DNA of 63,947 bases, counting the filler, from Vicugna vicugna (Eukaryota): assembly GCA_013265495.1 (NCBI GenBank). It is 77 parts of 75 records of this genome, joined end to end, with 100 filler letters (N's around TTAATTAATTAA, not from the genome) between each part and the next. Parts side by side here need not be neighbours in the genome. Positions count along the whole stretch, not along the records: positions 14,923 to 15,748 come from PNXW01018988.1; 76 more parts are not named here. One strand, 5' to 3'. The notes under the pieces are model-generated. The model saw nothing but the letters and a program-made list of their open reading frames with translations, searched no databases and was not told the DNA's origin. Position numbers and translations under genes: made by a program. This document shows positions 1 through 63,947 of this stretch, in pieces (position 1 is the first letter of the stretch; each line of letters begins with the position of its first letter).

Positions 1-656
1 AGTTACATAAGAACCCACAAATTGAGAGCACCTGCTGTAACAGGGCGTGAACCCCTTCTATTTGTCATCAGTGTCTTCAGGCCTGAGGCAGTTCTGAGCA
101 CGGCCAGTGTCAGTGCTGGTGTCTGGATTGATGCTACTGGGGGTGAGGGCACCTGCAAGCCGAGAGGAAGAACAGAAATCATCCTCTGCCTTTTCTGTCT
201 TGTTTCTTTGTTACTTTAAAAGAGAGGCATATATAAGATAAACTGTGTATCTACCCAAATGAAATTTCAGTAATGAAACCGTTTTTAAAGACTTCACAGC
301 TTATATTCTGCCTATAACTGTCTTTAAAAAAATATTTATTAAATGTTAATTAACTCAGTTAATTAACTCCCTGTTGAAACATTCTAGTAAAGAACATGAA
401 ATGCAGTATGTAAAAGAACCACACCTGCAGTGACTAGCTCAGCTGTCTTGACGGCAGTGCAGTCAACCCCCACCATCTTTTGGCCCTGAGCTCCTGATGC
501 TGGTAAGACATCACGCTGCCGCCTCAGATGGAGAGAAACGGTGAAAGCATTTCTTGNNNNNNNNNNNNNNNNNNNNNNNNNNNNNNNNNNNNNNNNNNNN
601 TTAATTAATTAANNNNNNNNNNNNNNNNNNNNNNNNNNNNNNNNNNNNNNNNNNNN

Positions 657-1679
657 CCTAACACCAGTTTCGAATTCGTTGTTTTTTCACAGAAAAATAG
701 TACTGGAGCGATTCCAATGAAATATATATGTAATTTACATGAATTCCATCAAAATGTCATTCCGGGTTCCGTACATGCTACATGTATGACAGATACGAAA
801 ACATGAGTCTCTGAGTTGTGAGCATGTGTATTATTGAACTTTCATCCACCATACAAGGCATATATACACTTAGAAATATTTACTCTGACTTCATAGGTTN
901 NNNNNNNNNNNNNNNNNNNNNNNNNNNNNNNNNNNNNNNNNNNNNNNNNNNNNNNNNNNNNNNNNNNNNNNNNNNNNNNNNNNNNNNNNNNNNNNNNNNN
1001 NNNNNNNNNNNNNNNNNNNNNNNNNNNNNNNNNNNNNNNNNNNNNNNNNNNNNNNNNNNNNNNNNNNNNNNNNNNNNNNNNNNNNNNNNNNNNNNNNNNN
1101 NNNNNNNNNNNNNNNNNNNNNNNNNNNNNNNNNNNNNNNNNNNNNNNNNNNNNNNNNNNNNNNNNNNNNNNNNNNNNNNNNNNNNNNNNNNNNCTCTTGG
1201 AGCGAATTCTACCCTAGAGATATGTAATTTGAATAGATTCCATCTAAATGATATTCCGTGTTCCGTACATGCTACATACATCACGGATATGACAAACATG
1301 CATTCCTGAGTTGAGAGCATTTGGATAACTAATCTTTCATCCTCTATAAAAGGAATATTTTCATCTAGACACGTGTAGACATTTTCACAAGCTTTCCCTA
1401 AAACCAGGTTTGAATTCGTGCATTTCTCACTGAAAAATACTTCTGGAGCTATTTCCTCCTAACAGATATGTAATTTACATGAAATCCATCAACATGGCAT
1501 TCCGGGTTCCGTACTTGATACATGCATGATGGATTCGGGATTCATGTGTTTCTGAGTTGAGAGCATGTGGATTACTCAACTTTCATCCACAAAACCAGGC
1601 GTATATACACTTAGAAATATTTACTCTGACTTCTTATGTTTTTTTCTATCACCAGGTTTTAAATCAGAGATTTGGCACC
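657..1679 (+). repeat. Satellite A (AT-rich, ~245-bp monomers, ~736-bp trimer), gapped
   Basis: Recurrent CATGCTACATG..GAC..A..CG.CAAACATG...CTGAGTTG.GAGCATGTGGA motif; matches 34976-35889. Confidence 0.9.
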
Positions 1680-1779
1680 NNNNNNNNNNNNNNNNNNNNN
1701 NNNNNNNNNNNNNNNNNNNNNNNTTAATTAATTAANNNNNNNNNNNNNNNNNNNNNNNNNNNNNNNNNNNNNNNNNNNN

Positions 1780-2525
1780 AAAACTTCTTCGTGTGTGTGC
1801 TGTGGTGGAGAAACAGTGTCCACGAATATTACATGGGGCAAAGTTATTCCATTGTTAGGGGTTGTTGTTTAAACACCTCAACTTCCCATGGAGCGGCACT
1901 CACTAATACTTGGATTTAGAGCCCAAATCCCACTTTGAACCGCACTCCAGCTTATGCAATCCATCAGGGAAGAGAAGCTTAAGGATTCTACTAGAACACT
2001 GGCACTGCTCTCAGTTGGAGGAACTTTCNNNNNNNNNNNNNNNNNNNNNNNNNNNNNNNNNNNNNNNNNNNNNNNNNNNNNNNNNNNNNNNNNNNNNNNN
2101 NNNNNNNNNNNNNNNNNNNNNNNNNNNNNNNNNNNNNNNNNNNNNNNNNNNNNNNNNNNNNNNNNNNNNNNNNNNNNNNNNNNNNNNNNNNNNNNNNNNN
2201 NNNNNNNNNNNNNNNNNNNNNNNNNNNNNNNNNNNNNNNNNNNNNNNNNNNNNNNNNNNNNNNNNNNNNNNNNNNNNNNNNNNNNNNNNNNNNNNNNNNN
2301 NNNNNNNNNNNNNNNNNNNNNNNNNNNNNNNNNNNNNNNNNNNNNNNNNNNNNNNNNNNNNNNNNNNNNNNNNNNNNNNNNNNNNNNNNNNNNNNNNNNC
2401 TGCCCAAAGCAGGCGCTTATTCTTGGCTTTAGAGCCCATTCCCCACTATCGCTCACTAGTAGGTCTAGGAAAAAACTTACGGAAGTCAAGATGAGTTATT
2501 CTATTAGAACGCAGGCGCTGCTGTC
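1780..2525 (-). repeat. Satellite B (~265-bp diverged monomers), gapped
   Basis: GGATTCTA.TAGAAC...GGC.CTGCT.TCAGTTGGAGGAAC motif shared with 47447-48376. Confidence 0.85.
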
Positions 2526-2625
2526 NNNNNNNNNNNNNNNNNNNNNNNNNNNNNNNNNNNNNNNNNNNNTTAATTAATTAANNNNNNNNNNNNNNNNNNN
2601 NNNNNNNNNNNNNNNNNNNNNNNNN

Positions 2626-3077
2626 AGAACCTGGTGATAGGAAAAACCTATGAAGTCAGAGTAAATAATTTTAGTCTATATACGCCTTTTTCGGAGAGTG
2701 AAAGTTCAGTAATCCACATGCTCACAAGTCAGAAACGCATGATTGTCGAATCCGTCATGCATGGAGCATGTACAGAACCCGGAATGCCATTTTGATGGAA
2801 TTCATGTAAATTACATACCTATTAGGTGGAAATCGCTGCAGAAAAATTTTTCTGTGAAAAATGCACGAATTAGAGGAAAGCATGTTAGGTGTTAGGGAAA
2901 GCATGTTAAAATGTGTACACGTGTCTAGATNNNNNNNNNNNNNNNNNNNNNNNNNNNNNNNNNNNNNNNNNNNNNNNNNNNNNNNNNNNCAACTCAGGAA
3001 TGTATGTTTGTCGAATCCGTCATATATGTAGTATGCATGAAACACGGAATATCTTGTAGATGGAATCTATTCAAATT
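2626..3077 (-). repeat. Satellite A
   Basis: Same sequence and orientation as 16905-17822 (GAAGTCAGAGTAAATA, AACCCGGAATGCCAT). Confidence 0.9.
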
Positions 3078-3689
3078 NNNNNNNNNNNNNNNNNNNNNNN
3101 NNNNNNNNNNNNNNNNNNNNNTTAATTAATTAANNNNNNNNNNNNNNNNNNNNNNNNNNNNNNNNNNNNNNNNNNNNACCAAGGCTGGGGATAGGCACAT
3201 GCAGCAACCAGAGCAGTATCACTTGTAGAAAGGCAAAAAGAGCTCAGGGGAGGGCTCAGGGTGTCAGCCTGATTTAATTTCATTCAATAAAAGAATACCA
3301 CAGTCTAAAAATACTAGCATTTAATGGATTTGCTCTTTCTTGACATCTAAAATGTTTCCACAGCCCACATGTAACATTATCATGAACTAGTGAAAGGAAG
3401 AGTCCACAGACAGGGAAAATCAATGCCACAGACAGGCTGAAACACAGGCTGGAGGAAAGGAAGAGAAAGGAAGAAAGGGCAAAGAAGAGGGGATAGTCTG
3501 GGAAAAAGACATCATCACAAGGACTCTCAAGCATCATCCAACAATCATATAATCATTCATTCAAGAGAGAGAGTTGCTGACGTCCTATTTTGTGTAAGAG
3601 TTTACAGCTGGCAAAGAAACCGCAGCGTCCATGGTGACAGCAAGTGGAGGGGCTATAATACAATTCTGATCCCGGTACCTTGCACACTT

Positions 3690-3980
3690 TTACTCAGTAT
3701 AAAGGCAAAAAAAATAAAATAAATTAATACTATGTAAACTCTACGCATTTTTTGAAAAAAAATTAAAGAAGACCTAAATACCTGGACAGACACACCACGC
3801 ACATTGCTGGAACAAATGACAGCGCTCTTGGAATGGCAGTGCTCCACAGAGCGATCCGTATACTCAACGTGGTCTCGATCACAGTCCCAGCGGGCTCCTC
3901 TGCAGCAACTGACTAGCTGCTGCTACAAATCATACGGGAATTCGAGGGTCTCAGTAACTAAAACGTACTTGAAAAAGAAG
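3690..3980 (+). mobile_element. Old LINE-1 ORF2 fragment (degenerate)
   Basis: AAAGAAGACCTAAATA..TGG..AGAC..ACCA.G resembles the mammalian L1 ORF2 post-RT region. Confidence 0.55.
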
Positions 3981-6306
3981 NNNNNNNNNNNNNNNNNNNN
4001 NNNNNNNNNNNNNNNNNNNNNNNNTTAATTAATTAANNNNNNNNNNNNNNNNNNNNNNNNNNNNNNNNNNNNNNNNNNNNACCTTTAATTTTTATATTTA
4101 TTAGGTTTAATCAATAATTCTTATTCCTAGAAGGAGTGCCAGAAGCCTTTGTGTGTGTGTGTGTGCATTCTATCTAATTTTATAGAAAAGTCTCTAGGAT
4201 GCCCAAGTTTCAGCCAAAGAGCTTAGGCCCTTCTCAATTTTTAATTTGATTAATTGGTGTGTTGTCCCAATCATTGATCAAGTATTTCAGTCTATATATA
4301 CATATATTTTAAACTGTGGTAAATAAAACGGAGTTGTTTGAACTTTAATGTTGGGGGGCAGTAGGTGATNNNNNNNNNNNNNNNNNNNNNNNNNNNNNNN
4401 NNNNNNNNNNNNNNNNNNNNNNNNNNNNNNNNNNNNNNNNNNNCAAAAATATCTATTTACCACATTTAAAATAACCATATAAAAATATTTATCCATTTGG
4501 GATAAGCTACTTATATATTTTTTTCGACATTTTTACAATCCTTTTCCCAGTTATTCAATTTANNNNNNNNNNNNNNNNNNNNNNNNNNNNNNNNNNNNNN
4601 NNNNNNTTAATTAATTAANNNNNNNNNNNNNNNNNNNNNNNNNNNNNNNNNNNNNNNNNNNNGGGTGATGACGGTATAATTTCTGAGCATGCTGTGGCAC
4701 TTCTACCTGTGCAGACGTGGCTGGAGGATGTCCACCTTCCTCACTGATTTTCCCCAACAGCATGGTCCTCTCCCACCCCTGGATGTGAGGTTGGGAGCTC
4801 TCTGAGTAGGCCAGTCAGAGGCCGAGTCCACCAATCAGAAAATGATGAAGTACCTGGAAGTGGGTTTAATAGAAGACAAGGGCTTCCAGGTTGTCAGATG
4901 GGCTGTTCGAGTCCATTTGGTGAAAAGCTGTCCACTGTCTGTGGTTGAGCTACTTCTTTGCTGTTGAAAAGTCTGGAGTAGATGAAGGGATTTTAAAAAG
5001 CAGAAAGGAGTGATTTCAGGTGGTACGTCCACACCGGTGAGAAGTGATGGATGACCGCCTTTGTGAGTCATAGACATTCTTACAAACTTCATAAAACAGC
5101 TTTAAAAGCTCTTCAATCTGAGTGCACTTCATATGGGGTCCAGATCATCACTGGTCGCACGGTGAGGGCAAGTAACTGATAATGGCAGAAAGGACACGGA
5201 GGCATCAAAAAGGTCTCAGTCACTTTCCCTGTTTAAAGGATGCAGCACAGTGTAATATATTTTAGCTGGTTTTTCACTGAAAAGTTTTTAGTGTTTTCTG
5301 GGGCTCCCCAGTGCCCCAAGGTTCCATGCAGCTGGGTGTCCCCTCAGTGCAGCTCTGTCATCGCTTGCCCTGGGCTGACGCTGTGTCACGGGGAGCAGGA
5401 CGGTCCGCGTCCCCGGCTCCTCCGAGCTCCGTCTCCTCATCCGCAGAGCCGGGTTTCTCATCCGTGTCTACTTAGTAGGGTTGCTGAGAATCACACGTGA
5501 TGCTTCAGGTGTGACTTGTGGTTGTCTCTGTGATTGGCATATAGTNNNNNNNNNNNNNNNNNNNNNNNNNNNNNNNNNNNNNNNNNNNNTTAATTAATTA
5601 ANNNNNNNNNNNNNNNNNNNNNNNNNNNNNNNNNNNNNNNNNNNNAGAACGAGGGTATAAAAGAAATAATGAATTAAAAATTCTAGTGCCTGAATAAGTG
5701 CTACATTACACTGGCTATATTATAAGGTTAGACAACTTCATCACCAATTTACATACCACATCTTGTAGTTAGATTTTATTTATCTTTTTTTTCTAAAGGA
5801 AAAAATCATTTGTTGAGTTCTTGTGTCAGAGGTGACGAGCAGATAGCAAGTGTAAAACCGGGAATCGTGATGCTGGTCAGTCTAAGACCATCTCCGTCAC
5901 TGCACAGATCATCTTTACTCATTTTACTGCACTTTTTGGAATCACCTTCTCACTTGGAAAAACCCCTGTGTCAGTTGGATTTGTTAGTAAAACAATTCTT
6001 TTTCTTACCTAGAACATCAGTGATGTTTTCAAGATGATAAAAAAAATATCCATGGCATTTAAACAGTTGCTTGTTCTTGTAATTCATGGATCACAGTCTC
6101 ATATTTGTCACAATTGAAGAACTGTGTTTTCTGTGTGCAAATTCTCATTGCTTTGGTGGCACAGGGACACGTGTCCTTACTTGATGGAGTATGATTGTTG
6201 TTGTTTNNNNNNNNNNNNNNNNNNNNNNNNNNNNNNNNNNNNNNNNNNNNTTAATTAATTAANNNNNNNNNNNNNNNNNNNNNNNNNNNNNNNNNNNNNN
6301 NNNNNN

Positions 6307-6981
6307 TGCATGAATCATGTTCGGAATACGGAATGCCATGGATATGTAGACCATGTAAATTACATGTGTATTGTTGAGAATTCGCTCAGTTTTTCTGGTA
6401 CCTAATGTCCTATTTTAGGACCTGGTTATAGAAAAAAACTATGAAGTCCGAGAAAATATTTCTAAGGATATATACGCCTTGTTTGGTGGATGAAATCTCA
6501 GTAATCCACATGCTCAGAAGCCAGAAACATATGATTGCCGAATCCATCATACATGTAGCATGTACGGAACCCGGAATGCCATCTTGTTGGAATTCATGTA
6601 AATTACACATCTAGTGGAAATCGCTCCAGAACAATTTTTCTGTGAAAAAAGCATGAATTCGAACTTGGTGTTAGGGAAAGCTTGTGAAAATGTGTACACG
6701 TGTCTAGATGAAAATATTCCTTTTATAGAGGATGAAAGATTACTTATCCACATGCTCTCAACACAGGAATGCATGTTTGTCAATTCAGTCATGTATGTAG
6801 CATGTAATGAACACGGAATATCATGTATATGGAATCTATTCAAATTACATGTCTCTAGGGTAGAATTCGCTCCAAGAGGGTTTTTGTGAAATCGAAATGT
6901 GATCCTTGAAACTGGTGATAGGAAGAAACTACGAAATCAACGTAAATATTTCAGAGTGTATAGGTAACTTGTTTGGTGGTT
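6307..6981 (-). repeat. Satellite A
   Basis: AAATTACA anchors about 245 bp apart; matches 16905-17822. Confidence 0.9.
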
Positions 6982-7089
6982 NNNNNNNNNNNNNNNNNNN
7001 NNNNNNNNNNNNNNNNNNNNNNNNNTTAATTAATTAANNNNNNNNNNNNNNNNNNNNNNNNNNNNNNNNNNNNNNNNNNNNCTCAGCTC

Positions 7090-7614
7090 ATGTTCCAGAG
7101 CCTCCAGTGGGAGGCAGTGTTGAGTCTCCCTGTCTTCACCTCATTGGTGAGTGTCTTATTTACCTGCAGGCTTATTCAGTCTGTTAAGAGTCACCTTTAT
7201 CAAAGCTATGAAAAGCAGCTGGCTGAAACACTGGCTGCCCAGATAGAAGAGAAGTGCCACCTCATCGACCAGCTGTATGTGGCTAAACAGGAGCGTGCCA
7301 GCATGGAGATGCCTTTAAGGAACGCCGGGCTAGAGAAGGAGCCAGTAAACGTACCCAGCCTCACTAAGGCTTACAGACACTTGATGACTTTCAACCTGAG
7401 TTCAAGGAAGGAAATCAGTTTTGTCATTGAAGAACTGAGGAAAGAGAGATCCCTGCAGTCCATTCAAGCAGAGGTGACGGAGATGCTGAAAGTGCGCACG
7501 TTCCTGGAAAAGGTCACGAGAATCAGCACATCACAAGGGGCTGTTACACATGAGCAAGGGGACCGAGCACCAAGTCCTGCTAGTCCCTTTCCCAGGAGTG
7601 GGTCCTCGTGTTAA
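7090..7614 (+). CDS. Intronless cTAGE5/MIA2-derived retrocopy ORF, 174 aa (TM segment plus first coiled coil, no proline-rich tail)
   Basis: WEAVLSLPVFTSLVSVLFTCRLIQSVKSHLYQSYEKQLAETLAAQIEEKCHLI aligns by recall to cTAGE5 [53 protein letters not shown]. ATG to TAA without disruption. Expression unknown. Confidence 0.72.
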   Translation: MFQSLQWEAVLSLPVFTSLVSVLFTCRLIQSVKSHLYQSYEKQLAETLAAQIEEKCHLIDQLYVAKQERASMEMPLRNAGLEKEPVNVPSLTKAYRHLMTFNLSSRKEISFVIEELRKERSLQSIQAEVTEMLKVRTFLEKVTRISTSQGAVTHEQGDRAPSPASPFPRSGSSC

Positions 7615-7727
7615 AGCCATGCTGTGCNNNNNNNNNNNNNNNNNNNNNNNNNNNNNNNNNNNNNNNNNNNNTTAATTAATTAANNNNNNNNNNNNNNNNN
7701 NNNNNNNNNNNNNNNNNNNNNNNNNNN

Positions 7728-8463
7728 GGAATAAGGAATGCCATGGTTATATAAACAATGTAAATTACATATATATTGGTGAGTATTCGCTCAAAGAGGG
7801 TTTTCTGTTGCCAAATGTCCGGTTTTAAAACCTGGTGATAGAAAAAACTTATGAAGTCAGAGTAAATACTTCTAAGTGTATATATGCCTTGTTTGGTGGA
7901 TGAAAGTTCACTAATACACATGCTCACAACTCAAAAACTCATGTTTGTCGAATCTGTCATGCATGTAGCAAGTACGGAACCCGGAAAGCCATGTTGATGG
8001 AATTCATGTAAATTACATATCTGTTAGGTGGGAATTGCTCCAGAAGTATTTCTCTGTGAAAAATGCACGAATTCGAAACTGGTGTTAGGGAAAGCTTGTG
8101 AAAATGAGTACACGTGTCTAGATGAAAATATTCCATTTATAGAGGAAGAAAGAACACAAATCCACATGCTCTCAACTCAGGAATGCATGTTTGTTGACTC
8201 CGTCATGCATGTAGCATGTACGGATTACAGATTATAATTATGATGGAATCCATTCAAATTAAATATCTCTAGGGTAGAATTCGTNNNNNNNNNNNNNNNN
8301 NNNNNNNNNNGAAGAAGCTCCGAAGTCAAAGGAAATATTTCAAAGTGCATAGGTAACTTGTTTGTAGGTTGAAACATCGGTCATGCGCATGTTGACAACT
8401 CAGAAATGCATGTTTGCAGAATTCGTGATACATGAATCATGTTCAGAATACGCAATGGCATGG
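7728..8463 (-). repeat. Satellite A
   Basis: About one full trimer; matches 16905-17822. Confidence 0.9.
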
Positions 8464-9144
8464 NNNNNNNNNNNNNNNNNNNNNNNNNNNNNNNNNNNNN
8501 NNNNNNNTTAATTAATTAANNNNNNNNNNNNNNNNNNNNNNNNNNNNNNNNNNNNNNNNNNNNTACCACAGGCAATTATGATAAGACTGAGTATAAGTTC
8601 TTACAACAATTAGTTTAGAAATCATAATTTCTACTTGATTCAAACCGCTTCTTCTATAATATTTGAATCTTTTTTCTTCAGACGGATTTGTGCCATTTGT
8701 CCCAGTGATAAAATTTTCAACTGGCTTTTATTAAAAATGTTCACCATAGTGAGAGTTTATTGCATCAACTATTCTTTTATGGGAAACCCATGTGCCTTGT
8801 CACTCTCTTTCATAATATTTCCTGTGGAAAATTGAATCCTTCATTCAGGAAAAGGCTGAGCAATATATCTCATGGAAAACCGTCCTAAACTGCAACACAA
8901 GAAAATGAAATTGACACTGAGCAGCCCGTGAAGCCGGCAGACACATGCAGTGCACTGTTGTGTTCCCGCCTCGAATTTCTGTAACCAACAAACAGGGACA
9001 TGTGCATCTCAAGAAATAGACATAAACAATTTTCAGGACCTGAGNNNNNNNNNNNNNNNNNNNNNNNNNNNNNNNNNNNNNNNNNNNNTTAATTAATTAA
9101 NNNNNNNNNNNNNNNNNNNNNNNNNNNNNNNNNNNNNNNNNNNN

Positions 9145-9912
9145 CAACTTGGGAATTACTGTGACCCCTGAAAAATGCGTGTGCTCTTTGCCCACGTCCA
9201 GCACACACAGGAAGAAGTATTCTGGGGTTCTGAGATTGGGGAGGTTCCTCCAAAAGACAGCAGCACCTGGGTTTTAATAGAATCCCTTAGCTTGACTTCC
9301 CTAAGTGTTTTCCTAGGCCTAGCAGTAAACGATGGTGGGGGATGGGCTCTAAAGCCATGTATTAGCGAGTGCATCTCTGTGGGTAGTAGAGGGTTTTAAA
9401 CTACTTCCCCAACCTTGGAACACCTGTGCCCCATAAAGATGCGTGGAANNNNNNNNNNNNNNNNNNNNNNNNNNNNNNNNNNNNNNNNNNNNNNNNNNNN
9501 NNNNNNNNNNNNNNNNNNNNNNNNNNNNNNNNNNNNNNNNNNNNNNNNNNNNNNNNNNNNNNNNNNNNNNNNNNNNNNNNNNNNNNNNNNNNNNNNNNNN
9601 NNNNNNNNNNNNNNNNNNNNNNNNNNNNNNNNNNNNNNNNNNNNNNNNNNNNNNNNNNNNNNNNNNNNNNNNNNNNNNNNNNNNNNNNNNNNNNNNNNNN
9701 NNNNNNNNNNNNNNNNNNNNNNNNNNNNNNNNNNNNNNNNNNNNNNNNNNNNNNNNNNNNNNNNNNNNNNNNNNNNNNNNNNNNNNNNNNNNNNNNNNNN
9801 NNNNNNNNNNNNNNNNNNNNNNNNTTTAGGCCAGGAGGGAAAGATGGGGGTTGGGCTTGGAAGCCACGTAGCAGTGAGTGACACCTGATCCACTGAGGAA
9901 GTACTTAGAGGA
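9145..9912 (+). repeat. Satellite B, gapped
   Basis: GGGGAGGTTCCTCCAA..GACAGCAGCACCTGGGTT.TAATAGAATCCCTTAGCTTGAC motif; matches 22443-23315. Confidence 0.88.
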
Positions 9913-11207
9913 NNNNNNNNNNNNNNNNNNNNNNNNNNNNNNNNNNNNNNNNNNNNTTAATTAATTAANNNNNNNNNNNNNNNNNNNNNNNNNNNNNNNN
10001 NNNNNNNNNNNNTCTTATGGGTGGGACTATATATTAATCTTCTTATTTCTAGTATTTTCCAGCAAATACCCTAGGTTTATATTTGCTACATAAATCTATC
10101 CACAACTATTCCCCGCCCCGTGTTATAAGAAACCAAGACCCAAGTTAAGCTACCTGAACCCCTATGTGGAAGTGAGAAATGAGATCCTTGGGTGGGGCTT
10201 TGTTCAGATGATACTTAGAGCTTATTCAGGATGGCTTCTTCTTAATTCCTTTTAAACAACCCTTTNNNNNNNNNNNNNNNNNNNNNNNNNNNNNNNNNNN
10301 NNNNNNNNNNNNNNNNNNNNNNNNNNNNNNNNNNNNNNNNNNNNNNNNNNNNNNNNNNNNNNNNNNNNNNNNNNNNNNNNNNNNNNNNNNNNNNNNNNNN
10401 NNNNNNNNNNNNNNNNNNNNNNNNNNNNNNNNNNNNNNNNNNNNNNNNNNNNNNNNNNNNNNNNNNNNNNNNNNNNNNNNNNNNNNNNNNNNNNNNNNNN
10501 NNNNNNNNNNNNNNNNNNNNNNNNNNNNNNNNNNNNNNNNNNNNNNNNNNNNNNNNNNNNNNNNNNNNNNNNNNNNNNNNNNNNNNNNNNNNNNNNNNNN
10601 NNNNNNNNNNNNNNNNNNNNNNNNNNNNNNNNNNNNNGCTGGAATGCATTTTTATTAATATTAAGTAAGCACATATTGAGTGCATACTGTATGATGGAAT
10701 TGTCCCTCAGCCTCACATGAATATTATTTCTCTTAAAACCTCACATATTTCCTTGTTATTCTCACTTTACAGATAAGGAGACTGAGCATTAGGTTTTCTC
10801 TCTTTTGGAGGGAGCTCATTATCAATGACGGGAAATTTTAAGGAAAAAGATATTGATTCATCCTGAGAAAACATTTTTCTGAGAGTCAGCAATGAAGAAG
10901 ATGATCACTGAAGAAGGTAATGATTGTTCGAGTGAGACAAGCCCTGGGATGTACGGAGTCAGTATCCCTGTCCTGGACACAGCACGTGTAGAACTATGTG
11001 GTGGGTGAGGCAGCGCGGCCTCGCAGGGTACGCGGATGCCGGGTCATTCGGCTGTGCTCAGCCCTGGTGGGACTTCCACCTAAGGGCAGTGGACCGTCAT
11101 TGACAGANNNNNNNNNNNNNNNNNNNNNNNNNNNNNNNNNNNNNNNNNNNNTTAATTAATTAANNNNNNNNNNNNNNNNNNNNNNNNNNNNNNNNNNNNN
11201 NNNNNNN

Positions 11208-12360
11208 GTTCCGGAATCCTGAGCGTGGGGAGGTTCCACCAACGGTCGGAAATGCTTGTGTTCTAACGGAATGCTTTAGCTCGTATCTCCTGAGGGTTTT
11301 CCTAATGTCTCTGTGCCAGGGAATGCTAGGGGTGATTCCAGGATATCCCAGTGTCCGAGGCTGCCTCCCCAAGGTCAGGGAAGGTATTTCTCNNNNNNNN
11401 NNNNNNNNNNNNNNNNNNNNNNNNNNNNNNNNNNNNNNNNNNNNNNNNNNNNNNNNNNNNNNNNNNNNNNNNNNNNNNNNNNNNNNNNNNNNNNNNNNNN
11501 NNNNNNNNNNNNNNNNNNNNNNNNNNNNNNNNNNNNNNNNNNNNNNNNNNNNNNNNNNNNNNNNNNNNNNNNNNNNNNNNNNNNNNNNNNNNNNNNNNNN
11601 NNNNNNNNNNNNNNNNNNNNNNNNNNNNNNNNNNNNNNNNNNNNNNNNNNGGACTTCCCCGAACAGGGAACACCTGTGACTGAAGAGAGCTGCGTGGAGT
11701 TGTCTCTCGAGCTCCCCCACGCACTGACAATGGTTCCGGAATCCTGAGCGTGGGGAGGTTCCACCAACGGTTGGCAGCGCGTGGGTTCTAACGGAATGCC
11801 TAAGCTCGTCTCCCCTGAGGATTTTCCTAATGTCTCTGTGCCAGGGAATGCAAGGGGGGTTTACAGGATATAACAGTGACCGAGGCTGCCTACCCAATGT
11901 CAGGAAAGGTATATCCCGGACTTCCTCGAACAGAGAAATCCTGTGACTGAAGAGAGCTGCGTGGAGTTGTCTCTCGAGCACCACCACGCTCTGACAATGG
12001 TTCCGGAATCTTGAGAATGGGGAGGTTCCAGCAACGATCGGCAACGTGTGGGTTCTAACGGAATGCCTAAGCTCGTCTCCCCTGAGGGTTTTCCTAATAT
12101 CTCTGTGCCAGGGAATGCTAGGGGTGATTGCAGGATATCCCAGTGTCAGAGGCTGCCTCCCCANNNNNNNNNNNNNNNNNNNNNNNNNNNNNNNNNNNNN
12201 NNNNNNNNNNNNNNNNNNNNNNNNNNNNNNNNNNNNNNGAGCTGCGTGTTCTCTCGAGCTCCCCCACGCACTGACAATGGTTCCGGAATCCTGAGCTTGG
12301 GGAAGTTCCAACAATGGTCAGCAGCGAGTGGGTTCTAACGGAATGCCTAAGCTCATCTCC
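11208..12360 (+). repeat. Satellite C (267-bp CpG-rich monomer), gapped
   Basis: Tandem near-identical copies of TGACAATGGTTCCGGAATCCTGAGCGTGGGGAGGTTCCACCAACG. Confidence 0.95.
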
Positions 12361-12460
12361 NNNNNNNNNNNNNNNNNNNNNNNNNNNNNNNNNNNNNNNN
12401 NNNNTTAATTAATTAANNNNNNNNNNNNNNNNNNNNNNNNNNNNNNNNNNNNNNNNNNNN

Positions 12461-13374
12461 ATTTATTTTGGAGCTTTTTAATCTGTACTCTCTTTTTGCT
12501 CATGAATCTCGTTAAAGTTTATCAGTTATATTTATCATTCAAAAGCAATTATGTAGTTTGATTAGATATTTCTATTTTTAATCTTTATTTTTTTATTTCT
12601 GTTCTGACCTTCCAGCTGTCTTTCCATCTACTAACAAGTTTCTTTATTATTTTTCTTCATCTTTTGTTTGTAAGATTATTTTATAAGAGTGAGATGTGAC
12701 TTATTTGTATAAGTGGGATTATTTTGCTCTAAGCATCCCTATAAGTACTGCATTTGCTATACCCCATGGACTTTGTTTTACTTTGTTTTTGTGGTCATAT
12801 TTCTTTATGTATTTTTTCTTTGATTTTTGCAGCAATCCATTGGTTGTTTAATATTCTATGATTTATCCTACACAATTTTCAATTTTTCTCAGGTTTTTTC
12901 CTTGTAGTAAATTTCTATTCTGACAGAATCCATATGTTTCTTCACAAAACAAGGAGAAAAATGAAAAAATTTGTACAAAATTGTGAAAGACCCAAATTTT
13001 ATAAAATTATCTTTGAATAATGAACAAAGCTGTGGGTATTATCCTCCCTGACTTAAGAATATACTGCAAAGTTACAGTAATCAAAACATCAAAATATATC
13101 ACTAAAAGAGTCACATAGATTAATGGAACAAAATAAAGAGTCCTAAAATAAACCCACACTCATATGGTCAGTTAGTCTACAATGAAGGAGGCAAGTTAGT
13201 CTAAATGAAGGAGGCAAGAGTATGCAATGGACAAAAGGCAGTATCTTCAACAAGTAGTTCTGGGAACATTGGACAGTACATGTAAAAGGAAGATGTAAGA
13301 GCACTTCCTCCTATGTTATACAAAGTAACACAAAAATGGATTAATTTCCTAAATGTTAACATGAAATTATAAAA
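12461..13374. mobile_element. Degenerate LINE-1 ORF2 with internal inversion (minus piece to ~12915, plus piece after)
   Basis: Left part is the reverse complement of the end-of-endonuclease region (LNNQW-like). Right part is the plus-strand post-RT region (AACAAAGCTG..GGTATTATCCTCCCTGACTT...AAAGTTACAGTAATCAAAAC). Confidence 0.8.
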
Positions 13375-14922
13375 NNNNNNNNNNNNNNNNNNNNNNNNNN
13401 NNNNNNNNNNNNNNNNNNTTAATTAATTAANNNNNNNNNNNNNNNNNNNNNNNNNNNNNNNNNNNNNNNNNNNNTGCCTAGGAACTGCTTCCATGGAGAG
13501 AGCGGGGCAATGTCACGACTCACCTCATCTGTTTTCCTTATCTCTGTGCTTTTCTCTGAAGTCCAATGTCCAAAAATGGTTTCATTTATTTTGTCCAGTT
13601 TTCTTGTTGGAAGCTCAGCTCTGTGTTATTGAAGTGTAAGTCAGCATAATTTATTTTTATTGTATCTTACAAATGCATCAGTCCTTGATGTTGGGGGACA
13701 AAACCCTGATCATTTAACCAGAGATTATTGGAGAACTGCAGTAGATCCCATTTCCTCCACGACATGTTGATTGAGACCTGGGGAATGAATAGAGCTAATT
13801 CAGGTAAAGGATGAGAACAGAGTAGCGAGGACTTTCTAGGCAGAGGGAGCCTTCCCTGACCATGGGGACCCGTGGAGAAATATGCAAGGAAGAGACCCGA
13901 CTATTCCACTTGAAGTTGTGCCTGAGATTATTTGAGAAGAGTGCACCGTGAAGAAAATGTTGGAAGTAATAATTGACTGTGCCCCAAGCATGCTTGTGTT
14001 TACGGCTCTCTTCTCAGGGTCCTGTCTCATTCCCCTTTATCATCTCTCCAGCTGTTATCAGGANNNNNNNNNNNNNNNNNNNNNNNNNNNNNNNNNNNNN
14101 NNNNNNNTTAATTAATTAANNNNNNNNNNNNNNNNNNNNNNNNNNNNNNNNNNNNNNNNNNNNTTTTATATAATAAGTAAAAATAAAAGCAATGCCATTA
14201 AGAAAAAAGAAAAGAACTCTCTAATCCCCTTAGCTGTAGGTGGTGTAGAATTCTGGTTGCAAGCACCAAGTCCACTGGATCACTCCAACACTGGCTGTCA
14301 CTCTTTCTGACCATCAGAGAGTCACTTGCTTCACTGAGGTTAGTTTTCTTTTCTGTGAAAGGCTACAGTTGCAACTAATGATGTATAGAATCTCATCACT
14401 CACAAGCCCAACAAGTAGTGAGGACTTCCCATGGGCCAGGCTCTGGACAGATGAAAACATAGGGACCCAGGTATATTCATGGGTAGAAGAAGTTTATGCC
14501 ATAAAGACATTAATTCTTCCTGTTTTGATAGACAGATTCATTGCAATTCTGATTTGAATTCCAACCAGATTTTTCTTGGAATGTAACAAGTTAATTTATG
14601 GTCAGGAATAGCCAAGGAATTTCTTTAGAACCACCACTGGGGAGGGGTGGATAGGTCATTTATTTCCCCTGCTCTTTCTGAAGTGATGAAAATGTTCTGG
14701 AATAATAATGGTTGCACCACTGTGAATATGCTAAAAGCTGCTGAATTGTACCATATAATGGATGGACTTCATGGAATAATGGATGGACTTCATGGTGTGT
14801 GAACTATATCACAATAACGCTGNNNNNNNNNNNNNNNNNNNNNNNNNNNNNNNNNNNNNNNNNNNNTTAATTAATTAANNNNNNNNNNNNNNNNNNNNNN
14901 NNNNNNNNNNNNNNNNNNNNNN

Positions 14923-15748
14923 TAAACGAAACTTTGTGTTCCCTTCAAGATAGGTGAAGGATGGCTTCACAGACAAATATATCTCAGAACTGAGCATGTG
15001 GAGAGACGTTCGTTCATCCAGCACAAACGGAACGGGTTGCAGGAGAAATCCTTACTCTGGTTTCTCAGTCTGTTTCCTAGTGTCGGTTTGAAGTGCCTGC
15101 CGTTTTCACTGTAAAACCGAGTTGGAGCTTGTACCTCCCCATATATATGTATGGAGTGGAGTTTGCAACTTAAACGAAACTTTGTGTTCCCTTCAAGATA
15201 GGTGAAGGATGGCTTCACAGACAAATATATCTCAGAACTGAGCATGTGGAGAGACGTTCGTTCAACCAGCTAAAAGGGAACGGGTTGCAGGAAAAACACT
15301 GACTATGTTTTCTCAGTCTGTTTCCTAGTGCCGGTTTGAAGTGCCTGCCGTTTTAACTGTAAAACCGAGTTAGAGCTTGTTCCTCCCCATATATATGTAT
15401 GGAGTGGAGTTTTCAACCGAAAAGAAACTTTGTGTTCCCTTCAAGCTAAAAAAAAAGCTTTCACACACACTTATCTCTCAGAACTGAGCATGTGGAGAGA
15501 AGTTCGTACATCCAGCACAAAGGGAACGGGTTGTAGGAGAAACCCTTACTCTGGTTTCTCAGTCTGTTTCCTAGTGCCGGTTTGAAGTGCCTGCCGTTTT
15601 CTCTGTAAACCGTGTTGGAGCTTGTACCTCCCCATATATATGTATGCAGTGGAGTTTGCAACTGGAAAGAAACTTTGTGTTCCCTTTAAGCTAGGTGAAG
15701 GTTGGCTTTCACACACAATTAACTCTCAGAACTCAGCATGTGGAGAGA
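14923..15748 (+). repeat. Satellite D (248-bp monomer, ~3.3 copies)
   Basis: TAAACGAAAC at 14923 and 15171; GAGAGACG at 15001 and 15249. Confidence 0.95.
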
Positions 15749-15848
15749 NNNNNNNNNNNNNNNNNNNNNNNNNNNNNNNNNNNNNNNNNNNNTTAATTAA
15801 TTAANNNNNNNNNNNNNNNNNNNNNNNNNNNNNNNNNNNNNNNNNNNN

Positions 15849-16284
15849 AAAGTTCTTCATGTGTGTCCTGGAGGTGGGGAAACAATGTCCACGATTATTT
15901 ATTGGATCACAGGTGTTCCCAGGTTGGGGAAGTAGGTAAACACCTCCACTGCCCATAGAGAGGCACTCGCTATTACTAGTCTTTAGTGCCCAACACCCAA
16001 CTTCGCTCACAGCCTGGCCAATGGAAACACTCAGGGAAAGCAAGCCACATGATATTATAAGTTCCCAGTTGCTGCTGTCATTTGGAGGTGCCTACCAACA
16101 CTCAGTATACCAGAACTGTTCTTCGTGGGTGTGCTGGAGGTGGGGAAAGGGAGACCACGCATTTATATGGGGGGCAGGTGTTTAAAGGTTAGGGATGTAG
16201 TTTTAAAATCTCCATGCAAGGCACTCGCTAATACCTAGGTATAGAGACGAAACCCCACATTAGATCAAAGCCTGGCCTATGTAA
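15849..16284 (-). repeat. Satellite B
   Basis: GCTGCTGTCATTTGGAGG and GGCACTCGCTA motifs as in 47447-48376. Confidence 0.85.
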
Positions 16285-16384
16285 NNNNNNNNNNNNNNNN
16301 NNNNNNNNNNNNNNNNNNNNNNNNNNNNTTAATTAATTAANNNNNNNNNNNNNNNNNNNNNNNNNNNNNNNNNNNNNNNNNNNN

Positions 16385-16804
16385 TTCCCTTTGTGCTAGA
16401 TGAACGAACGTCTCTCCACATGCTGTGTTTTGAGAGTTAATCGTGTGTGAAAGCCGTCCTTCACCAAGCTTGCTGGAAACACAAAGTTTCTCTTCAGTTG
16501 CAGACTCCAATCCATACATATATATGGTTAGGTACAAGTTCCAAATCGGTTTTACAGTGAAAACTGCAGGAACTTCAAACTGGCACTAGGAAACAGACTG
16601 AGAAACCAGAGTAAGTGTTTCTCCTGCAACCTGTTCCCTTTGTGCTAGATGAACGAACGTCTCTCCACATGCTCAGTTTTGAGAGTTAAGCTTGTGTGAA
16701 AGCCTCCTTCACCTAGCTTGTTGGGAACACAAAGATTCTCTTCAGTTGCAGACCCACTACATCCATATATATGGGCAGGTACAAGCTCCAACTCGGTTTT
16801 ACAG
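16385..16804 (-). repeat. Satellite D
   Basis: Reverse complement of 14923-15748 (GATGAACGAACGTCTCTCCACATGCT occurs twice). Confidence 0.93.
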
Positions 16805-16904
16805 NNNNNNNNNNNNNNNNNNNNNNNNNNNNNNNNNNNNNNNNNNNNTTAATTAATTAANNNNNNNNNNNNNNNNNNNNNNNNNNNNNNNNNNNNNNNN
16901 NNNN

Positions 16905-17822
16905 AAATTACATGTGTATTGGTGAGAATTCGCTCAAAGAGTCTTTTATCGTGCCAAATGTACGATTTTAGTACCTGGTGACAGAAAAAACCTCTGAAGG
17001 CAGAGTAAATATTTCTAAGTGTATATATGCCTTCTTTGGTGGATGAAAGGTCAGTAATGAAGATGCTGAGAGCTCAGAAACACATGTTTGCCGAATCCGA
17101 CATGCATGAGCATGTACAGAACCCGGAATGCCATGTTGATGGAATTCATGTGAATTAAATATCTGTTTGGTTGAAATCGCTCCAGAAGTGTTTTTCTGAG
17201 AATAATGCACGAGTTCTAAACTGGTGTTAGGAAAAGATTGTGAAAATGGGTATATGTGTCAAGATGAATATATTGTATTTATAGAGGATAAAAATCAGAA
17301 ATCCACATGCTCTCAACTCAGGAATGCATGTTTGTCGAATCCGACATGCATGTAGCATGTATGGAACACTGAATATCATTTACATGGAATCTATTCAAAT
17401 TACATATCTCTAGGGTAGATTTCGCTCCAAGAGGGTTTTTCTGGGATCAATGTGATTCTTGAAACTGGTGATAGGAGAAGCAACGAAGTCCAAGGAAATA
17501 TTTCAGAGTGCATTAGTAACTTGTTTGGTGGTTGAAATATCTGTCATGTGCATGTTCACAGCTCAGAAATTCAATTTGAGGAATTCGTGATGCATGAATC
17601 ATGTTCGGAATACGGAATGCCATGGTTATGTAAACAATGTAAATTACATGTGTATTGGTGAGAATTCGGTTAAAGAGTGTTTTCTACTGCTAAATGTCTG
17701 ATTTTAGAACCTGGTGATACAAAAAAATAATGAAGTCACAGTAAAAGTTTAAAGTATTATATATGCCTTCTTTGGTTGATGAAAGTTCACTAATCCACAT
17801 GCTCACAACCCAGAAATGCATG
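16905..17822 (-). repeat. Satellite A, full 736-bp trimer plus
   Basis: AAATTACATGTGTATTGGTGAGAATTCG at 16905 and 17641; diverged internal anchors at 17152 and 17397. Confidence 0.95.
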
Positions 17823-18515
17823 NNNNNNNNNNNNNNNNNNNNNNNNNNNNNNNNNNNNNNNNNNNNTTAATTAATTAANNNNNNNNNNNNNNNNNNNNNN
17901 NNNNNNNNNNNNNNNNNNNNNNATTGTTAAGTGCACAGAAATCTAAGCTATGAACCACCAAGACAATGATTAACTCCAGGAAAACGAAGCAGGGAAGAAA
18001 AGGTAAGACTAGTGCAAAATGCTACAGCTTTGAATAGTCTGTACAGAGTAATAATAATGTAATGCAAGGATACTGAGCTGATGAAAATTATAATGTAATT
18101 GTATCAAAAGGTTGGAAGAATTAAGGTTTGGGTGTGTAGATGAGATGGGGTTTGTAAGAGAGCTTAATCCTCATTTTCNNNNNNNNNNNNNNNNNNNNNN
18201 NNNNNNNNNNNNNNNNNNNNNNNNNNNNNNNNNNNNNCAAGGATATTAGTCAGAGAAAGGGAGTAATTATTCCAAGAGTCAGCAGTAGGAGCTGAACGTG
18301 GTTGTTTCTGACCAGGAAATGGGGCGGTTTTTGGGAACTGCTCCTTTTTACAATCGGTGTTCGAGAACAGTTTGACTCTTTATTGAATGTATGGCATTAG
18401 TTTGATAAAAAGAANNNNNNNNNNNNNNNNNNNNNNNNNNNNNNNNNNNNNNNNNNNNTTAATTAATTAANNNNNNNNNNNNNNNNNNNNNNNNNNNNNN
18501 NNNNNNNNNNNNNNC

Positions 18516-18661
18516 CTCCAACAGCATCCCCTGCAGCTGCTCACCCCCGAGTCTGCCACATCCTCACCAGTGACCGCCAGCCAGGAAATGCCGTCAAGCA
18601 CGTCACACAGCGACAGCCAGGAACCGCGTACCAAGCACGTTTGTGTAAAAGCCAGAATCAA
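18516..18661 (+). other. Possible coding exon fragment of an unidentified gene
   Basis: Open frame LQQHPLQLLTPESATSSPVTASQEMPSSTSHSDSQEPRTKHVCVKARI ending at an AA|GTAAGG donor-like site. No homologue recognised. Confidence 0.3.
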
Positions 18662-19870
18662 GTAAGGTGCTGCAGATTTTGACTTTCCAAGTTTAAATAC
18701 TCCATGAAAAGAATCCCTCAGCAGCCGCCTAAATCAATTCGCATCTCACTTCTTCAAAACAAATAAACAAAATTAGTAAGAGNNNNNNNNNNNNNNNNNN
18801 NNNNNNNNNNNNNNNNNNNNNNNNNNNNNNNNNNNNNNNNNNNNNNNNNNNNNNNNNNNNNNNNNNNNNNNNNNNNNNNNNNNNNNNNNNNNNNNNNNNN
18901 NNNNNNNNNNNNNNNNNNNNNNNNNNNNNNNNNNNNNNNNNNNNNNNNNNNNNNNNNNNNNNNNNNNNNNNNNNNNNNNNNNNNNNNNNNNNNNNNNNNN
19001 NNNNNNNNNNNNNNNNNNNNNNNNNNNNNNNNNNNNNNNNNNNNNNNNNNNNNNNNNNNNNNNNNNNNNNNNNNNNNNNNNNNNNNNNNNNNNNNNNNNN
19101 NNNNNNNNNNNNNNNNNNNNNNNNNNNNNNNNNNNNNNNNNNNNNNNNNNNNNNNNNNNNNNNNNNNNNNNNNNNNNNNNNNNNNNNNNNNNNNNNNNNN
19201 NNNNNNNNNNNNNNNNNNNNNNNNNNNNNNNNNNNNNNNNNNNNNNNNNNNNNNNNNNNNNNNCGTGGTCAGCACTCCAAACCAAAACTTCACCTAGATG
19301 CATGTAGACAGCTTTTGAGCTNNNNNNNNNNNNNNNNNNNNNNNNNNNNNNNNNNNNNNNNNNNNTTAATTAATTAANNNNNNNNNNNNNNNNNNNNNNN
19401 NNNNNNNNNNNNNNNNNNNNNTGAGAAGCATCACTCGGCCCAGTGGAAGGTGGGGTGTAAAGAGAATGGGGACGTTACGAGCTAGAGAAGAATTGCTGGT
19501 TGGGTGTTCAGGAGACAATCTCTGAGATGCTGGGGGTCAGGGAGGGGAAGGGCTGCACACGCCAGGCACCCCTGTCCTCAGTGGCCCACTGGGCGCAGCT
19601 TTCTCCCTGCTGTCCCCACCGTGGCTGTCATCCCCACAGACAGAGCACCCTCCACGGAGCAGCCACAGTGGTATACAAGGTCGGAGCCAGAGCAGGACAC
19701 CTCCAGCCTTCCAGTGGCTTCCAGACAGAATCCAGACTGTGTGTCACCGTCCGGCCTCCTCCTCCCCTCTTAGTTCATCTCAGAACTCACAGGTTGAGCT
19801 CTTAGCCCAAGGGTGTTCCCTCACGCTCTTGCCGCCTTCCTGAAGGTTCTCCCCGCCTTGCCTGAGTCAC

Positions 19871-20564
19871 TTTTTTAAAAAACTTTTTATTTTTAATTTT
19901 TAAAATTGAAGTATAGTTGATTTATAATGTTGTGTTAGTTTCTGGCGTACAGCACAGTGATTCATTATACATATACATACATATATTCTTTTTCAGATTC
20001 TTTTCCATTATAGGTTATCACAGGANNNNNNNNNNNNNNNNNNNNNNNNNNNNNNNNNNNNNNNNNNNNNNNNNNNNNNNNNNNNNNNNNNNNNNNNNNN
20101 NNNNNNNNNNNNNNNNNNNNNNNNNNNNNNNNNNNNNNNNNNNNNNNNNNNNNNNNNNNNNNNNNNNNNNNNNNNNNNNNNNNNNNNNNNNNNNNNNNNN
20201 NNNNNNNNNNNNNNNNNNNNNNNNNNNNNNNNNNNNNNNNNNNNNNNNNNNNNNNNNNNNNNNNNNNNNNNNNNNNNNNNNNNNNNNNNNNNNNNNNNNN
20301 NNNNNNNNNNNNNNNNNNNNNNNNNNNNNNNNNNNNNNNNNNNNNNNNNNNNNNNNNNNNNNGTGTGTGTGTGTGTGTGTGTGTGTCTCACTACTTCTTT
20401 ATCCAGTCATCTGTTGATGGGCACGTAGGGTGCTTCCATGTCCTGGCTATTGTAAATAGTGCTGCTGTGAACGTTGGGGTGTACGTATGTTTTTGGAATA
20501 GAGTTTCCTCCAGATACACGCCCAGGAGAGGGATTGTTGGATCATAGGGTAAGTCTATTTTTAG
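19871..20564 (-). mobile_element. LINE-1 3' end (cetartiodactyl type) with (TG)n, gapped
   Basis: T-rich tail followed by ATTGAAGTATAGTTGATTTATAATGTTGTGTTAGTTTCTGG; TTCCATGTCCTGGCTATTGTAAATAGTGCTGC. Confidence 0.85.
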
Positions 20565-20664
20565 NNNNNNNNNNNNNNNNNNNNNNNNNNNNNNNNNNNN
20601 NNNNNNNNTTAATTAATTAANNNNNNNNNNNNNNNNNNNNNNNNNNNNNNNNNNNNNNNNNNNN

Positions 20665-21632
20665 GGAGACGAGCATAGGCATTCCGTTAGAACCCACACG
20701 CTGCCGACCATTGGTGGGACTTCCCCACGCTCAGTATTTCAGAAAAATTGTCAGTGCGTCGGGGAGCTCGAGAGAAAAATCCACGCAGCTCTCTTCAGTC
20801 ACAGGTGTCCCCTGTTCGGGGAAGTCCGATAAATAACTTCCCAGAATTTGGGGAGACAGCCTCGGTCACTGGGATATCCTGCAATCACCCCTAGCATTCC
20901 CTGGCACAGAGACATTAGGAAAAACCTCAGGGGAGACGAGCTTAGGCATTCCGTTTGAACCCACACGCTGCCGAAGAACCTCCCAACGCTCAGGATTCCG
21001 GAAATATTTCAGTGCGTGGAGGAGCTCGAGAGACAAGTCCACGCAGCTCTCTTCAGTCACAGGTGTTCCCTGTTCGGGGAAGTCCGAGAAATACCTTCCC
21101 TGACAATGGGGATGCAGCCTCTGACACTGGGATATCCTACAATCACCCCTAGCATTCCCTGGCACAGAGACATTAGGAAAACAATCAGGGGAGACGGGCT
21201 TAGGCATTCCGTTAGAACCCACGCGCTGCCGACCGTTGGGGGAACCTCCCCACGCTCAGGATTCCGGACCGATTGTCAGTGCGTGGGGGAGCTTGAGATA
21301 CAAGTCCACGCAGCTCTCTTCAGTCACAGGTGTTCCCAGTTCGGGGAAGCCAAAGAAATACATTCCCTGATCTTGGGGAGGCTGCCTCGTTCACTGGGAT
21401 ATCCTGCAATCTCCAATAGCATTCCCTGGCACAGAGACATTAGGAAAACCCTCAGGGGAGACGAGGTTAGGCATTCCGTTAGAACCCACGCGCTACCGAA
21501 CGTTGATGGAACCTCCCCACGCTCAGGATTCCGGAACCATTGTCAGTGCGTGGGGGAGCTCGAGAGACAACTCCACGAGACTCCCTGCGGTCACAGGTGT
21601 TCCCTGTTCGGGGAAGTCTGGGAAATACCTTC
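20665..21632 (-). repeat. Satellite C (~3.6 copies)
   Basis: GCATTCCCTGGCACAGAGACATTAGG at 20894, 21152 and 21419 (258 bp with a small deletion, then 267 bp). Confidence 0.96.
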
Positions 21633-22442
21633 NNNNNNNNNNNNNNNNNNNNNNNNNNNNNNNNNNNNNNNNNNNNTTAATTAATTAANNNNNNNNNNNN
21701 NNNNNNNNNNNNNNNNNNNNNNNNNNNNNNNNTTCCTACCACATGCCAAGGGTACAGACCATCAGCATGACTCAACCACAGCCGACACTGACCTTGGCCA
21801 TGTGGCCGAGGGACTGTCTTTTAGGTTCCTCCACTACAAGTTACTTTTCCTTCACTCCAAGTTACTTTTCCTTCACTCTTTCCCTTATCATCCTCCATGG
21901 AAGAAAGTCACTTAGCACAGCCCACACTTAAGTGGTAGAGAGTTGTGTTCTATTTCCTGGAGAGGGCGAGTTGAGTTTTCAATATTTCTGTTTCACACTG
22001 AGGACTTGAGTCACAGGAACTCATTGGCTAACCAGATCAGTGGTCCATCTAAATAAGGTTTGCATCCACAGAAGTCTGAGAGCATCCCCCGGAGGACACA
22101 AGGATCCAGTATTTAAATTCCCCTCGGAGGTGGGGTACCCCAATTGAGAACCACAGAATTAGCAGAAACAAGAGAAGACAGATGCTAATAAAGAGACCAG
22201 CAGGATGGGAAAAGTGAAAAAAAAAATGATAATATGTGGCAGAAAGCAAAAAATAAATAAATAAATAAAAAGAGAGACAGATTCCAGAAAGCCAAATAGA
22301 AAGGCTGCCCAGGGGATATTTGGAAATTAAAAAAAAAAAAAANNNNNNNNNNNNNNNNNNNNNNNNNNNNNNNNNNNNNNNNNNNNTTAATTAATTAANN
22401 NNNNNNNNNNNNNNNNNNNNNNNNNNNNNNNNNNNNNNNNNN

Positions 22443-23315
22443 AGAGCCTATTTATGGGATGTGGGTGTTTAACCTAGAACCCACAACAATGGAATAACTC
22501 TGCCCCCTGAAAAATGAGTGTGCTAATTTCCCCACCTCCAGCAAACACAGGAAGAAGTGTTCTGATATTCTAAGTGTGGGGAGGTTCCTCCAACAGAGAG
22601 CACACCTGGGTTCTAATAGAATCCCTTAGCTTGACATCAATATGTGTTTTCCTAGACCTATTAGTGAGCGATGGTGGGGGATTGGCTCTAAAGCCAGGTA
22701 TGAGCGAGTGCATCTTTGTGGATACTGGAGGGTTTGAAAATACTTCAACAACCTTGGAACACCTTTGCCCCCATAAAGATGTGTGGACTCTGTTTCCCCA
22801 CCTCCAGCACACACACGGAGACGTACTGAGGTATCCTGAGTGTGTGGAAGTTCCTCCAAATGACAGCAGCGCCTGCGTTCTAATAGAATAACTCAGCTTG
22901 TATTCCCTGAGTGTTTCCCTAGGCCAGGCCAAGAGCGAAAGCTGGGGGTTGGGCTTGGAGGCCAAGTAGCAGCTTGTGCCAACTGATTGACTGAGGAAGT
23001 ACTCAGGGAACTCACCTACCGGGGAACACCTGTGTCACCATTCATATGCATGGATTGGGGCTGCACACCTCCCCCACACACAAGAGATTCTCCGGAGTCC
23101 TGAGTGTTGGGAAGTTCCTCCAAGTGACAGCTGCACCCGGGTTCTATACAATTCCTTAGATTGTCTTCCCTGATGGCTTGTCCTGCCAGGAGTGCGGGGG
23201 AAATTGGAGGTTGGGCTCTAAAACGAAGTATTAGCGAGTGCATATCCATGGGATGTGGAGGAGTTTAAGTTACATCCTCCAACCTAGGCATACCTGTGCC
23301 CCATGAAAAAAGCGT
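22443..23315 (+). repeat. Satellite B (three different ~265-bp monomers)
   Basis: GA(G/A)GTTCCTCCAA at 22581, 22847 and 23111. Confidence 0.92.
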
Positions 23316-23415
23316 NNNNNNNNNNNNNNNNNNNNNNNNNNNNNNNNNNNNNNNNNNNNTTAATTAATTAANNNNNNNNNNNNNNNNNNNNNNNNNNNNN
23401 NNNNNNNNNNNNNNN

Positions 23416-23978
23416 CGAATTCTCACCAATACACATGTAATTTACATTGTTTACAAAACCTTGGAATTCCTTATTACGAGCATGATTCATGCATCACGAA
23501 TTCCTCCAACATGCATTTCTGAGTTGTGAACATGCGCATGACTGATGTTTCAAGCACTAAAAAAGTTAAATATGCACTTTTAGATATTTATTTGGCTTCG
23601 TAGCTTCTTCAAATCACCAGTTTTAATAATCACACTTAGATCCCAGATAAACAATCTTGGAGGGAATTCTACCCTAGAGATATGTAATTTGAATAGATTC
23701 CATCTACATGATATTCCTTTATCCGTGCATGCTACATATATGACGAATTCGTCAATCATGCGTTTCTGACTTGTGAACATGTGGATTACTGACCTTTCAT
23801 CCACCAAACAAGGCGTATATACAGTTAGAAATATTTACTCTAACTTCATAGATTTTTCTATCACCAGGTTCTTAAATCGGACATTTGGCACCAGAAAACA
23901 CTCTTTGAACGAATTCTCACAAATAAGATTTCTTATTTCGAACATGTTTCATGCAACACGGATTCTTCAAACATGCAT
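23416..23978 (+). repeat. Satellite A, dimeric (494-bp) variant
   Basis: CGAATTCTCAC at 23416 and 23910. Confidence 0.88.
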
Positions 23979-24214
23979 NNNNNNNNNNNNNNNNNNNNNN
24001 NNNNNNNNNNNNNNNNNNNNNNTTAATTAATTAANNNNNNNNNNNNNNNNNNNNNNNNNNNNNNNNNNNNNNNNNNNNTGATTAGTCAAATTCTACTCAT
24101 AAAAAGCATTACAAAATGTACCAATAGGATATATTCCAAAGCACCACTTCCCCCCTCTTTTCACCGTACTTTTCCTTTTTTGTGTGTATACACACACACA
24201 CACTCACACACTCA

Positions 24215-24595
24215 TTTTATTGAAGTATAGTCAGTTTACAATCTTGTGTCAATTTCTGGCATACAACATAATGCTTCAGTCGTCAATGAACATACATATA
24301 TTTGTTTTCATATTCTTTTCACCATTAGTTAATACAAGATATTGACTATAGTCCCCTGTGCTATACAGTGTAAACTTGTTGTTTATCTATTTTATGTATA
24401 TTAGTTAGTATTTGCAAATCTCGAACTCCCAATTTATCCCTTCCCACCCTCTTCCCGCCCTGGTAACCATAAGTTTGTAATAAGTTTGTTTCTATGTTTG
24501 TGAGTCTGTTTCTATTTCGTAGATAAGTTCATTTGTGTCTTTGTTTTTTAGATTCCACACATAAGTGATATCATATAGTATTTTTCTTTCTCTTT
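24215..24595 (-). mobile_element. LINE-1 3' end
   Basis: TTTTATTGAAGTATAGTCAGTTTACAAT...GGTAACCATAAGTTTG...TTTTAGATTCCACA; homologous to 51229-51684. Confidence 0.85.
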
Positions 24596-24695
24596 NNNNN
24601 NNNNNNNNNNNNNNNNNNNNNNNNNNNNNNNNNNNNNNNTTAATTAATTAANNNNNNNNNNNNNNNNNNNNNNNNNNNNNNNNNNNNNNNNNNNN

Positions 24696-25546
24696 AAACC
24701 GAGTTGGAGTTTGTCCCTCTACATATATATGTAAGGACTGTAGTATGCAACTTAATAGATCCTTTGTGTTCCCCTCAACTATTGTGAAGGAGGGCTTTAA
24801 CACACACTTATCTCTCAGAAATGAGCATGTGGAGAGACGTTCGTTCATCCAAAACAAAGGGAACGGATTGTAGGAGAAACACTTACTCTGGTTTCTCAGT
24901 CTGTTTCCTAGTGCCGGTTTGAAGTTCCTGCGGTTTGCACTGTAATACCGAGTTGGAGCTTGTACCTCCCCATATATATGTATGGAGTGGACTTTGCAAG
25001 TGTCAAGAAACTTTGTGTTCCCTTCAAGCTAGGTGAAGGACGGCTTTCACACACACTTATCTCTCCGAACTGAGCACGTGGAGAGACGTTCGTTCATCCA
25101 AAACAAAGGGAACGGATTGTAGGAGAAACACTTACTCTGGTTTCTCAGTCTGTTTCCTAGTGCCGGTTTGAAGTTCCTGCGGTTTGCACTGTAATACCGA
25201 GTTGGAGCTTGTACCTCCCNNNNNNNNNNNNNNNNNNNNNNNNNNNNNNNNNNNNNNNNNNNNNNNNNNNNNNNNNNNNNNNNNNNNNNNNNNNNNNNNN
25301 NNNNNNNNNNNNNNNNNNNNNNNNNNNNNNNNNNNNNNNNNNNNNNNNNNNNNNNNNNNNNNNNNNNNNNNNNNCTTTCTCAGTCTGTTTCCTACTGCCG
25401 GTTGGAAGTTCCAGCGGTTTGCACTGTAAACCGAATTGGAGCTTGTACATCCCCATATATATGTATGGATTGGACTTTGCAACTGAAGAGAAATTTTGTG
25501 CTCCCTTTAAGCTAAGTGAAGGATGGCTTTCACACACACTTATCTC
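24696..25546 (+). repeat. Satellite D, gapped
   Basis: GAGAGACGT at 24832 and 25081 (249 bp). Confidence 0.95.
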
Positions 25547-25646
25547 NNNNNNNNNNNNNNNNNNNNNNNNNNNNNNNNNNNNNNNNNNNNTTAATTAATT
25601 AANNNNNNNNNNNNNNNNNNNNNNNNNNNNNNNNNNNNNNNNNNNN

Positions 25647-26042
25647 CAGGATTCCGGAACCATTGTCAGAGCGTTGGGGAGCTCGAGAGACCACTCCACG
25701 CAGCTCTCCTCAGTCCCCGGTGTTCCCTGTTCGGAGAAGTCCGTGAAATATCTTCCCTGAACTTGGGGAGGCAGCCTCTGACACTGGGATATCCTGTAAT
25801 CACCCCTAGCATTCCCTGGCATAGAGACTTTAGGAAAACCATTAGGGGAGACGAGCTTAGGCATTCCGTTAGAATCCACGTGCTGCCGAGCGTTGGTGGA
25901 ACCTCCCCACGTTCACTGGCACAGATAGGAAAACCCTCAGGGGAGACGAGCTTAGGCTTTCCGTTAGAACCCACGCGCTGCCGACCGTTGGTGGAACCTC
26001 CCCACGCTCAGGAATCCGGAACAATTGTCAGTGAGGTGAGTG
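25647..26042 (-). repeat. Satellite C with an internally deleted monomer
   Basis: GAGCTTAGG at 25853 and 25948 (95 bp instead of 267). Confidence 0.92.
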
Positions 26043-26142
26043 NNNNNNNNNNNNNNNNNNNNNNNNNNNNNNNNNNNNNNNNNNNNTTAATTAATTAANN
26101 NNNNNNNNNNNNNNNNNNNNNNNNNNNNNNNNNNNNNNNNNN

Positions 26143-26701
26143 ATAAAACCCTCTTGGAGCGAATTCTACCCTAGAGATATGTAATTTATATAGATTCCAT
26201 CTACATGATATTCTGATTTCCTTACATGCTACATACATGACGGATTTGACAAACATGCATTTTGAGTTGAGAGCATGTGGATTACTAATCTTTCATCCTC
26301 CATAAAAGGAATAATTTCATCTAGACTCGTGTACACATTTACACAAGCTTTCCCTAAAACCAGTTTCAACTCGTGCTTTTTTCACAGAAATATAGTTCTG
26401 GAGCGATTTCAAACTAACAGATGTGTAATTTACATGAATTCCAACAACATGGCATTACGGGTTCCGTAAATGCTACATGTATGACNNNNNNNNNNNNNNN
26501 NCGAATCGGCAATCATACGTTTCTGGCTTGTGAGCATGTGGATTACTGACCTTTCATCCACCAAACAAGGCGTATATAGGCTTAGAAATATTTACTCGGA
26601 CTTCATAGTTTTTTCTATCACCAGGTTCTAAAATCGGACATTTGGCCCCAGAGAACACTCTTTGAGCGAAATCTCACCAATAAAAATGTAATTTGCATTG
26701 T
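26143..26701 (+). repeat. Satellite A
   Basis: Matches 1195-1679 and 34976-35889. Confidence 0.9.
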
Positions 26702-27109
26702 NNNNNNNNNNNNNNNNNNNNNNNNNNNNNNNNNNNNNNNNNNNNTTAATTAATTAANNNNNNNNNNNNNNNNNNNNNNNNNNNNNNNNNNNNNNNNNNN
26801 NCTGTCTCTTTAGAGCCAACCAAAGCCACCTCCCAGACTTCAGCCCTTGGTCCAGTTCTGGTCCATTCTCTGCCTTGGTGAGCACTCACTGCTTCAGAAA
26901 CCCCGGCTCTGAACACTCCCAAGTGTGCGCCATGGCCCCAGGGACTGTTCTCTTTCCCCTTGTTCACACCATAAACTGACACCAATTCCAACTGTCCCAT
27001 GTGCTTAGGGTGATGTTTACTGTCTTCATCTGAGCAGCTGTGGGTGTCATGTCTGACACTTCTCATTTGCCCCGAGCCCACTGATACAATTTCAACTAAT
27101 CCTCTAGTC

Positions 27110-27265
27110 CAGGGGTTGTAAATTTTTTTGAAGAGCCAGGGAGTAAACAGTTTAGGTTTACTGACCACAGGGTCTGTCACAGCCACTCAAACTCTGCCGC
27201 TGAAGGCTGAAAGTGGCCAGAGATGACATGTAAACAGGAAGGCATGGCTGTGTTTCTATAAAGCT
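27110..27265 (+). mobile_element. MER58A-like hAT/Charlie DNA transposon relic
   Basis: CAGGGGTTGTAAATTTTTTTG.AGAGCCAG..AGTAAA...TTTAGG...ACTCAAACTCTGCCG...GGCATGGCTGTGTTTC.ATAAA follows the recalled MER58A consensus. Confidence 0.75.
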
Positions 27266-27713
27266 GTGGTGGTCTGGCAAGCCCTGTGCTGGACAGCTCC
27301 ANNNNNNNNNNNNNNNNNNNNNNNNNNNNNNNNNNNNNNNNNNNNNNNNNNNNNNNNNNNNNNNNNNNNNNNNNNNNNNNNNNNNNNNNNNNNNNNNNNN
27401 NNNNNNNNNNNNNNNNNNNNNNNNNNNNNNNNNNNNNGATAAACCCTCCTTGCCAAGCTCAGTACCCAATACTCACTGATCATGCCTGTGCTCCTGCCGT
27501 CTCCTCCCCTCGTCACCCTACAACCAGGGCCTGCCTCTCCCCTCAGAGGTCGTCCTCCCCCACCCTCAGCCGCCAGCGCCCCCGGGACATGTGTGAATTG
27601 TGCTCAGACATCTNNNNNNNNNNNNNNNNNNNNNNNNNNNNNNNNNNNNNNNNNNNNTTAATTAATTAANNNNNNNNNNNNNNNNNNNNNNNNNNNNNNN
27701 NNNNNNNNNNNNN

Positions 27714-28110
27714 TCCTGTTCTTGGTCAGAAATTGTATAGTTTCGGGCTTTACATTTATGAAATTAATCCATAATTATCTCATTTTTTATACTATGGAAG
27801 GAAGTGCTCTTTCATCTTCTTTTTCATATACTGTCAAGATTTCTCAGAACTACTTGTTGAAGAGATTGCTTTTTTCCACTTTGTACACTTGCATCCTTCA
27901 TTGTAGACTAATTCACCATATGTGTGTGGGTTAATTTTTGGACTCTTTATTTTGTTCCATTGATCTATGTGTTTCTTTAAGAACTTGTTAGTAAAGACAG
28001 GTGAAAGGACAGGACATAATTAAATAAGATAAAGATTAAATATAGAAACAGTTAATCAAATTAAACAATGGCTTTTGAAAGATAAATATTGTTGTTAGAC
28101 TTTAATTTAA
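27714..28110. mobile_element. Degenerate rearranged L1, paralogue of 28211-28977 and 12461-13374
   Basis: 27714-27978 matches 28325-28600; the remainder matches the reverse complement of ~12540-12645. Confidence 0.8.
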
Positions 28111-28210
28111 NNNNNNNNNNNNNNNNNNNNNNNNNNNNNNNNNNNNNNNNNNNNTTAATTAATTAANNNNNNNNNNNNNNNNNNNNNNNNNNNNNNNNNN
28201 NNNNNNNNNN

Positions 28211-28977
28211 ATCTATTTTTTCCTCAGTAAACTAAAAACTGTAATTGTTAGTTTTTCTTTTTTTTAATTTGGAGATAGATCAAAAATAATGATTGCAATG
28301 ATTTATCTCAAAGTCAGTTCTGCTCCTGTTCTTGGTCAGAAATTGTATAGTTTCAGGCTTTACATTTAGGAAATTAATCCATTTTTATCTCATTTTTTAT
28401 ACTATGGAAGGAAGTGCTTTTACAACTTCCTTTTATATGTACTGTCTTGTTTTGTCAGAACTAGTTGCTGAAGAGACCGAAGAGACTGTCTGTTTTCATT
28501 GTACACTCTTGCCTCCTTCTTTGTTGACTAATTGAACACATGTATGTGGGTTTATTTTTGGACTCTTCATTTTGTTCCATTGATCTATGTGCTTCTATAA
28601 GTGCCATATTTTTATGTATTGATTACTGTAGCTTTGTAGTATGTTCTAAACTCAGGGATGGTAATACTCACAGCTTTTTACATTTTTCAACATAATTTTA
28701 GAAAATTTGGGTCTTTCAGATATATGTATAAATTTTATAATTTTTCTCCTTGTTTTGTGAAGAAACTTATGGATTTTGTGAAAATAGAAATTTACTGAAA
28801 GAAAAAACCTGAGAAAAATAATAATGTTTGGAGGATAAATCATACAGTATTAACAACAAATGGATTACTATATAAAGCATAAAAAATATATAAAGAGAAA
28901 TGACAACAAAAACCAAATCCATGGGTTATAACAAAGAAATATTAGTAGGGGTGCTTATAGCAAAATAATCCCAGTTA
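28211..28977. mobile_element. Degenerate L1 ORF2 with the same inversion junction as 12461-13374 (opposite orientation)
   Basis: TTTTTCTCCTTGTTTTGTGAAGAAAC.TATGGATT.TGT.A.AATAGAAATTTACT..AA.AAAAAACCTGAGAAAAAT matches the reverse complement of ~12880-12962. Confidence 0.82.
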
Positions 28978-29077
28978 NNNNNNNNNNNNNNNNNNNNNNN
29001 NNNNNNNNNNNNNNNNNNNNNTTAATTAATTAANNNNNNNNNNNNNNNNNNNNNNNNNNNNNNNNNNNNNNNNNNNN

Positions 29078-29802
29078 TGGCTCCCTTTGAAGATTTAGAA
29101 GTGGACTTTACTGAACTTGGGCCCAGTAAGGGAGATAAGTACCTGCTGGTTTTCGTCTGCACCTTCACAGGGTGGGTAGAGGCCTACCCCACCAGGACAG
29201 AGAAAGCAAGGGAAGTGACAAAGGCTCTTCTCAGGGATGTTATCCCTCGATTTGGAATGCCTGCCTCCATCGGGTCTGACAATGGACCCGCCTTTGTGGC
29301 AGAAATTGTACAGCAAGTGGCAGAGGCACTGAGCATCCACTGGAACCTGCACACAGCATCCTGGCCTCAAAGCTCAGGGAAGGTAGAACGAATGAACAGG
29401 ACTCTAAAACAAATTACAGCTAAAATCAGCCAAAAAACCCAGCTCCCCTGGATGGACATTCTACCCCTGGCTCTGCTGCGAATTAGATGCACCCCAAGAT
29501 TTAATACTGGGTACTCTCCCTTTGAAATCCTCTATGGGCGACCGCCACCTTTAGTCAGGATGAGAAACCCCACCCCAGAAATAGGAAATCTAGGGCTCCA
29601 CCAACAACTGTTGGGACTAGGAAAAGTACTACGAGAAGTTTGGGGTTGGGTGATAGAGAAAACCCCCATTTCATAATCCCCATAAGTGACCAGGTATGGG
29701 TGAAGGATTGGAAAAAGGAACCTCTCAAACCAACATGGAAGGGACCATATTTAGTGGTATTAACTACTCCTACAGCAGTTAAAGTTGCAGGAATCGAATC
29801 GT
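29078..29802 (+). mobile_element. pol: Class I (gamma-like, ERV3/HERV-E-like) ERV pol: integrase core and GPY/F domain, disrupted between them
   Basis: APFEDLEVDFT...GSDNGPAF...QSSGKVERMNRTLK carries the D,D-35-E triad. TAA at 29674-29676, then DQVWVKDW...WKGPYLVVLTTPTAVKV in another frame. Confidence 0.93.
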
Positions 29803-31140
29803 NNNNNNNNNNNNNNNNNNNNNNNNNNNNNNNNNNNNNNNNNNNNNNNNNNNNNNNNNNNNNNNNNNNNNNNNNNNNNNNNNNNNNNNNNNNNNNNNNN
29901 NNNNNNNNNNNNNNNNNNNNNNNNNNNNNNNNNNNNNNNNNNNNNNNNNNNNNNNNNNNNNNNNNNNNNNNNNNNCTTGTTTTCTAGTCTGCGTACTAGC
30001 AGTGGGGCTAGCTAGCGCCACCCCACCTGACTGGAACATAGGCCATAAAATCCTGATAGCTATTTTATATCTTCTTATAATTAGTGCCATCACCGCACCG
30101 CAGCNNNNNNNNNNNNNNNNNNNNNNNNNNNNNNNNNNNNNNNNNNNNTTAATTAATTAANNNNNNNNNNNNNNNNNNNNNNNNNNNNNNNNNNNNNNNN
30201 NNNNCTTTGGGTCTCTGTTCTACAATCTCTGTTTTGCTTTTTCTCCACAATGTCTTGTTCTACTAGCATATGCTGAAACTTGATTTACATTTCATAGCAT
30301 TAAAACAAAAATCAGGAATTCTTCATCATTTATTAACTATTTGGTAAATAGTTTTTGGTGAATCTTTAACTTTATTATTAGGACTTACCATGACAATGTA
30401 CAACACCTAGTTCCCCAGATAACAGCAGTGGCTTACACATGCTAAACTTGTATTTCCCTCTTACATAAAGAAGACAAGCAATCGGTACCACAGGGCTGGT
30501 TTGCATGAAGGCCCCAGGGTCAGAGAACCAGATGCCTGTTATTTTCAGCCCGTCAACTTGATGGCCCAAAGTGGCTGCCTGAGCGTCAACCATCAGGTCC
30601 TCATTCCAGGCAGCAGAAAGGAGGGAAGAATGGTGCTTCAGTTCCCTTTTGGGATGCTTCTGTAAAGTCCCAGGTAGCTTTCCTGCTTTTATCTTGCTTT
30701 AGACAGAGGGCTGAGAGACAGCTTGCTATGAGGTAAGCTCAGCTCAGGACCAGCCATCTCCCTCGAGGGGAGGGGAGGGAGGGGGCAGGGAGGCACCGCT
30801 CATCCTGCACGTGGTGTAAGACACCACGATGAGCCGCCGGGGGCCTCTGCAGTCCGTCCATTGCTTCGACTTCGGGCTGCACTGAGCGGTTGGTAACGGT
30901 TGAGATTTTCACGTAGAGCTGCGTGTATGCTGGAACAATTGCTCGGTTCATTGAAACCAGTGGCTACCAGAGCACGTTGGAGAACACAGTTGTTTTCACC
31001 TTGTAGCCAGTGACCCTCCCGCCAGGTTTCTGTCCTGCTGNNNNNNNNNNNNNNNNNNNNNNNNNNNNNNNNNNNNNNNNNNNNTTAATTAATTAANNNN
31101 NNNNNNNNNNNNNNNNNNNNNNNNNNNNNNNNNNNNNNNN

Positions 31141-31828
31141 AAGTAGCAGCAACCGCCCCCCGATGGAATGTGGAAGTATTTAGAGAACTTCACCCTAATG
31201 GAGAACAAGTGTGATCCCATTCATCTACTTGGATATTGGCTCCACATCTCCCCGCCACACAAGGTTGGGTTCCGGAATCCTGAGTGTGGGGAAGTTCCTC
31301 CTACTGTCAGCCGCGCTTGTGTTCTACTTGAATCCCTTAACTTGCCTTCCCTGATGGTTTGGCTAGGCTGGAGTGCAGGAGAATGTGGGGTTTCGGCTCT
31401 AATACCAATTATTAGCCAATGCATCTACATGGGAATTTGAGAAATATTACCTACAACCAGCAACGTGAGTATACATGTGCCACCTGAAAGATGCCTGGAC
31501 TCTGTTTCCCCACCTCCAGCACACAAACGAGGAAGTGTTCTGCTACCCTGAATGGGGGGAGTTTCCTCCAAATGACAGCAGCACCTGGGGTCTAATTGAA
31601 TCCCTTAGCTTGACTTCCTTGAGTGTTTACCTAGGCCGGGCTGGGAGCGAATGTGGGGGTTGGGCTCCAAAGACAAGGATTAGCAAGTGCCCCTCTATGG
31701 GCAGTGGAGGTGTTTAAACCAAATCCCCAACTTTGGAACACCTCTTCCCCCATAAAGATGCGTGAAATGTCTTTCCCAGCTCCAGAACACCCACGAAGGC
31801 TTTTAGATATCCTTAGTGTTGGGGGGGG
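31141..31828 (+). repeat. Satellite B
   Basis: Shares monomer types with 22443-23315 (AAGTAGCAG type followed by CCCTGATGG type). Confidence 0.88.
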
Positions 31829-31967
31829 NNNNNNNNNNNNNNNNNNNNNNNNNNNNNNNNNNNNNNNNNNNNTTAATTAATTAANNNNNNNNNNNNNNNN
31901 NNNNNNNNNNNNNNNNNNNNNNNNNNNNTACATAAAAAAAGAAAAAAAGAAAAATAGAGAAGATAAG

Positions 31968-32386
31968 TGACACAGTGAAGGAAAAGTCCAGCTGGGCTAA
32001 AGAGCTCAGTCACAAATCTAAGTGTGATAAGTGTCGGTTTACTGATCCAAGTTTTGCTGGGCTACCTGGTAAACCTGAAGTTTAGTGTCAGTTTACTGGG
32101 TTCATAAGCTAAATCGTAAATCTAAGGTCAACAATTGTCAATAACGTGATCTTTTCCAAATTGATAAGCTTCAGTGCACTGATTCCTTGCTTTTTGTTGT
32201 TTGAGCCTTATTGGCTAATAGCCCCATACTTGTAATTAACCCTATAAAACCTCATGTGCAGGTCTTGGAGGTGCTCAGAGCTTCGGAACAGAAGCCCCTC
32301 TGAGCCCGCCAGCGTAATAAATCTCAGTACTCCAACCCTCTGAGTGATCCTTGTTTCTTGGCTGGCCTGTTGTTTCTGTAACAACA
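31968..32386 (+). mobile_element. Probable ERV1 solo LTR
   Basis: TG...CA ends; ATTGG at 32210, TATAAAA at 32243, AATAAA at 32316; near-TSD TAAG/CAAG. Confidence 0.65.
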
Positions 32387-33867
32387 CAAGCGATAATGCC
32401 CGTGAAATAAATCTGCGGTGGCTGCTGTCAGGTCCCCATGTCTCACGTGGGAAAATCTGAAACATCCTTCTCACCACTCAGAGTCATCATNNNNNNNNNN
32501 NNNNNNNNNNNNNNNNNNNNNNNNNNNNNNNNNNNNNNNNNNNNNNNNNNNNNNNNNNNNNNNNNNNNNNNNNNNNNNNNNNNNNNNNNNNNNNNNNNNA
32601 GGAAAGCCACAGCAATTAACATCAAAATGGTGAAGGATTCAACCCCCAATAGGCCTTGAGGCTCAGGATGAAGAGATTTAACTTCTAGCAGATCTTAAGC
32701 TTCAGTAAACACCCATTGTAATAGTAACATGGTGAATAACATGCCCCAGGCAACATGGAGTCCCAAATTTAGCTACCAAATGTCACAGGGTGGGAAATGG
32801 CCATCTCCCTGGGAATCCCAGCCCCTTGCCCNNNNNNNNNNNNNNNNNNNNNNNNNNNNNNNNNNNNNNNNNNNNTTAATTAATTAANNNNNNNNNNNNN
32901 NNNNNNNNNNNNNNNNNNNNNNNNNNNNNNNGGTTCCTAAGGTAAATGTGATTCTTCCCACTAGCGTTCCATTGGACTTTCTTCTTCCCTCTTTCCTTTA
33001 GTTCAGATCTCCATGCACAGTACCAATNNNNNNNNNNNNNNNNNNNNNNNNNNNNNNNNNNNNNNNNNNNNNNNNNNNNNNNNNNNNNNNNNNNNNNNNN
33101 NNNNNNNNNNNNNNNNNNNNNNNNNNNNNNNNNNNNNNNNNNNNNNNNNNNNNNNNNNNNNNNNNNNNNNNNNNNNNNNNNNNNNNNNNNNNNNNNNNNN
33201 NNNNNNNNNNNNNNNNNNNNNNNNNNNNNNNNNNNNNNNNNNNNNNNNNNNNNNNNNNNNNNNNNNNNNNNNNNNNNNNNNNNNNNNNNNNNNNNNNNNN
33301 NNNNNNNNNNNNNNNNNNNNNNNNNNNNNNNNNNNNNNNNNNNNNNNNNNNNNNNNNNNNNNNNNNNNNNNNNNNNNNNNNNNNNNNNNNNNNNNNNNNN
33401 NNNNNNNNNNNNNNNNNNNNNNNNNNNNNNNNNNNNNNNNNNNNNNNNNNNNNNNNNNNNNNNNNNNNNNNNNNNNNNNNNNNNNNNNNNNNNNNNNNNN
33501 NNNNNNNNNNNNNNNNNNNNNNNNNNNNNNNNNNNNNNNNNNNNNNNNNNNNNNNNNNNNNNNNNNNNNNNNNNNNNNNNNNNNNNNNNNNNNNNNNNNN
33601 NNNNNNNNNNNNNNNNNNNNNNNNNNNNNNNNNNNNNNNNNNNNNNNNNNNNNNNNNNNNNNNNNNNNNNNNNNNNNNNNNNNNNNNNNNNNNNNNNNNN
33701 NNNNNNNNNNNNNNNNNNNNNNNNNNNNNNNNNNNNNNNNNNNNNNNNNNNNNNNNNNNNNNNNNNNNNNNNNNNNNNNNNNNNNNNNNNNNNNNNNNNN
33801 NNNNNNNNNNNNNNNNNNNNNNNNNNNNNNNNNNNNNNNNNNNNNNNNNNNNNNNNNNNNNNNNNNN

Positions 33868-34058
33868 ATTTCCAATAATGGTTTCTTCTTTCCATTTCAT
33901 CTTGCTGCTTTTCTATTCAGGGTAGATTTCTCAACCATTCTTGTAGGATAAGTTTTGAACTGCTGAATTCTTTTAATATTTGCCAGTCTGTGGAATTCTC
34001 TAGATCTGCCATTATTAGAAATTGCGGTCATGTGGCATAGGCTCCCCTAGGTGGCAGC
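33868..34058 (-). mobile_element. Degenerate L1 ORF1-region fragment, paralogue of 53597-53788
   Basis: Shared TTCTTTCCATTTCATCTTGCTGC.TTTCTATTCAGGG...TCTTGTAGGATAAGTTT...GAACTGCTGAATTCTTTT. Confidence 0.6.
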
Positions 34059-34975
34059 NNNNNNNNNNNNNNNNNNNNNNNNNNNNNNNNNNNNNNNNNN
34101 NNTTAATTAATTAANNNNNNNNNNNNNNNNNNNNNNNNNNNNNNNNNNNNNNNNNNNNCATGTATTATGAATCCCATTGATGGTAAGAAGGGGAAATCCA
34201 ACACTTAAAAGGCAGGCACGAGCAGATTGAATTTTACAGCAAGACCCTTGGAAATGGCCCTGCACAGCCAGAGCGGCCTCCCACCCCGCAGACCCTCCGG
34301 CCCTTACCTGGGCAAGCCCCCTGCCCTCCCCCACGGGCAGGCTGAAGGGGCTCCTTATGACCATAAGCGGTCTCTCTTCTGCACCGGGACCCTCCGTAAC
34401 CCCTGATATCATTCATTGGTCTCCATTTCCAAAATTTCTGCAGATTCTTGACAGAGAACCATAGGAAATGGATGAAACCACAGAGGGAAAAGAAAACCAT
34501 TAGAAATGATGGATAGAAGGAAAAACATACAATCACATAGCACGCCGCCCTGGGATTAGCGTTGCTCACTCTGCATAATCCCCTGTAGATGCACCCAAAC
34601 TGCCCTGTGCGCTCAGCATCCGGTCCTTTTCATGGCTGAGTACTGGTCCAAGTCTAGGACCCAGTCAGTCATCCACTGATGGACGTCGGCACTGCTCTCA
34701 GCTGGGGCTGGTCCACACTCGGGATCTGTGGACGGTTGTGTCTAGTTCCCTGGTGACCTTATGTTCTCACTTTTCTGAAATGTATGCTCAGGTGTGCATG
34801 GCTGGGGTGTATGGTGACCTCAAGTTTTACTCTTTAAGAAGCTGCCAACTCTTTTGCAGACATTCTGCACCAGATNNNNNNNNNNNNNNNNNNNNNNNNN
34901 NNNNNNNNNNNNNNNNNNNTTAATTAATTAANNNNNNNNNNNNNNNNNNNNNNNNNNNNNNNNNNNNNNNNNNNN

Positions 34976-35889
34976 ATAGGTTTTTTCTATTTCCAGTTCC
35001 TAAAATAGGACATTGGGCACTAGAAAAAAACTCTATGTGTGAATTCTCAAAAATACACATGTAATTTACATTGTTTACATAACCATGGCTTTCTGTATTC
35101 CGAACATGTTTCATGTTTCATGGATTCCTCAAACATGCATTTCTGAGTTGTGAACATGCGCATGACTGATGCTTCAATCACCAAACACGTTACATATGCA
35201 GTTTGGAATATTTACTTTGACTTCAAAGCTTCTTCCTATCACCAGTTTCAAAAATCACACTTTGACCCCAGAAAAACACTCTTGCAGCGAATTCTACCCT
35301 AGAGATATATAATTTGAATAGATTTCATCAACATGATATTCGGTGTTCCGTACATGCTACATGCATGACGGAGTCGACAAACATGCATTCCTGAATTGAG
35401 AGAATGTGCATTACTAATCTTCCATCCTGTATAAAAGGAAAATTTTTATCTAGACACGTGTACTCATTTTCAAAAGCTTTCCCTAACACCAGTTTCGAAT
35501 ACGTGCATTTTTCACAGAAAAAGGAGCGATTTTATCCTAATAGATATGTAATTTACATGAATTCCATCAACATGGCATTCTGGGTTCCGTACATGCTACA
35601 TGCATGAAAGTTCTGGCAAACATGCGTTTCTGAGTTGTGAGCACGTGGATTACTGACCTTTAATTCACCAAACAAGGCATATATAAACTTAGAAATATTT
35701 ACTCTGACTTCATAGGTTTTTTCTATCATCAGGTTCTTAAATCGGACATTTGGCACCAGAAAGCACTCTTTGAGCAATTCCTCACCAATATGCATTTAAA
35801 TTAAATTTTTTATATTACCATGGCATTGCATATTCCGAACATGATTCATGCATCAACGATTCCTCAAACATGCATTTCTGAGTTGTGAA
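34976..35889 (+). repeat. Satellite A, full trimer plus
   Basis: AAACATGCATTTCTGAGTTGTGAA at 35131 and 35866 (735 bp). Confidence 0.95.
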
Positions 35890-37772
35890 NNNNNNNNNNN
35901 NNNNNNNNNNNNNNNNNNNNNNNNNNNNNNNNNTTAATTAATTAANNNNNNNNNNNNNNNNNNNNNNNNNNNNNNNNNNNNNNNNNNNNAAAAGAAAAAG
36001 AAAAAGAGGAAAATGAAAAAGGCCACCTGTTTTGAGAAGTCCACCCCGGCTGTTCAAACCGCCCTTTTCCCTTTGAAACCCAATCACTTATGCTCCACTC
36101 TNNNNNNNNNNNNNNNNNNNNNNNNNNNNNNNNNNNNNNNNNNNNNNNNNNNNNNNNNNNNNNNNNNNNNNNNNNNNNNNNNNNNNNNNNNNNNNNNNNN
36201 NNNNNNNNNNNNNNNNNNNNNNNNNNNNNNNNNNNNNNNNNNNNNNNNNNNNNNNNNNNCACATGCAGAGGAGCAGGTGATGGTTGGAAGGGGCTGGATG
36301 GAGGGGGGTTGGGGAGTGACTGCTAGTGACAGGGGGAATCTTTTGGAGTGATGAAGTGTTCTGGAAATAGATGGTGGTGAGGTGANNNNNNNNNNNNNNN
36401 NNNNNNNNNNNNNNNNNNNNNNNNNNNNNNNNNNNNNNNNNNNNNNNNNNNNNNNNNNNNNNNNNNNNNNNNNNNNNNNNNNNNNNNNNNNNNNNNNNNN
36501 NNNNNNNNNNNNNNNNNNNNNNNNNNNNNNNNNNNNNNNNNNNNNNNNNCTTTGTTCCCCTGAGTGTAGGCAAAAAATATTTAAGCCTGGAAAAGTGCTC
36601 CATCTGCAGAAATGTCTTTTAGTTTTGCATGGTGTAAAAATCTTGAGAGCTTTTAATCTTTGAGGCCAGGCCAGTNNNNNNNNNNNNNNNNNNNNNNNNN
36701 NNNNNNNNNNNNNNNNNNNTTAATTAATTAANNNNNNNNNNNNNNNNNNNNNNNNNNNNNNNNNNNNNNNNNNNNTCAGTGAGCCGGGATTTTATAAAAG
36801 AGCTAGAAGCGGCCTCTGGATGCACCTTAAAGCTGAAATGTGTACTGAGTTCCCTAAGTATTGACCCCGCCGCTGTGTGTCAATTGGTGGTAGGAGATTT
36901 GGTACATATACGAAGGGGTGTAGTGTTTTGACTTGGGTTTGCGTGNNNNNNNNNNNNNNNNNNNNNNNNNNNNNNNNNNNNNNNNNNNNNNNNNNNNNNN
37001 NNNNNNNNNNNNNNNNNNNNNNNNNNNNNNNNNNNNNNNNNNNNNNNNNNNNNNNNNNNNNNNNNNNNNNNNNNNNNNNNNNNNNNNNNNNNNNNNNNNN
37101 NNNNNNNNNNNNNNNNNNNNNNNNNNNNNNNNNNNNNNNNNNNNNNNNNNNNNNNNNNNNNNNNNNNNNNNNNNNNNNNNNNNNNNNNNNNNNNNNNNNN
37201 NNNNNNNNNNNNNNNNNNNNNNNNNNNNNNNNNNNNNNNNNNNNNNNNNNNNNNNNNNNNNNNNNNNNNNNNNNNNNNNNNNNNNNNNNNNNNNNNNNNN
37301 NNNNNNNNNNNNNNNNNNNNNNNNNNNNNNNNNNNNNNNNNNNNNNNNNNNNNNNNNNNNNNNNNNNNNNNNNNNNNNNNNNNNNNNNNNNNNNNNNNNN
37401 NNNNNNNNNNNNNNNNNNNNNNNNNNNNNNNNNNNNNNNNNNNNNNNNNNNNNNNNNNNNNNNNNNNNNNNNNNNNNNNNNTCCCAGGTAACTCTGGGCC
37501 ACAGCGAGCCTTCCCTTGAGAGGATCTGACCCACAATGCACAGGACTGTCTTGTCATGGAGCTGAGCATCCCGGGTGCTTCCTAAGGGTGGCCAACACTG
37601 GAGGGAAAGGAAAGTTTTCATGCCCTTCTTGTCTCCCCGGACTCACACCTCAATCTGTTAGTGTGAGGAGGGNNNNNNNNNNNNNNNNNNNNNNNNNNNN
37701 NNNNNNNNNNNNNNNNTTAATTAATTAANNNNNNNNNNNNNNNNNNNNNNNNNNNNNNNNNNNNNNNNNNNN

Positions 37773-38658
37773 GCCAGGGACCTATATTGGGTCCTGGGAC
37801 CATAGCCTGTACAGGGCAGAGTTGGGCTAGCGCGTCAGCAGCATCATTGCCCGGTGCCAGGGCTGGGCGGTGCCCTGGTACGTGGTAAACAGTATATTGG
37901 CCTTCTTGGCCTTTGTCCCATAACTGTTTCCACATCTGTTGTCCCCACAGGGGCCAGTGCCCAATTATCCAGTCTTGCAGGGCCCATTGGGGTATCCACA
38001 ATGTAAGGCCTCGATACACGGCCCAACTATCTGTATAAATCTGCAAGGGGCTAGGTTTATTCATTAACATCAGCCATATTGCCCATTGCCCGTAACCCAT
38101 TGGCTGGATTGGCCTTCTCCGGTCTCATACCAGAAGGCTTTAGTGGCAGGGTGCAGTGCTACTGCAACCCAAGTGGGCGGATTGCCCTTACAAGATCCAT
38201 CAGTATATCAAGCAGTTTTCGGGGGTGGCCCTTTCCCTTCATGAAAGGGACTGGGCACAGGGTCCACCCCTTGTTGTGGGAGTGTCTGTACATCAGACGC
38301 AACAAATTTTACAGGCGCTAACACCTGCTGCAACTCTGCAGCCAAGGGGCTAGCGGTGTATTGGGCTCTCTGTTCCAAATAAGCACCCCACTTCGTCAGA
38401 GTTGGGGTTTGGGCAGTTCCCGATCGGGGTTGTTTTGTCCATGTCTGTACCCATCCTGCAATAGGGCATGTGGTCTGCACTTGGACCTCTTGCCTTCCCA
38501 TCAGGGGTTCAGTGGCAATCAAGGATGTATAAGTTGCTAGCAACTGTTTTTCAATCAGAGAATAACGACATTTAGCCCCTTTCCATAACTGAGACCAGAA
38601 TCTTATGGGCACCTTCCGCTGCCCATGTTTCTGCCATAAGCCCCAGCCATATCCATCA
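37773..38658 (-). mobile_element. pol: Class III (ERV-L/HERV-S-like) ERV pol fragment: RT connection and RNase H, disabled
   Basis: WGLWQK..PIRFWSQLWKGA..RYSLIEKQLLA; *YTDGS (TGA in place of W at 38208-38210); IYTDSWAV; YHVPGH..PGNDAADALA. Frameshift near 38080-38100 including a GGGCAAT duplication. Confidence 0.9.
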
Positions 38659-38758
38659 NNNNNNNNNNNNNNNNNNNNNNNNNNNNNNNNNNNNNNNNNN
38701 NNTTAATTAATTAANNNNNNNNNNNNNNNNNNNNNNNNNNNNNNNNNNNNNNNNNNNN

Positions 38759-39184
38759 CTTTCCATATTCTAAATTCTGAGTTTTATATTCTCTATTATA
38801 TATCCTATATGCTGTGTTTTTTATTCTATTTTCGAGATCCCATATTCTGCATACCGTAATCTATATTCTATATACTGTGTTCTACTTTCTATATTCTAAT
38901 TCCCATATTCAGTATTTTGTATTCTATATTCTAAATTCTGTGTTCTGCAATCCATGTTCTAGATACTGGGTTCTAGATTCTCTATTCTATACTCTAAATT
39001 CTGTGTCCTGCATTCTATATTCTAAATTTTAAAATTTTATATTCAGTATTCTGTATTCAATATTCTTAATTCTGTGTTCTGATTCCATTTCTAAATCCTG
39101 ATTTCTATATTCTCATTTATATATTGTATATTTTGTGTACTTATTTCTATAAACTACATTCTATATTCAGCATTCCGTATTTAT
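38759..39184 (-). repeat. Satellite E (7-bp AGAATAT-type units), diverged
   Basis: ATATTCT/GTGTTCT/AAATTCT heptamers. Confidence 0.9.
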
Positions 39185-39284
39185 NNNNNNNNNNNNNNNN
39201 NNNNNNNNNNNNNNNNNNNNNNNNNNNNTTAATTAATTAANNNNNNNNNNNNNNNNNNNNNNNNNNNNNNNNNNNNNNNNNNNN

Positions 39285-39730
39285 GTGCTGAACATTTAAT
39301 GTAAATCGAGTCACTTCATGTAAGTGGAATAGTCTATTGTGACTTACTTCTTTCACACTGAGTAACGTGTTCAATGTTTGACCACGTTGTGGCCTGGGTC
39401 AGTACTCTATGCTTTGCTATTGCTGAATAATATTCCACTGTATGGCTGAGACCCTCTGTTTACCCATTCATCACGTGATAGACATTTGGGTTGTTTCTGT
39501 TTTTTGACTCTGACTAGTAATGGAGCCGTGAATATTCCTGTAGGAGTTTTTATGTGGACATTTGTTTTCAGTTCTCTTACGTGTGTGCCCAGAGAGCAGA
39601 ATTGCTGGGTCATTCATAAACCAAATGTTCAACTCTCTGAGGACCTGCCAGGCTGTTTTCTAAAGTGGCCACGCTGTGTTACATCCTCACCAGCAAGGGC
39701 TGCGTGCTCCGCTTCCTCTGTGTCCTCATT
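39285..39730 (-). mobile_element. Old L1M 3'-region fragment
   Basis: ATTGCTGAATAATATTCCACTGTATGG...GACATTTGGGTTGTTTC...GAATTGCTGGGTCAT. Confidence 0.75.
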
Positions 39731-40878
39731 NNNNNNNNNNNNNNNNNNNNNNNNNNNNNNNNNNNNNNNNNNNNNNNNNNNNNNNNNNNNNNNNNNNNNN
39801 NNNNNNNNNNNNNNNNNNNNNNNNNNNNNNNNNNNNNNNNNNNNNNNNNNNNNNNNNNNNNNNNNNNNNNNNNNNNNNNNNNNNNNNNNNNNNNNNNNNN
39901 NNNNNNNNNNNNNNNNNNNNNNNNNNNNNNNNNNNNNNNNNNNNNNNNNNNNNNNNNNNNNNNNNNNNNNNNNNNNNNNNNNNNNNNNNNNNNNNNNNNN
40001 NNNNNNNNNNNNNNNNNNNNNNNNNNNNNNNNNNNNNNNNNNNNNNNNNNNNNNNNNNNNNNNNNNNNNNNNNNNNNNNNNNNNNNNNNNNNNNNNNNNN
40101 NNNNNNNNNNNNNNNNNNNNNNNNNNNNNNNNNNNNNNNNNNNNNNNNNNNNNNNNNNNNNNNNNNNNNNNNNNNNNNNNNNNNNNNNNNNNNNNNNNNN
40201 NNNNNNNNNNNNNNNNNNNNNNNNNNNNNNNNNNNNNNNNNNNNNNNNNNNNNNNNNNNNNNNNNNNNNNNNNNNNNNNNNNNNNNNNNNNNNNNNNNNN
40301 NNNNNNNNNNNNNNNNNNNNNNNNNNNNNNNNNNNNNNNNNNNNNNNNNNNNNNNNNNNNNNNNNNNNNNNNNNNNTTTTTGATTTCTTGTTAGTTTGTT
40401 TTCTCATTGGGGACCTCATCACCTCATTTTCCTTTCGGATATCAGTGTAGGTTTATTTTAGGTCTCATGTAGGCAGAAGCATTGCTGACATTTAACTTCT
40501 TTATTACTCACTCTCCAGTGATGATTGTTGCTAATTGACTTAATCAAGTCATCCTTAAGTCTTTCCTGCTCATGACACTAAAAACAGAGTCATGACTTAC
40601 AGAATGCTCAAAGAAAAAAGTTCTTGAGTGATTTTATTTTTCTAACCAATCAAATAAAAACCACGGTGTTGACACAGATTACAAGCTTTCCAGAATAGGG
40701 TCATTGTCTTCCTTGGGTTTCATTTGTTTGGTTACAGTGTCTGGATAGTGCCATGCTGTCCAGCAGTTTTGTTAGGATNNNNNNNNNNNNNNNNNNNNNN
40801 NNNNNNNNNNNNNNNNNNNNNNTTAATTAATTAANNNNNNNNNNNNNNNNNNNNNNNNNNNNNNNNNNNNNNNNNNNN

Positions 40879-40975
40879 TGAGGCACGGAGAGAGTAAGTA
40901 AGTTGACCAAGGTCACAGAACTACTAAGTGGCAGAGCTGGTATTTAAACCTACGCTGTCTGGTTTCCAGGCTCCC
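40879..40975. mobile_element. MIR fragment
   Basis: TGAGGCAC.GAGAG.GTAAGTAA.TTG.CCAAGGTCACAGA.CTA.TAAGTGGCAGAGCTGG.ATTT.AACC matches the MIR core. Confidence 0.8.
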
Positions 40976-42936
40976 AGGGATGGGCTTTGGGTGTTTAGAT
41001 GTATCTGCATCCCTGGATCTCTGTACCTCTGTGCATCAGTTAGCCCAGAAAGGACAGGGAAAGGAGAGTTACACAGGTGCTCACAGTCGTGTCTCGGCCA
41101 CTGTCCAAGGAGAGTGCACTGTGATTGNNNNNNNNNNNNNNNNNNNNNNNNNNNNNNNNNNNNNNNNNNNNNNNNNNNNNNNNNNNNNNNNNNNNNNNNN
41201 NNNNNNNNNNNNNNNNNNNNNNNNNNNNNNNNNNNNNNNNNNNNNNNNNNNNNNNNNNNNNNNNNNNNNNNNNNNNNNNNNNNNNNNNNNNNNNNNNNNN
41301 NNNNNNNNNNNNNNNNNNNNNNNNNNNNNNNNNNNNNNNNNNNNNNNNNNNNNNNNNNNNNNNNNNNNNNNNNNNNNNNNNNNNNNNNNNNNNNNNNNNN
41401 NNNNNNNNNNNNNNNNNNNNNNNNNNNNNNNNNNNNNNNNNNNNNNNNNNNNNNNNNNNNNNNNNNNNNNNNGACCTGGCTGTTTCCAACTTCCTCACTG
41501 ATATCCCCCAAGAGCGGGGTCCTCTCCCACCCCCGGATGTGAGTCTGGGAGCTCTCTGAGTAGGCCAGTCAGAGGCCAAGTCCACCAATNNNNNNNNNNN
41601 NNNNNNNNNNNNNNNNNNNNNNNNNNNNNNNNNTTAATTAATTAANNNNNNNNNNNNNNNNNNNNNNNNNNNNNNNNNNNNNNNNNNNNAGCAAAGTGCG
41701 TGGTGATTATGGCCGACATCTGTTTACTAGGTAAGTGCCCGTGACCGCTGCAGCTGAATGGGGAATGAGTATGATCAACGAGGCTGAGTCAACCGGATCA
41801 CATGCGCCCTCCCTTCCTGCCTTGGTGCAGAAGCGGAGATTGTTTAGCTGAAATGAACGCCCCCAGAGCAGCCCCGATGGGAAAGCTCCCAGCGCTGCAA
41901 GGCGAGGCGTGTTACTTTCCTTCTCAGAGCTGATCAGAGTTTGCAGTCGTCTGTTTTTACATTTATCCCTTTAGTACCTGCTTCTCCTCCAGAGTTTTTG
42001 CTTAAGCAGCACAGGTCCAGGTATGTGTTGCTCCCTGCTGGATATTCTGGACAGGAAAGGCGACCCCACGTCTGGCTCTGGGGCTGATCGGAGAAGGCAG
42101 AAGGCCCAGGGGCCCATGCTGAACCGAGGCTCCTGCACCCAAAATTATGGTCTGACTTTGGGCAAATTACACAGTCTTCTTTACCCTAAGATTCCTCATG
42201 TGTCCATGAAAATAACTGCCCATGGCACATAGAGTTTCAAGGATTAAAGGAAATCACCAAATTCACAACCTATTCAAGGGGCTACCAGTGTGTCCTCAAN
42301 NNNNNNNNNNNNNNNNNNNNNNNNNNNNNNNNNNNNNNNNNNNNNNNNNNNNNNNNNNNNNNNNNNNNNNNNNNNNNNNNNNNNNNNNNNNNNNNNNNNN
42401 NNNNNNNNNNNNNNNNNNNNNNNNNNNNNNNNNNNNNNNNNNNNNNNNNNNNNNNNNNNNNNNNNNNNNNNNNNNNNNNNNNNNNNNNNNNNNNNNNNNN
42501 NNNNNNNNNNNNNNNNNNNNNNNNNNNNNNNNNNNNNNNNNNNNNNNNNNNNNNNNNNNNNNNNNNNNNNNNNCCACCTGACCACTTGCCTATGAAATCC
42601 ACCTGTCCAATACACAAGTTTGAACAGGCCAGCTCTTAAAATGCAATGTATACCACCGTTTGTCAATGTTGGTTAATTACCATAAACTGTTCTCAGAAAG
42701 CGCTACAGAAAAGACAGGTGGACCCACATCCCTGCCAACAAGGAAGAGGAATTCTGCTTTGCATTCTCCTGTAATGTGCAGAAACCCTTCTCTACACCAC
42801 CAAATTCAAATGTTTGCTTCATCCGTGTTTATGTTTNNNNNNNNNNNNNNNNNNNNNNNNNNNNNNNNNNNNNNNNNNNNTTAATTAATTAANNNNNNNN
42901 NNNNNNNNNNNNNNNNNNNNNNNNNNNNNNNNNNNN

Positions 42937-44079
42937 TCAAAGAGAGATTTTAAAGTATTAAGTTTCATTTGGCATGTTAAATAACATGGGAGGTATTGTC
43001 AAATGAATAATACATCTTCCTAGGTTATAGTGTGAGAGAAAATATTATTAATATAGATATTCTAGGAATTATATGGACTCCCTAAAATTCTGGTATATCT
43101 GAAATGTTACCAGTCATAATTNNNNNNNNNNNNNNNNNNNNNNNNNNNNNNNNNNNNNNNNNNNNNNNNNNNNNNNNNNNNNNNNNNNNNNNNNNNNNNN
43201 NNNNNNNNNNNNNNNNNNNNNNNNNNNNNNNNNNNNNNNNNNNNNNNNNNNNNNNNNNNNNNNNNNNNNNNNNNNNNNNNNNNNNNNNNNNNNNNNNNNN
43301 NNNNNNNNNNNNNNNNNNNNNNNNNNNNNNNNNNNNNNNNNNNNNNNNNNNNNNNNNNNNNNNNNNNNNNNNNNNNNNNNNNNNNNNNNNNNNNNNNNNN
43401 NNNNNNNNNNNNNNNNNNNNNNNNNNNNNNNNNNNNNNNNNNNNNNNNNNNNNNNNNNNNNNNNNNNNNNNNNNNNNNNNNNNNNNNNNNNNNNNNNNNN
43501 NNNNNNNNNNNNNNNNNNNNNNNNNNNNNNNNNNNNNNNNNNNNNNNNNNNNNNNNNNNNNNNNNNNNNNNNNNNNNNNNNNNNNNNNNNNNNNNCTCCT
43601 AACAGGTATAGGAATCTCAAGGTATTTTAAGGACTTCAAAAAGAAAAGAATTTACCTAAATCTGTTAGGCAGAAATCTATGACAAGCCCTTGACGGGGAT
43701 TTCCTGGCCTTAGAAAACCTTATTAACATTCTAGCTTAAAAGTCCTTATTAAAAGTTCCAACACTGCCAATTTAAGAAAAGCCTATATGATCAAATAATC
43801 AGACTTAACTTGGAAACAAATTCACTTTGACTTGACTATATTTGATAAAATTGAGGGAACTTTAGAGAGAAAAAGATTATATTTTAGTGGATATTATATT
43901 CTAGTTTTGTTAATTGAGGTCTATATTCAGTAAGACACTTCCCAGATCATTCCTTGCTGTTATGTTACAATGCTGCAAAGTTTAATTGAATTATTAAAAG
44001 GACACTATATGTTTCTTTCTGAAGCTTAGTAATGTATCCTTGGTTAAAGATCCAATGCCCCATGACCTGCGGCGAGGGG
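42937..44079 (+). mobile_element. Possible ERV1 internal non-coding segment, gapped
   Basis: AT-rich; AAAAGTTCCA.CA..GCCAATTTAAGAAAAGCCTATATG.TCAA resembles MER4-group internal sequence by recall only. Confidence 0.4.
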
Positions 44080-44939
44080 NNNNNNNNNNNNNNNNNNNNN
44101 NNNNNNNNNNNNNNNNNNNNNNNTTAATTAATTAANNNNNNNNNNNNNNNNNNNNNNNNNNNNNNNNNNNNNNNNNNNNCAACTCATTGAGCAGGGAGCT
44201 GGTAGAGTGGAGGCTGGAGGTCTGTTAAGAGTGGAAGGATAGGAATGGGAAAGGGGAGTGGGCAGGATGCGCTTTTTTAGCTTCTCACTTAAAGTTATTT
44301 TGAAAAATACCAGTCTTCTCTGGATTAACAGGAAGAGGGTAGTTTTGTCTACGGGCAGGGTGAGGGACAGGAGGTCCTGGTAATGAGGTAAAATGATGAT
44401 GGCTGGGCTTTTCAGGAGGGGGTGCTGAGAGAGAAAAATTAGCAGGTCTCTGGCTTCCATGCTGGTCCATCCGGCTAGCACTTAGCTTCTTCCAGGCTGT
44501 TGGATAGATGGGGTGGGTGGGGTAACTTTCTTTCCTAAACCAACCAGTCCAGTTTGTCCTCAGGAAACCCAGGTCCCTGCTGCTCCTTTCCTTCACCATA
44601 CCCCCAAGTGGAGGGCACCCTTCTTTCCCCAAGGATGGGCACTGCAGGGTAGTCGCATGGGCCAGATGTGCAAATGGACTGTGCAACTTTGAGTCCAAAT
44701 GGTTGGACCAGATATAGGATAGGTATGTGTGCATTCTGTGACTCTGCACTGAGCCCCTATAAATTCACTGCCAGTCCATCAGTCAGGAGTCTCACCTCAG
44801 TGCGTAGTCAGCGAAGACACGTGGCTTGGGTGGCTTATANNNNNNNNNNNNNNNNNNNNNNNNNNNNNNNNNNNNNNNNNNNNTTAATTAATTAANNNNN
44901 NNNNNNNNNNNNNNNNNNNNNNNNNNNNNNNNNNNNNNN

Positions 44940-45947
44940 ATCCCCCACGCACTGACAATTGTTTCCAAATCCTGAGCGTGGGAAAGTTTCACCAACGATT
45001 GGTAGAGCGTGGGTTCAAACGGAATGCCTAAGCTCGTCTCCCCTGAAAGTTTTCCTTATTTCTGGCTGCCTGGGAATGCTAGGGATCTGCCCTGGAATGC
45101 CCAGGGTCCGGGGCTGCCACCCCAATGTCAGGGAATATATTTCTCGGACTTCCCCCTAACAGGGAACAACTGTGACTGAAGACAGCTGCGTGGAGTTGCC
45201 TTTTGCACTCACCCACGCTCTGATTATGGTTCAGGAATCCCGAAATTGGGGAGGTTACACCAACGGTCGGCAGCGCGTGGGTTCTAANNNNNNNNNNNNN
45301 NNNNNNNNNNNNNNNNNNNNNNNNNNNNNNNNNNNNNNNNNNNNNNNNNNNNNNNNNNNNNNNNNNNNNNNNNNNNNNNNNNNNNCCCCAAGGTCAGGGA
45401 AGGTATTTCTCGGACTTCCCCATAACAGGGAACACCTGTGACTGAAGAGAGCTGCGTGGAGTTGTCTCTCGAGCTCCCACACGCTCTGATTATTGTTCCG
45501 GAATCCTGAGCATGGGGAGGTTCCACCAACTGTCGGCAGCGCGTGGGTCCAAACGGAATGCCTAAGTTCGTCTCCCCTGAAGGTTTTCCGAATGTCTCTC
45601 TGCCAGGGAATGCTAGGAGTGTTTGCAAGTATTCCCAGTGACAGAGGCTACCTCCCCAATGTCAGAGAAGTTATTTCTCGGACTTCACCCTAACACGGAA
45701 CAGCTGTGACTGAAGAGAGCTGCGTGGAGTTGTCTCTCGATCTCCCCCACGCTCTGTTTATGGTTCCGGAATCCTGAGCGTTTGCAGGTTCCCTAACGGT
45801 GTGTAGCACGTGCGTTCTAATAGAATGCCTAAGCTCGTCTCTCCTGAGGGTTTTCATAATGTCTGGCTTCCAGGAAATGCTAGGGATCTGCGCTGGAATG
45901 CTCAGGGTCAGCGGCTGCCACCCCAATGTCAGGGAAGATATTTCTCG
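44940..45947 (+). repeat. Satellite C, more diverged subtype, gapped
   Basis: Same 267-bp motif order; variant monomer at 45061 and 45862. Confidence 0.93.
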
Positions 45948-46047
45948 NNNNNNNNNNNNNNNNNNNNNNNNNNNNNNNNNNNNNNNNNNNNTTAATTAAT
46001 TAANNNNNNNNNNNNNNNNNNNNNNNNNNNNNNNNNNNNNNNNNNNN

Positions 46048-46344
46048 GATTGCTTGTTATCTAAAGAAAGCGAGGTATCTCAAGTTCAAGAAATTAGTAC
46101 TTTTGTAAGTATGAGAGGAAGCAAATATTTGGACTCACTGAATTCATTTTTTAGACAAGCACCTAGCTATCTCGGGCCAGTAGCCTGTCCTTTCTTATTC
46201 TGAGTCTGCTCAGACGACACCATTGTGAGTTGCTGTAGCAGCTGGGCTGCAGGCCTGTCCTAGCTGGGGGAGGTGGCGGCAGCCTTTAATGACTTGGTTT
46301 CAGTATTCTTTGTTTACTGTCATGGTTGCAGTATTCTCATTCAC
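46048..46344 (-). mobile_element. ERV1 LTR fragment (artiodactyl type)
   Basis: CTCAAGTT.AAGAA.TTAG..CTTTT.TA.GTATG...GCAA....T.TGG.CTCACTGAA.TCATT...GCACCT.GCTATCT.GGGCCAGTA.CCTGT, ending TTCACA (TGTGAA start on minus). Confidence 0.6.
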
Positions 46345-47446
46345 ATTGTAGTATTTTCGTTCACAGACTGATTATGGATAATCTGCAACCTTGTAAAGCA
46401 ATCGAGATGGAATTACTGCAGGTACCTTTTGCTTTAATAAGCCGTGTACAAACATAAACATGGAGGAAGCATACACTTGGATTTGGTGGTGCAGGGAAGG
46501 GTTTCTGCACATTATAGGAGAACGCAATGCAGAATTCCTTAAGTCCACCTTTCTTTACTGTAGTGGTTTCTGAGAACAGTTTATGGTAATTAAACAACAT
46601 TGACAAACGGTGGCACACATTGCATTTAAGAGATGGCCTGCTGAAAACTTGTATATTGGACAGGTGGAATTCATAGGCAAGTGGTCAGGTGGATGGGAGA
46701 GAGATGGAGCCAAGGCCTGAGCCCAGATTCCGGTTTAAATCGCCATTTCTTCAACATAGGGCCTTNNNNNNNNNNNNNNNNNNNNNNNNNNNNNNNNNNN
46801 NNNNNNNNNTTAATTAATTAANNNNNNNNNNNNNNNNNNNNNNNNNNNNNNNNNNNNNNNNNNNNAGTTTTGTAAAGATGTATGTTCTCATTAAATAATT
46901 CAAAACTTACCAAAAAATCCCATGAAAAATCCAATCTGATTTTTTTTAACTTGATCAAAATATTTTGGAATTCTTCAGGAATAATAAAGTCATAATACTG
47001 GACAAGAAAATTTGGGATGGAAGAAAAGAATCAAAAAAAATTCAGACTGACAATTATTAAATAAATTTTTACAATATGTAAGATATGGTGCTGGAGTAAG
47101 TAAGGCAGATTGACAGAAGNNNNNNNNNNNNNNNNNNNNNNNNNNNNNNNNNNNNNNNNNNNGTACAGGTGGATTCCAAATCAAAGAGAAAAGTATGACT
47201 TCAATAATTGTCCTGAGACAATCAGAGAATCACCTGTGAAGAATAAATTCTATACCTCTCATAAAGACCACAAGATAAATTACAGACCGTGATGTAAATA
47301 TTAAAAAAGTACTAATAACAGCAAATAAAACACTTTGCTCTTATTANNNNNNNNNNNNNNNNNNNNNNNNNNNNNNNNNNNNNNNNNNNNTTAATTAATT
47401 AANNNNNNNNNNNNNNNNNNNNNNNNNNNNNNNNNNNNNNNNNNNN

Positions 47447-48376
47447 AATACTTGATTTAGAGCCCAATCCCCACTTTCCCCCACTCTCCAGTCTAGGCAT
47501 GCCGTCAGGTAAGACAATCTAAGGGATTCTATTAGAACCCAGACGCTGCTGTCATTTGGAGGAGCCTCCCCACAGTCAGGATACCTGAGCACGTCTCCGT
47601 GTGTGTGATGGCGGTGGGGAAACAGATTCCATGCATCTTTATGGGGCACAGGTGTTCCCAAAGAGGGAATGTAATTTTAAAACCTTCACTGCCCATAGAG
47701 AGGCACTCGCTATTACTTGGATTTAGAGCCCAACCCCCACCTTCGCTCCCATCCCGTCCTTGGAAAACACTCAGGGAAAGTATCCTAAGGGATCCTATTT
47801 GAACCCAGATGCTGCTGCCAGTGAGAAGTGCCTCCCCACACTCAGGATACCAGAACAATTCTTCATGTGTGTGCTGGAGGTGGGGAAACAGAATCCACGC
47901 ATTTTCAAGGAGCACAGGTATTCCAAGTTTGTGGGATTTTGGTGAATAATTTCCTCTCCCCATGGAGAAGCACTCGCTAATACTTGGATTTATAGCCCAA
48001 CCCCCAATTTCCCCCGCACTCCGCCCTTGCAAGCCATCATTGAAGACAAGTAAATGTATTGAATTAGAACCCAGGCGCTGCTGTTAGTTGGAGGAACCTC
48101 CCCACACTCAAAACATCTGAGCCAGATATCGTGTGTGTGCTGGAGGAGGGTAACTGAGTCCACACATCTTTATGGGGGCACAGGTGTTCCCAGGTGGTGG
48201 ATATACTTTAACCACCTCCACTGCCAAAAGATAGGAACTCGCTAATTCTTGGTTTTAGAGCACATCCCATAACTTAGCTCAAAACCCGACCAACCCATTA
48301 CTTCGCTCAAAACACCACCAAGGAAAATACCCAGGGAAGTCAATATAATGGATCCAATTAGATCCCAGGTGCTATT
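47447..48376 (-). repeat. Satellite B (~3.5 monomers)
   Basis: GCTGCTG anchors at 47545, 47811 and 48077 (266 bp). Confidence 0.92.
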
Positions 48377-49430
48377 NNNNNNNNNNNNNNNNNNNNNNNN
48401 NNNNNNNNNNNNNNNNNNNNTTAATTAATTAANNNNNNNNNNNNNNNNNNNNNNNNNNNNNNNNNNNNNNNNNNNNACGAAAATGAAGTTATTTTTTGAA
48501 ACACACTCAATCGACTTAGAACCCAGACTTGTCAATTTTCTAACATTTTGTCAGCTCTACGTAAAACCTAGACAGATAGAATGCAAACTAGCAGTCCAAA
48601 CTATTAAAGGGGTCATGTCAGCTCTTTACGGTTGAAGCCTCTGAACCCAACAGGAACCATGAAATAACTATTGGAAACATGAAATAACCCCAACCTTGGA
48701 TACACTTGNNNNNNNNNNNNNNNNNNNNNNNNNNNNNNNNNNNNNNNNNNNNNNNNNNNNNNNNNNNNNNNNNNNNNNNNNNNNNNNNNNNNNNNNNNNN
48801 NNNNNNNNNNNNNNNNNNNNNNNNNNNNNNNNNNNNNNNNNNNNNNNNNNNNNNNNNNNNNNNNNNNNNNNNNNNNNNNNNNNNNNNNNNNNNNNNNNNN
48901 NNNNNNNNNNNNNNNNNNNNNNNNNNNNNNNNNNNNNNNNNNNNNNNNNNNNNNNNNNNNNNNNNNNNNNNNNNNNNNNNNNNNNNNNNNNNNNNNNNNN
49001 NNNNNNNNNNNNNNNNNNNNNNNNNNNNNNNNNNNNNNNNNNNNATAGCTGTGTCTTTAATGTCATTGGCGACTTTTACAGTTCAGTTCACTATCTGATT
49101 CTAATATTTACCTAGACTGTCTTGAAAAACTGAGGCCTAATACATATTCAAGTTCAGTCAAAGATTCCCCTCACTTACCACACTCCCTTCACCCCAGATT
49201 ATATAAACCCATCATTTGCGGAATCTAGTGGAAGGCCATCGTTTCTTTGTGGGAGGTAAGTATTCAATCACTATATATTTCCGTCAAGACTATTTGACCT
49301 TTAAGGAGATCACTGTTGTTCACAGAGTGTNNNNNNNNNNNNNNNNNNNNNNNNNNNNNNNNNNNNNNNNNNNNTTAATTAATTAANNNNNNNNNNNNNN
49401 NNNNNNNNNNNNNNNNNNNNNNNNNNNNNN

Positions 49431-50083
49431 TTCATGATTATTTTGGCAACTCATGATTGTTGTGTTTACATATAAGTTTTAAAATTATTTGTTTTATTTA
49501 TTGGAAAAATCTCACGGGTATTTTCAAATCAATCACACTAAATGTAGATTCCTTTGGGTAGTATGGTTGTTTCAACCACATTTTTCACATCATTAACATA
49601 AGAGATCATTTCATTTCTTTGGATCAGTTTTAATTTCCTTTATCAATATTTTCTGTGTTTTAACATTTAGGTTTTCACCATATTTGTTAACTTCATTTAT
49701 AGGTGTTCTTTACATATATATACAATTATATAAATAATAATTTTAAACTCGTTTTCTACACAAATACAGCAGGCAGAAGTCAGTGGCAAGACATATTCAA
49801 AGTCCGGAATGGAAGAAAGCTGTAATCTAAGATACTTTATCAAACAAGGCTATCTTTTAACACTTAAAGAATTTAGCAAGAGAAAAGGAAATAATGAAAG
49901 ATATACTCTAAATAAAAAAGAGGCAGGATGATATACAAAAGAGAAAGGCATAATTAGAAAGGCAACATCTACAATGATTTACACAAAATAAATATGAAGT
50001 TGTAAAAGAGGACATCAAAATTTTTAAGGTTCAGAGAGTGAAACAGGAAAATAAAGAGTGTTTTCTTCTTGTTTCTGTTCTCT
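49431..50083. mobile_element. Degenerate L1 with strand switch (minus ORF2 piece, plus ORF1 piece from ~49760)
   Basis: TAGATT.CTTTGGGTAGTATGG (ORF2, minus), then GCAGGCAGAAG.CAGTGGCAAGACATATTCAAAGT (ORF1, plus). Confidence 0.65.
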
Positions 50084-50294
50084 NNNNNNNNNNNNNNNNN
50101 NNNNNNNNNNNNNNNNNNNNNNNNNNNTTAATTAATTAANNNNNNNNNNNNNNNNNNNNNNNNNNNNNNNNNNNNNNNNNNNNATCCAGATATATTCTTG
50201 TAAGGCAAGGATTTTTTTTTTTAATTAATGTATAGAGAAGTTTACAAAGTTTTGTCAATTGCAAGGGGTTTTTTGAATTTTGAGTGAAAAAATA

Positions 50295-50420
50295 TTTTTT
50301 GAGGATGGTAATTAGGTGTATTTATTTACTTCATTTTTTAAAATGAGATACTGGGGTTTGAACCCAGGACCTCGTACATGCTGAGCATGTGCTCTACCAC
50401 TGATATATACCCTCTTTCCC
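50295..50420 (-). mobile_element. Vic-1-type camelid tRNA-derived SINE
   Basis: Minus strand reads GAGGGTATATATCAGTGGTAGAGCACATGCTCAGCATGTACGAGGTCCTGGGTTCAAACCCCAGTATCTC (A and B boxes), then AAATAAATACACCTAATTACC and an A tail. Confidence 0.88.
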
Positions 50421-50862
50421 AAGGCAAGTTTTCTTATCCATTATTATGAAACTTAGGTATTCAAATATATTGGGTATAAATCTAGATCTTTTGATCCTAC
50501 TGTAGTCCTTTTCTTTATCTTCTGCTGAAGGGGGTTGGGGAAAGCAGATCATTTGTTCATTTCTTTATTTAGCATTCTTGAGCAGTGACTTTGCATCAGG
50601 GCCTTGCTAGTTGCTTGGAAACAGAAAATAAGAAATGACCCTTCTCTGCAGGGGCAGGAAATCTAGACCAAAAGCTGGGTAATGTGATCCGAGCTACGGT
50701 AGCCATGTGCAGATTCTGAGGACAAACTGTACCCCCGGATTTGCTTTGGCTTCCCTTGCCTTCTGGCTGGTACACACCAGGTCTCCGCCACCCAAATGGG
50801 CCTGCAGCCCACATCAGAGAATGTACCTCAATCTCCTCTCCCCTCTCGGCAGGGCCTGCAAC

Positions 50863-51128
50863 ATGAGCATCCCTGACTTCGTGCAGTGTGCTGAGGACCA
50901 CCAGACCCTTCCCGTTGTGGTCAAACCCATGGGGATCATCTCAGAGGAGAATTTCTTTTGCATCAATAAGTGAATCTCCTTGGTGAGCCATATCAGCCCT
51001 TGTGGCCCCCAGTGGGCATTCTGTATCCACTAAAAGTACCACTATACGCCCGAGAATGTGTGGAGCGGCTTCCAGAATCACCACAATGTCGTGGGCCTTG
51101 TCACCATTACCGACTGTCTCTCGACCAG
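50863..51128 (+). pseudogene. TRAPPC9: Unprocessed TRAPPC9 pseudogene, first coding exon (partial)
   Basis: [43 protein letters not shown]...[29 protein letters not shown] versus recalled TRAPPC9 [38 protein letters not shown]. Stops at 50971 and 51031; pyrimidine tract and CAG acceptor at 50850-50852. Confidence 0.92.
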
Positions 51129-51228
51129 NNNNNNNNNNNNNNNNNNNNNNNNNNNNNNNNNNNNNNNNNNNNTTAATTAATTAANNNNNNNNNNNNNNNN
51201 NNNNNNNNNNNNNNNNNNNNNNNNNNNN

Positions 51229-51684
51229 CGACCTCCCAATTTATCCCTTTCTACCCCCTTTGCCCTGGTAACCGTAAGTTTATTTTCTATGTTTTTGAGT
51301 CTGTTTCTGTTTTATAAATAAGTTCATTTATCTTTTATTTAGATTCCACATATGACTGATAGCATATGGTATTTTTCTTTCTCTTTCTGGCTTACTTCAC
51401 TTAGAATGACAATCTCCAGGTCCATCCACGTTGCTGCAAATGGCATTATTTTATCATCTTTTATGGCTGAGTAGTATTCCATTGTATAAATATATTACAA
51501 CTTCTTTACCTAGTCACAAGTCACCTGTCAATGGACATTTAGACTGTTTCCATGCCTTGGCTATTGTATATTATACTGCTATGAACATTGGGGTGTTCAT
51601 ATTAAAATTAGATTTCCCTCCAGATATATGGCCAGGTGGGAGATTGCTGGATCATAGGGTAAGTCTGTTTTTAGTCTTTTGAGG
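51229..51684 (-). mobile_element. LINE-1 3' region
   Basis: GGCTTACTTCACTTAGAATGACAATCTCCAGGTCCATCCA.GTTGCTGCAAATGGCATTATT. Confidence 0.88.
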
Positions 51685-51784
51685 NNNNNNNNNNNNNNNN
51701 NNNNNNNNNNNNNNNNNNNNNNNNNNNNTTAATTAATTAANNNNNNNNNNNNNNNNNNNNNNNNNNNNNNNNNNNNNNNNNNNN

Positions 51785-52020
51785 TCGTTTCCCCTGAGGA
51801 TTTTCCTAATGTCGCTGTGCCAGGGAATGTTAGGGGTGATTTCAGGATGTCCCAGTGACAGAGGCTGCCTCCGCATGTTCAGGGAAGGTATTTTTCGGAC
51901 TTCACCGAACAGGGAACACCTGTGACTGAAGAGAGATGCGTGGAGTTGTCTCTCGATCTCCCCCACGCACTGTCAATGGTTCCGGAATCCTGAGCGTGGG
52001 GAGGTTCCACCAAAGGTCGG
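51785..52020 (+). repeat. Satellite C
   Basis: About 0.9 monomer, matches 11651-12163. Confidence 0.93.
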
Positions 52021-52120
52021 NNNNNNNNNNNNNNNNNNNNNNNNNNNNNNNNNNNNNNNNNNNNTTAATTAATTAANNNNNNNNNNNNNNNNNNNNNNNN
52101 NNNNNNNNNNNNNNNNNNNN

Positions 52121-52277
52121 GTTTGCAGAATATCCCAGTGACAGAGGCTGCATCCCCAATGTCAGGGAATGTATTTCTCGGACTTCCCCGAACAGTGAAC
52201 ACCTGTGCCTGAAGGGAAATTCGTGGAATTTCCTCTCGATCTCCTCCACGCACTGACAATGGTTCCGGAATCCTGAG
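52121..52277 (+). repeat. Satellite C
   Basis: Partial monomer ending ACTGACAATGGTTCCGGAATCCTGAG. Confidence 0.92.
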
Positions 52278-52377
52278 NNNNNNNNNNNNNNNNNNNNNNN
52301 NNNNNNNNNNNNNNNNNNNNNTTAATTAATTAANNNNNNNNNNNNNNNNNNNNNNNNNNNNNNNNNNNNNNNNNNNN

Positions 52378-52827
52378 AAACTCAGGATACCTGAACAAGT
52401 CTTCGTGTGTGTGTTGGAAGTGTGTAAACTGAGTTCATGCATTATATGGGGGCACAGTTATTCCCAGGTAGATGATGTAGTTTAAACACCTTCACTTCTC
52501 ATAGAGAGGCACTAGCTATTACTTGGNNNNNNNNNNNNNNNNNNNNNNNNNNNNNNNNNNNNNNNNNNNNNNNNNNNNNNNNNNNNNNNNNNNNNNNNNN
52601 NNNNNNNNNNNNNNNNNNNNNNNNNNNNNNNNNNNNNNNNNNNNNGCTAAGGGATTCTATTAGAACCCAGGTGCTGCTGTCAGTTTGTGGAGCCTCCCTA
52701 CTCTCAGAATACCAGAACACTTCTTCGTGTGTGAGCTGGATGTAGGATAACAGAGTCAAAGCATCTTTCAGGGGGCACAGTGATACCATGGTTGTGGGTT
52801 GTAGGTTAAACAGCCACATCCCATCGA
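52378..52827 (-). repeat. Satellite B, gapped
   Basis: GCTAAGGGATTCTATTAGAACCCAGGTGCTGCTGTCAG. Confidence 0.88.
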
Positions 52828-53558
52828 NNNNNNNNNNNNNNNNNNNNNNNNNNNNNNNNNNNNNNNNNNNNTTAATTAATTAANNNNNNNNNNNNNNNNN
52901 NNNNNNNNNNNNNNNNNNNNNNNNNNNCTCAGGACATGGATCCATTGGTTTCATGGGGTCTGAAATTCCTAGGAATGAATCCAACCCCAATGGGCACTTT
53001 AATGTCTGTCTCTTTTGCTCTTAGTACACTTTTGCAGAGCTACTTGTCTTTGTTATAGGCTTATGCCATTTCTTCTCGACGTAGGGTAGAATATGGCATT
53101 CATTCATCCTGTTGGAAGACTTGCANNNNNNNNNNNNNNNNNNNNNNNNNNNNNNNNNNNNNNNNNNNNNNNNNNNNNNNNNNNNNNNNNNNNNNNNNNN
53201 NNNNNNNNNNNNNNNNNNNNNNNNNNNNNNNNNNNNNNNNNNNNNNNNNNNNNNNNNNNNNNNNNNNNNNNNNNNNNNNNNNNNNNNNNNNNNNNNNNNN
53301 NNNNNNNNNNNNNNNNNNNNNNNNNNNNNNNNNNNNNNNNNNNNNNNNNNNNNNNNNNNNNNNNNNNNNNNNNNNNNNNNNNNNNNNNNNNNNNNNNNNN
53401 NNNNNNNNNNNNNNNNNNNNNNNNNNNNNNNNNNNNNNNNNNNNNNNNNNNNNNNNNNNNNNNNNNNNNNNNNNNNNNNNNNNNNNNNNNNNNNNNNNNN
53501 NNNNNNNNNNNNNNNNNNNNNNNNNNNNNNNNNNNNNNNNNNNNNNNNNNNNNNNNNT

Positions 53559-54454
53559 TGCCTTCTTTTCTTCTTTGCCACTCATGCTCTTCTTGCATTT
53601 CCAATACTGGTTTTCTTCTTTCCATTTCATCTTGCTGCATTTCTATTCAGGGGAGAATTCTCATCCTTTCTTGTAGGATAAGTTTGAACTGCTGAATTCT
53701 TTTCAGATTTGCCGGTCTGTGGAAATATCTTGCCCTGCCGTTATTAGAAATGGCGGTCATGTGGCCTAGGCTACCCGAGATGGCAGCATTTTGCCATTCA
53801 GGTTATGGTCTATGTCCTGGCACTCCTCCCTGTCCTGCAATATTGCTGCCCGAGATATCAGCTGAAACCCCTCTGGAGGTTCTCTTGTGACTATGGTGAT
53901 TTTTTCCAGGCGCGTTTTAAATCACTGGGATGCTCATGAACTTTGTTGATTTGAACCCTACAGCTGCTGGTAGGTCTATTGGGATTCCAACTCCTTTGGA
54001 CGCTGTGTACTTCCTAAATTCGCATAGATGATTCTTTCTTAGCTTTCAGCTAGCTTCAGTCTGATTTTTCTACAGATAACTTTTCAGACATTTTTTGTTC
54101 CTTTATTTCTTGCTTTTCCATCTGGGACTCTTTCGAATCCTAGTCTTTCATGCCTTGTCTTACCCAGGATTCAACNNNNNNNNNNNNNNNNNNNNNNNNN
54201 NNNNNNNNNNNNNNNNNNNNNNNNNNNNNNNNNNNNNNNNNNNNNNNNNNNNNNNNNNNNNNNNNNNNNNNNNNNNNNNNNNNNNNNNNNNNNNNNNNNN
54301 NNNNNNNNCTGATATTATCCTCTGAGTTTTCTGATATTATTTGGCTCGTCTTAAGGCTTTCTCTTCCAGTTTTCTGGTATTCTGCCTTTTGTGAATCTGA
54401 GACACTGTGGTTCTACAGTGTTTCCCTCACCTCCGTTTTCAATACTTGCTCTGG
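53559..54454 (-). mobile_element. Degenerate L1 ORF1-region sequence, with paralogues at 33868-34058 and 57309-57435
   Basis: T-rich L1-like minus-strand sequence with direct matches to two other scaffolds. Confidence 0.55.
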
Positions 54455-54554
54455 NNNNNNNNNNNNNNNNNNNNNNNNNNNNNNNNNNNNNNNNNNNNTT
54501 AATTAATTAANNNNNNNNNNNNNNNNNNNNNNNNNNNNNNNNNNNNNNNNNNNN

Positions 54555-55239
54555 GAACACAGAATATAGAATATAGACTACAGAATGCAGAATACAGAAT
54601 ATAGAGTATAGAATCATGAACAAAAAATATAGAGTATAGAATAGAGAATATAGAACCCAGAATTAANNNNNNNNNNNNNNNNNNNNNNNNNNNNNNNNNN
54701 NNNNNNNNNNNNNNNNNNNNNNNNNNNNNNNNNNNNNNNNNNNNNNNNNNNNNNNNNNNNNNNNNNNNNNNNNNNNNNNNNNNNNNNNNNNNNNNNNNNN
54801 NNNNNNNNNNNNNNNNNNNNNNNNNNNNNTTTGAATATATAGAACACAGAATAGAGAATATAGAATACGGAATGCAGAATATAGTACACAGAATATAGAA
54901 CACAAAATTTAGAACATGGAATGCACAATACAGAATTTAGAATATAGAATAGAATATACTGCATATATAATTTATAACATGGAATGCAGAACACAGAATT
55001 TCGAATATAGAATATAGAATAAAGAAAATAGAACACAGAATTTAGAACATGGAATGCAGAACACAGAATTTAGAGTATATAATATAGAATACTTTATATA
55101 GATTTTAGAATAAAGAACACAGAGAATGTAGAAAAAGGAATGCAGAATATAGAATACAGAATATAGAATATAGAACAAAGAATATAGAATATACAATAGA
55201 GTATATGGAACCCAAAATTTAGAACATGGAATGGAATGC
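54555..55239 (+). repeat. Satellite E, gapped
   Basis: AGAATAT/AGAACAC/AGAATTT heptamers with recurring TTTAGAACATGGAATGC. Confidence 0.93.
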
Positions 55240-55339
55240 NNNNNNNNNNNNNNNNNNNNNNNNNNNNNNNNNNNNNNNNNNNNTTAATTAATTAANNNNN
55301 NNNNNNNNNNNNNNNNNNNNNNNNNNNNNNNNNNNNNNN

Positions 55340-55994
55340 ATATGGAACCCAAAATTTAGAACATGGAATGCAGAACACAGAATTTAGAATATAGAATACA
55401 GAATACTGAATAAAGAATTTAGAATATAGAATTTAGAACACAGAATATGGAATGTAGAACACGGAAGGCAGAATATTGTATACAGATTATACAATGTAGA
55501 ACACAGAATTTAAAATATGGAAAGCAGAATATAGAACACGGAAATTAGAACAGGAATGCAGAACACAAAATTTAAAATATAGAATACAGATTACTGAGTA
55601 TAGAATTTAGAATATAGAAAGTAGAACACAGAATTTAGTATATGGAATACAGAATAGTGAATATACAATTTAGAAAATAAAATGAAGAACACAGAATATA
55701 GAATATAAAATACAGAATATAGAACACAATATTAAGAACATGGAATGCAGTACACAGAATTTAAAATATAGAACACAGAATACTGAATATAGAATATGAA
55801 TATACAATTAGAACACAGCATATAGAATATAGAATACAGAATACTGAATATAGAATTTAGAATATAGAATGTAGAACACAGAATATAGAATATAGAATAC
55901 AGAATATAGAACACAGAATTTAGAACAATGAATGCACAACACAGAAAGTATAATATAGGATACCGAATACTGAATATAGAATTTGAATATACAA
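55340..55994 (+). repeat. Satellite E
   Basis: Same heptamer vocabulary. Confidence 0.93.
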
Positions 55995-58597
55995 NNNNNN
56001 NNNNNNNNNNNNNNNNNNNNNNNNNNNNNNNNNNNNNNTTAATTAATTAANNNNNNNNNNNNNNNNNNNNNNNNNNNNNNNNNNNNNNNNNNNNATTTGG
56101 GGATTTTGCACTAGCAACTTGCAATTATATGTTCTAATGTTTCTGTCTTCTTAAAACCACACCCCGATTAAAGGAGTATATGTGGAATGTCTTCAGAGTA
56201 AAAGAGACTGTACTTTTATAGAATTTATATTTTATAACATGAACAACCCGGGCAGAATCACAAATGAAACTGCCTCACAAGTGACAGAAGACAGGTGAGA
56301 GGCATAAAGCAACAGGTAGCAAAGATGTTAACAGCAAAGTTGATTCTCCAACCCCACCAAAATTTCCTGAAAGGATCATTCTGAATTTTAAAAGTAAAAG
56401 ACTATCATATAGAGAAATGAAATAAATAATCCTCTTCATCAGGGTTTCAAGATCTCACTCCAGATTCTTTAGCAGGCCATAAGCAGGCCATACTGAATCC
56501 TAGCACAGATAAATCAGATGGACTAGTGGTGAGAATGTTCCAGGAAAAGTGCAGTAATTCCTCCACTTGTGTAAGAACATGCACTCACCTGCCGAAGGTG
56601 AAAGTAGACCGCATCCTGGAGNNNNNNNNNNNNNNNNNNNNNNNNNNNNNNNNNNNNNNNNNNNNTTAATTAATTAANNNNNNNNNNNNNNNNNNNNNNN
56701 NNNNNNNNNNNNNNNNNNNNNTATAATTTTTAAGTGTAGTCAGAATTATTCATTTTTTATTTTAAGACTTTTGGGTTTGTTGTATTTCAGAGAAGGAAAG
56801 ACCTTTCTGATTCTGAGTTTCTTAAACATCCTTTTGTGGTTTCTTTTTTACTTTCATGGATTCACTGTCTTTAATTAAATTTTTGAACTTTGGGGGATTT
56901 CTGGTAAAAGTTTGAGATTTGTATCCACCTTAAGTTTTTCCAGTTGGATACCCAGTTACTGCAAACTTTTTGTTGTATAAACTTAGAGATTAGTCTTCCA
57001 CTTCAAAGGAAATTATGATATGTCAGTTTATTGCGTANNNNNNNNNNNNNNNNNNNNNNNNNNNNNNNNNNNNNNNNNNNNNNNNNNNNNNNNNNNNNNN
57101 NNNNNNNNNNNNNNNNNNNNNNNNNNNNNNNNNNAGGAAACTGATGTCTCAGAGCAAACAAGAGGACGTCATCAAATACATTGCAAAGCAGGCACTCTTG
57201 AAGGAGACNNNNNNNNNNNNNNNNNNNNNNNNNNNNNNNNNNNNNNNNNNNNTTAATTAATTAANNNNNNNNNNNNNNNNNNNNNNNNNNNNNNNNNNNN
57301 NNNNNNNNTTTTCTGATATTATTTGGCTCGTGTTTAGGCTTTCTCTTCCCCTTATCTTGTATTCTGCCTTTTGTGATTCTGAGACACTGTTGTAATTCAG
57401 TGTTTCCCTCACCTCCATTTTCAATACTTGCTCTGGAGAGCGTTTTGCAGTCTAGTTGTCTGAAAGCTTATCTTTAGGGCCTTCAATCTCTTTGGAACTG
57501 AAAATGGTACTTCCTTTTCCTTTTACTGTANNNNNNNNNNNNNNNNNNNNNNNNNNNNNNNNNNNNNNNNNNNNNNNNNNNNNNNNNNNNNNNNNNNNNN
57601 NNNNNNNNNNNNNNNNNNNNNNNNNNNNNNNNNNNNNNNNNNNNNNNNNNNNNNNNNNNNNNNNNNNNNNNNNNNNNNNNNNNNNNNNNNNNNNNNNNNN
57701 NNNNNNNNNNNNNNNNNNNNNNNNNNNNNNNNNNNNNNNNNNNNNNNNNNNNNNNNNNNNNNNNNNNNNNNNNNNNNNNNNNNNNNNNNNNNNNNNNNNN
57801 NNNNNNNNNNNNNNNNNNNNNNNNNNNNNNNNNNNNNNNNNNNNNNNNNNNNNNNNNNNNNNNNNNNNNNNNNNNNNNNNNNNNNNNNNNNNNNNNNNNN
57901 NNNNNNNNNNNNNNNNNNNNNNNNNNNNNNNNNNNNNNNNNNNNNNNNNNNNNNNNNNNNNNNNNNNNNNNNNNNNNNNNNNNNNNNNNNNNNNNNNNNN
58001 NNNNNNNNNNNNNNNNNNNNNNNNNNNNNNNNNNNNNNNNNNNNNNNNNNNNNNNNNNNNNNNNNNNNNNNNNNNNNNNNNNNNNNNNNNNNNNNNNNNN
58101 NNNNNNNNNNNNNNNNNNNNNNNNNNNNNNNNNNNNNNNNNNNNNNNNNNNNNNNNNNNNNNNNNNNNNNNNNNNNNNNNNNNNNNNNNNNNNNNNNNNN
58201 NNNNNNNNNNNNNNNNNNNNNNNNNNNNNNNNNNNNNNNNNNNNNNNNNNNNNNNNNNNNNNNNNNNNNNNNNNNNNNNNNNNNNNNNNNNNNNNNNNNN
58301 NNNNNNNNNNNNNNNNNNNNNNNNNNNNNNNNNNNNNNNNNNNNNNNNNNNNNNNNNNNNNNNNNNNNNNNNNNNNNNTTGGTCTCTGGCAGATGCACTG
58401 GCTGAGGCCATGTGACATATCGAAAATTTCAACTGCGCACGCCAGTGTGGTGGCTTGCTCATTGGGGCCACAGGTCGGTTTGCTCTCTTGATAGGACNNN
58501 NNNNNNNNNNNNNNNNNNNNNNNNNNNNNNNNNNNNNNNNNTTAATTAATTAANNNNNNNNNNNNNNNNNNNNNNNNNNNNNNNNNNNNNNNNNNNN

Positions 58598-59083
58598 TAA
58601 TCTACCCAGGCAATAGAAATAAGAGAAAAAAATAAACAAAAGTGACGTAATTAAACTCATAAATTTCTTCACAGCAAAGACAACTATAAGTATAACAAAA
58701 GGAAACAACAACCTACGAATGGGAGAAAATATTTGCAAATGATACGACTAACAAAGGCTTAATTTTCAGAATATATAAACAGCTCATACAACTTAATAAC
58801 AAAAAAACNNNNNNNNNNNNNNNNNNNNNNNNNNNNNNNNNNNNNNNNNNNNNNNNNNNNNNNNNNNNNNNNNNNNNNNNNNNNNNNNNNNNNNNNNNNN
58901 NNNNNNNNNNNNNNNNNNNNNNNNNNNNNNNNNNNNNNNNNNNNNNNNNNNNNNNNNNNNAGAATGGCCATCGCTCAGAAGTTCATGAATGATAAATGCT
59001 AGAGAGGCTGTAGAGGGAAGGGTACCCTCTTACACTTGTGGTGGGAATCTAGTTTGGTGTAGTCATTATGGAAAGCATGGAAA
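58598..59083 (+). mobile_element. LINE-1 ORF2 C-terminal fragment, gapped
   Basis: GAATGGGAGAAAATATTTGCAAATGAT.CGACT.ACAAAGGCTTAAT (WEKIFAND); AGAATGGCCATC...AAATGCT.GAGAGG. Confidence 0.88.
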
Positions 59084-59183
59084 NNNNNNNNNNNNNNNNN
59101 NNNNNNNNNNNNNNNNNNNNNNNNNNNTTAATTAATTAANNNNNNNNNNNNNNNNNNNNNNNNNNNNNNNNNNNNNNNNNNNN

Positions 59184-59763
59184 GGCAAACCATCAGGGAA
59201 GACAATCAAATGGATTCTATTAAATCCATCATGCTGATGTCTCTTGGAGGAACTACCTCACCCTCAGATTCTAGAACACAACCTTGTGTGGTGGGGAGGT
59301 GTGGAGCCCCACTCCACACAGATGAATGGGTGCTCTGGTGTTTCCCTTTAGGGAGAATTATTCTAAGAACTTCCTAGGTCCATCGGGGGGTACTCATTGC
59401 TAGTTGGCACCCAATCCCAACCCCCAGCTTTCCCTCATTTCCCAGCCTAAGGAAACATTAAGGGAACACAAGCTAAGGGATTCTAATAGATCCCAGGTGC
59501 TGCTGTTATTTGGAGTAACCTCCCCATGATCAGGATTCCAGAAAACTTCTTCATGTGTGTGCTGTTGGTGGAGAAACAGAGTCCACGCATATTTTTTGGG
59601 TCACTGAGAGATGTTGTTTAAGCAACTCATTGCTCATAGAAAGGCACTGCACAATACTTGGATTAAGGCCCCAACGCCCACCTTCACTCACAGCCCGACA
59701 TGGAAAACACTCAAAGATTTCCAGCAAAGGGATTCTACTAGTCCCCAGGAGGTGCTGTCAATT
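59184..59763 (-). repeat. Satellite B
   Basis: AAGCTAAGGGATTCTAATAGATCCCAGGTGCTGCTGT. Confidence 0.88.
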
Positions 59764-60470
59764 NNNNNNNNNNNNNNNNNNNNNNNNNNNNNNNNNNNNN
59801 NNNNNNNTTAATTAATTAANNNNNNNNNNNNNNNNNNNNNNNNNNNNNNNNNNNNNNNNNNNNCATCCCAGTTCACAGGTTAGTGGCTGTCCATTTTCTC
59901 TCAGTCCTTTTTTTGCGTACAACATCTTTATATGAATATGACCTTCATACTAATCATATTGCTTAATATGCCATGCATTCATTCTTTATGTATGGCATGT
60001 AAGAGTGTATCAGAAACTATTTACCCCTTCTTATAATAATAGACATTTGGGTTAGTACATTTTCCGTTAGTATGAATTCACATTTTGAACATTTATACAT
60101 GCATCTTTTTTGTAATAATCTGTTGTTTTAACATGTGTGAAGAATATTTCTAGCAGTGATACTGGGTCGTTGTGTCTTAAATACACCTTAACTGCCTTTT
60201 GAGTATTTCCTTTTTTATTACCTTGGTTTCTCTTTGGTTTTTGTGAGTCCATTGTGTGCTTTTGGTCTGTGGTCACCCTGATTCTCAAATACATTAACCC
60301 ATTTCTCTCTCTGTTATAACAGATTATTATATAATCTCAAACACATCCTGAAAAGAATGGAAACAAATCTNNNNNNNNNNNNNNNNNNNNNNNNNNNNNN
60401 NNNNNNNNNNNNNNTTAATTAATTAANNNNNNNNNNNNNNNNNNNNNNNNNNNNNNNNNNNNNNNNNNNN

Positions 60471-61263
60471 ATAGAATGTAGAACACAGAATATAGAATAT
60501 TGAATATAGATTATACAACATAGAATTTAGAACATGGAATGCAGAACACAAAATTAGGAATATAGCAAACGGAATACTTGATATGGAATTTAGAATATAT
60601 AATGTAGAACACAGAATATTCAATATAGAATACGGAATGCGGAAAATACAATACAGAATATAGAATGTAGAAAACAGAATATAGATTATGAAAAAAGAAT
60701 ACAGAAAACAGAATTTAGAACATGGAATGCAGAACACAGAATTTTAGAATATAGAATACAGAATACTGAACATAGAATTAAGAATATAGTATGCAGAACA
60801 CAGAATTAAAACAGAATATTGTATATAGAATTCAGAAAATGGAATGAAGAACACAGAATATACAATATAGAATGCAGAATACTGAATATAGAATTTAGAA
60901 TATAGAAAGTAGAACACAGAATATAGAATATAGAATAGAGAATTTAGAACATGAAATGCAGAACACAGAATTTAGAATATAGAATACAGATTACTGAATA
61001 TAGAATTTGGAATATAGAATGTAGATCACAGAATATATAATGTAGAATACGGAATGCAGAATATAGAACAGATTATACAATTTAGAACACAGAATATAGA
61101 TTATGGAAACTTAATACAGAACCCAGAATTTAGAACATGGGATGCAGAACACAGAACTTAGATTATAGAATACAGAATACTGAATATAGAATATAGAATA
61201 TAGAATGCAGAACACAATAATTAGAATATACAATACAGAATACTGAATATAGAATTTACATCA
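60471..61263 (+). repeat. Satellite E
   Basis: AACATG(G/A) anchors at 60531, 60719, 60948 and 61134 within a heptamer array. Confidence 0.94.
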
Positions 61264-61363
61264 NNNNNNNNNNNNNNNNNNNNNNNNNNNNNNNNNNNNN
61301 NNNNNNNTTAATTAATTAANNNNNNNNNNNNNNNNNNNNNNNNNNNNNNNNNNNNNNNNNNNN

Positions 61364-61660
61364 CGAGGTACTTTCAGACTTGCCCAGTCCTGGTGAAGTC
61401 GACTTTATAGGAGACACGAAGAGAAGCTGTGCGAAAAGCTGGCTGCACAGATTGAGGAGAGATGCGGACACATGGATGAGAGATGTTCTGCTACAATGGA
61501 CAATACTGGCGTGGAGACAGCTGTAGAGGATACCAGGCTCAAAAGACATTCATGAGACATATTGATCCTCGCTGATACTGGCAGAAATATTCGGAGTGCC
61601 AACGTGGACTTGAGGAAGTTCCTCAATTCTCTTCTCCAAGAACGGGTCCAAGGTCCCTGA
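61364..61660 (+). pseudogene. Disabled cTAGE5/MIA2-derived retrocopy, paralogue of 7090-7614
   Basis: Frame from 61364 reads TFRLAQSW*SRLYRRHEEKLCEKLAAQIEERCGHMDE, versus TCRLIQSVKSHLYQSYEKQLAETLAAQIEEKCHLIDQ. Stops at 61394, 61553 and 61658. Confidence 0.78.
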
Positions 61661-62298
61661 CATCTGCAAGAGAAGANNNNNNNNNNNNNNNNNNNNNNNN
61701 NNNNNNNNNNNNNNNNNNNNNNNNNNNNNNNNNNNNNNNNNNNNNNNNNNNNNNNNNNNNNNNNNNNNNNNNNNNNNNNNNNGGTAAGCCTTTTCCCAGG
61801 TTTGGGCCTAGCTAGCAAGCACTTGCCCTTCCCTCCCCTCCACTCAGGCATCCATTTTGAAGGATCAGTACCTGAGCTGCAATGAAGCCATTACGAGAAG
61901 AGCAAGCCCCTCCTAGAATCAGAGTTCCTCCAGCTTCACACTCTGTGAACAACAGTGATCTCCTTAAAGGTCAAATAGTCTCGGCTGAAATTGATAGGAA
62001 TTGAATACTTAGCTCACACCTAGAAAAGATGGCTTTTCACTAGATTCAGCAAATGTTGAGTTTATGTCTTCCCTGGGGTGAAGGGAGTGTGGTAAGTGAG
62101 GGGAATCTTTGACTGAACTTGAATCTGTATTAGGCCTCAGTTTTTCAAAAAAATATAGGTAAATAGTACATGTCAGAAAGTGAACTGTACTGTAAAAGNN
62201 NNNNNNNNNNNNNNNNNNNNNNNNNNNNNNNNNNNNNNNNNNTTAATTAATTAANNNNNNNNNNNNNNNNNNNNNNNNNNNNNNNNNNNNNNNNNNNN

Positions 62299-63021
62299 TA
62301 TATTCTGTATTCTAAATTTTATATTCTGTATTCTATATTCTGCTTTCTGTATTCTATATTCTGTATTCTGTGTTCTACATTGTATATTCTAAATTCTATA
62401 TTCAGTATTCTGTATTCTATATTCTAATTTCTGTGTTCTGCATTCCATGTTCTAAATTCTGGGTTCTATATTCCCAAACCTATTTTCTATATTCTGTGTT
62501 CTACATTGTATATTCTAAATTCTATATTCAGTATTCTTTATTCTATTCTAAATTCTCTGTTCTACATTGTATATTCTAAATTCTGTATTCAGTATTCTGT
62601 ATTCTATATTCTTAATTCTGTGTTCTGCTTTCCATGTTCTAAATTCTGCGTTCTGCATTCTGTTTTCCTAATTCTATATTCTGTGTTGAAAATTCTATAT
62701 TCTTTATACTATATTCTACTTTCCGTACTCTATATTCTATATTCTGTGTTCTGCATTCTGTATTCTATATTCTATATTCAGTATTCCGCATTCTATATTT
62801 TATATTCTGTGTTCTACATCCCATGTTCTAAATTCTTGGTTCTATATTGTCTATTCTATATTCTATATTCTGTGTTCTACATTCTATATTCTTAATTCTT
62901 TATTCTGTATTCTTTAATCTATATTCTAAATTCTGTGTTCTACATTCTATATTTAAAATTCAATATTAAGTAATCGGTGTTCTATATTCTATATTCTGTG
63001 TTCTGCATTCCGTGTTCTAAG
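62299..63021 (-). repeat. Satellite E
   Basis: Reverse-complement heptamers (ATATTCT, GTGTTCT, GCATTCCATGTTCTAAATTCT). Confidence 0.94.
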
Positions 63022-63121
63022 NNNNNNNNNNNNNNNNNNNNNNNNNNNNNNNNNNNNNNNNNNNNTTAATTAATTAANNNNNNNNNNNNNNNNNNNNNNN
63101 NNNNNNNNNNNNNNNNNNNNN

Positions 63122-63778
63122 TCCTCCATTCATCTGGGTGGAGTGGAGCTGCACATCTCTCCCACAGCTAAGAATATGTTCTGAAATTCTGAGTGCAGGG
63201 AAGTTCCTCCAACTGACAGCAGCGCCTGGGTTCTAATTGAATCCTTTGCTTGTCTTCCCTGATGGAAAGCCTAGGCGGGAGTGCGTGGGAAAGTGTGGTT
63301 TGGGCTCCGAAACCAAGTATTTGCGATCAACTCTCTATGGTTTGTGGAGGTGTTTAAACTACACCCCTAACCTGGGAACACCTGGGCCCCATATAGATCC
63401 GTGGGGTCTGTTTCCACACCACCAGCACACACACGAACACTTGCACAGTTATCCTGATAATGGGCAGCCTCCTTCAACTGAGAGCAGGACCTTGGTTCTT
63501 ATTAAATCGCTTAACTTGTCTACCCTGTTTGGTTGCCTGATACGGAGTGCTGGGGAAAGGCTGGGTTGGGCTCTAAATCCAAGTATTAGCGAGTGATTCT
63601 CCATGCGATTTGGAGGTTATTAACCAAAAACCCACAACATGGGAATACCTGTGCTCCTTGAAAAATGCGTGGACTCTGTATCCCCACCTCCAGAACACAC
63701 ATGCAGAAGTGTTTTTTTGTATCCTGAATTTTTGTATCCTGAGTGTGGGCTGGCACTTTCAGTTGACAGAAGCGGCTG
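63122..63778 (+). repeat. Satellite B
   Basis: GAAGTTCCTCCAACTGACAGCAGCGCCTGGGTTCTAATTGAATCC. Confidence 0.88.
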
Positions 63779-63878
63779 NNNNNNNNNNNNNNNNNNNNNN
63801 NNNNNNNNNNNNNNNNNNNNNNTTAATTAATTAANNNNNNNNNNNNNNNNNNNNNNNNNNNNNNNNNNNNNNNNNNNN

Positions 63879-63947
63879 CGTCTTCACTGTAAAACCGATT
63901 TAGAGCTTGTACCTCCCCATATACATGAATGGAGTGGAATTTGCAAC
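63879..63947 (+). repeat. Satellite D (cut by window end)
   Basis: CACTGTAAAACCGA.TT.GAGCTTGTACCTCCCCATATA. Confidence 0.88.

What the first reader, a model, noticed from the sequence alone, without database searches (positions are those of the whole stretch)
15485..15650. Satellites A and D are colinear, and A-D may form one superfamily
Seen: D (from 15485) and an A monomer (from 26531; also ~35639) share TGAGCATGTGGA-N10-TTCATCCA-N23-AGAAA...TTACTC at identical spacing, and continue in near register through GCAC...AAAAC...TT.GAGC and ATA.A.ATGTA. Monomer lengths are 248 versus ~245 bp. D GGGTTGTAGGAGAAACACTTACTCTGGTTTCTCAGTCTGTTT also aligns without gaps to B GGGTTCTAATAGAATCCCTTAGCTTGACTTCCCTGAGTGTTT (composite of copies). 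Inference: four satellites with different GC content and architecture descend from one ~250-270-bp unit, and the retained blocks may be constrained. I cannot tell whether this is already described.
Basis: partly seen in the sequence, partly recalled or inferred. Interest (0 to 1): 0.7.

Follow-up and report, generated by a model that had tools for sequence, protein, structure and literature searches.

The report
Camelid satellite DNAs share one ancestor
Four tandem repeats in this camel-family genome, one of them the published candidate centromere repeat of the llama, appear to be old relatives of a single repeat unit of about 250 bases; this is a useful family tree for camelid centromere work but a known way for satellite DNA to evolve, and the shared motifs show no clear sign of being protected.

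Summary
The window is a string of short joined contigs from a camelid. D (249 bp) aligns end to end with each subunit of A: 55-59% identity, 2-4 tiny gaps, 0 of 300 shuffles reaching it under four scorings. A is a trimeric higher-order repeat of about 740 bp. B (266 bp) and C (267 bp) are clearly homologous (about 70%). The A/D to B/C link is weaker but probably real. D-B passes shuffles. With the phase fixed and the first-noticed region left out, the remaining 60% of the unit still aligns (profile z about 4; for C, 0-1 of 535 real-DNA decoys as high). Most single cross pairs are not significant. There is only a weak hint of length conservation. D is the llama candidate centromere repeat of Melters 2013, and B is the unit inside published alpaca VpaSat15/16. 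I found neither the A trimer nor the four-way kinship in print. It is a new member of a known kind (satellite superfamily, library-type turnover).

The parts
14923..15748 (+). Satellite D array, 3.3 copies of a 249-bp monomer (monomers 14990-15237, 15238-15483, 15484-15731); holds the finding's 15485-15650
   Evidence: TRF period 248, 88% matches; monomer cuts; about 96% identical by eye to the llama 248-bp repeat
16385..16804 (-). Satellite D, 1.7 copies
24696..25546 (+). Satellite D, two pieces (24696-25219, 25375-25546)
63879..63947 (+). Satellite D fragment at the window end
26502..26701 (+).
34976..35889 (+). Satellite A, 1.24 higher-order units: A3 35152-35397, A2 35398-35636 (private 7-bp deletion), A1 35637-35885
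   Evidence: self-match at lag 736 is 79% against 66% at lag 249; subunits
16905..17822 (-). Satellite A, 1.25 higher-order units (A1 17806-17559, A3 17557-17315, A2 17314-17073)
   Evidence: lag 736: 80% against 68%; head-to-tail joints of 16905-17640 in three public runs
657..8463 (.). Further A pieces: 657-899 (+), 1194-1679 (+), 2626-2930 (-), 2990-3077 (-), 6307-6981 (-), 7728-8284 (-), 8311-8463 (-); also 23416-23978 (+) and 26143-26485 (+)
22443..23315 (+). Satellite B, 3.3 divergent 266-bp monomers; strand given in the sense that aligns with D
47447..48376 (-). Satellite B, about 3.3 monomers. Other B pieces: 1780-2028, 2400-2525, 9145-9448, 9825-9912, 15849-16284, 31141-31828, 52378-52526, 52646-52827, 59184-59763, 63122-63778
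   Evidence: a VpaSat16 motif matches 6 places, all in B pieces
20665..21632 (-). Satellite C, 3.7 copies of a 267-bp, 57% GC monomer; strand given in the sense that aligns with D
11208..12360 (+). Satellite C pieces 11208-11392, 11651-12163, 12239-12360. Other C pieces: 25647-26042, 44940-45287, 45386-45947, 51785-52020, 52121-52277

Best explanation
A, B, C and D are heterochromatic satellite DNAs descended from one ancestral tandem unit of about 250-265 bp. Shown: D and the three A subunits are full-length colinear homologs; B and C are homologs; A is a tandem trimeric higher-order repeat of high copy in three organisms. Probable (about 0.85): the A/D and B/C lineages share the same unit, in the same phase and strand, and differ by about 17 bp of indels. 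Inferred mechanism: library-type turnover. One variant monomer or multimer is amplified by unequal crossover and conversion, becomes uniform within its own arrays and stops exchanging with the others. After an early split into a 249-bp and a 266-bp lineage, each lineage gave one uniform monomeric array (D, C) and one multimeric array of diverged subunits (A trimer; B, probably a 7-mer). D is the likely current centromeric or pericentromeric repeat, inferred from its abundance in llama; CENP-A binding is not shown. The shared motifs are what remains by chance at about 57% identity, not protected binding sites.
For: A-D: local scores 212-267 against a null of 62-63 +/- 9, z 17-23; 0 of 300 shuffles in 4 of 4 scorings for 3 of 3 subunits; 55.1, 58.8 and 57.9% identity over 245-247 pairs with 2, 4 and 3 gaps of 1-2 nt; an A-only HMM hits 4 of 5 D pieces at E 6e-27 to 4e-4. 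B-C: 177 of 244 identical, z 60. Cross-link: D-B 0 of 300 shuffles in 4 of 4 scorings, Gumbel p 1e-4 to 2e-3; a B-only HMM hits 2 of 5 raw D pieces over more than one monomer (E 1e-5, 2e-4), with no non-family or reversed piece reported. Held-out part: z positive for 8 of 8 pairs in all 3 scorings; profile z 3.6-4.3, at most 1 of 300 shuffles, also with D left out; C held-out z 3.8-3.9, with 0 and 1 of 535 real decoys as high. Best phase equals the predicted one in 12 of 12 scans. Higher-order repeat. Tree: D, A1, A2, A3, C and B rows form separate groups, A subunits together 100/100. D is the llama 248-bp repeat, 2.9% of the genome.
Against: Of the 8 cross pairs only D-B is significant alone in every scoring; A2 and A3 against B or C never are. 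AD and D-only HMMs do not find B or C pieces (best E 0.83). Under one of two scorings 8 of 729 metagenome decoys, all one sequence, scored as high against D as B did. B held-out alone is weak (z about 2; 19 and 31 of 535 decoys as high). Decoys reach robust z 5.3 against 4.2-5.9 for AD x B, and 5.95 against 2.7-4.6 for the A-only profile. The tests share sequences and are not independent. Location, CENP-A binding and the order of events were not testable. Weak signs of constraint exist.
Confidence: 0.8

Rival explanations
1. There are two unrelated pairs, A/D and B/C; the D-B likeness is chance.
For: Seven of 8 cross pairs fail at least one scoring; no AD-profile hit on B or C pieces; one real decoy sequence equals the D-B local score under one scoring.
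Against: The held-out region aligns in the phase fixed by D-B, also for A-only against B/C, which does not use D; the predicted phase is best in 12 of 12 scans.
Confidence: 0.12
2. One reading: the retained blocks, or the spacing between them, are under functional constraint (protein binding or nucleosome spacing).
For: A copies vary slightly less where the other units agree: 149/2094 against 228/2671, one-sided permutation p 0.037; all four units p 0.049. Block 1 in D has 1 mismatch in 53. D-A alignments show 2-4 gap events where 6.4-7.5 are expected at the within-family indel rate (6-20 of 500 simulations as low for A1, 26-55 for A3, 62-102 for A2).
Against: No clustering of identity: best-window and variance tests p 0.12-0.95; the 12-bp run p 0.05 for A1 and 0.16-0.81 otherwise. 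D: 0.071 against 0.076, p 0.39. In A1 block 1 is no better kept than the rest (0.083 against 0.089). No exact CENP-B box. No shared dyad, folding or 10-bp phasing signal. The three D-A comparisons share one branch, and the p values are uncorrected for several tests.
Confidence: 0.15
3. D is a recombinant of an A-like and a B-like unit rather than a plain sister lineage.
For: D has no stem of its own in the tree and sits between A and B/C; around positions 40-55 D resembles B/C and not A.
Against: Sites with D=A only and D=B only are interspersed (53 runs against 53.0 expected, p 0.54), and the excess of D=B sites disappears when B is aligned to A instead. No B-C intermediate monomers among 42 fragments.
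Confidence: 0.05
4. The families were amplified independently from the same part of a dispersed element (LTR, LINE or gene), so they share a source but not a tandem ancestor.
For: Satellites can arise from mobile elements (recalled). No repeat library could be searched here.
Against: A and D align round the whole unit with the same length, and the B model matches D across the tandem junction (model positions 138-494 of a doubled unit). No non-satellite piece of the window matches; Rfam finds nothing.
Confidence: 0.04

Closest known systems
Lama glama 248-bp candidate centromere repeat (Melters et al. 2013, PMC4053949; seen: passages, supplement 1 part 4, table row)
   Same: D is this repeat: by eye 8 substitutions and 1 gap over 249 columns against my D consensus; both 45% GC; 2.9% of the llama genome.
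   Different: The paper lists it alone, with higher-order structure 'not found', and calls it centromeric from abundance only. In what I saw it names no relatives; A, B and C motifs are absent from its sequence file (line breaks can hide matches).
Alpaca VpaSat14-1864, VpaSat15-3718, VpaSat16-1836 (listed as 1863 bp) (PMC13751797; seen: whole main text, spreadsheet supplement with cells cut at 400 characters; slide supplement unreadable)
   Same: The visible starts of VpaSat15 and VpaSat16 read like B by eye; a 25-nt VpaSat16 motif matches 6 places, all in B pieces. Their lengths are about 7, 14 and 7 times 266.
   Different: The paper treats them as 1.8-3.7-kb monomers without primers or FISH. 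Its main text never gives 248, 266 or 267 as a unit size, nor 'higher-order' or Melters. It set centromeric arrays aside. VpaSat14 could not be matched by eye.
SAC-SAT, the NOR-associated satellite of South American camelids (Mendoza Cerna et al. 2026, Genomics; not held; seen only as cited in PMC13751797)
   Same: I recall a 267-bp motif for it, which is the length of C. This is recalled and comes from no call.
   Different: Its sequence was not seen, so identity with C is untested.
Equid CENPB-sat and 37cen (PMC13477059; seen: passages); primate alpha-satellite layers and higher-order repeats (PMC4053949 passages; otherwise recalled)
   Same: Same way of working: an older satellite gives rise to a newer centromeric repeat, relatives persist beside it, and multimers of diverged monomers form.
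   Different: No sequence relation was tested or is expected. Here no unit has an exact CENP-B box, and the position of the families on chromosomes is unknown.

Membership tests
Llama 248-bp candidate centromere repeat (for D) | Sequence identity over the whole monomer | tested here: met
   About 96% by eye; not aligned by a program
Llama 248-bp candidate centromere repeat (for D) | Tandem monomer of about 248 bp, 45% GC | tested here: met
Functional centromeric satellite | CENP-A bound, at the primary constriction | not testable with these tools
   No ChIP, FISH or chromosome-level sequence
CENP-B-box satellite | All 9 essential positions of the box (pattern recalled) | tested here: not met
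   No exact match in the window; best 8 of 9 in A3, 6-7 of 9 in the other units; 19 of 500 shuffles of the trimer reach 8
Higher-order repeat (for A) | Multimer copies more alike than adjacent monomers | tested here: met
   79-80% at lag 736 against 66-68% at lag 245-249 in 2 of 2 pieces long enough; three subunit clades
Higher-order repeat (for A) | Head-to-tail arrays at high copy | tested here: met
   End-to-start joints in 51, 40 and 24 contigs of runs X1, X6, X10; 7,791-36,292 contigs laid per run
Higher-order repeat (for B, 7-mer) | Fixed order of seven subunits | tested here: inconclusive
   Recurring subtypes and published lengths of 7 x 266; pieces hold at most about 3.5 monomers
VpaSat15/16 (for B) | Sequence match to the published consensus | tested here: inconclusive
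   Motif matches and by-eye likeness over the first 400 bases only
SAC-SAT (for C) | Sequence match and NOR location | not testable with these tools
   Paper not held
Satellite superfamily (A+D) | Significant full-length homology between distinct families | tested here: met
Satellite superfamily (A+D+B+C) | Significant homology beyond one block, same phase and strand | tested here: met
   Met at moderate strength; weak for single pairs
Dfam/Repbase camelid satellites or mobile elements | Match to a library entry | not testable with these tools
   No such library is offered

The most novel reading that the evidence does not exclude
The candidate centromere repeat, an undescribed trimeric higher-order repeat, the 7-mer VpaSat14-16 arrays and the NOR-associated SAC-SAT are all one very old superfamily. 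It has changed at 40-60% of its bases while keeping its unit length within each lineage almost free of indels. Camelids would then hold a layered record of centromere-repeat replacement like primate alpha satellite, under constraint on length rather than on motifs, in a family with a frozen karyotype, and the 'SAC-specific' satellite would be a re-amplified old relative rather than new DNA.
Probability: 0.25. Interest if true: 0.55.

Novelty: new member of a known kind. Interest (0 to 1): 0.33.

Why it matters
Camelid satellites were catalogued only recently, and the centromeric ones were left out of that work (PMC13751797). A monomer-level family tree gives the units needed to annotate camelid centromeres in complete assemblies, suggests that some published kilobase 'monomers' are multimers of a 266-bp unit, and makes the library hypothesis testable with homologous units in both camelid tribes. 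It does not change how satellites are thought to evolve, and no function is shown.

Tried and rejected
No whole genome is held for the window. Scan of metagenome contigs with the A/D motif: 104 loci, none extends beyond the motif (best E 0.035); they were reused as decoys. Viral contigs with a C motif: 0. Rfam at gathering threshold: 0. Internal sub-repeat in the six units: none above shuffles. Dyads, folding and 10-bp phasing: isolated values only (D dyads 4 of 100, A2 folding z -2.3, A1 phasing 9 of 300, among 18 tests). Transition excess as a sign of homology: uninformative, since even clear homologs show about one third transitions. The transition-aware scoring was added after the first result; all four scorings are reported. 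Percent identity of gapped global alignments does not separate cross pairs from shuffles and is not used. The null for best-over-phase used a coarser step and 25 shuffles, so I rely. My first A2 consensus carried a 7-bp deletion from its seed copy (239 bp). Searches used it; one search corrected it to 246 bp and gave the same result for D-A2, A2-B and A2-C; the profile tests were not rerun. The six RNA runs that hold D do so at shares of 0.13-0.24; only X15 was laid, and only on A (28 contigs, none 95% alike): no evidence on transcription. The SAC-SAT paper is not held. bioRxiv 10.64898/2026.05.25.727640 was irrelevant (one passage). Earlier notes of this scan: nothing on these repeats. Dating was not attempted: there is no calibration.

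Full report
What the window is. It is a string of short contigs (47,012 non-N bases) joined by N runs, most with a fixed 12-nt linker, so neighbours in the window are mostly not neighbours in the genome. The source is a camelid: D matches the llama repeat and an alpaca satellite primer matches exactly at 61797-61816. I could not tell which tribe. No whole genome is held.

The observation. The shared motif is real: 20 matches in the window against a chance mean of 0.01, all in A or D pieces. The 42-bp D-B block matches at 28 of 42.

Anatomy. D is a 249-bp monomer, 45% GC, copies 92.6% identical to consensus. C is a 267-bp monomer, 57% GC, 91.2%. B is 266 bp, 52% GC, only 80.2%, with recurring subtypes. 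A (37-39% GC) is a higher-order repeat of three subunits: copies one trimer apart are 79-80% alike, adjacent monomers 66-68%. The subunits are 249, 246 and 246-248 bp, 73-78% alike as consensuses, about 741-743 bp in all; the two full copies in the window measure 735-736 bp. Contigs of three public DNA runs, from three coded organisms that also hold D, cover the whole trimer at very high summed depth and join its end to its start in 51, 40 and 24 contigs. So A is a real tandem array and not an assembly artefact.

A and D. D aligns to each A subunit round the whole unit: 55.1, 58.8 and 57.9% identity with 2, 4 and 3 gaps of 1-2 nt. No shuffle of 300 reached the score in any of 12 tests (3 subunits by 4 scorings). 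A model of A alone finds 4 of 5 D pieces and a model of D finds 10 of 12 A pieces. This is common descent. B and C are 177 of 244 identical.

For it: D-B beats all 300 shuffles in 4 of 4 scorings. A B model hits 2 of 5 raw D pieces over 1.3 units, across the tandem junction, and no decoy piece. After fixing the phase from the first local hit and discarding D positions 1-101, the rest scores above the null mean for 8 of 8 pairs. As profiles the held-out part gives z 3.6-4.3, also when D is removed. Against real DNA, C held-out is reached by 0 and 1 of 535 decoys. The best of 90 phase-strand settings is the predicted one, to within a few steps, in 12 of 12 scans. Against it: A2 and A3 never match B or C alone, and D-C and A1-B do so in only 2 of 4 scorings. 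AD and D models do not find B or C. One unrelated sequence, present as 8 near-identical loci among 729 decoys, equals the D-B score under one of two scorings. B held-out is weak (19 and 31 of 535). The tests overlap. I put the link at about 0.85.

Constraint. The conserved-looking blocks are what about 57% identity gives by chance. Identity is not clustered. D copies vary at 0.071 where the A subunits agree and 0.076 where they do not. Pooled over A there is a small effect (0.071 against 0.085, one-sided p 0.037, uncorrected), which uneven mutation rates could give. There is no exact CENP-B box; an 8-of-9 site in A3 arises in 19 of 500 shuffles. That is suggestive for A1, marginal for A3, not significant for A2, and the three share a branch.

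How it most likely works. A tree of the 43 fragments spanning at least 190 positions (shorter ones were left out) has separate D, A1, A2, A3, C and B groups, the A subunits together and B with C; the root and the long branches are uncertain at this divergence. The simplest history (inferred) is one ancestral unit, an early split into 249-bp and 266-bp lineages, and later amplifications by unequal exchange that produced two uniform monomeric arrays (D, C) and two multimeric ones (A, B). A chimeric D is not supported. D's abundance in llama makes it the candidate centromere repeat; that is an assumption of the source paper, not a binding result.

What is known. D is the Lama glama entry of Melters et al. 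2013: 248 bp, 45% GC, 2.9% of the genome, higher-order structure not found (PMC4053949; passages and supplements). The 2026 alpaca catalogue (PMC13751797; whole main text and spreadsheet) excluded centromeric arrays, invokes the library hypothesis, and lists VpaSat14-16 at about 7 or 14 times 266 bp; VpaSat15 and 16 read like B. C may be SAC-SAT (267 bp, recalled; paper not held). Equids show the same kind of history (PMC13477059, passages). Library searches found no description of the A trimer or of kinship among these units. Dfam, Repbase, most subscription journals, the Vidal-Rioja papers of 1987 and 1994, the SAC-SAT paper, the slide supplement and the cut parts of the spreadsheet were not seen and could hold either.

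Verdict. A real and apparently unreported kinship among camelid satellites, firm for A-D and B-C and probable for all four, with no good evidence of motif constraint. New member of a known kind; interest 0.33.

Noticed in passing
all six satellite units; window 16905-17640 in run X1: Transitions are only about one third of differences: 614 of 1745 copy-versus-consensus mismatches, 20 of 57, 20 of 54 and 27 of 81 between consensuses, 30 of 92 places in X1. Mammalian DNA usually shows about two thirds (recalled). Other repeated pieces of the window are low too (128 of 317), and there is no single-copy control. Unexplained.
   Followed up: partly
17421-17435 (+), 6866-6880 (+), 26149-26163 (-), 7786-7800 (+): An 8-of-9 CENP-B-box-like site in subunit A3 (and in one A1 copy); D lacks it at the homologous place. 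Chance level 19 of 500.
   Followed up: yes
38759-39184, 54555-55994, 60471-61263, 62299-63021: A fifth satellite: an AT-rich 7-bp unit with a 63-bp higher period; no BLAST link to A-D.
   Followed up: no
61783-62198, 49045-49330, 48477-48708, 52928-53125: Pieces of the ~5.3-kb alpaca macrosatellite family VpaSat08/09/11/12: exact primer match at 61797-61816; the others by BLAST link or by eye.
   Followed up: partly
PMC13751797 Table S3: VpaSat14 (1864), VpaSat15 (3718) and VpaSat16 (1863) are about 7, 14 and 7 times 266 bp, so they may be multimers of B rather than long monomers.
   Followed up: partly
25647-26042; 23898-23978: Internal rearrangements in single copies: a duplication of about 95-100 bp in a C copy and a jump within an A copy. 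Public contigs also show rare one-subunit skips of 246-269 bp in A.
   Followed up: no
run X15 on window 16905-17640: This tick-metagenome RNA run holds D words (share 0.24) but its 28 A-like contigs are all under 95% alike, 25 of them under 90%; possibly another host species with a diverged A.
   Followed up: no
whole window: Contigs are joined by N runs with a fixed 12-nt linker that has stops in all frames; adjacency across linkers means nothing.
   Followed up: yes
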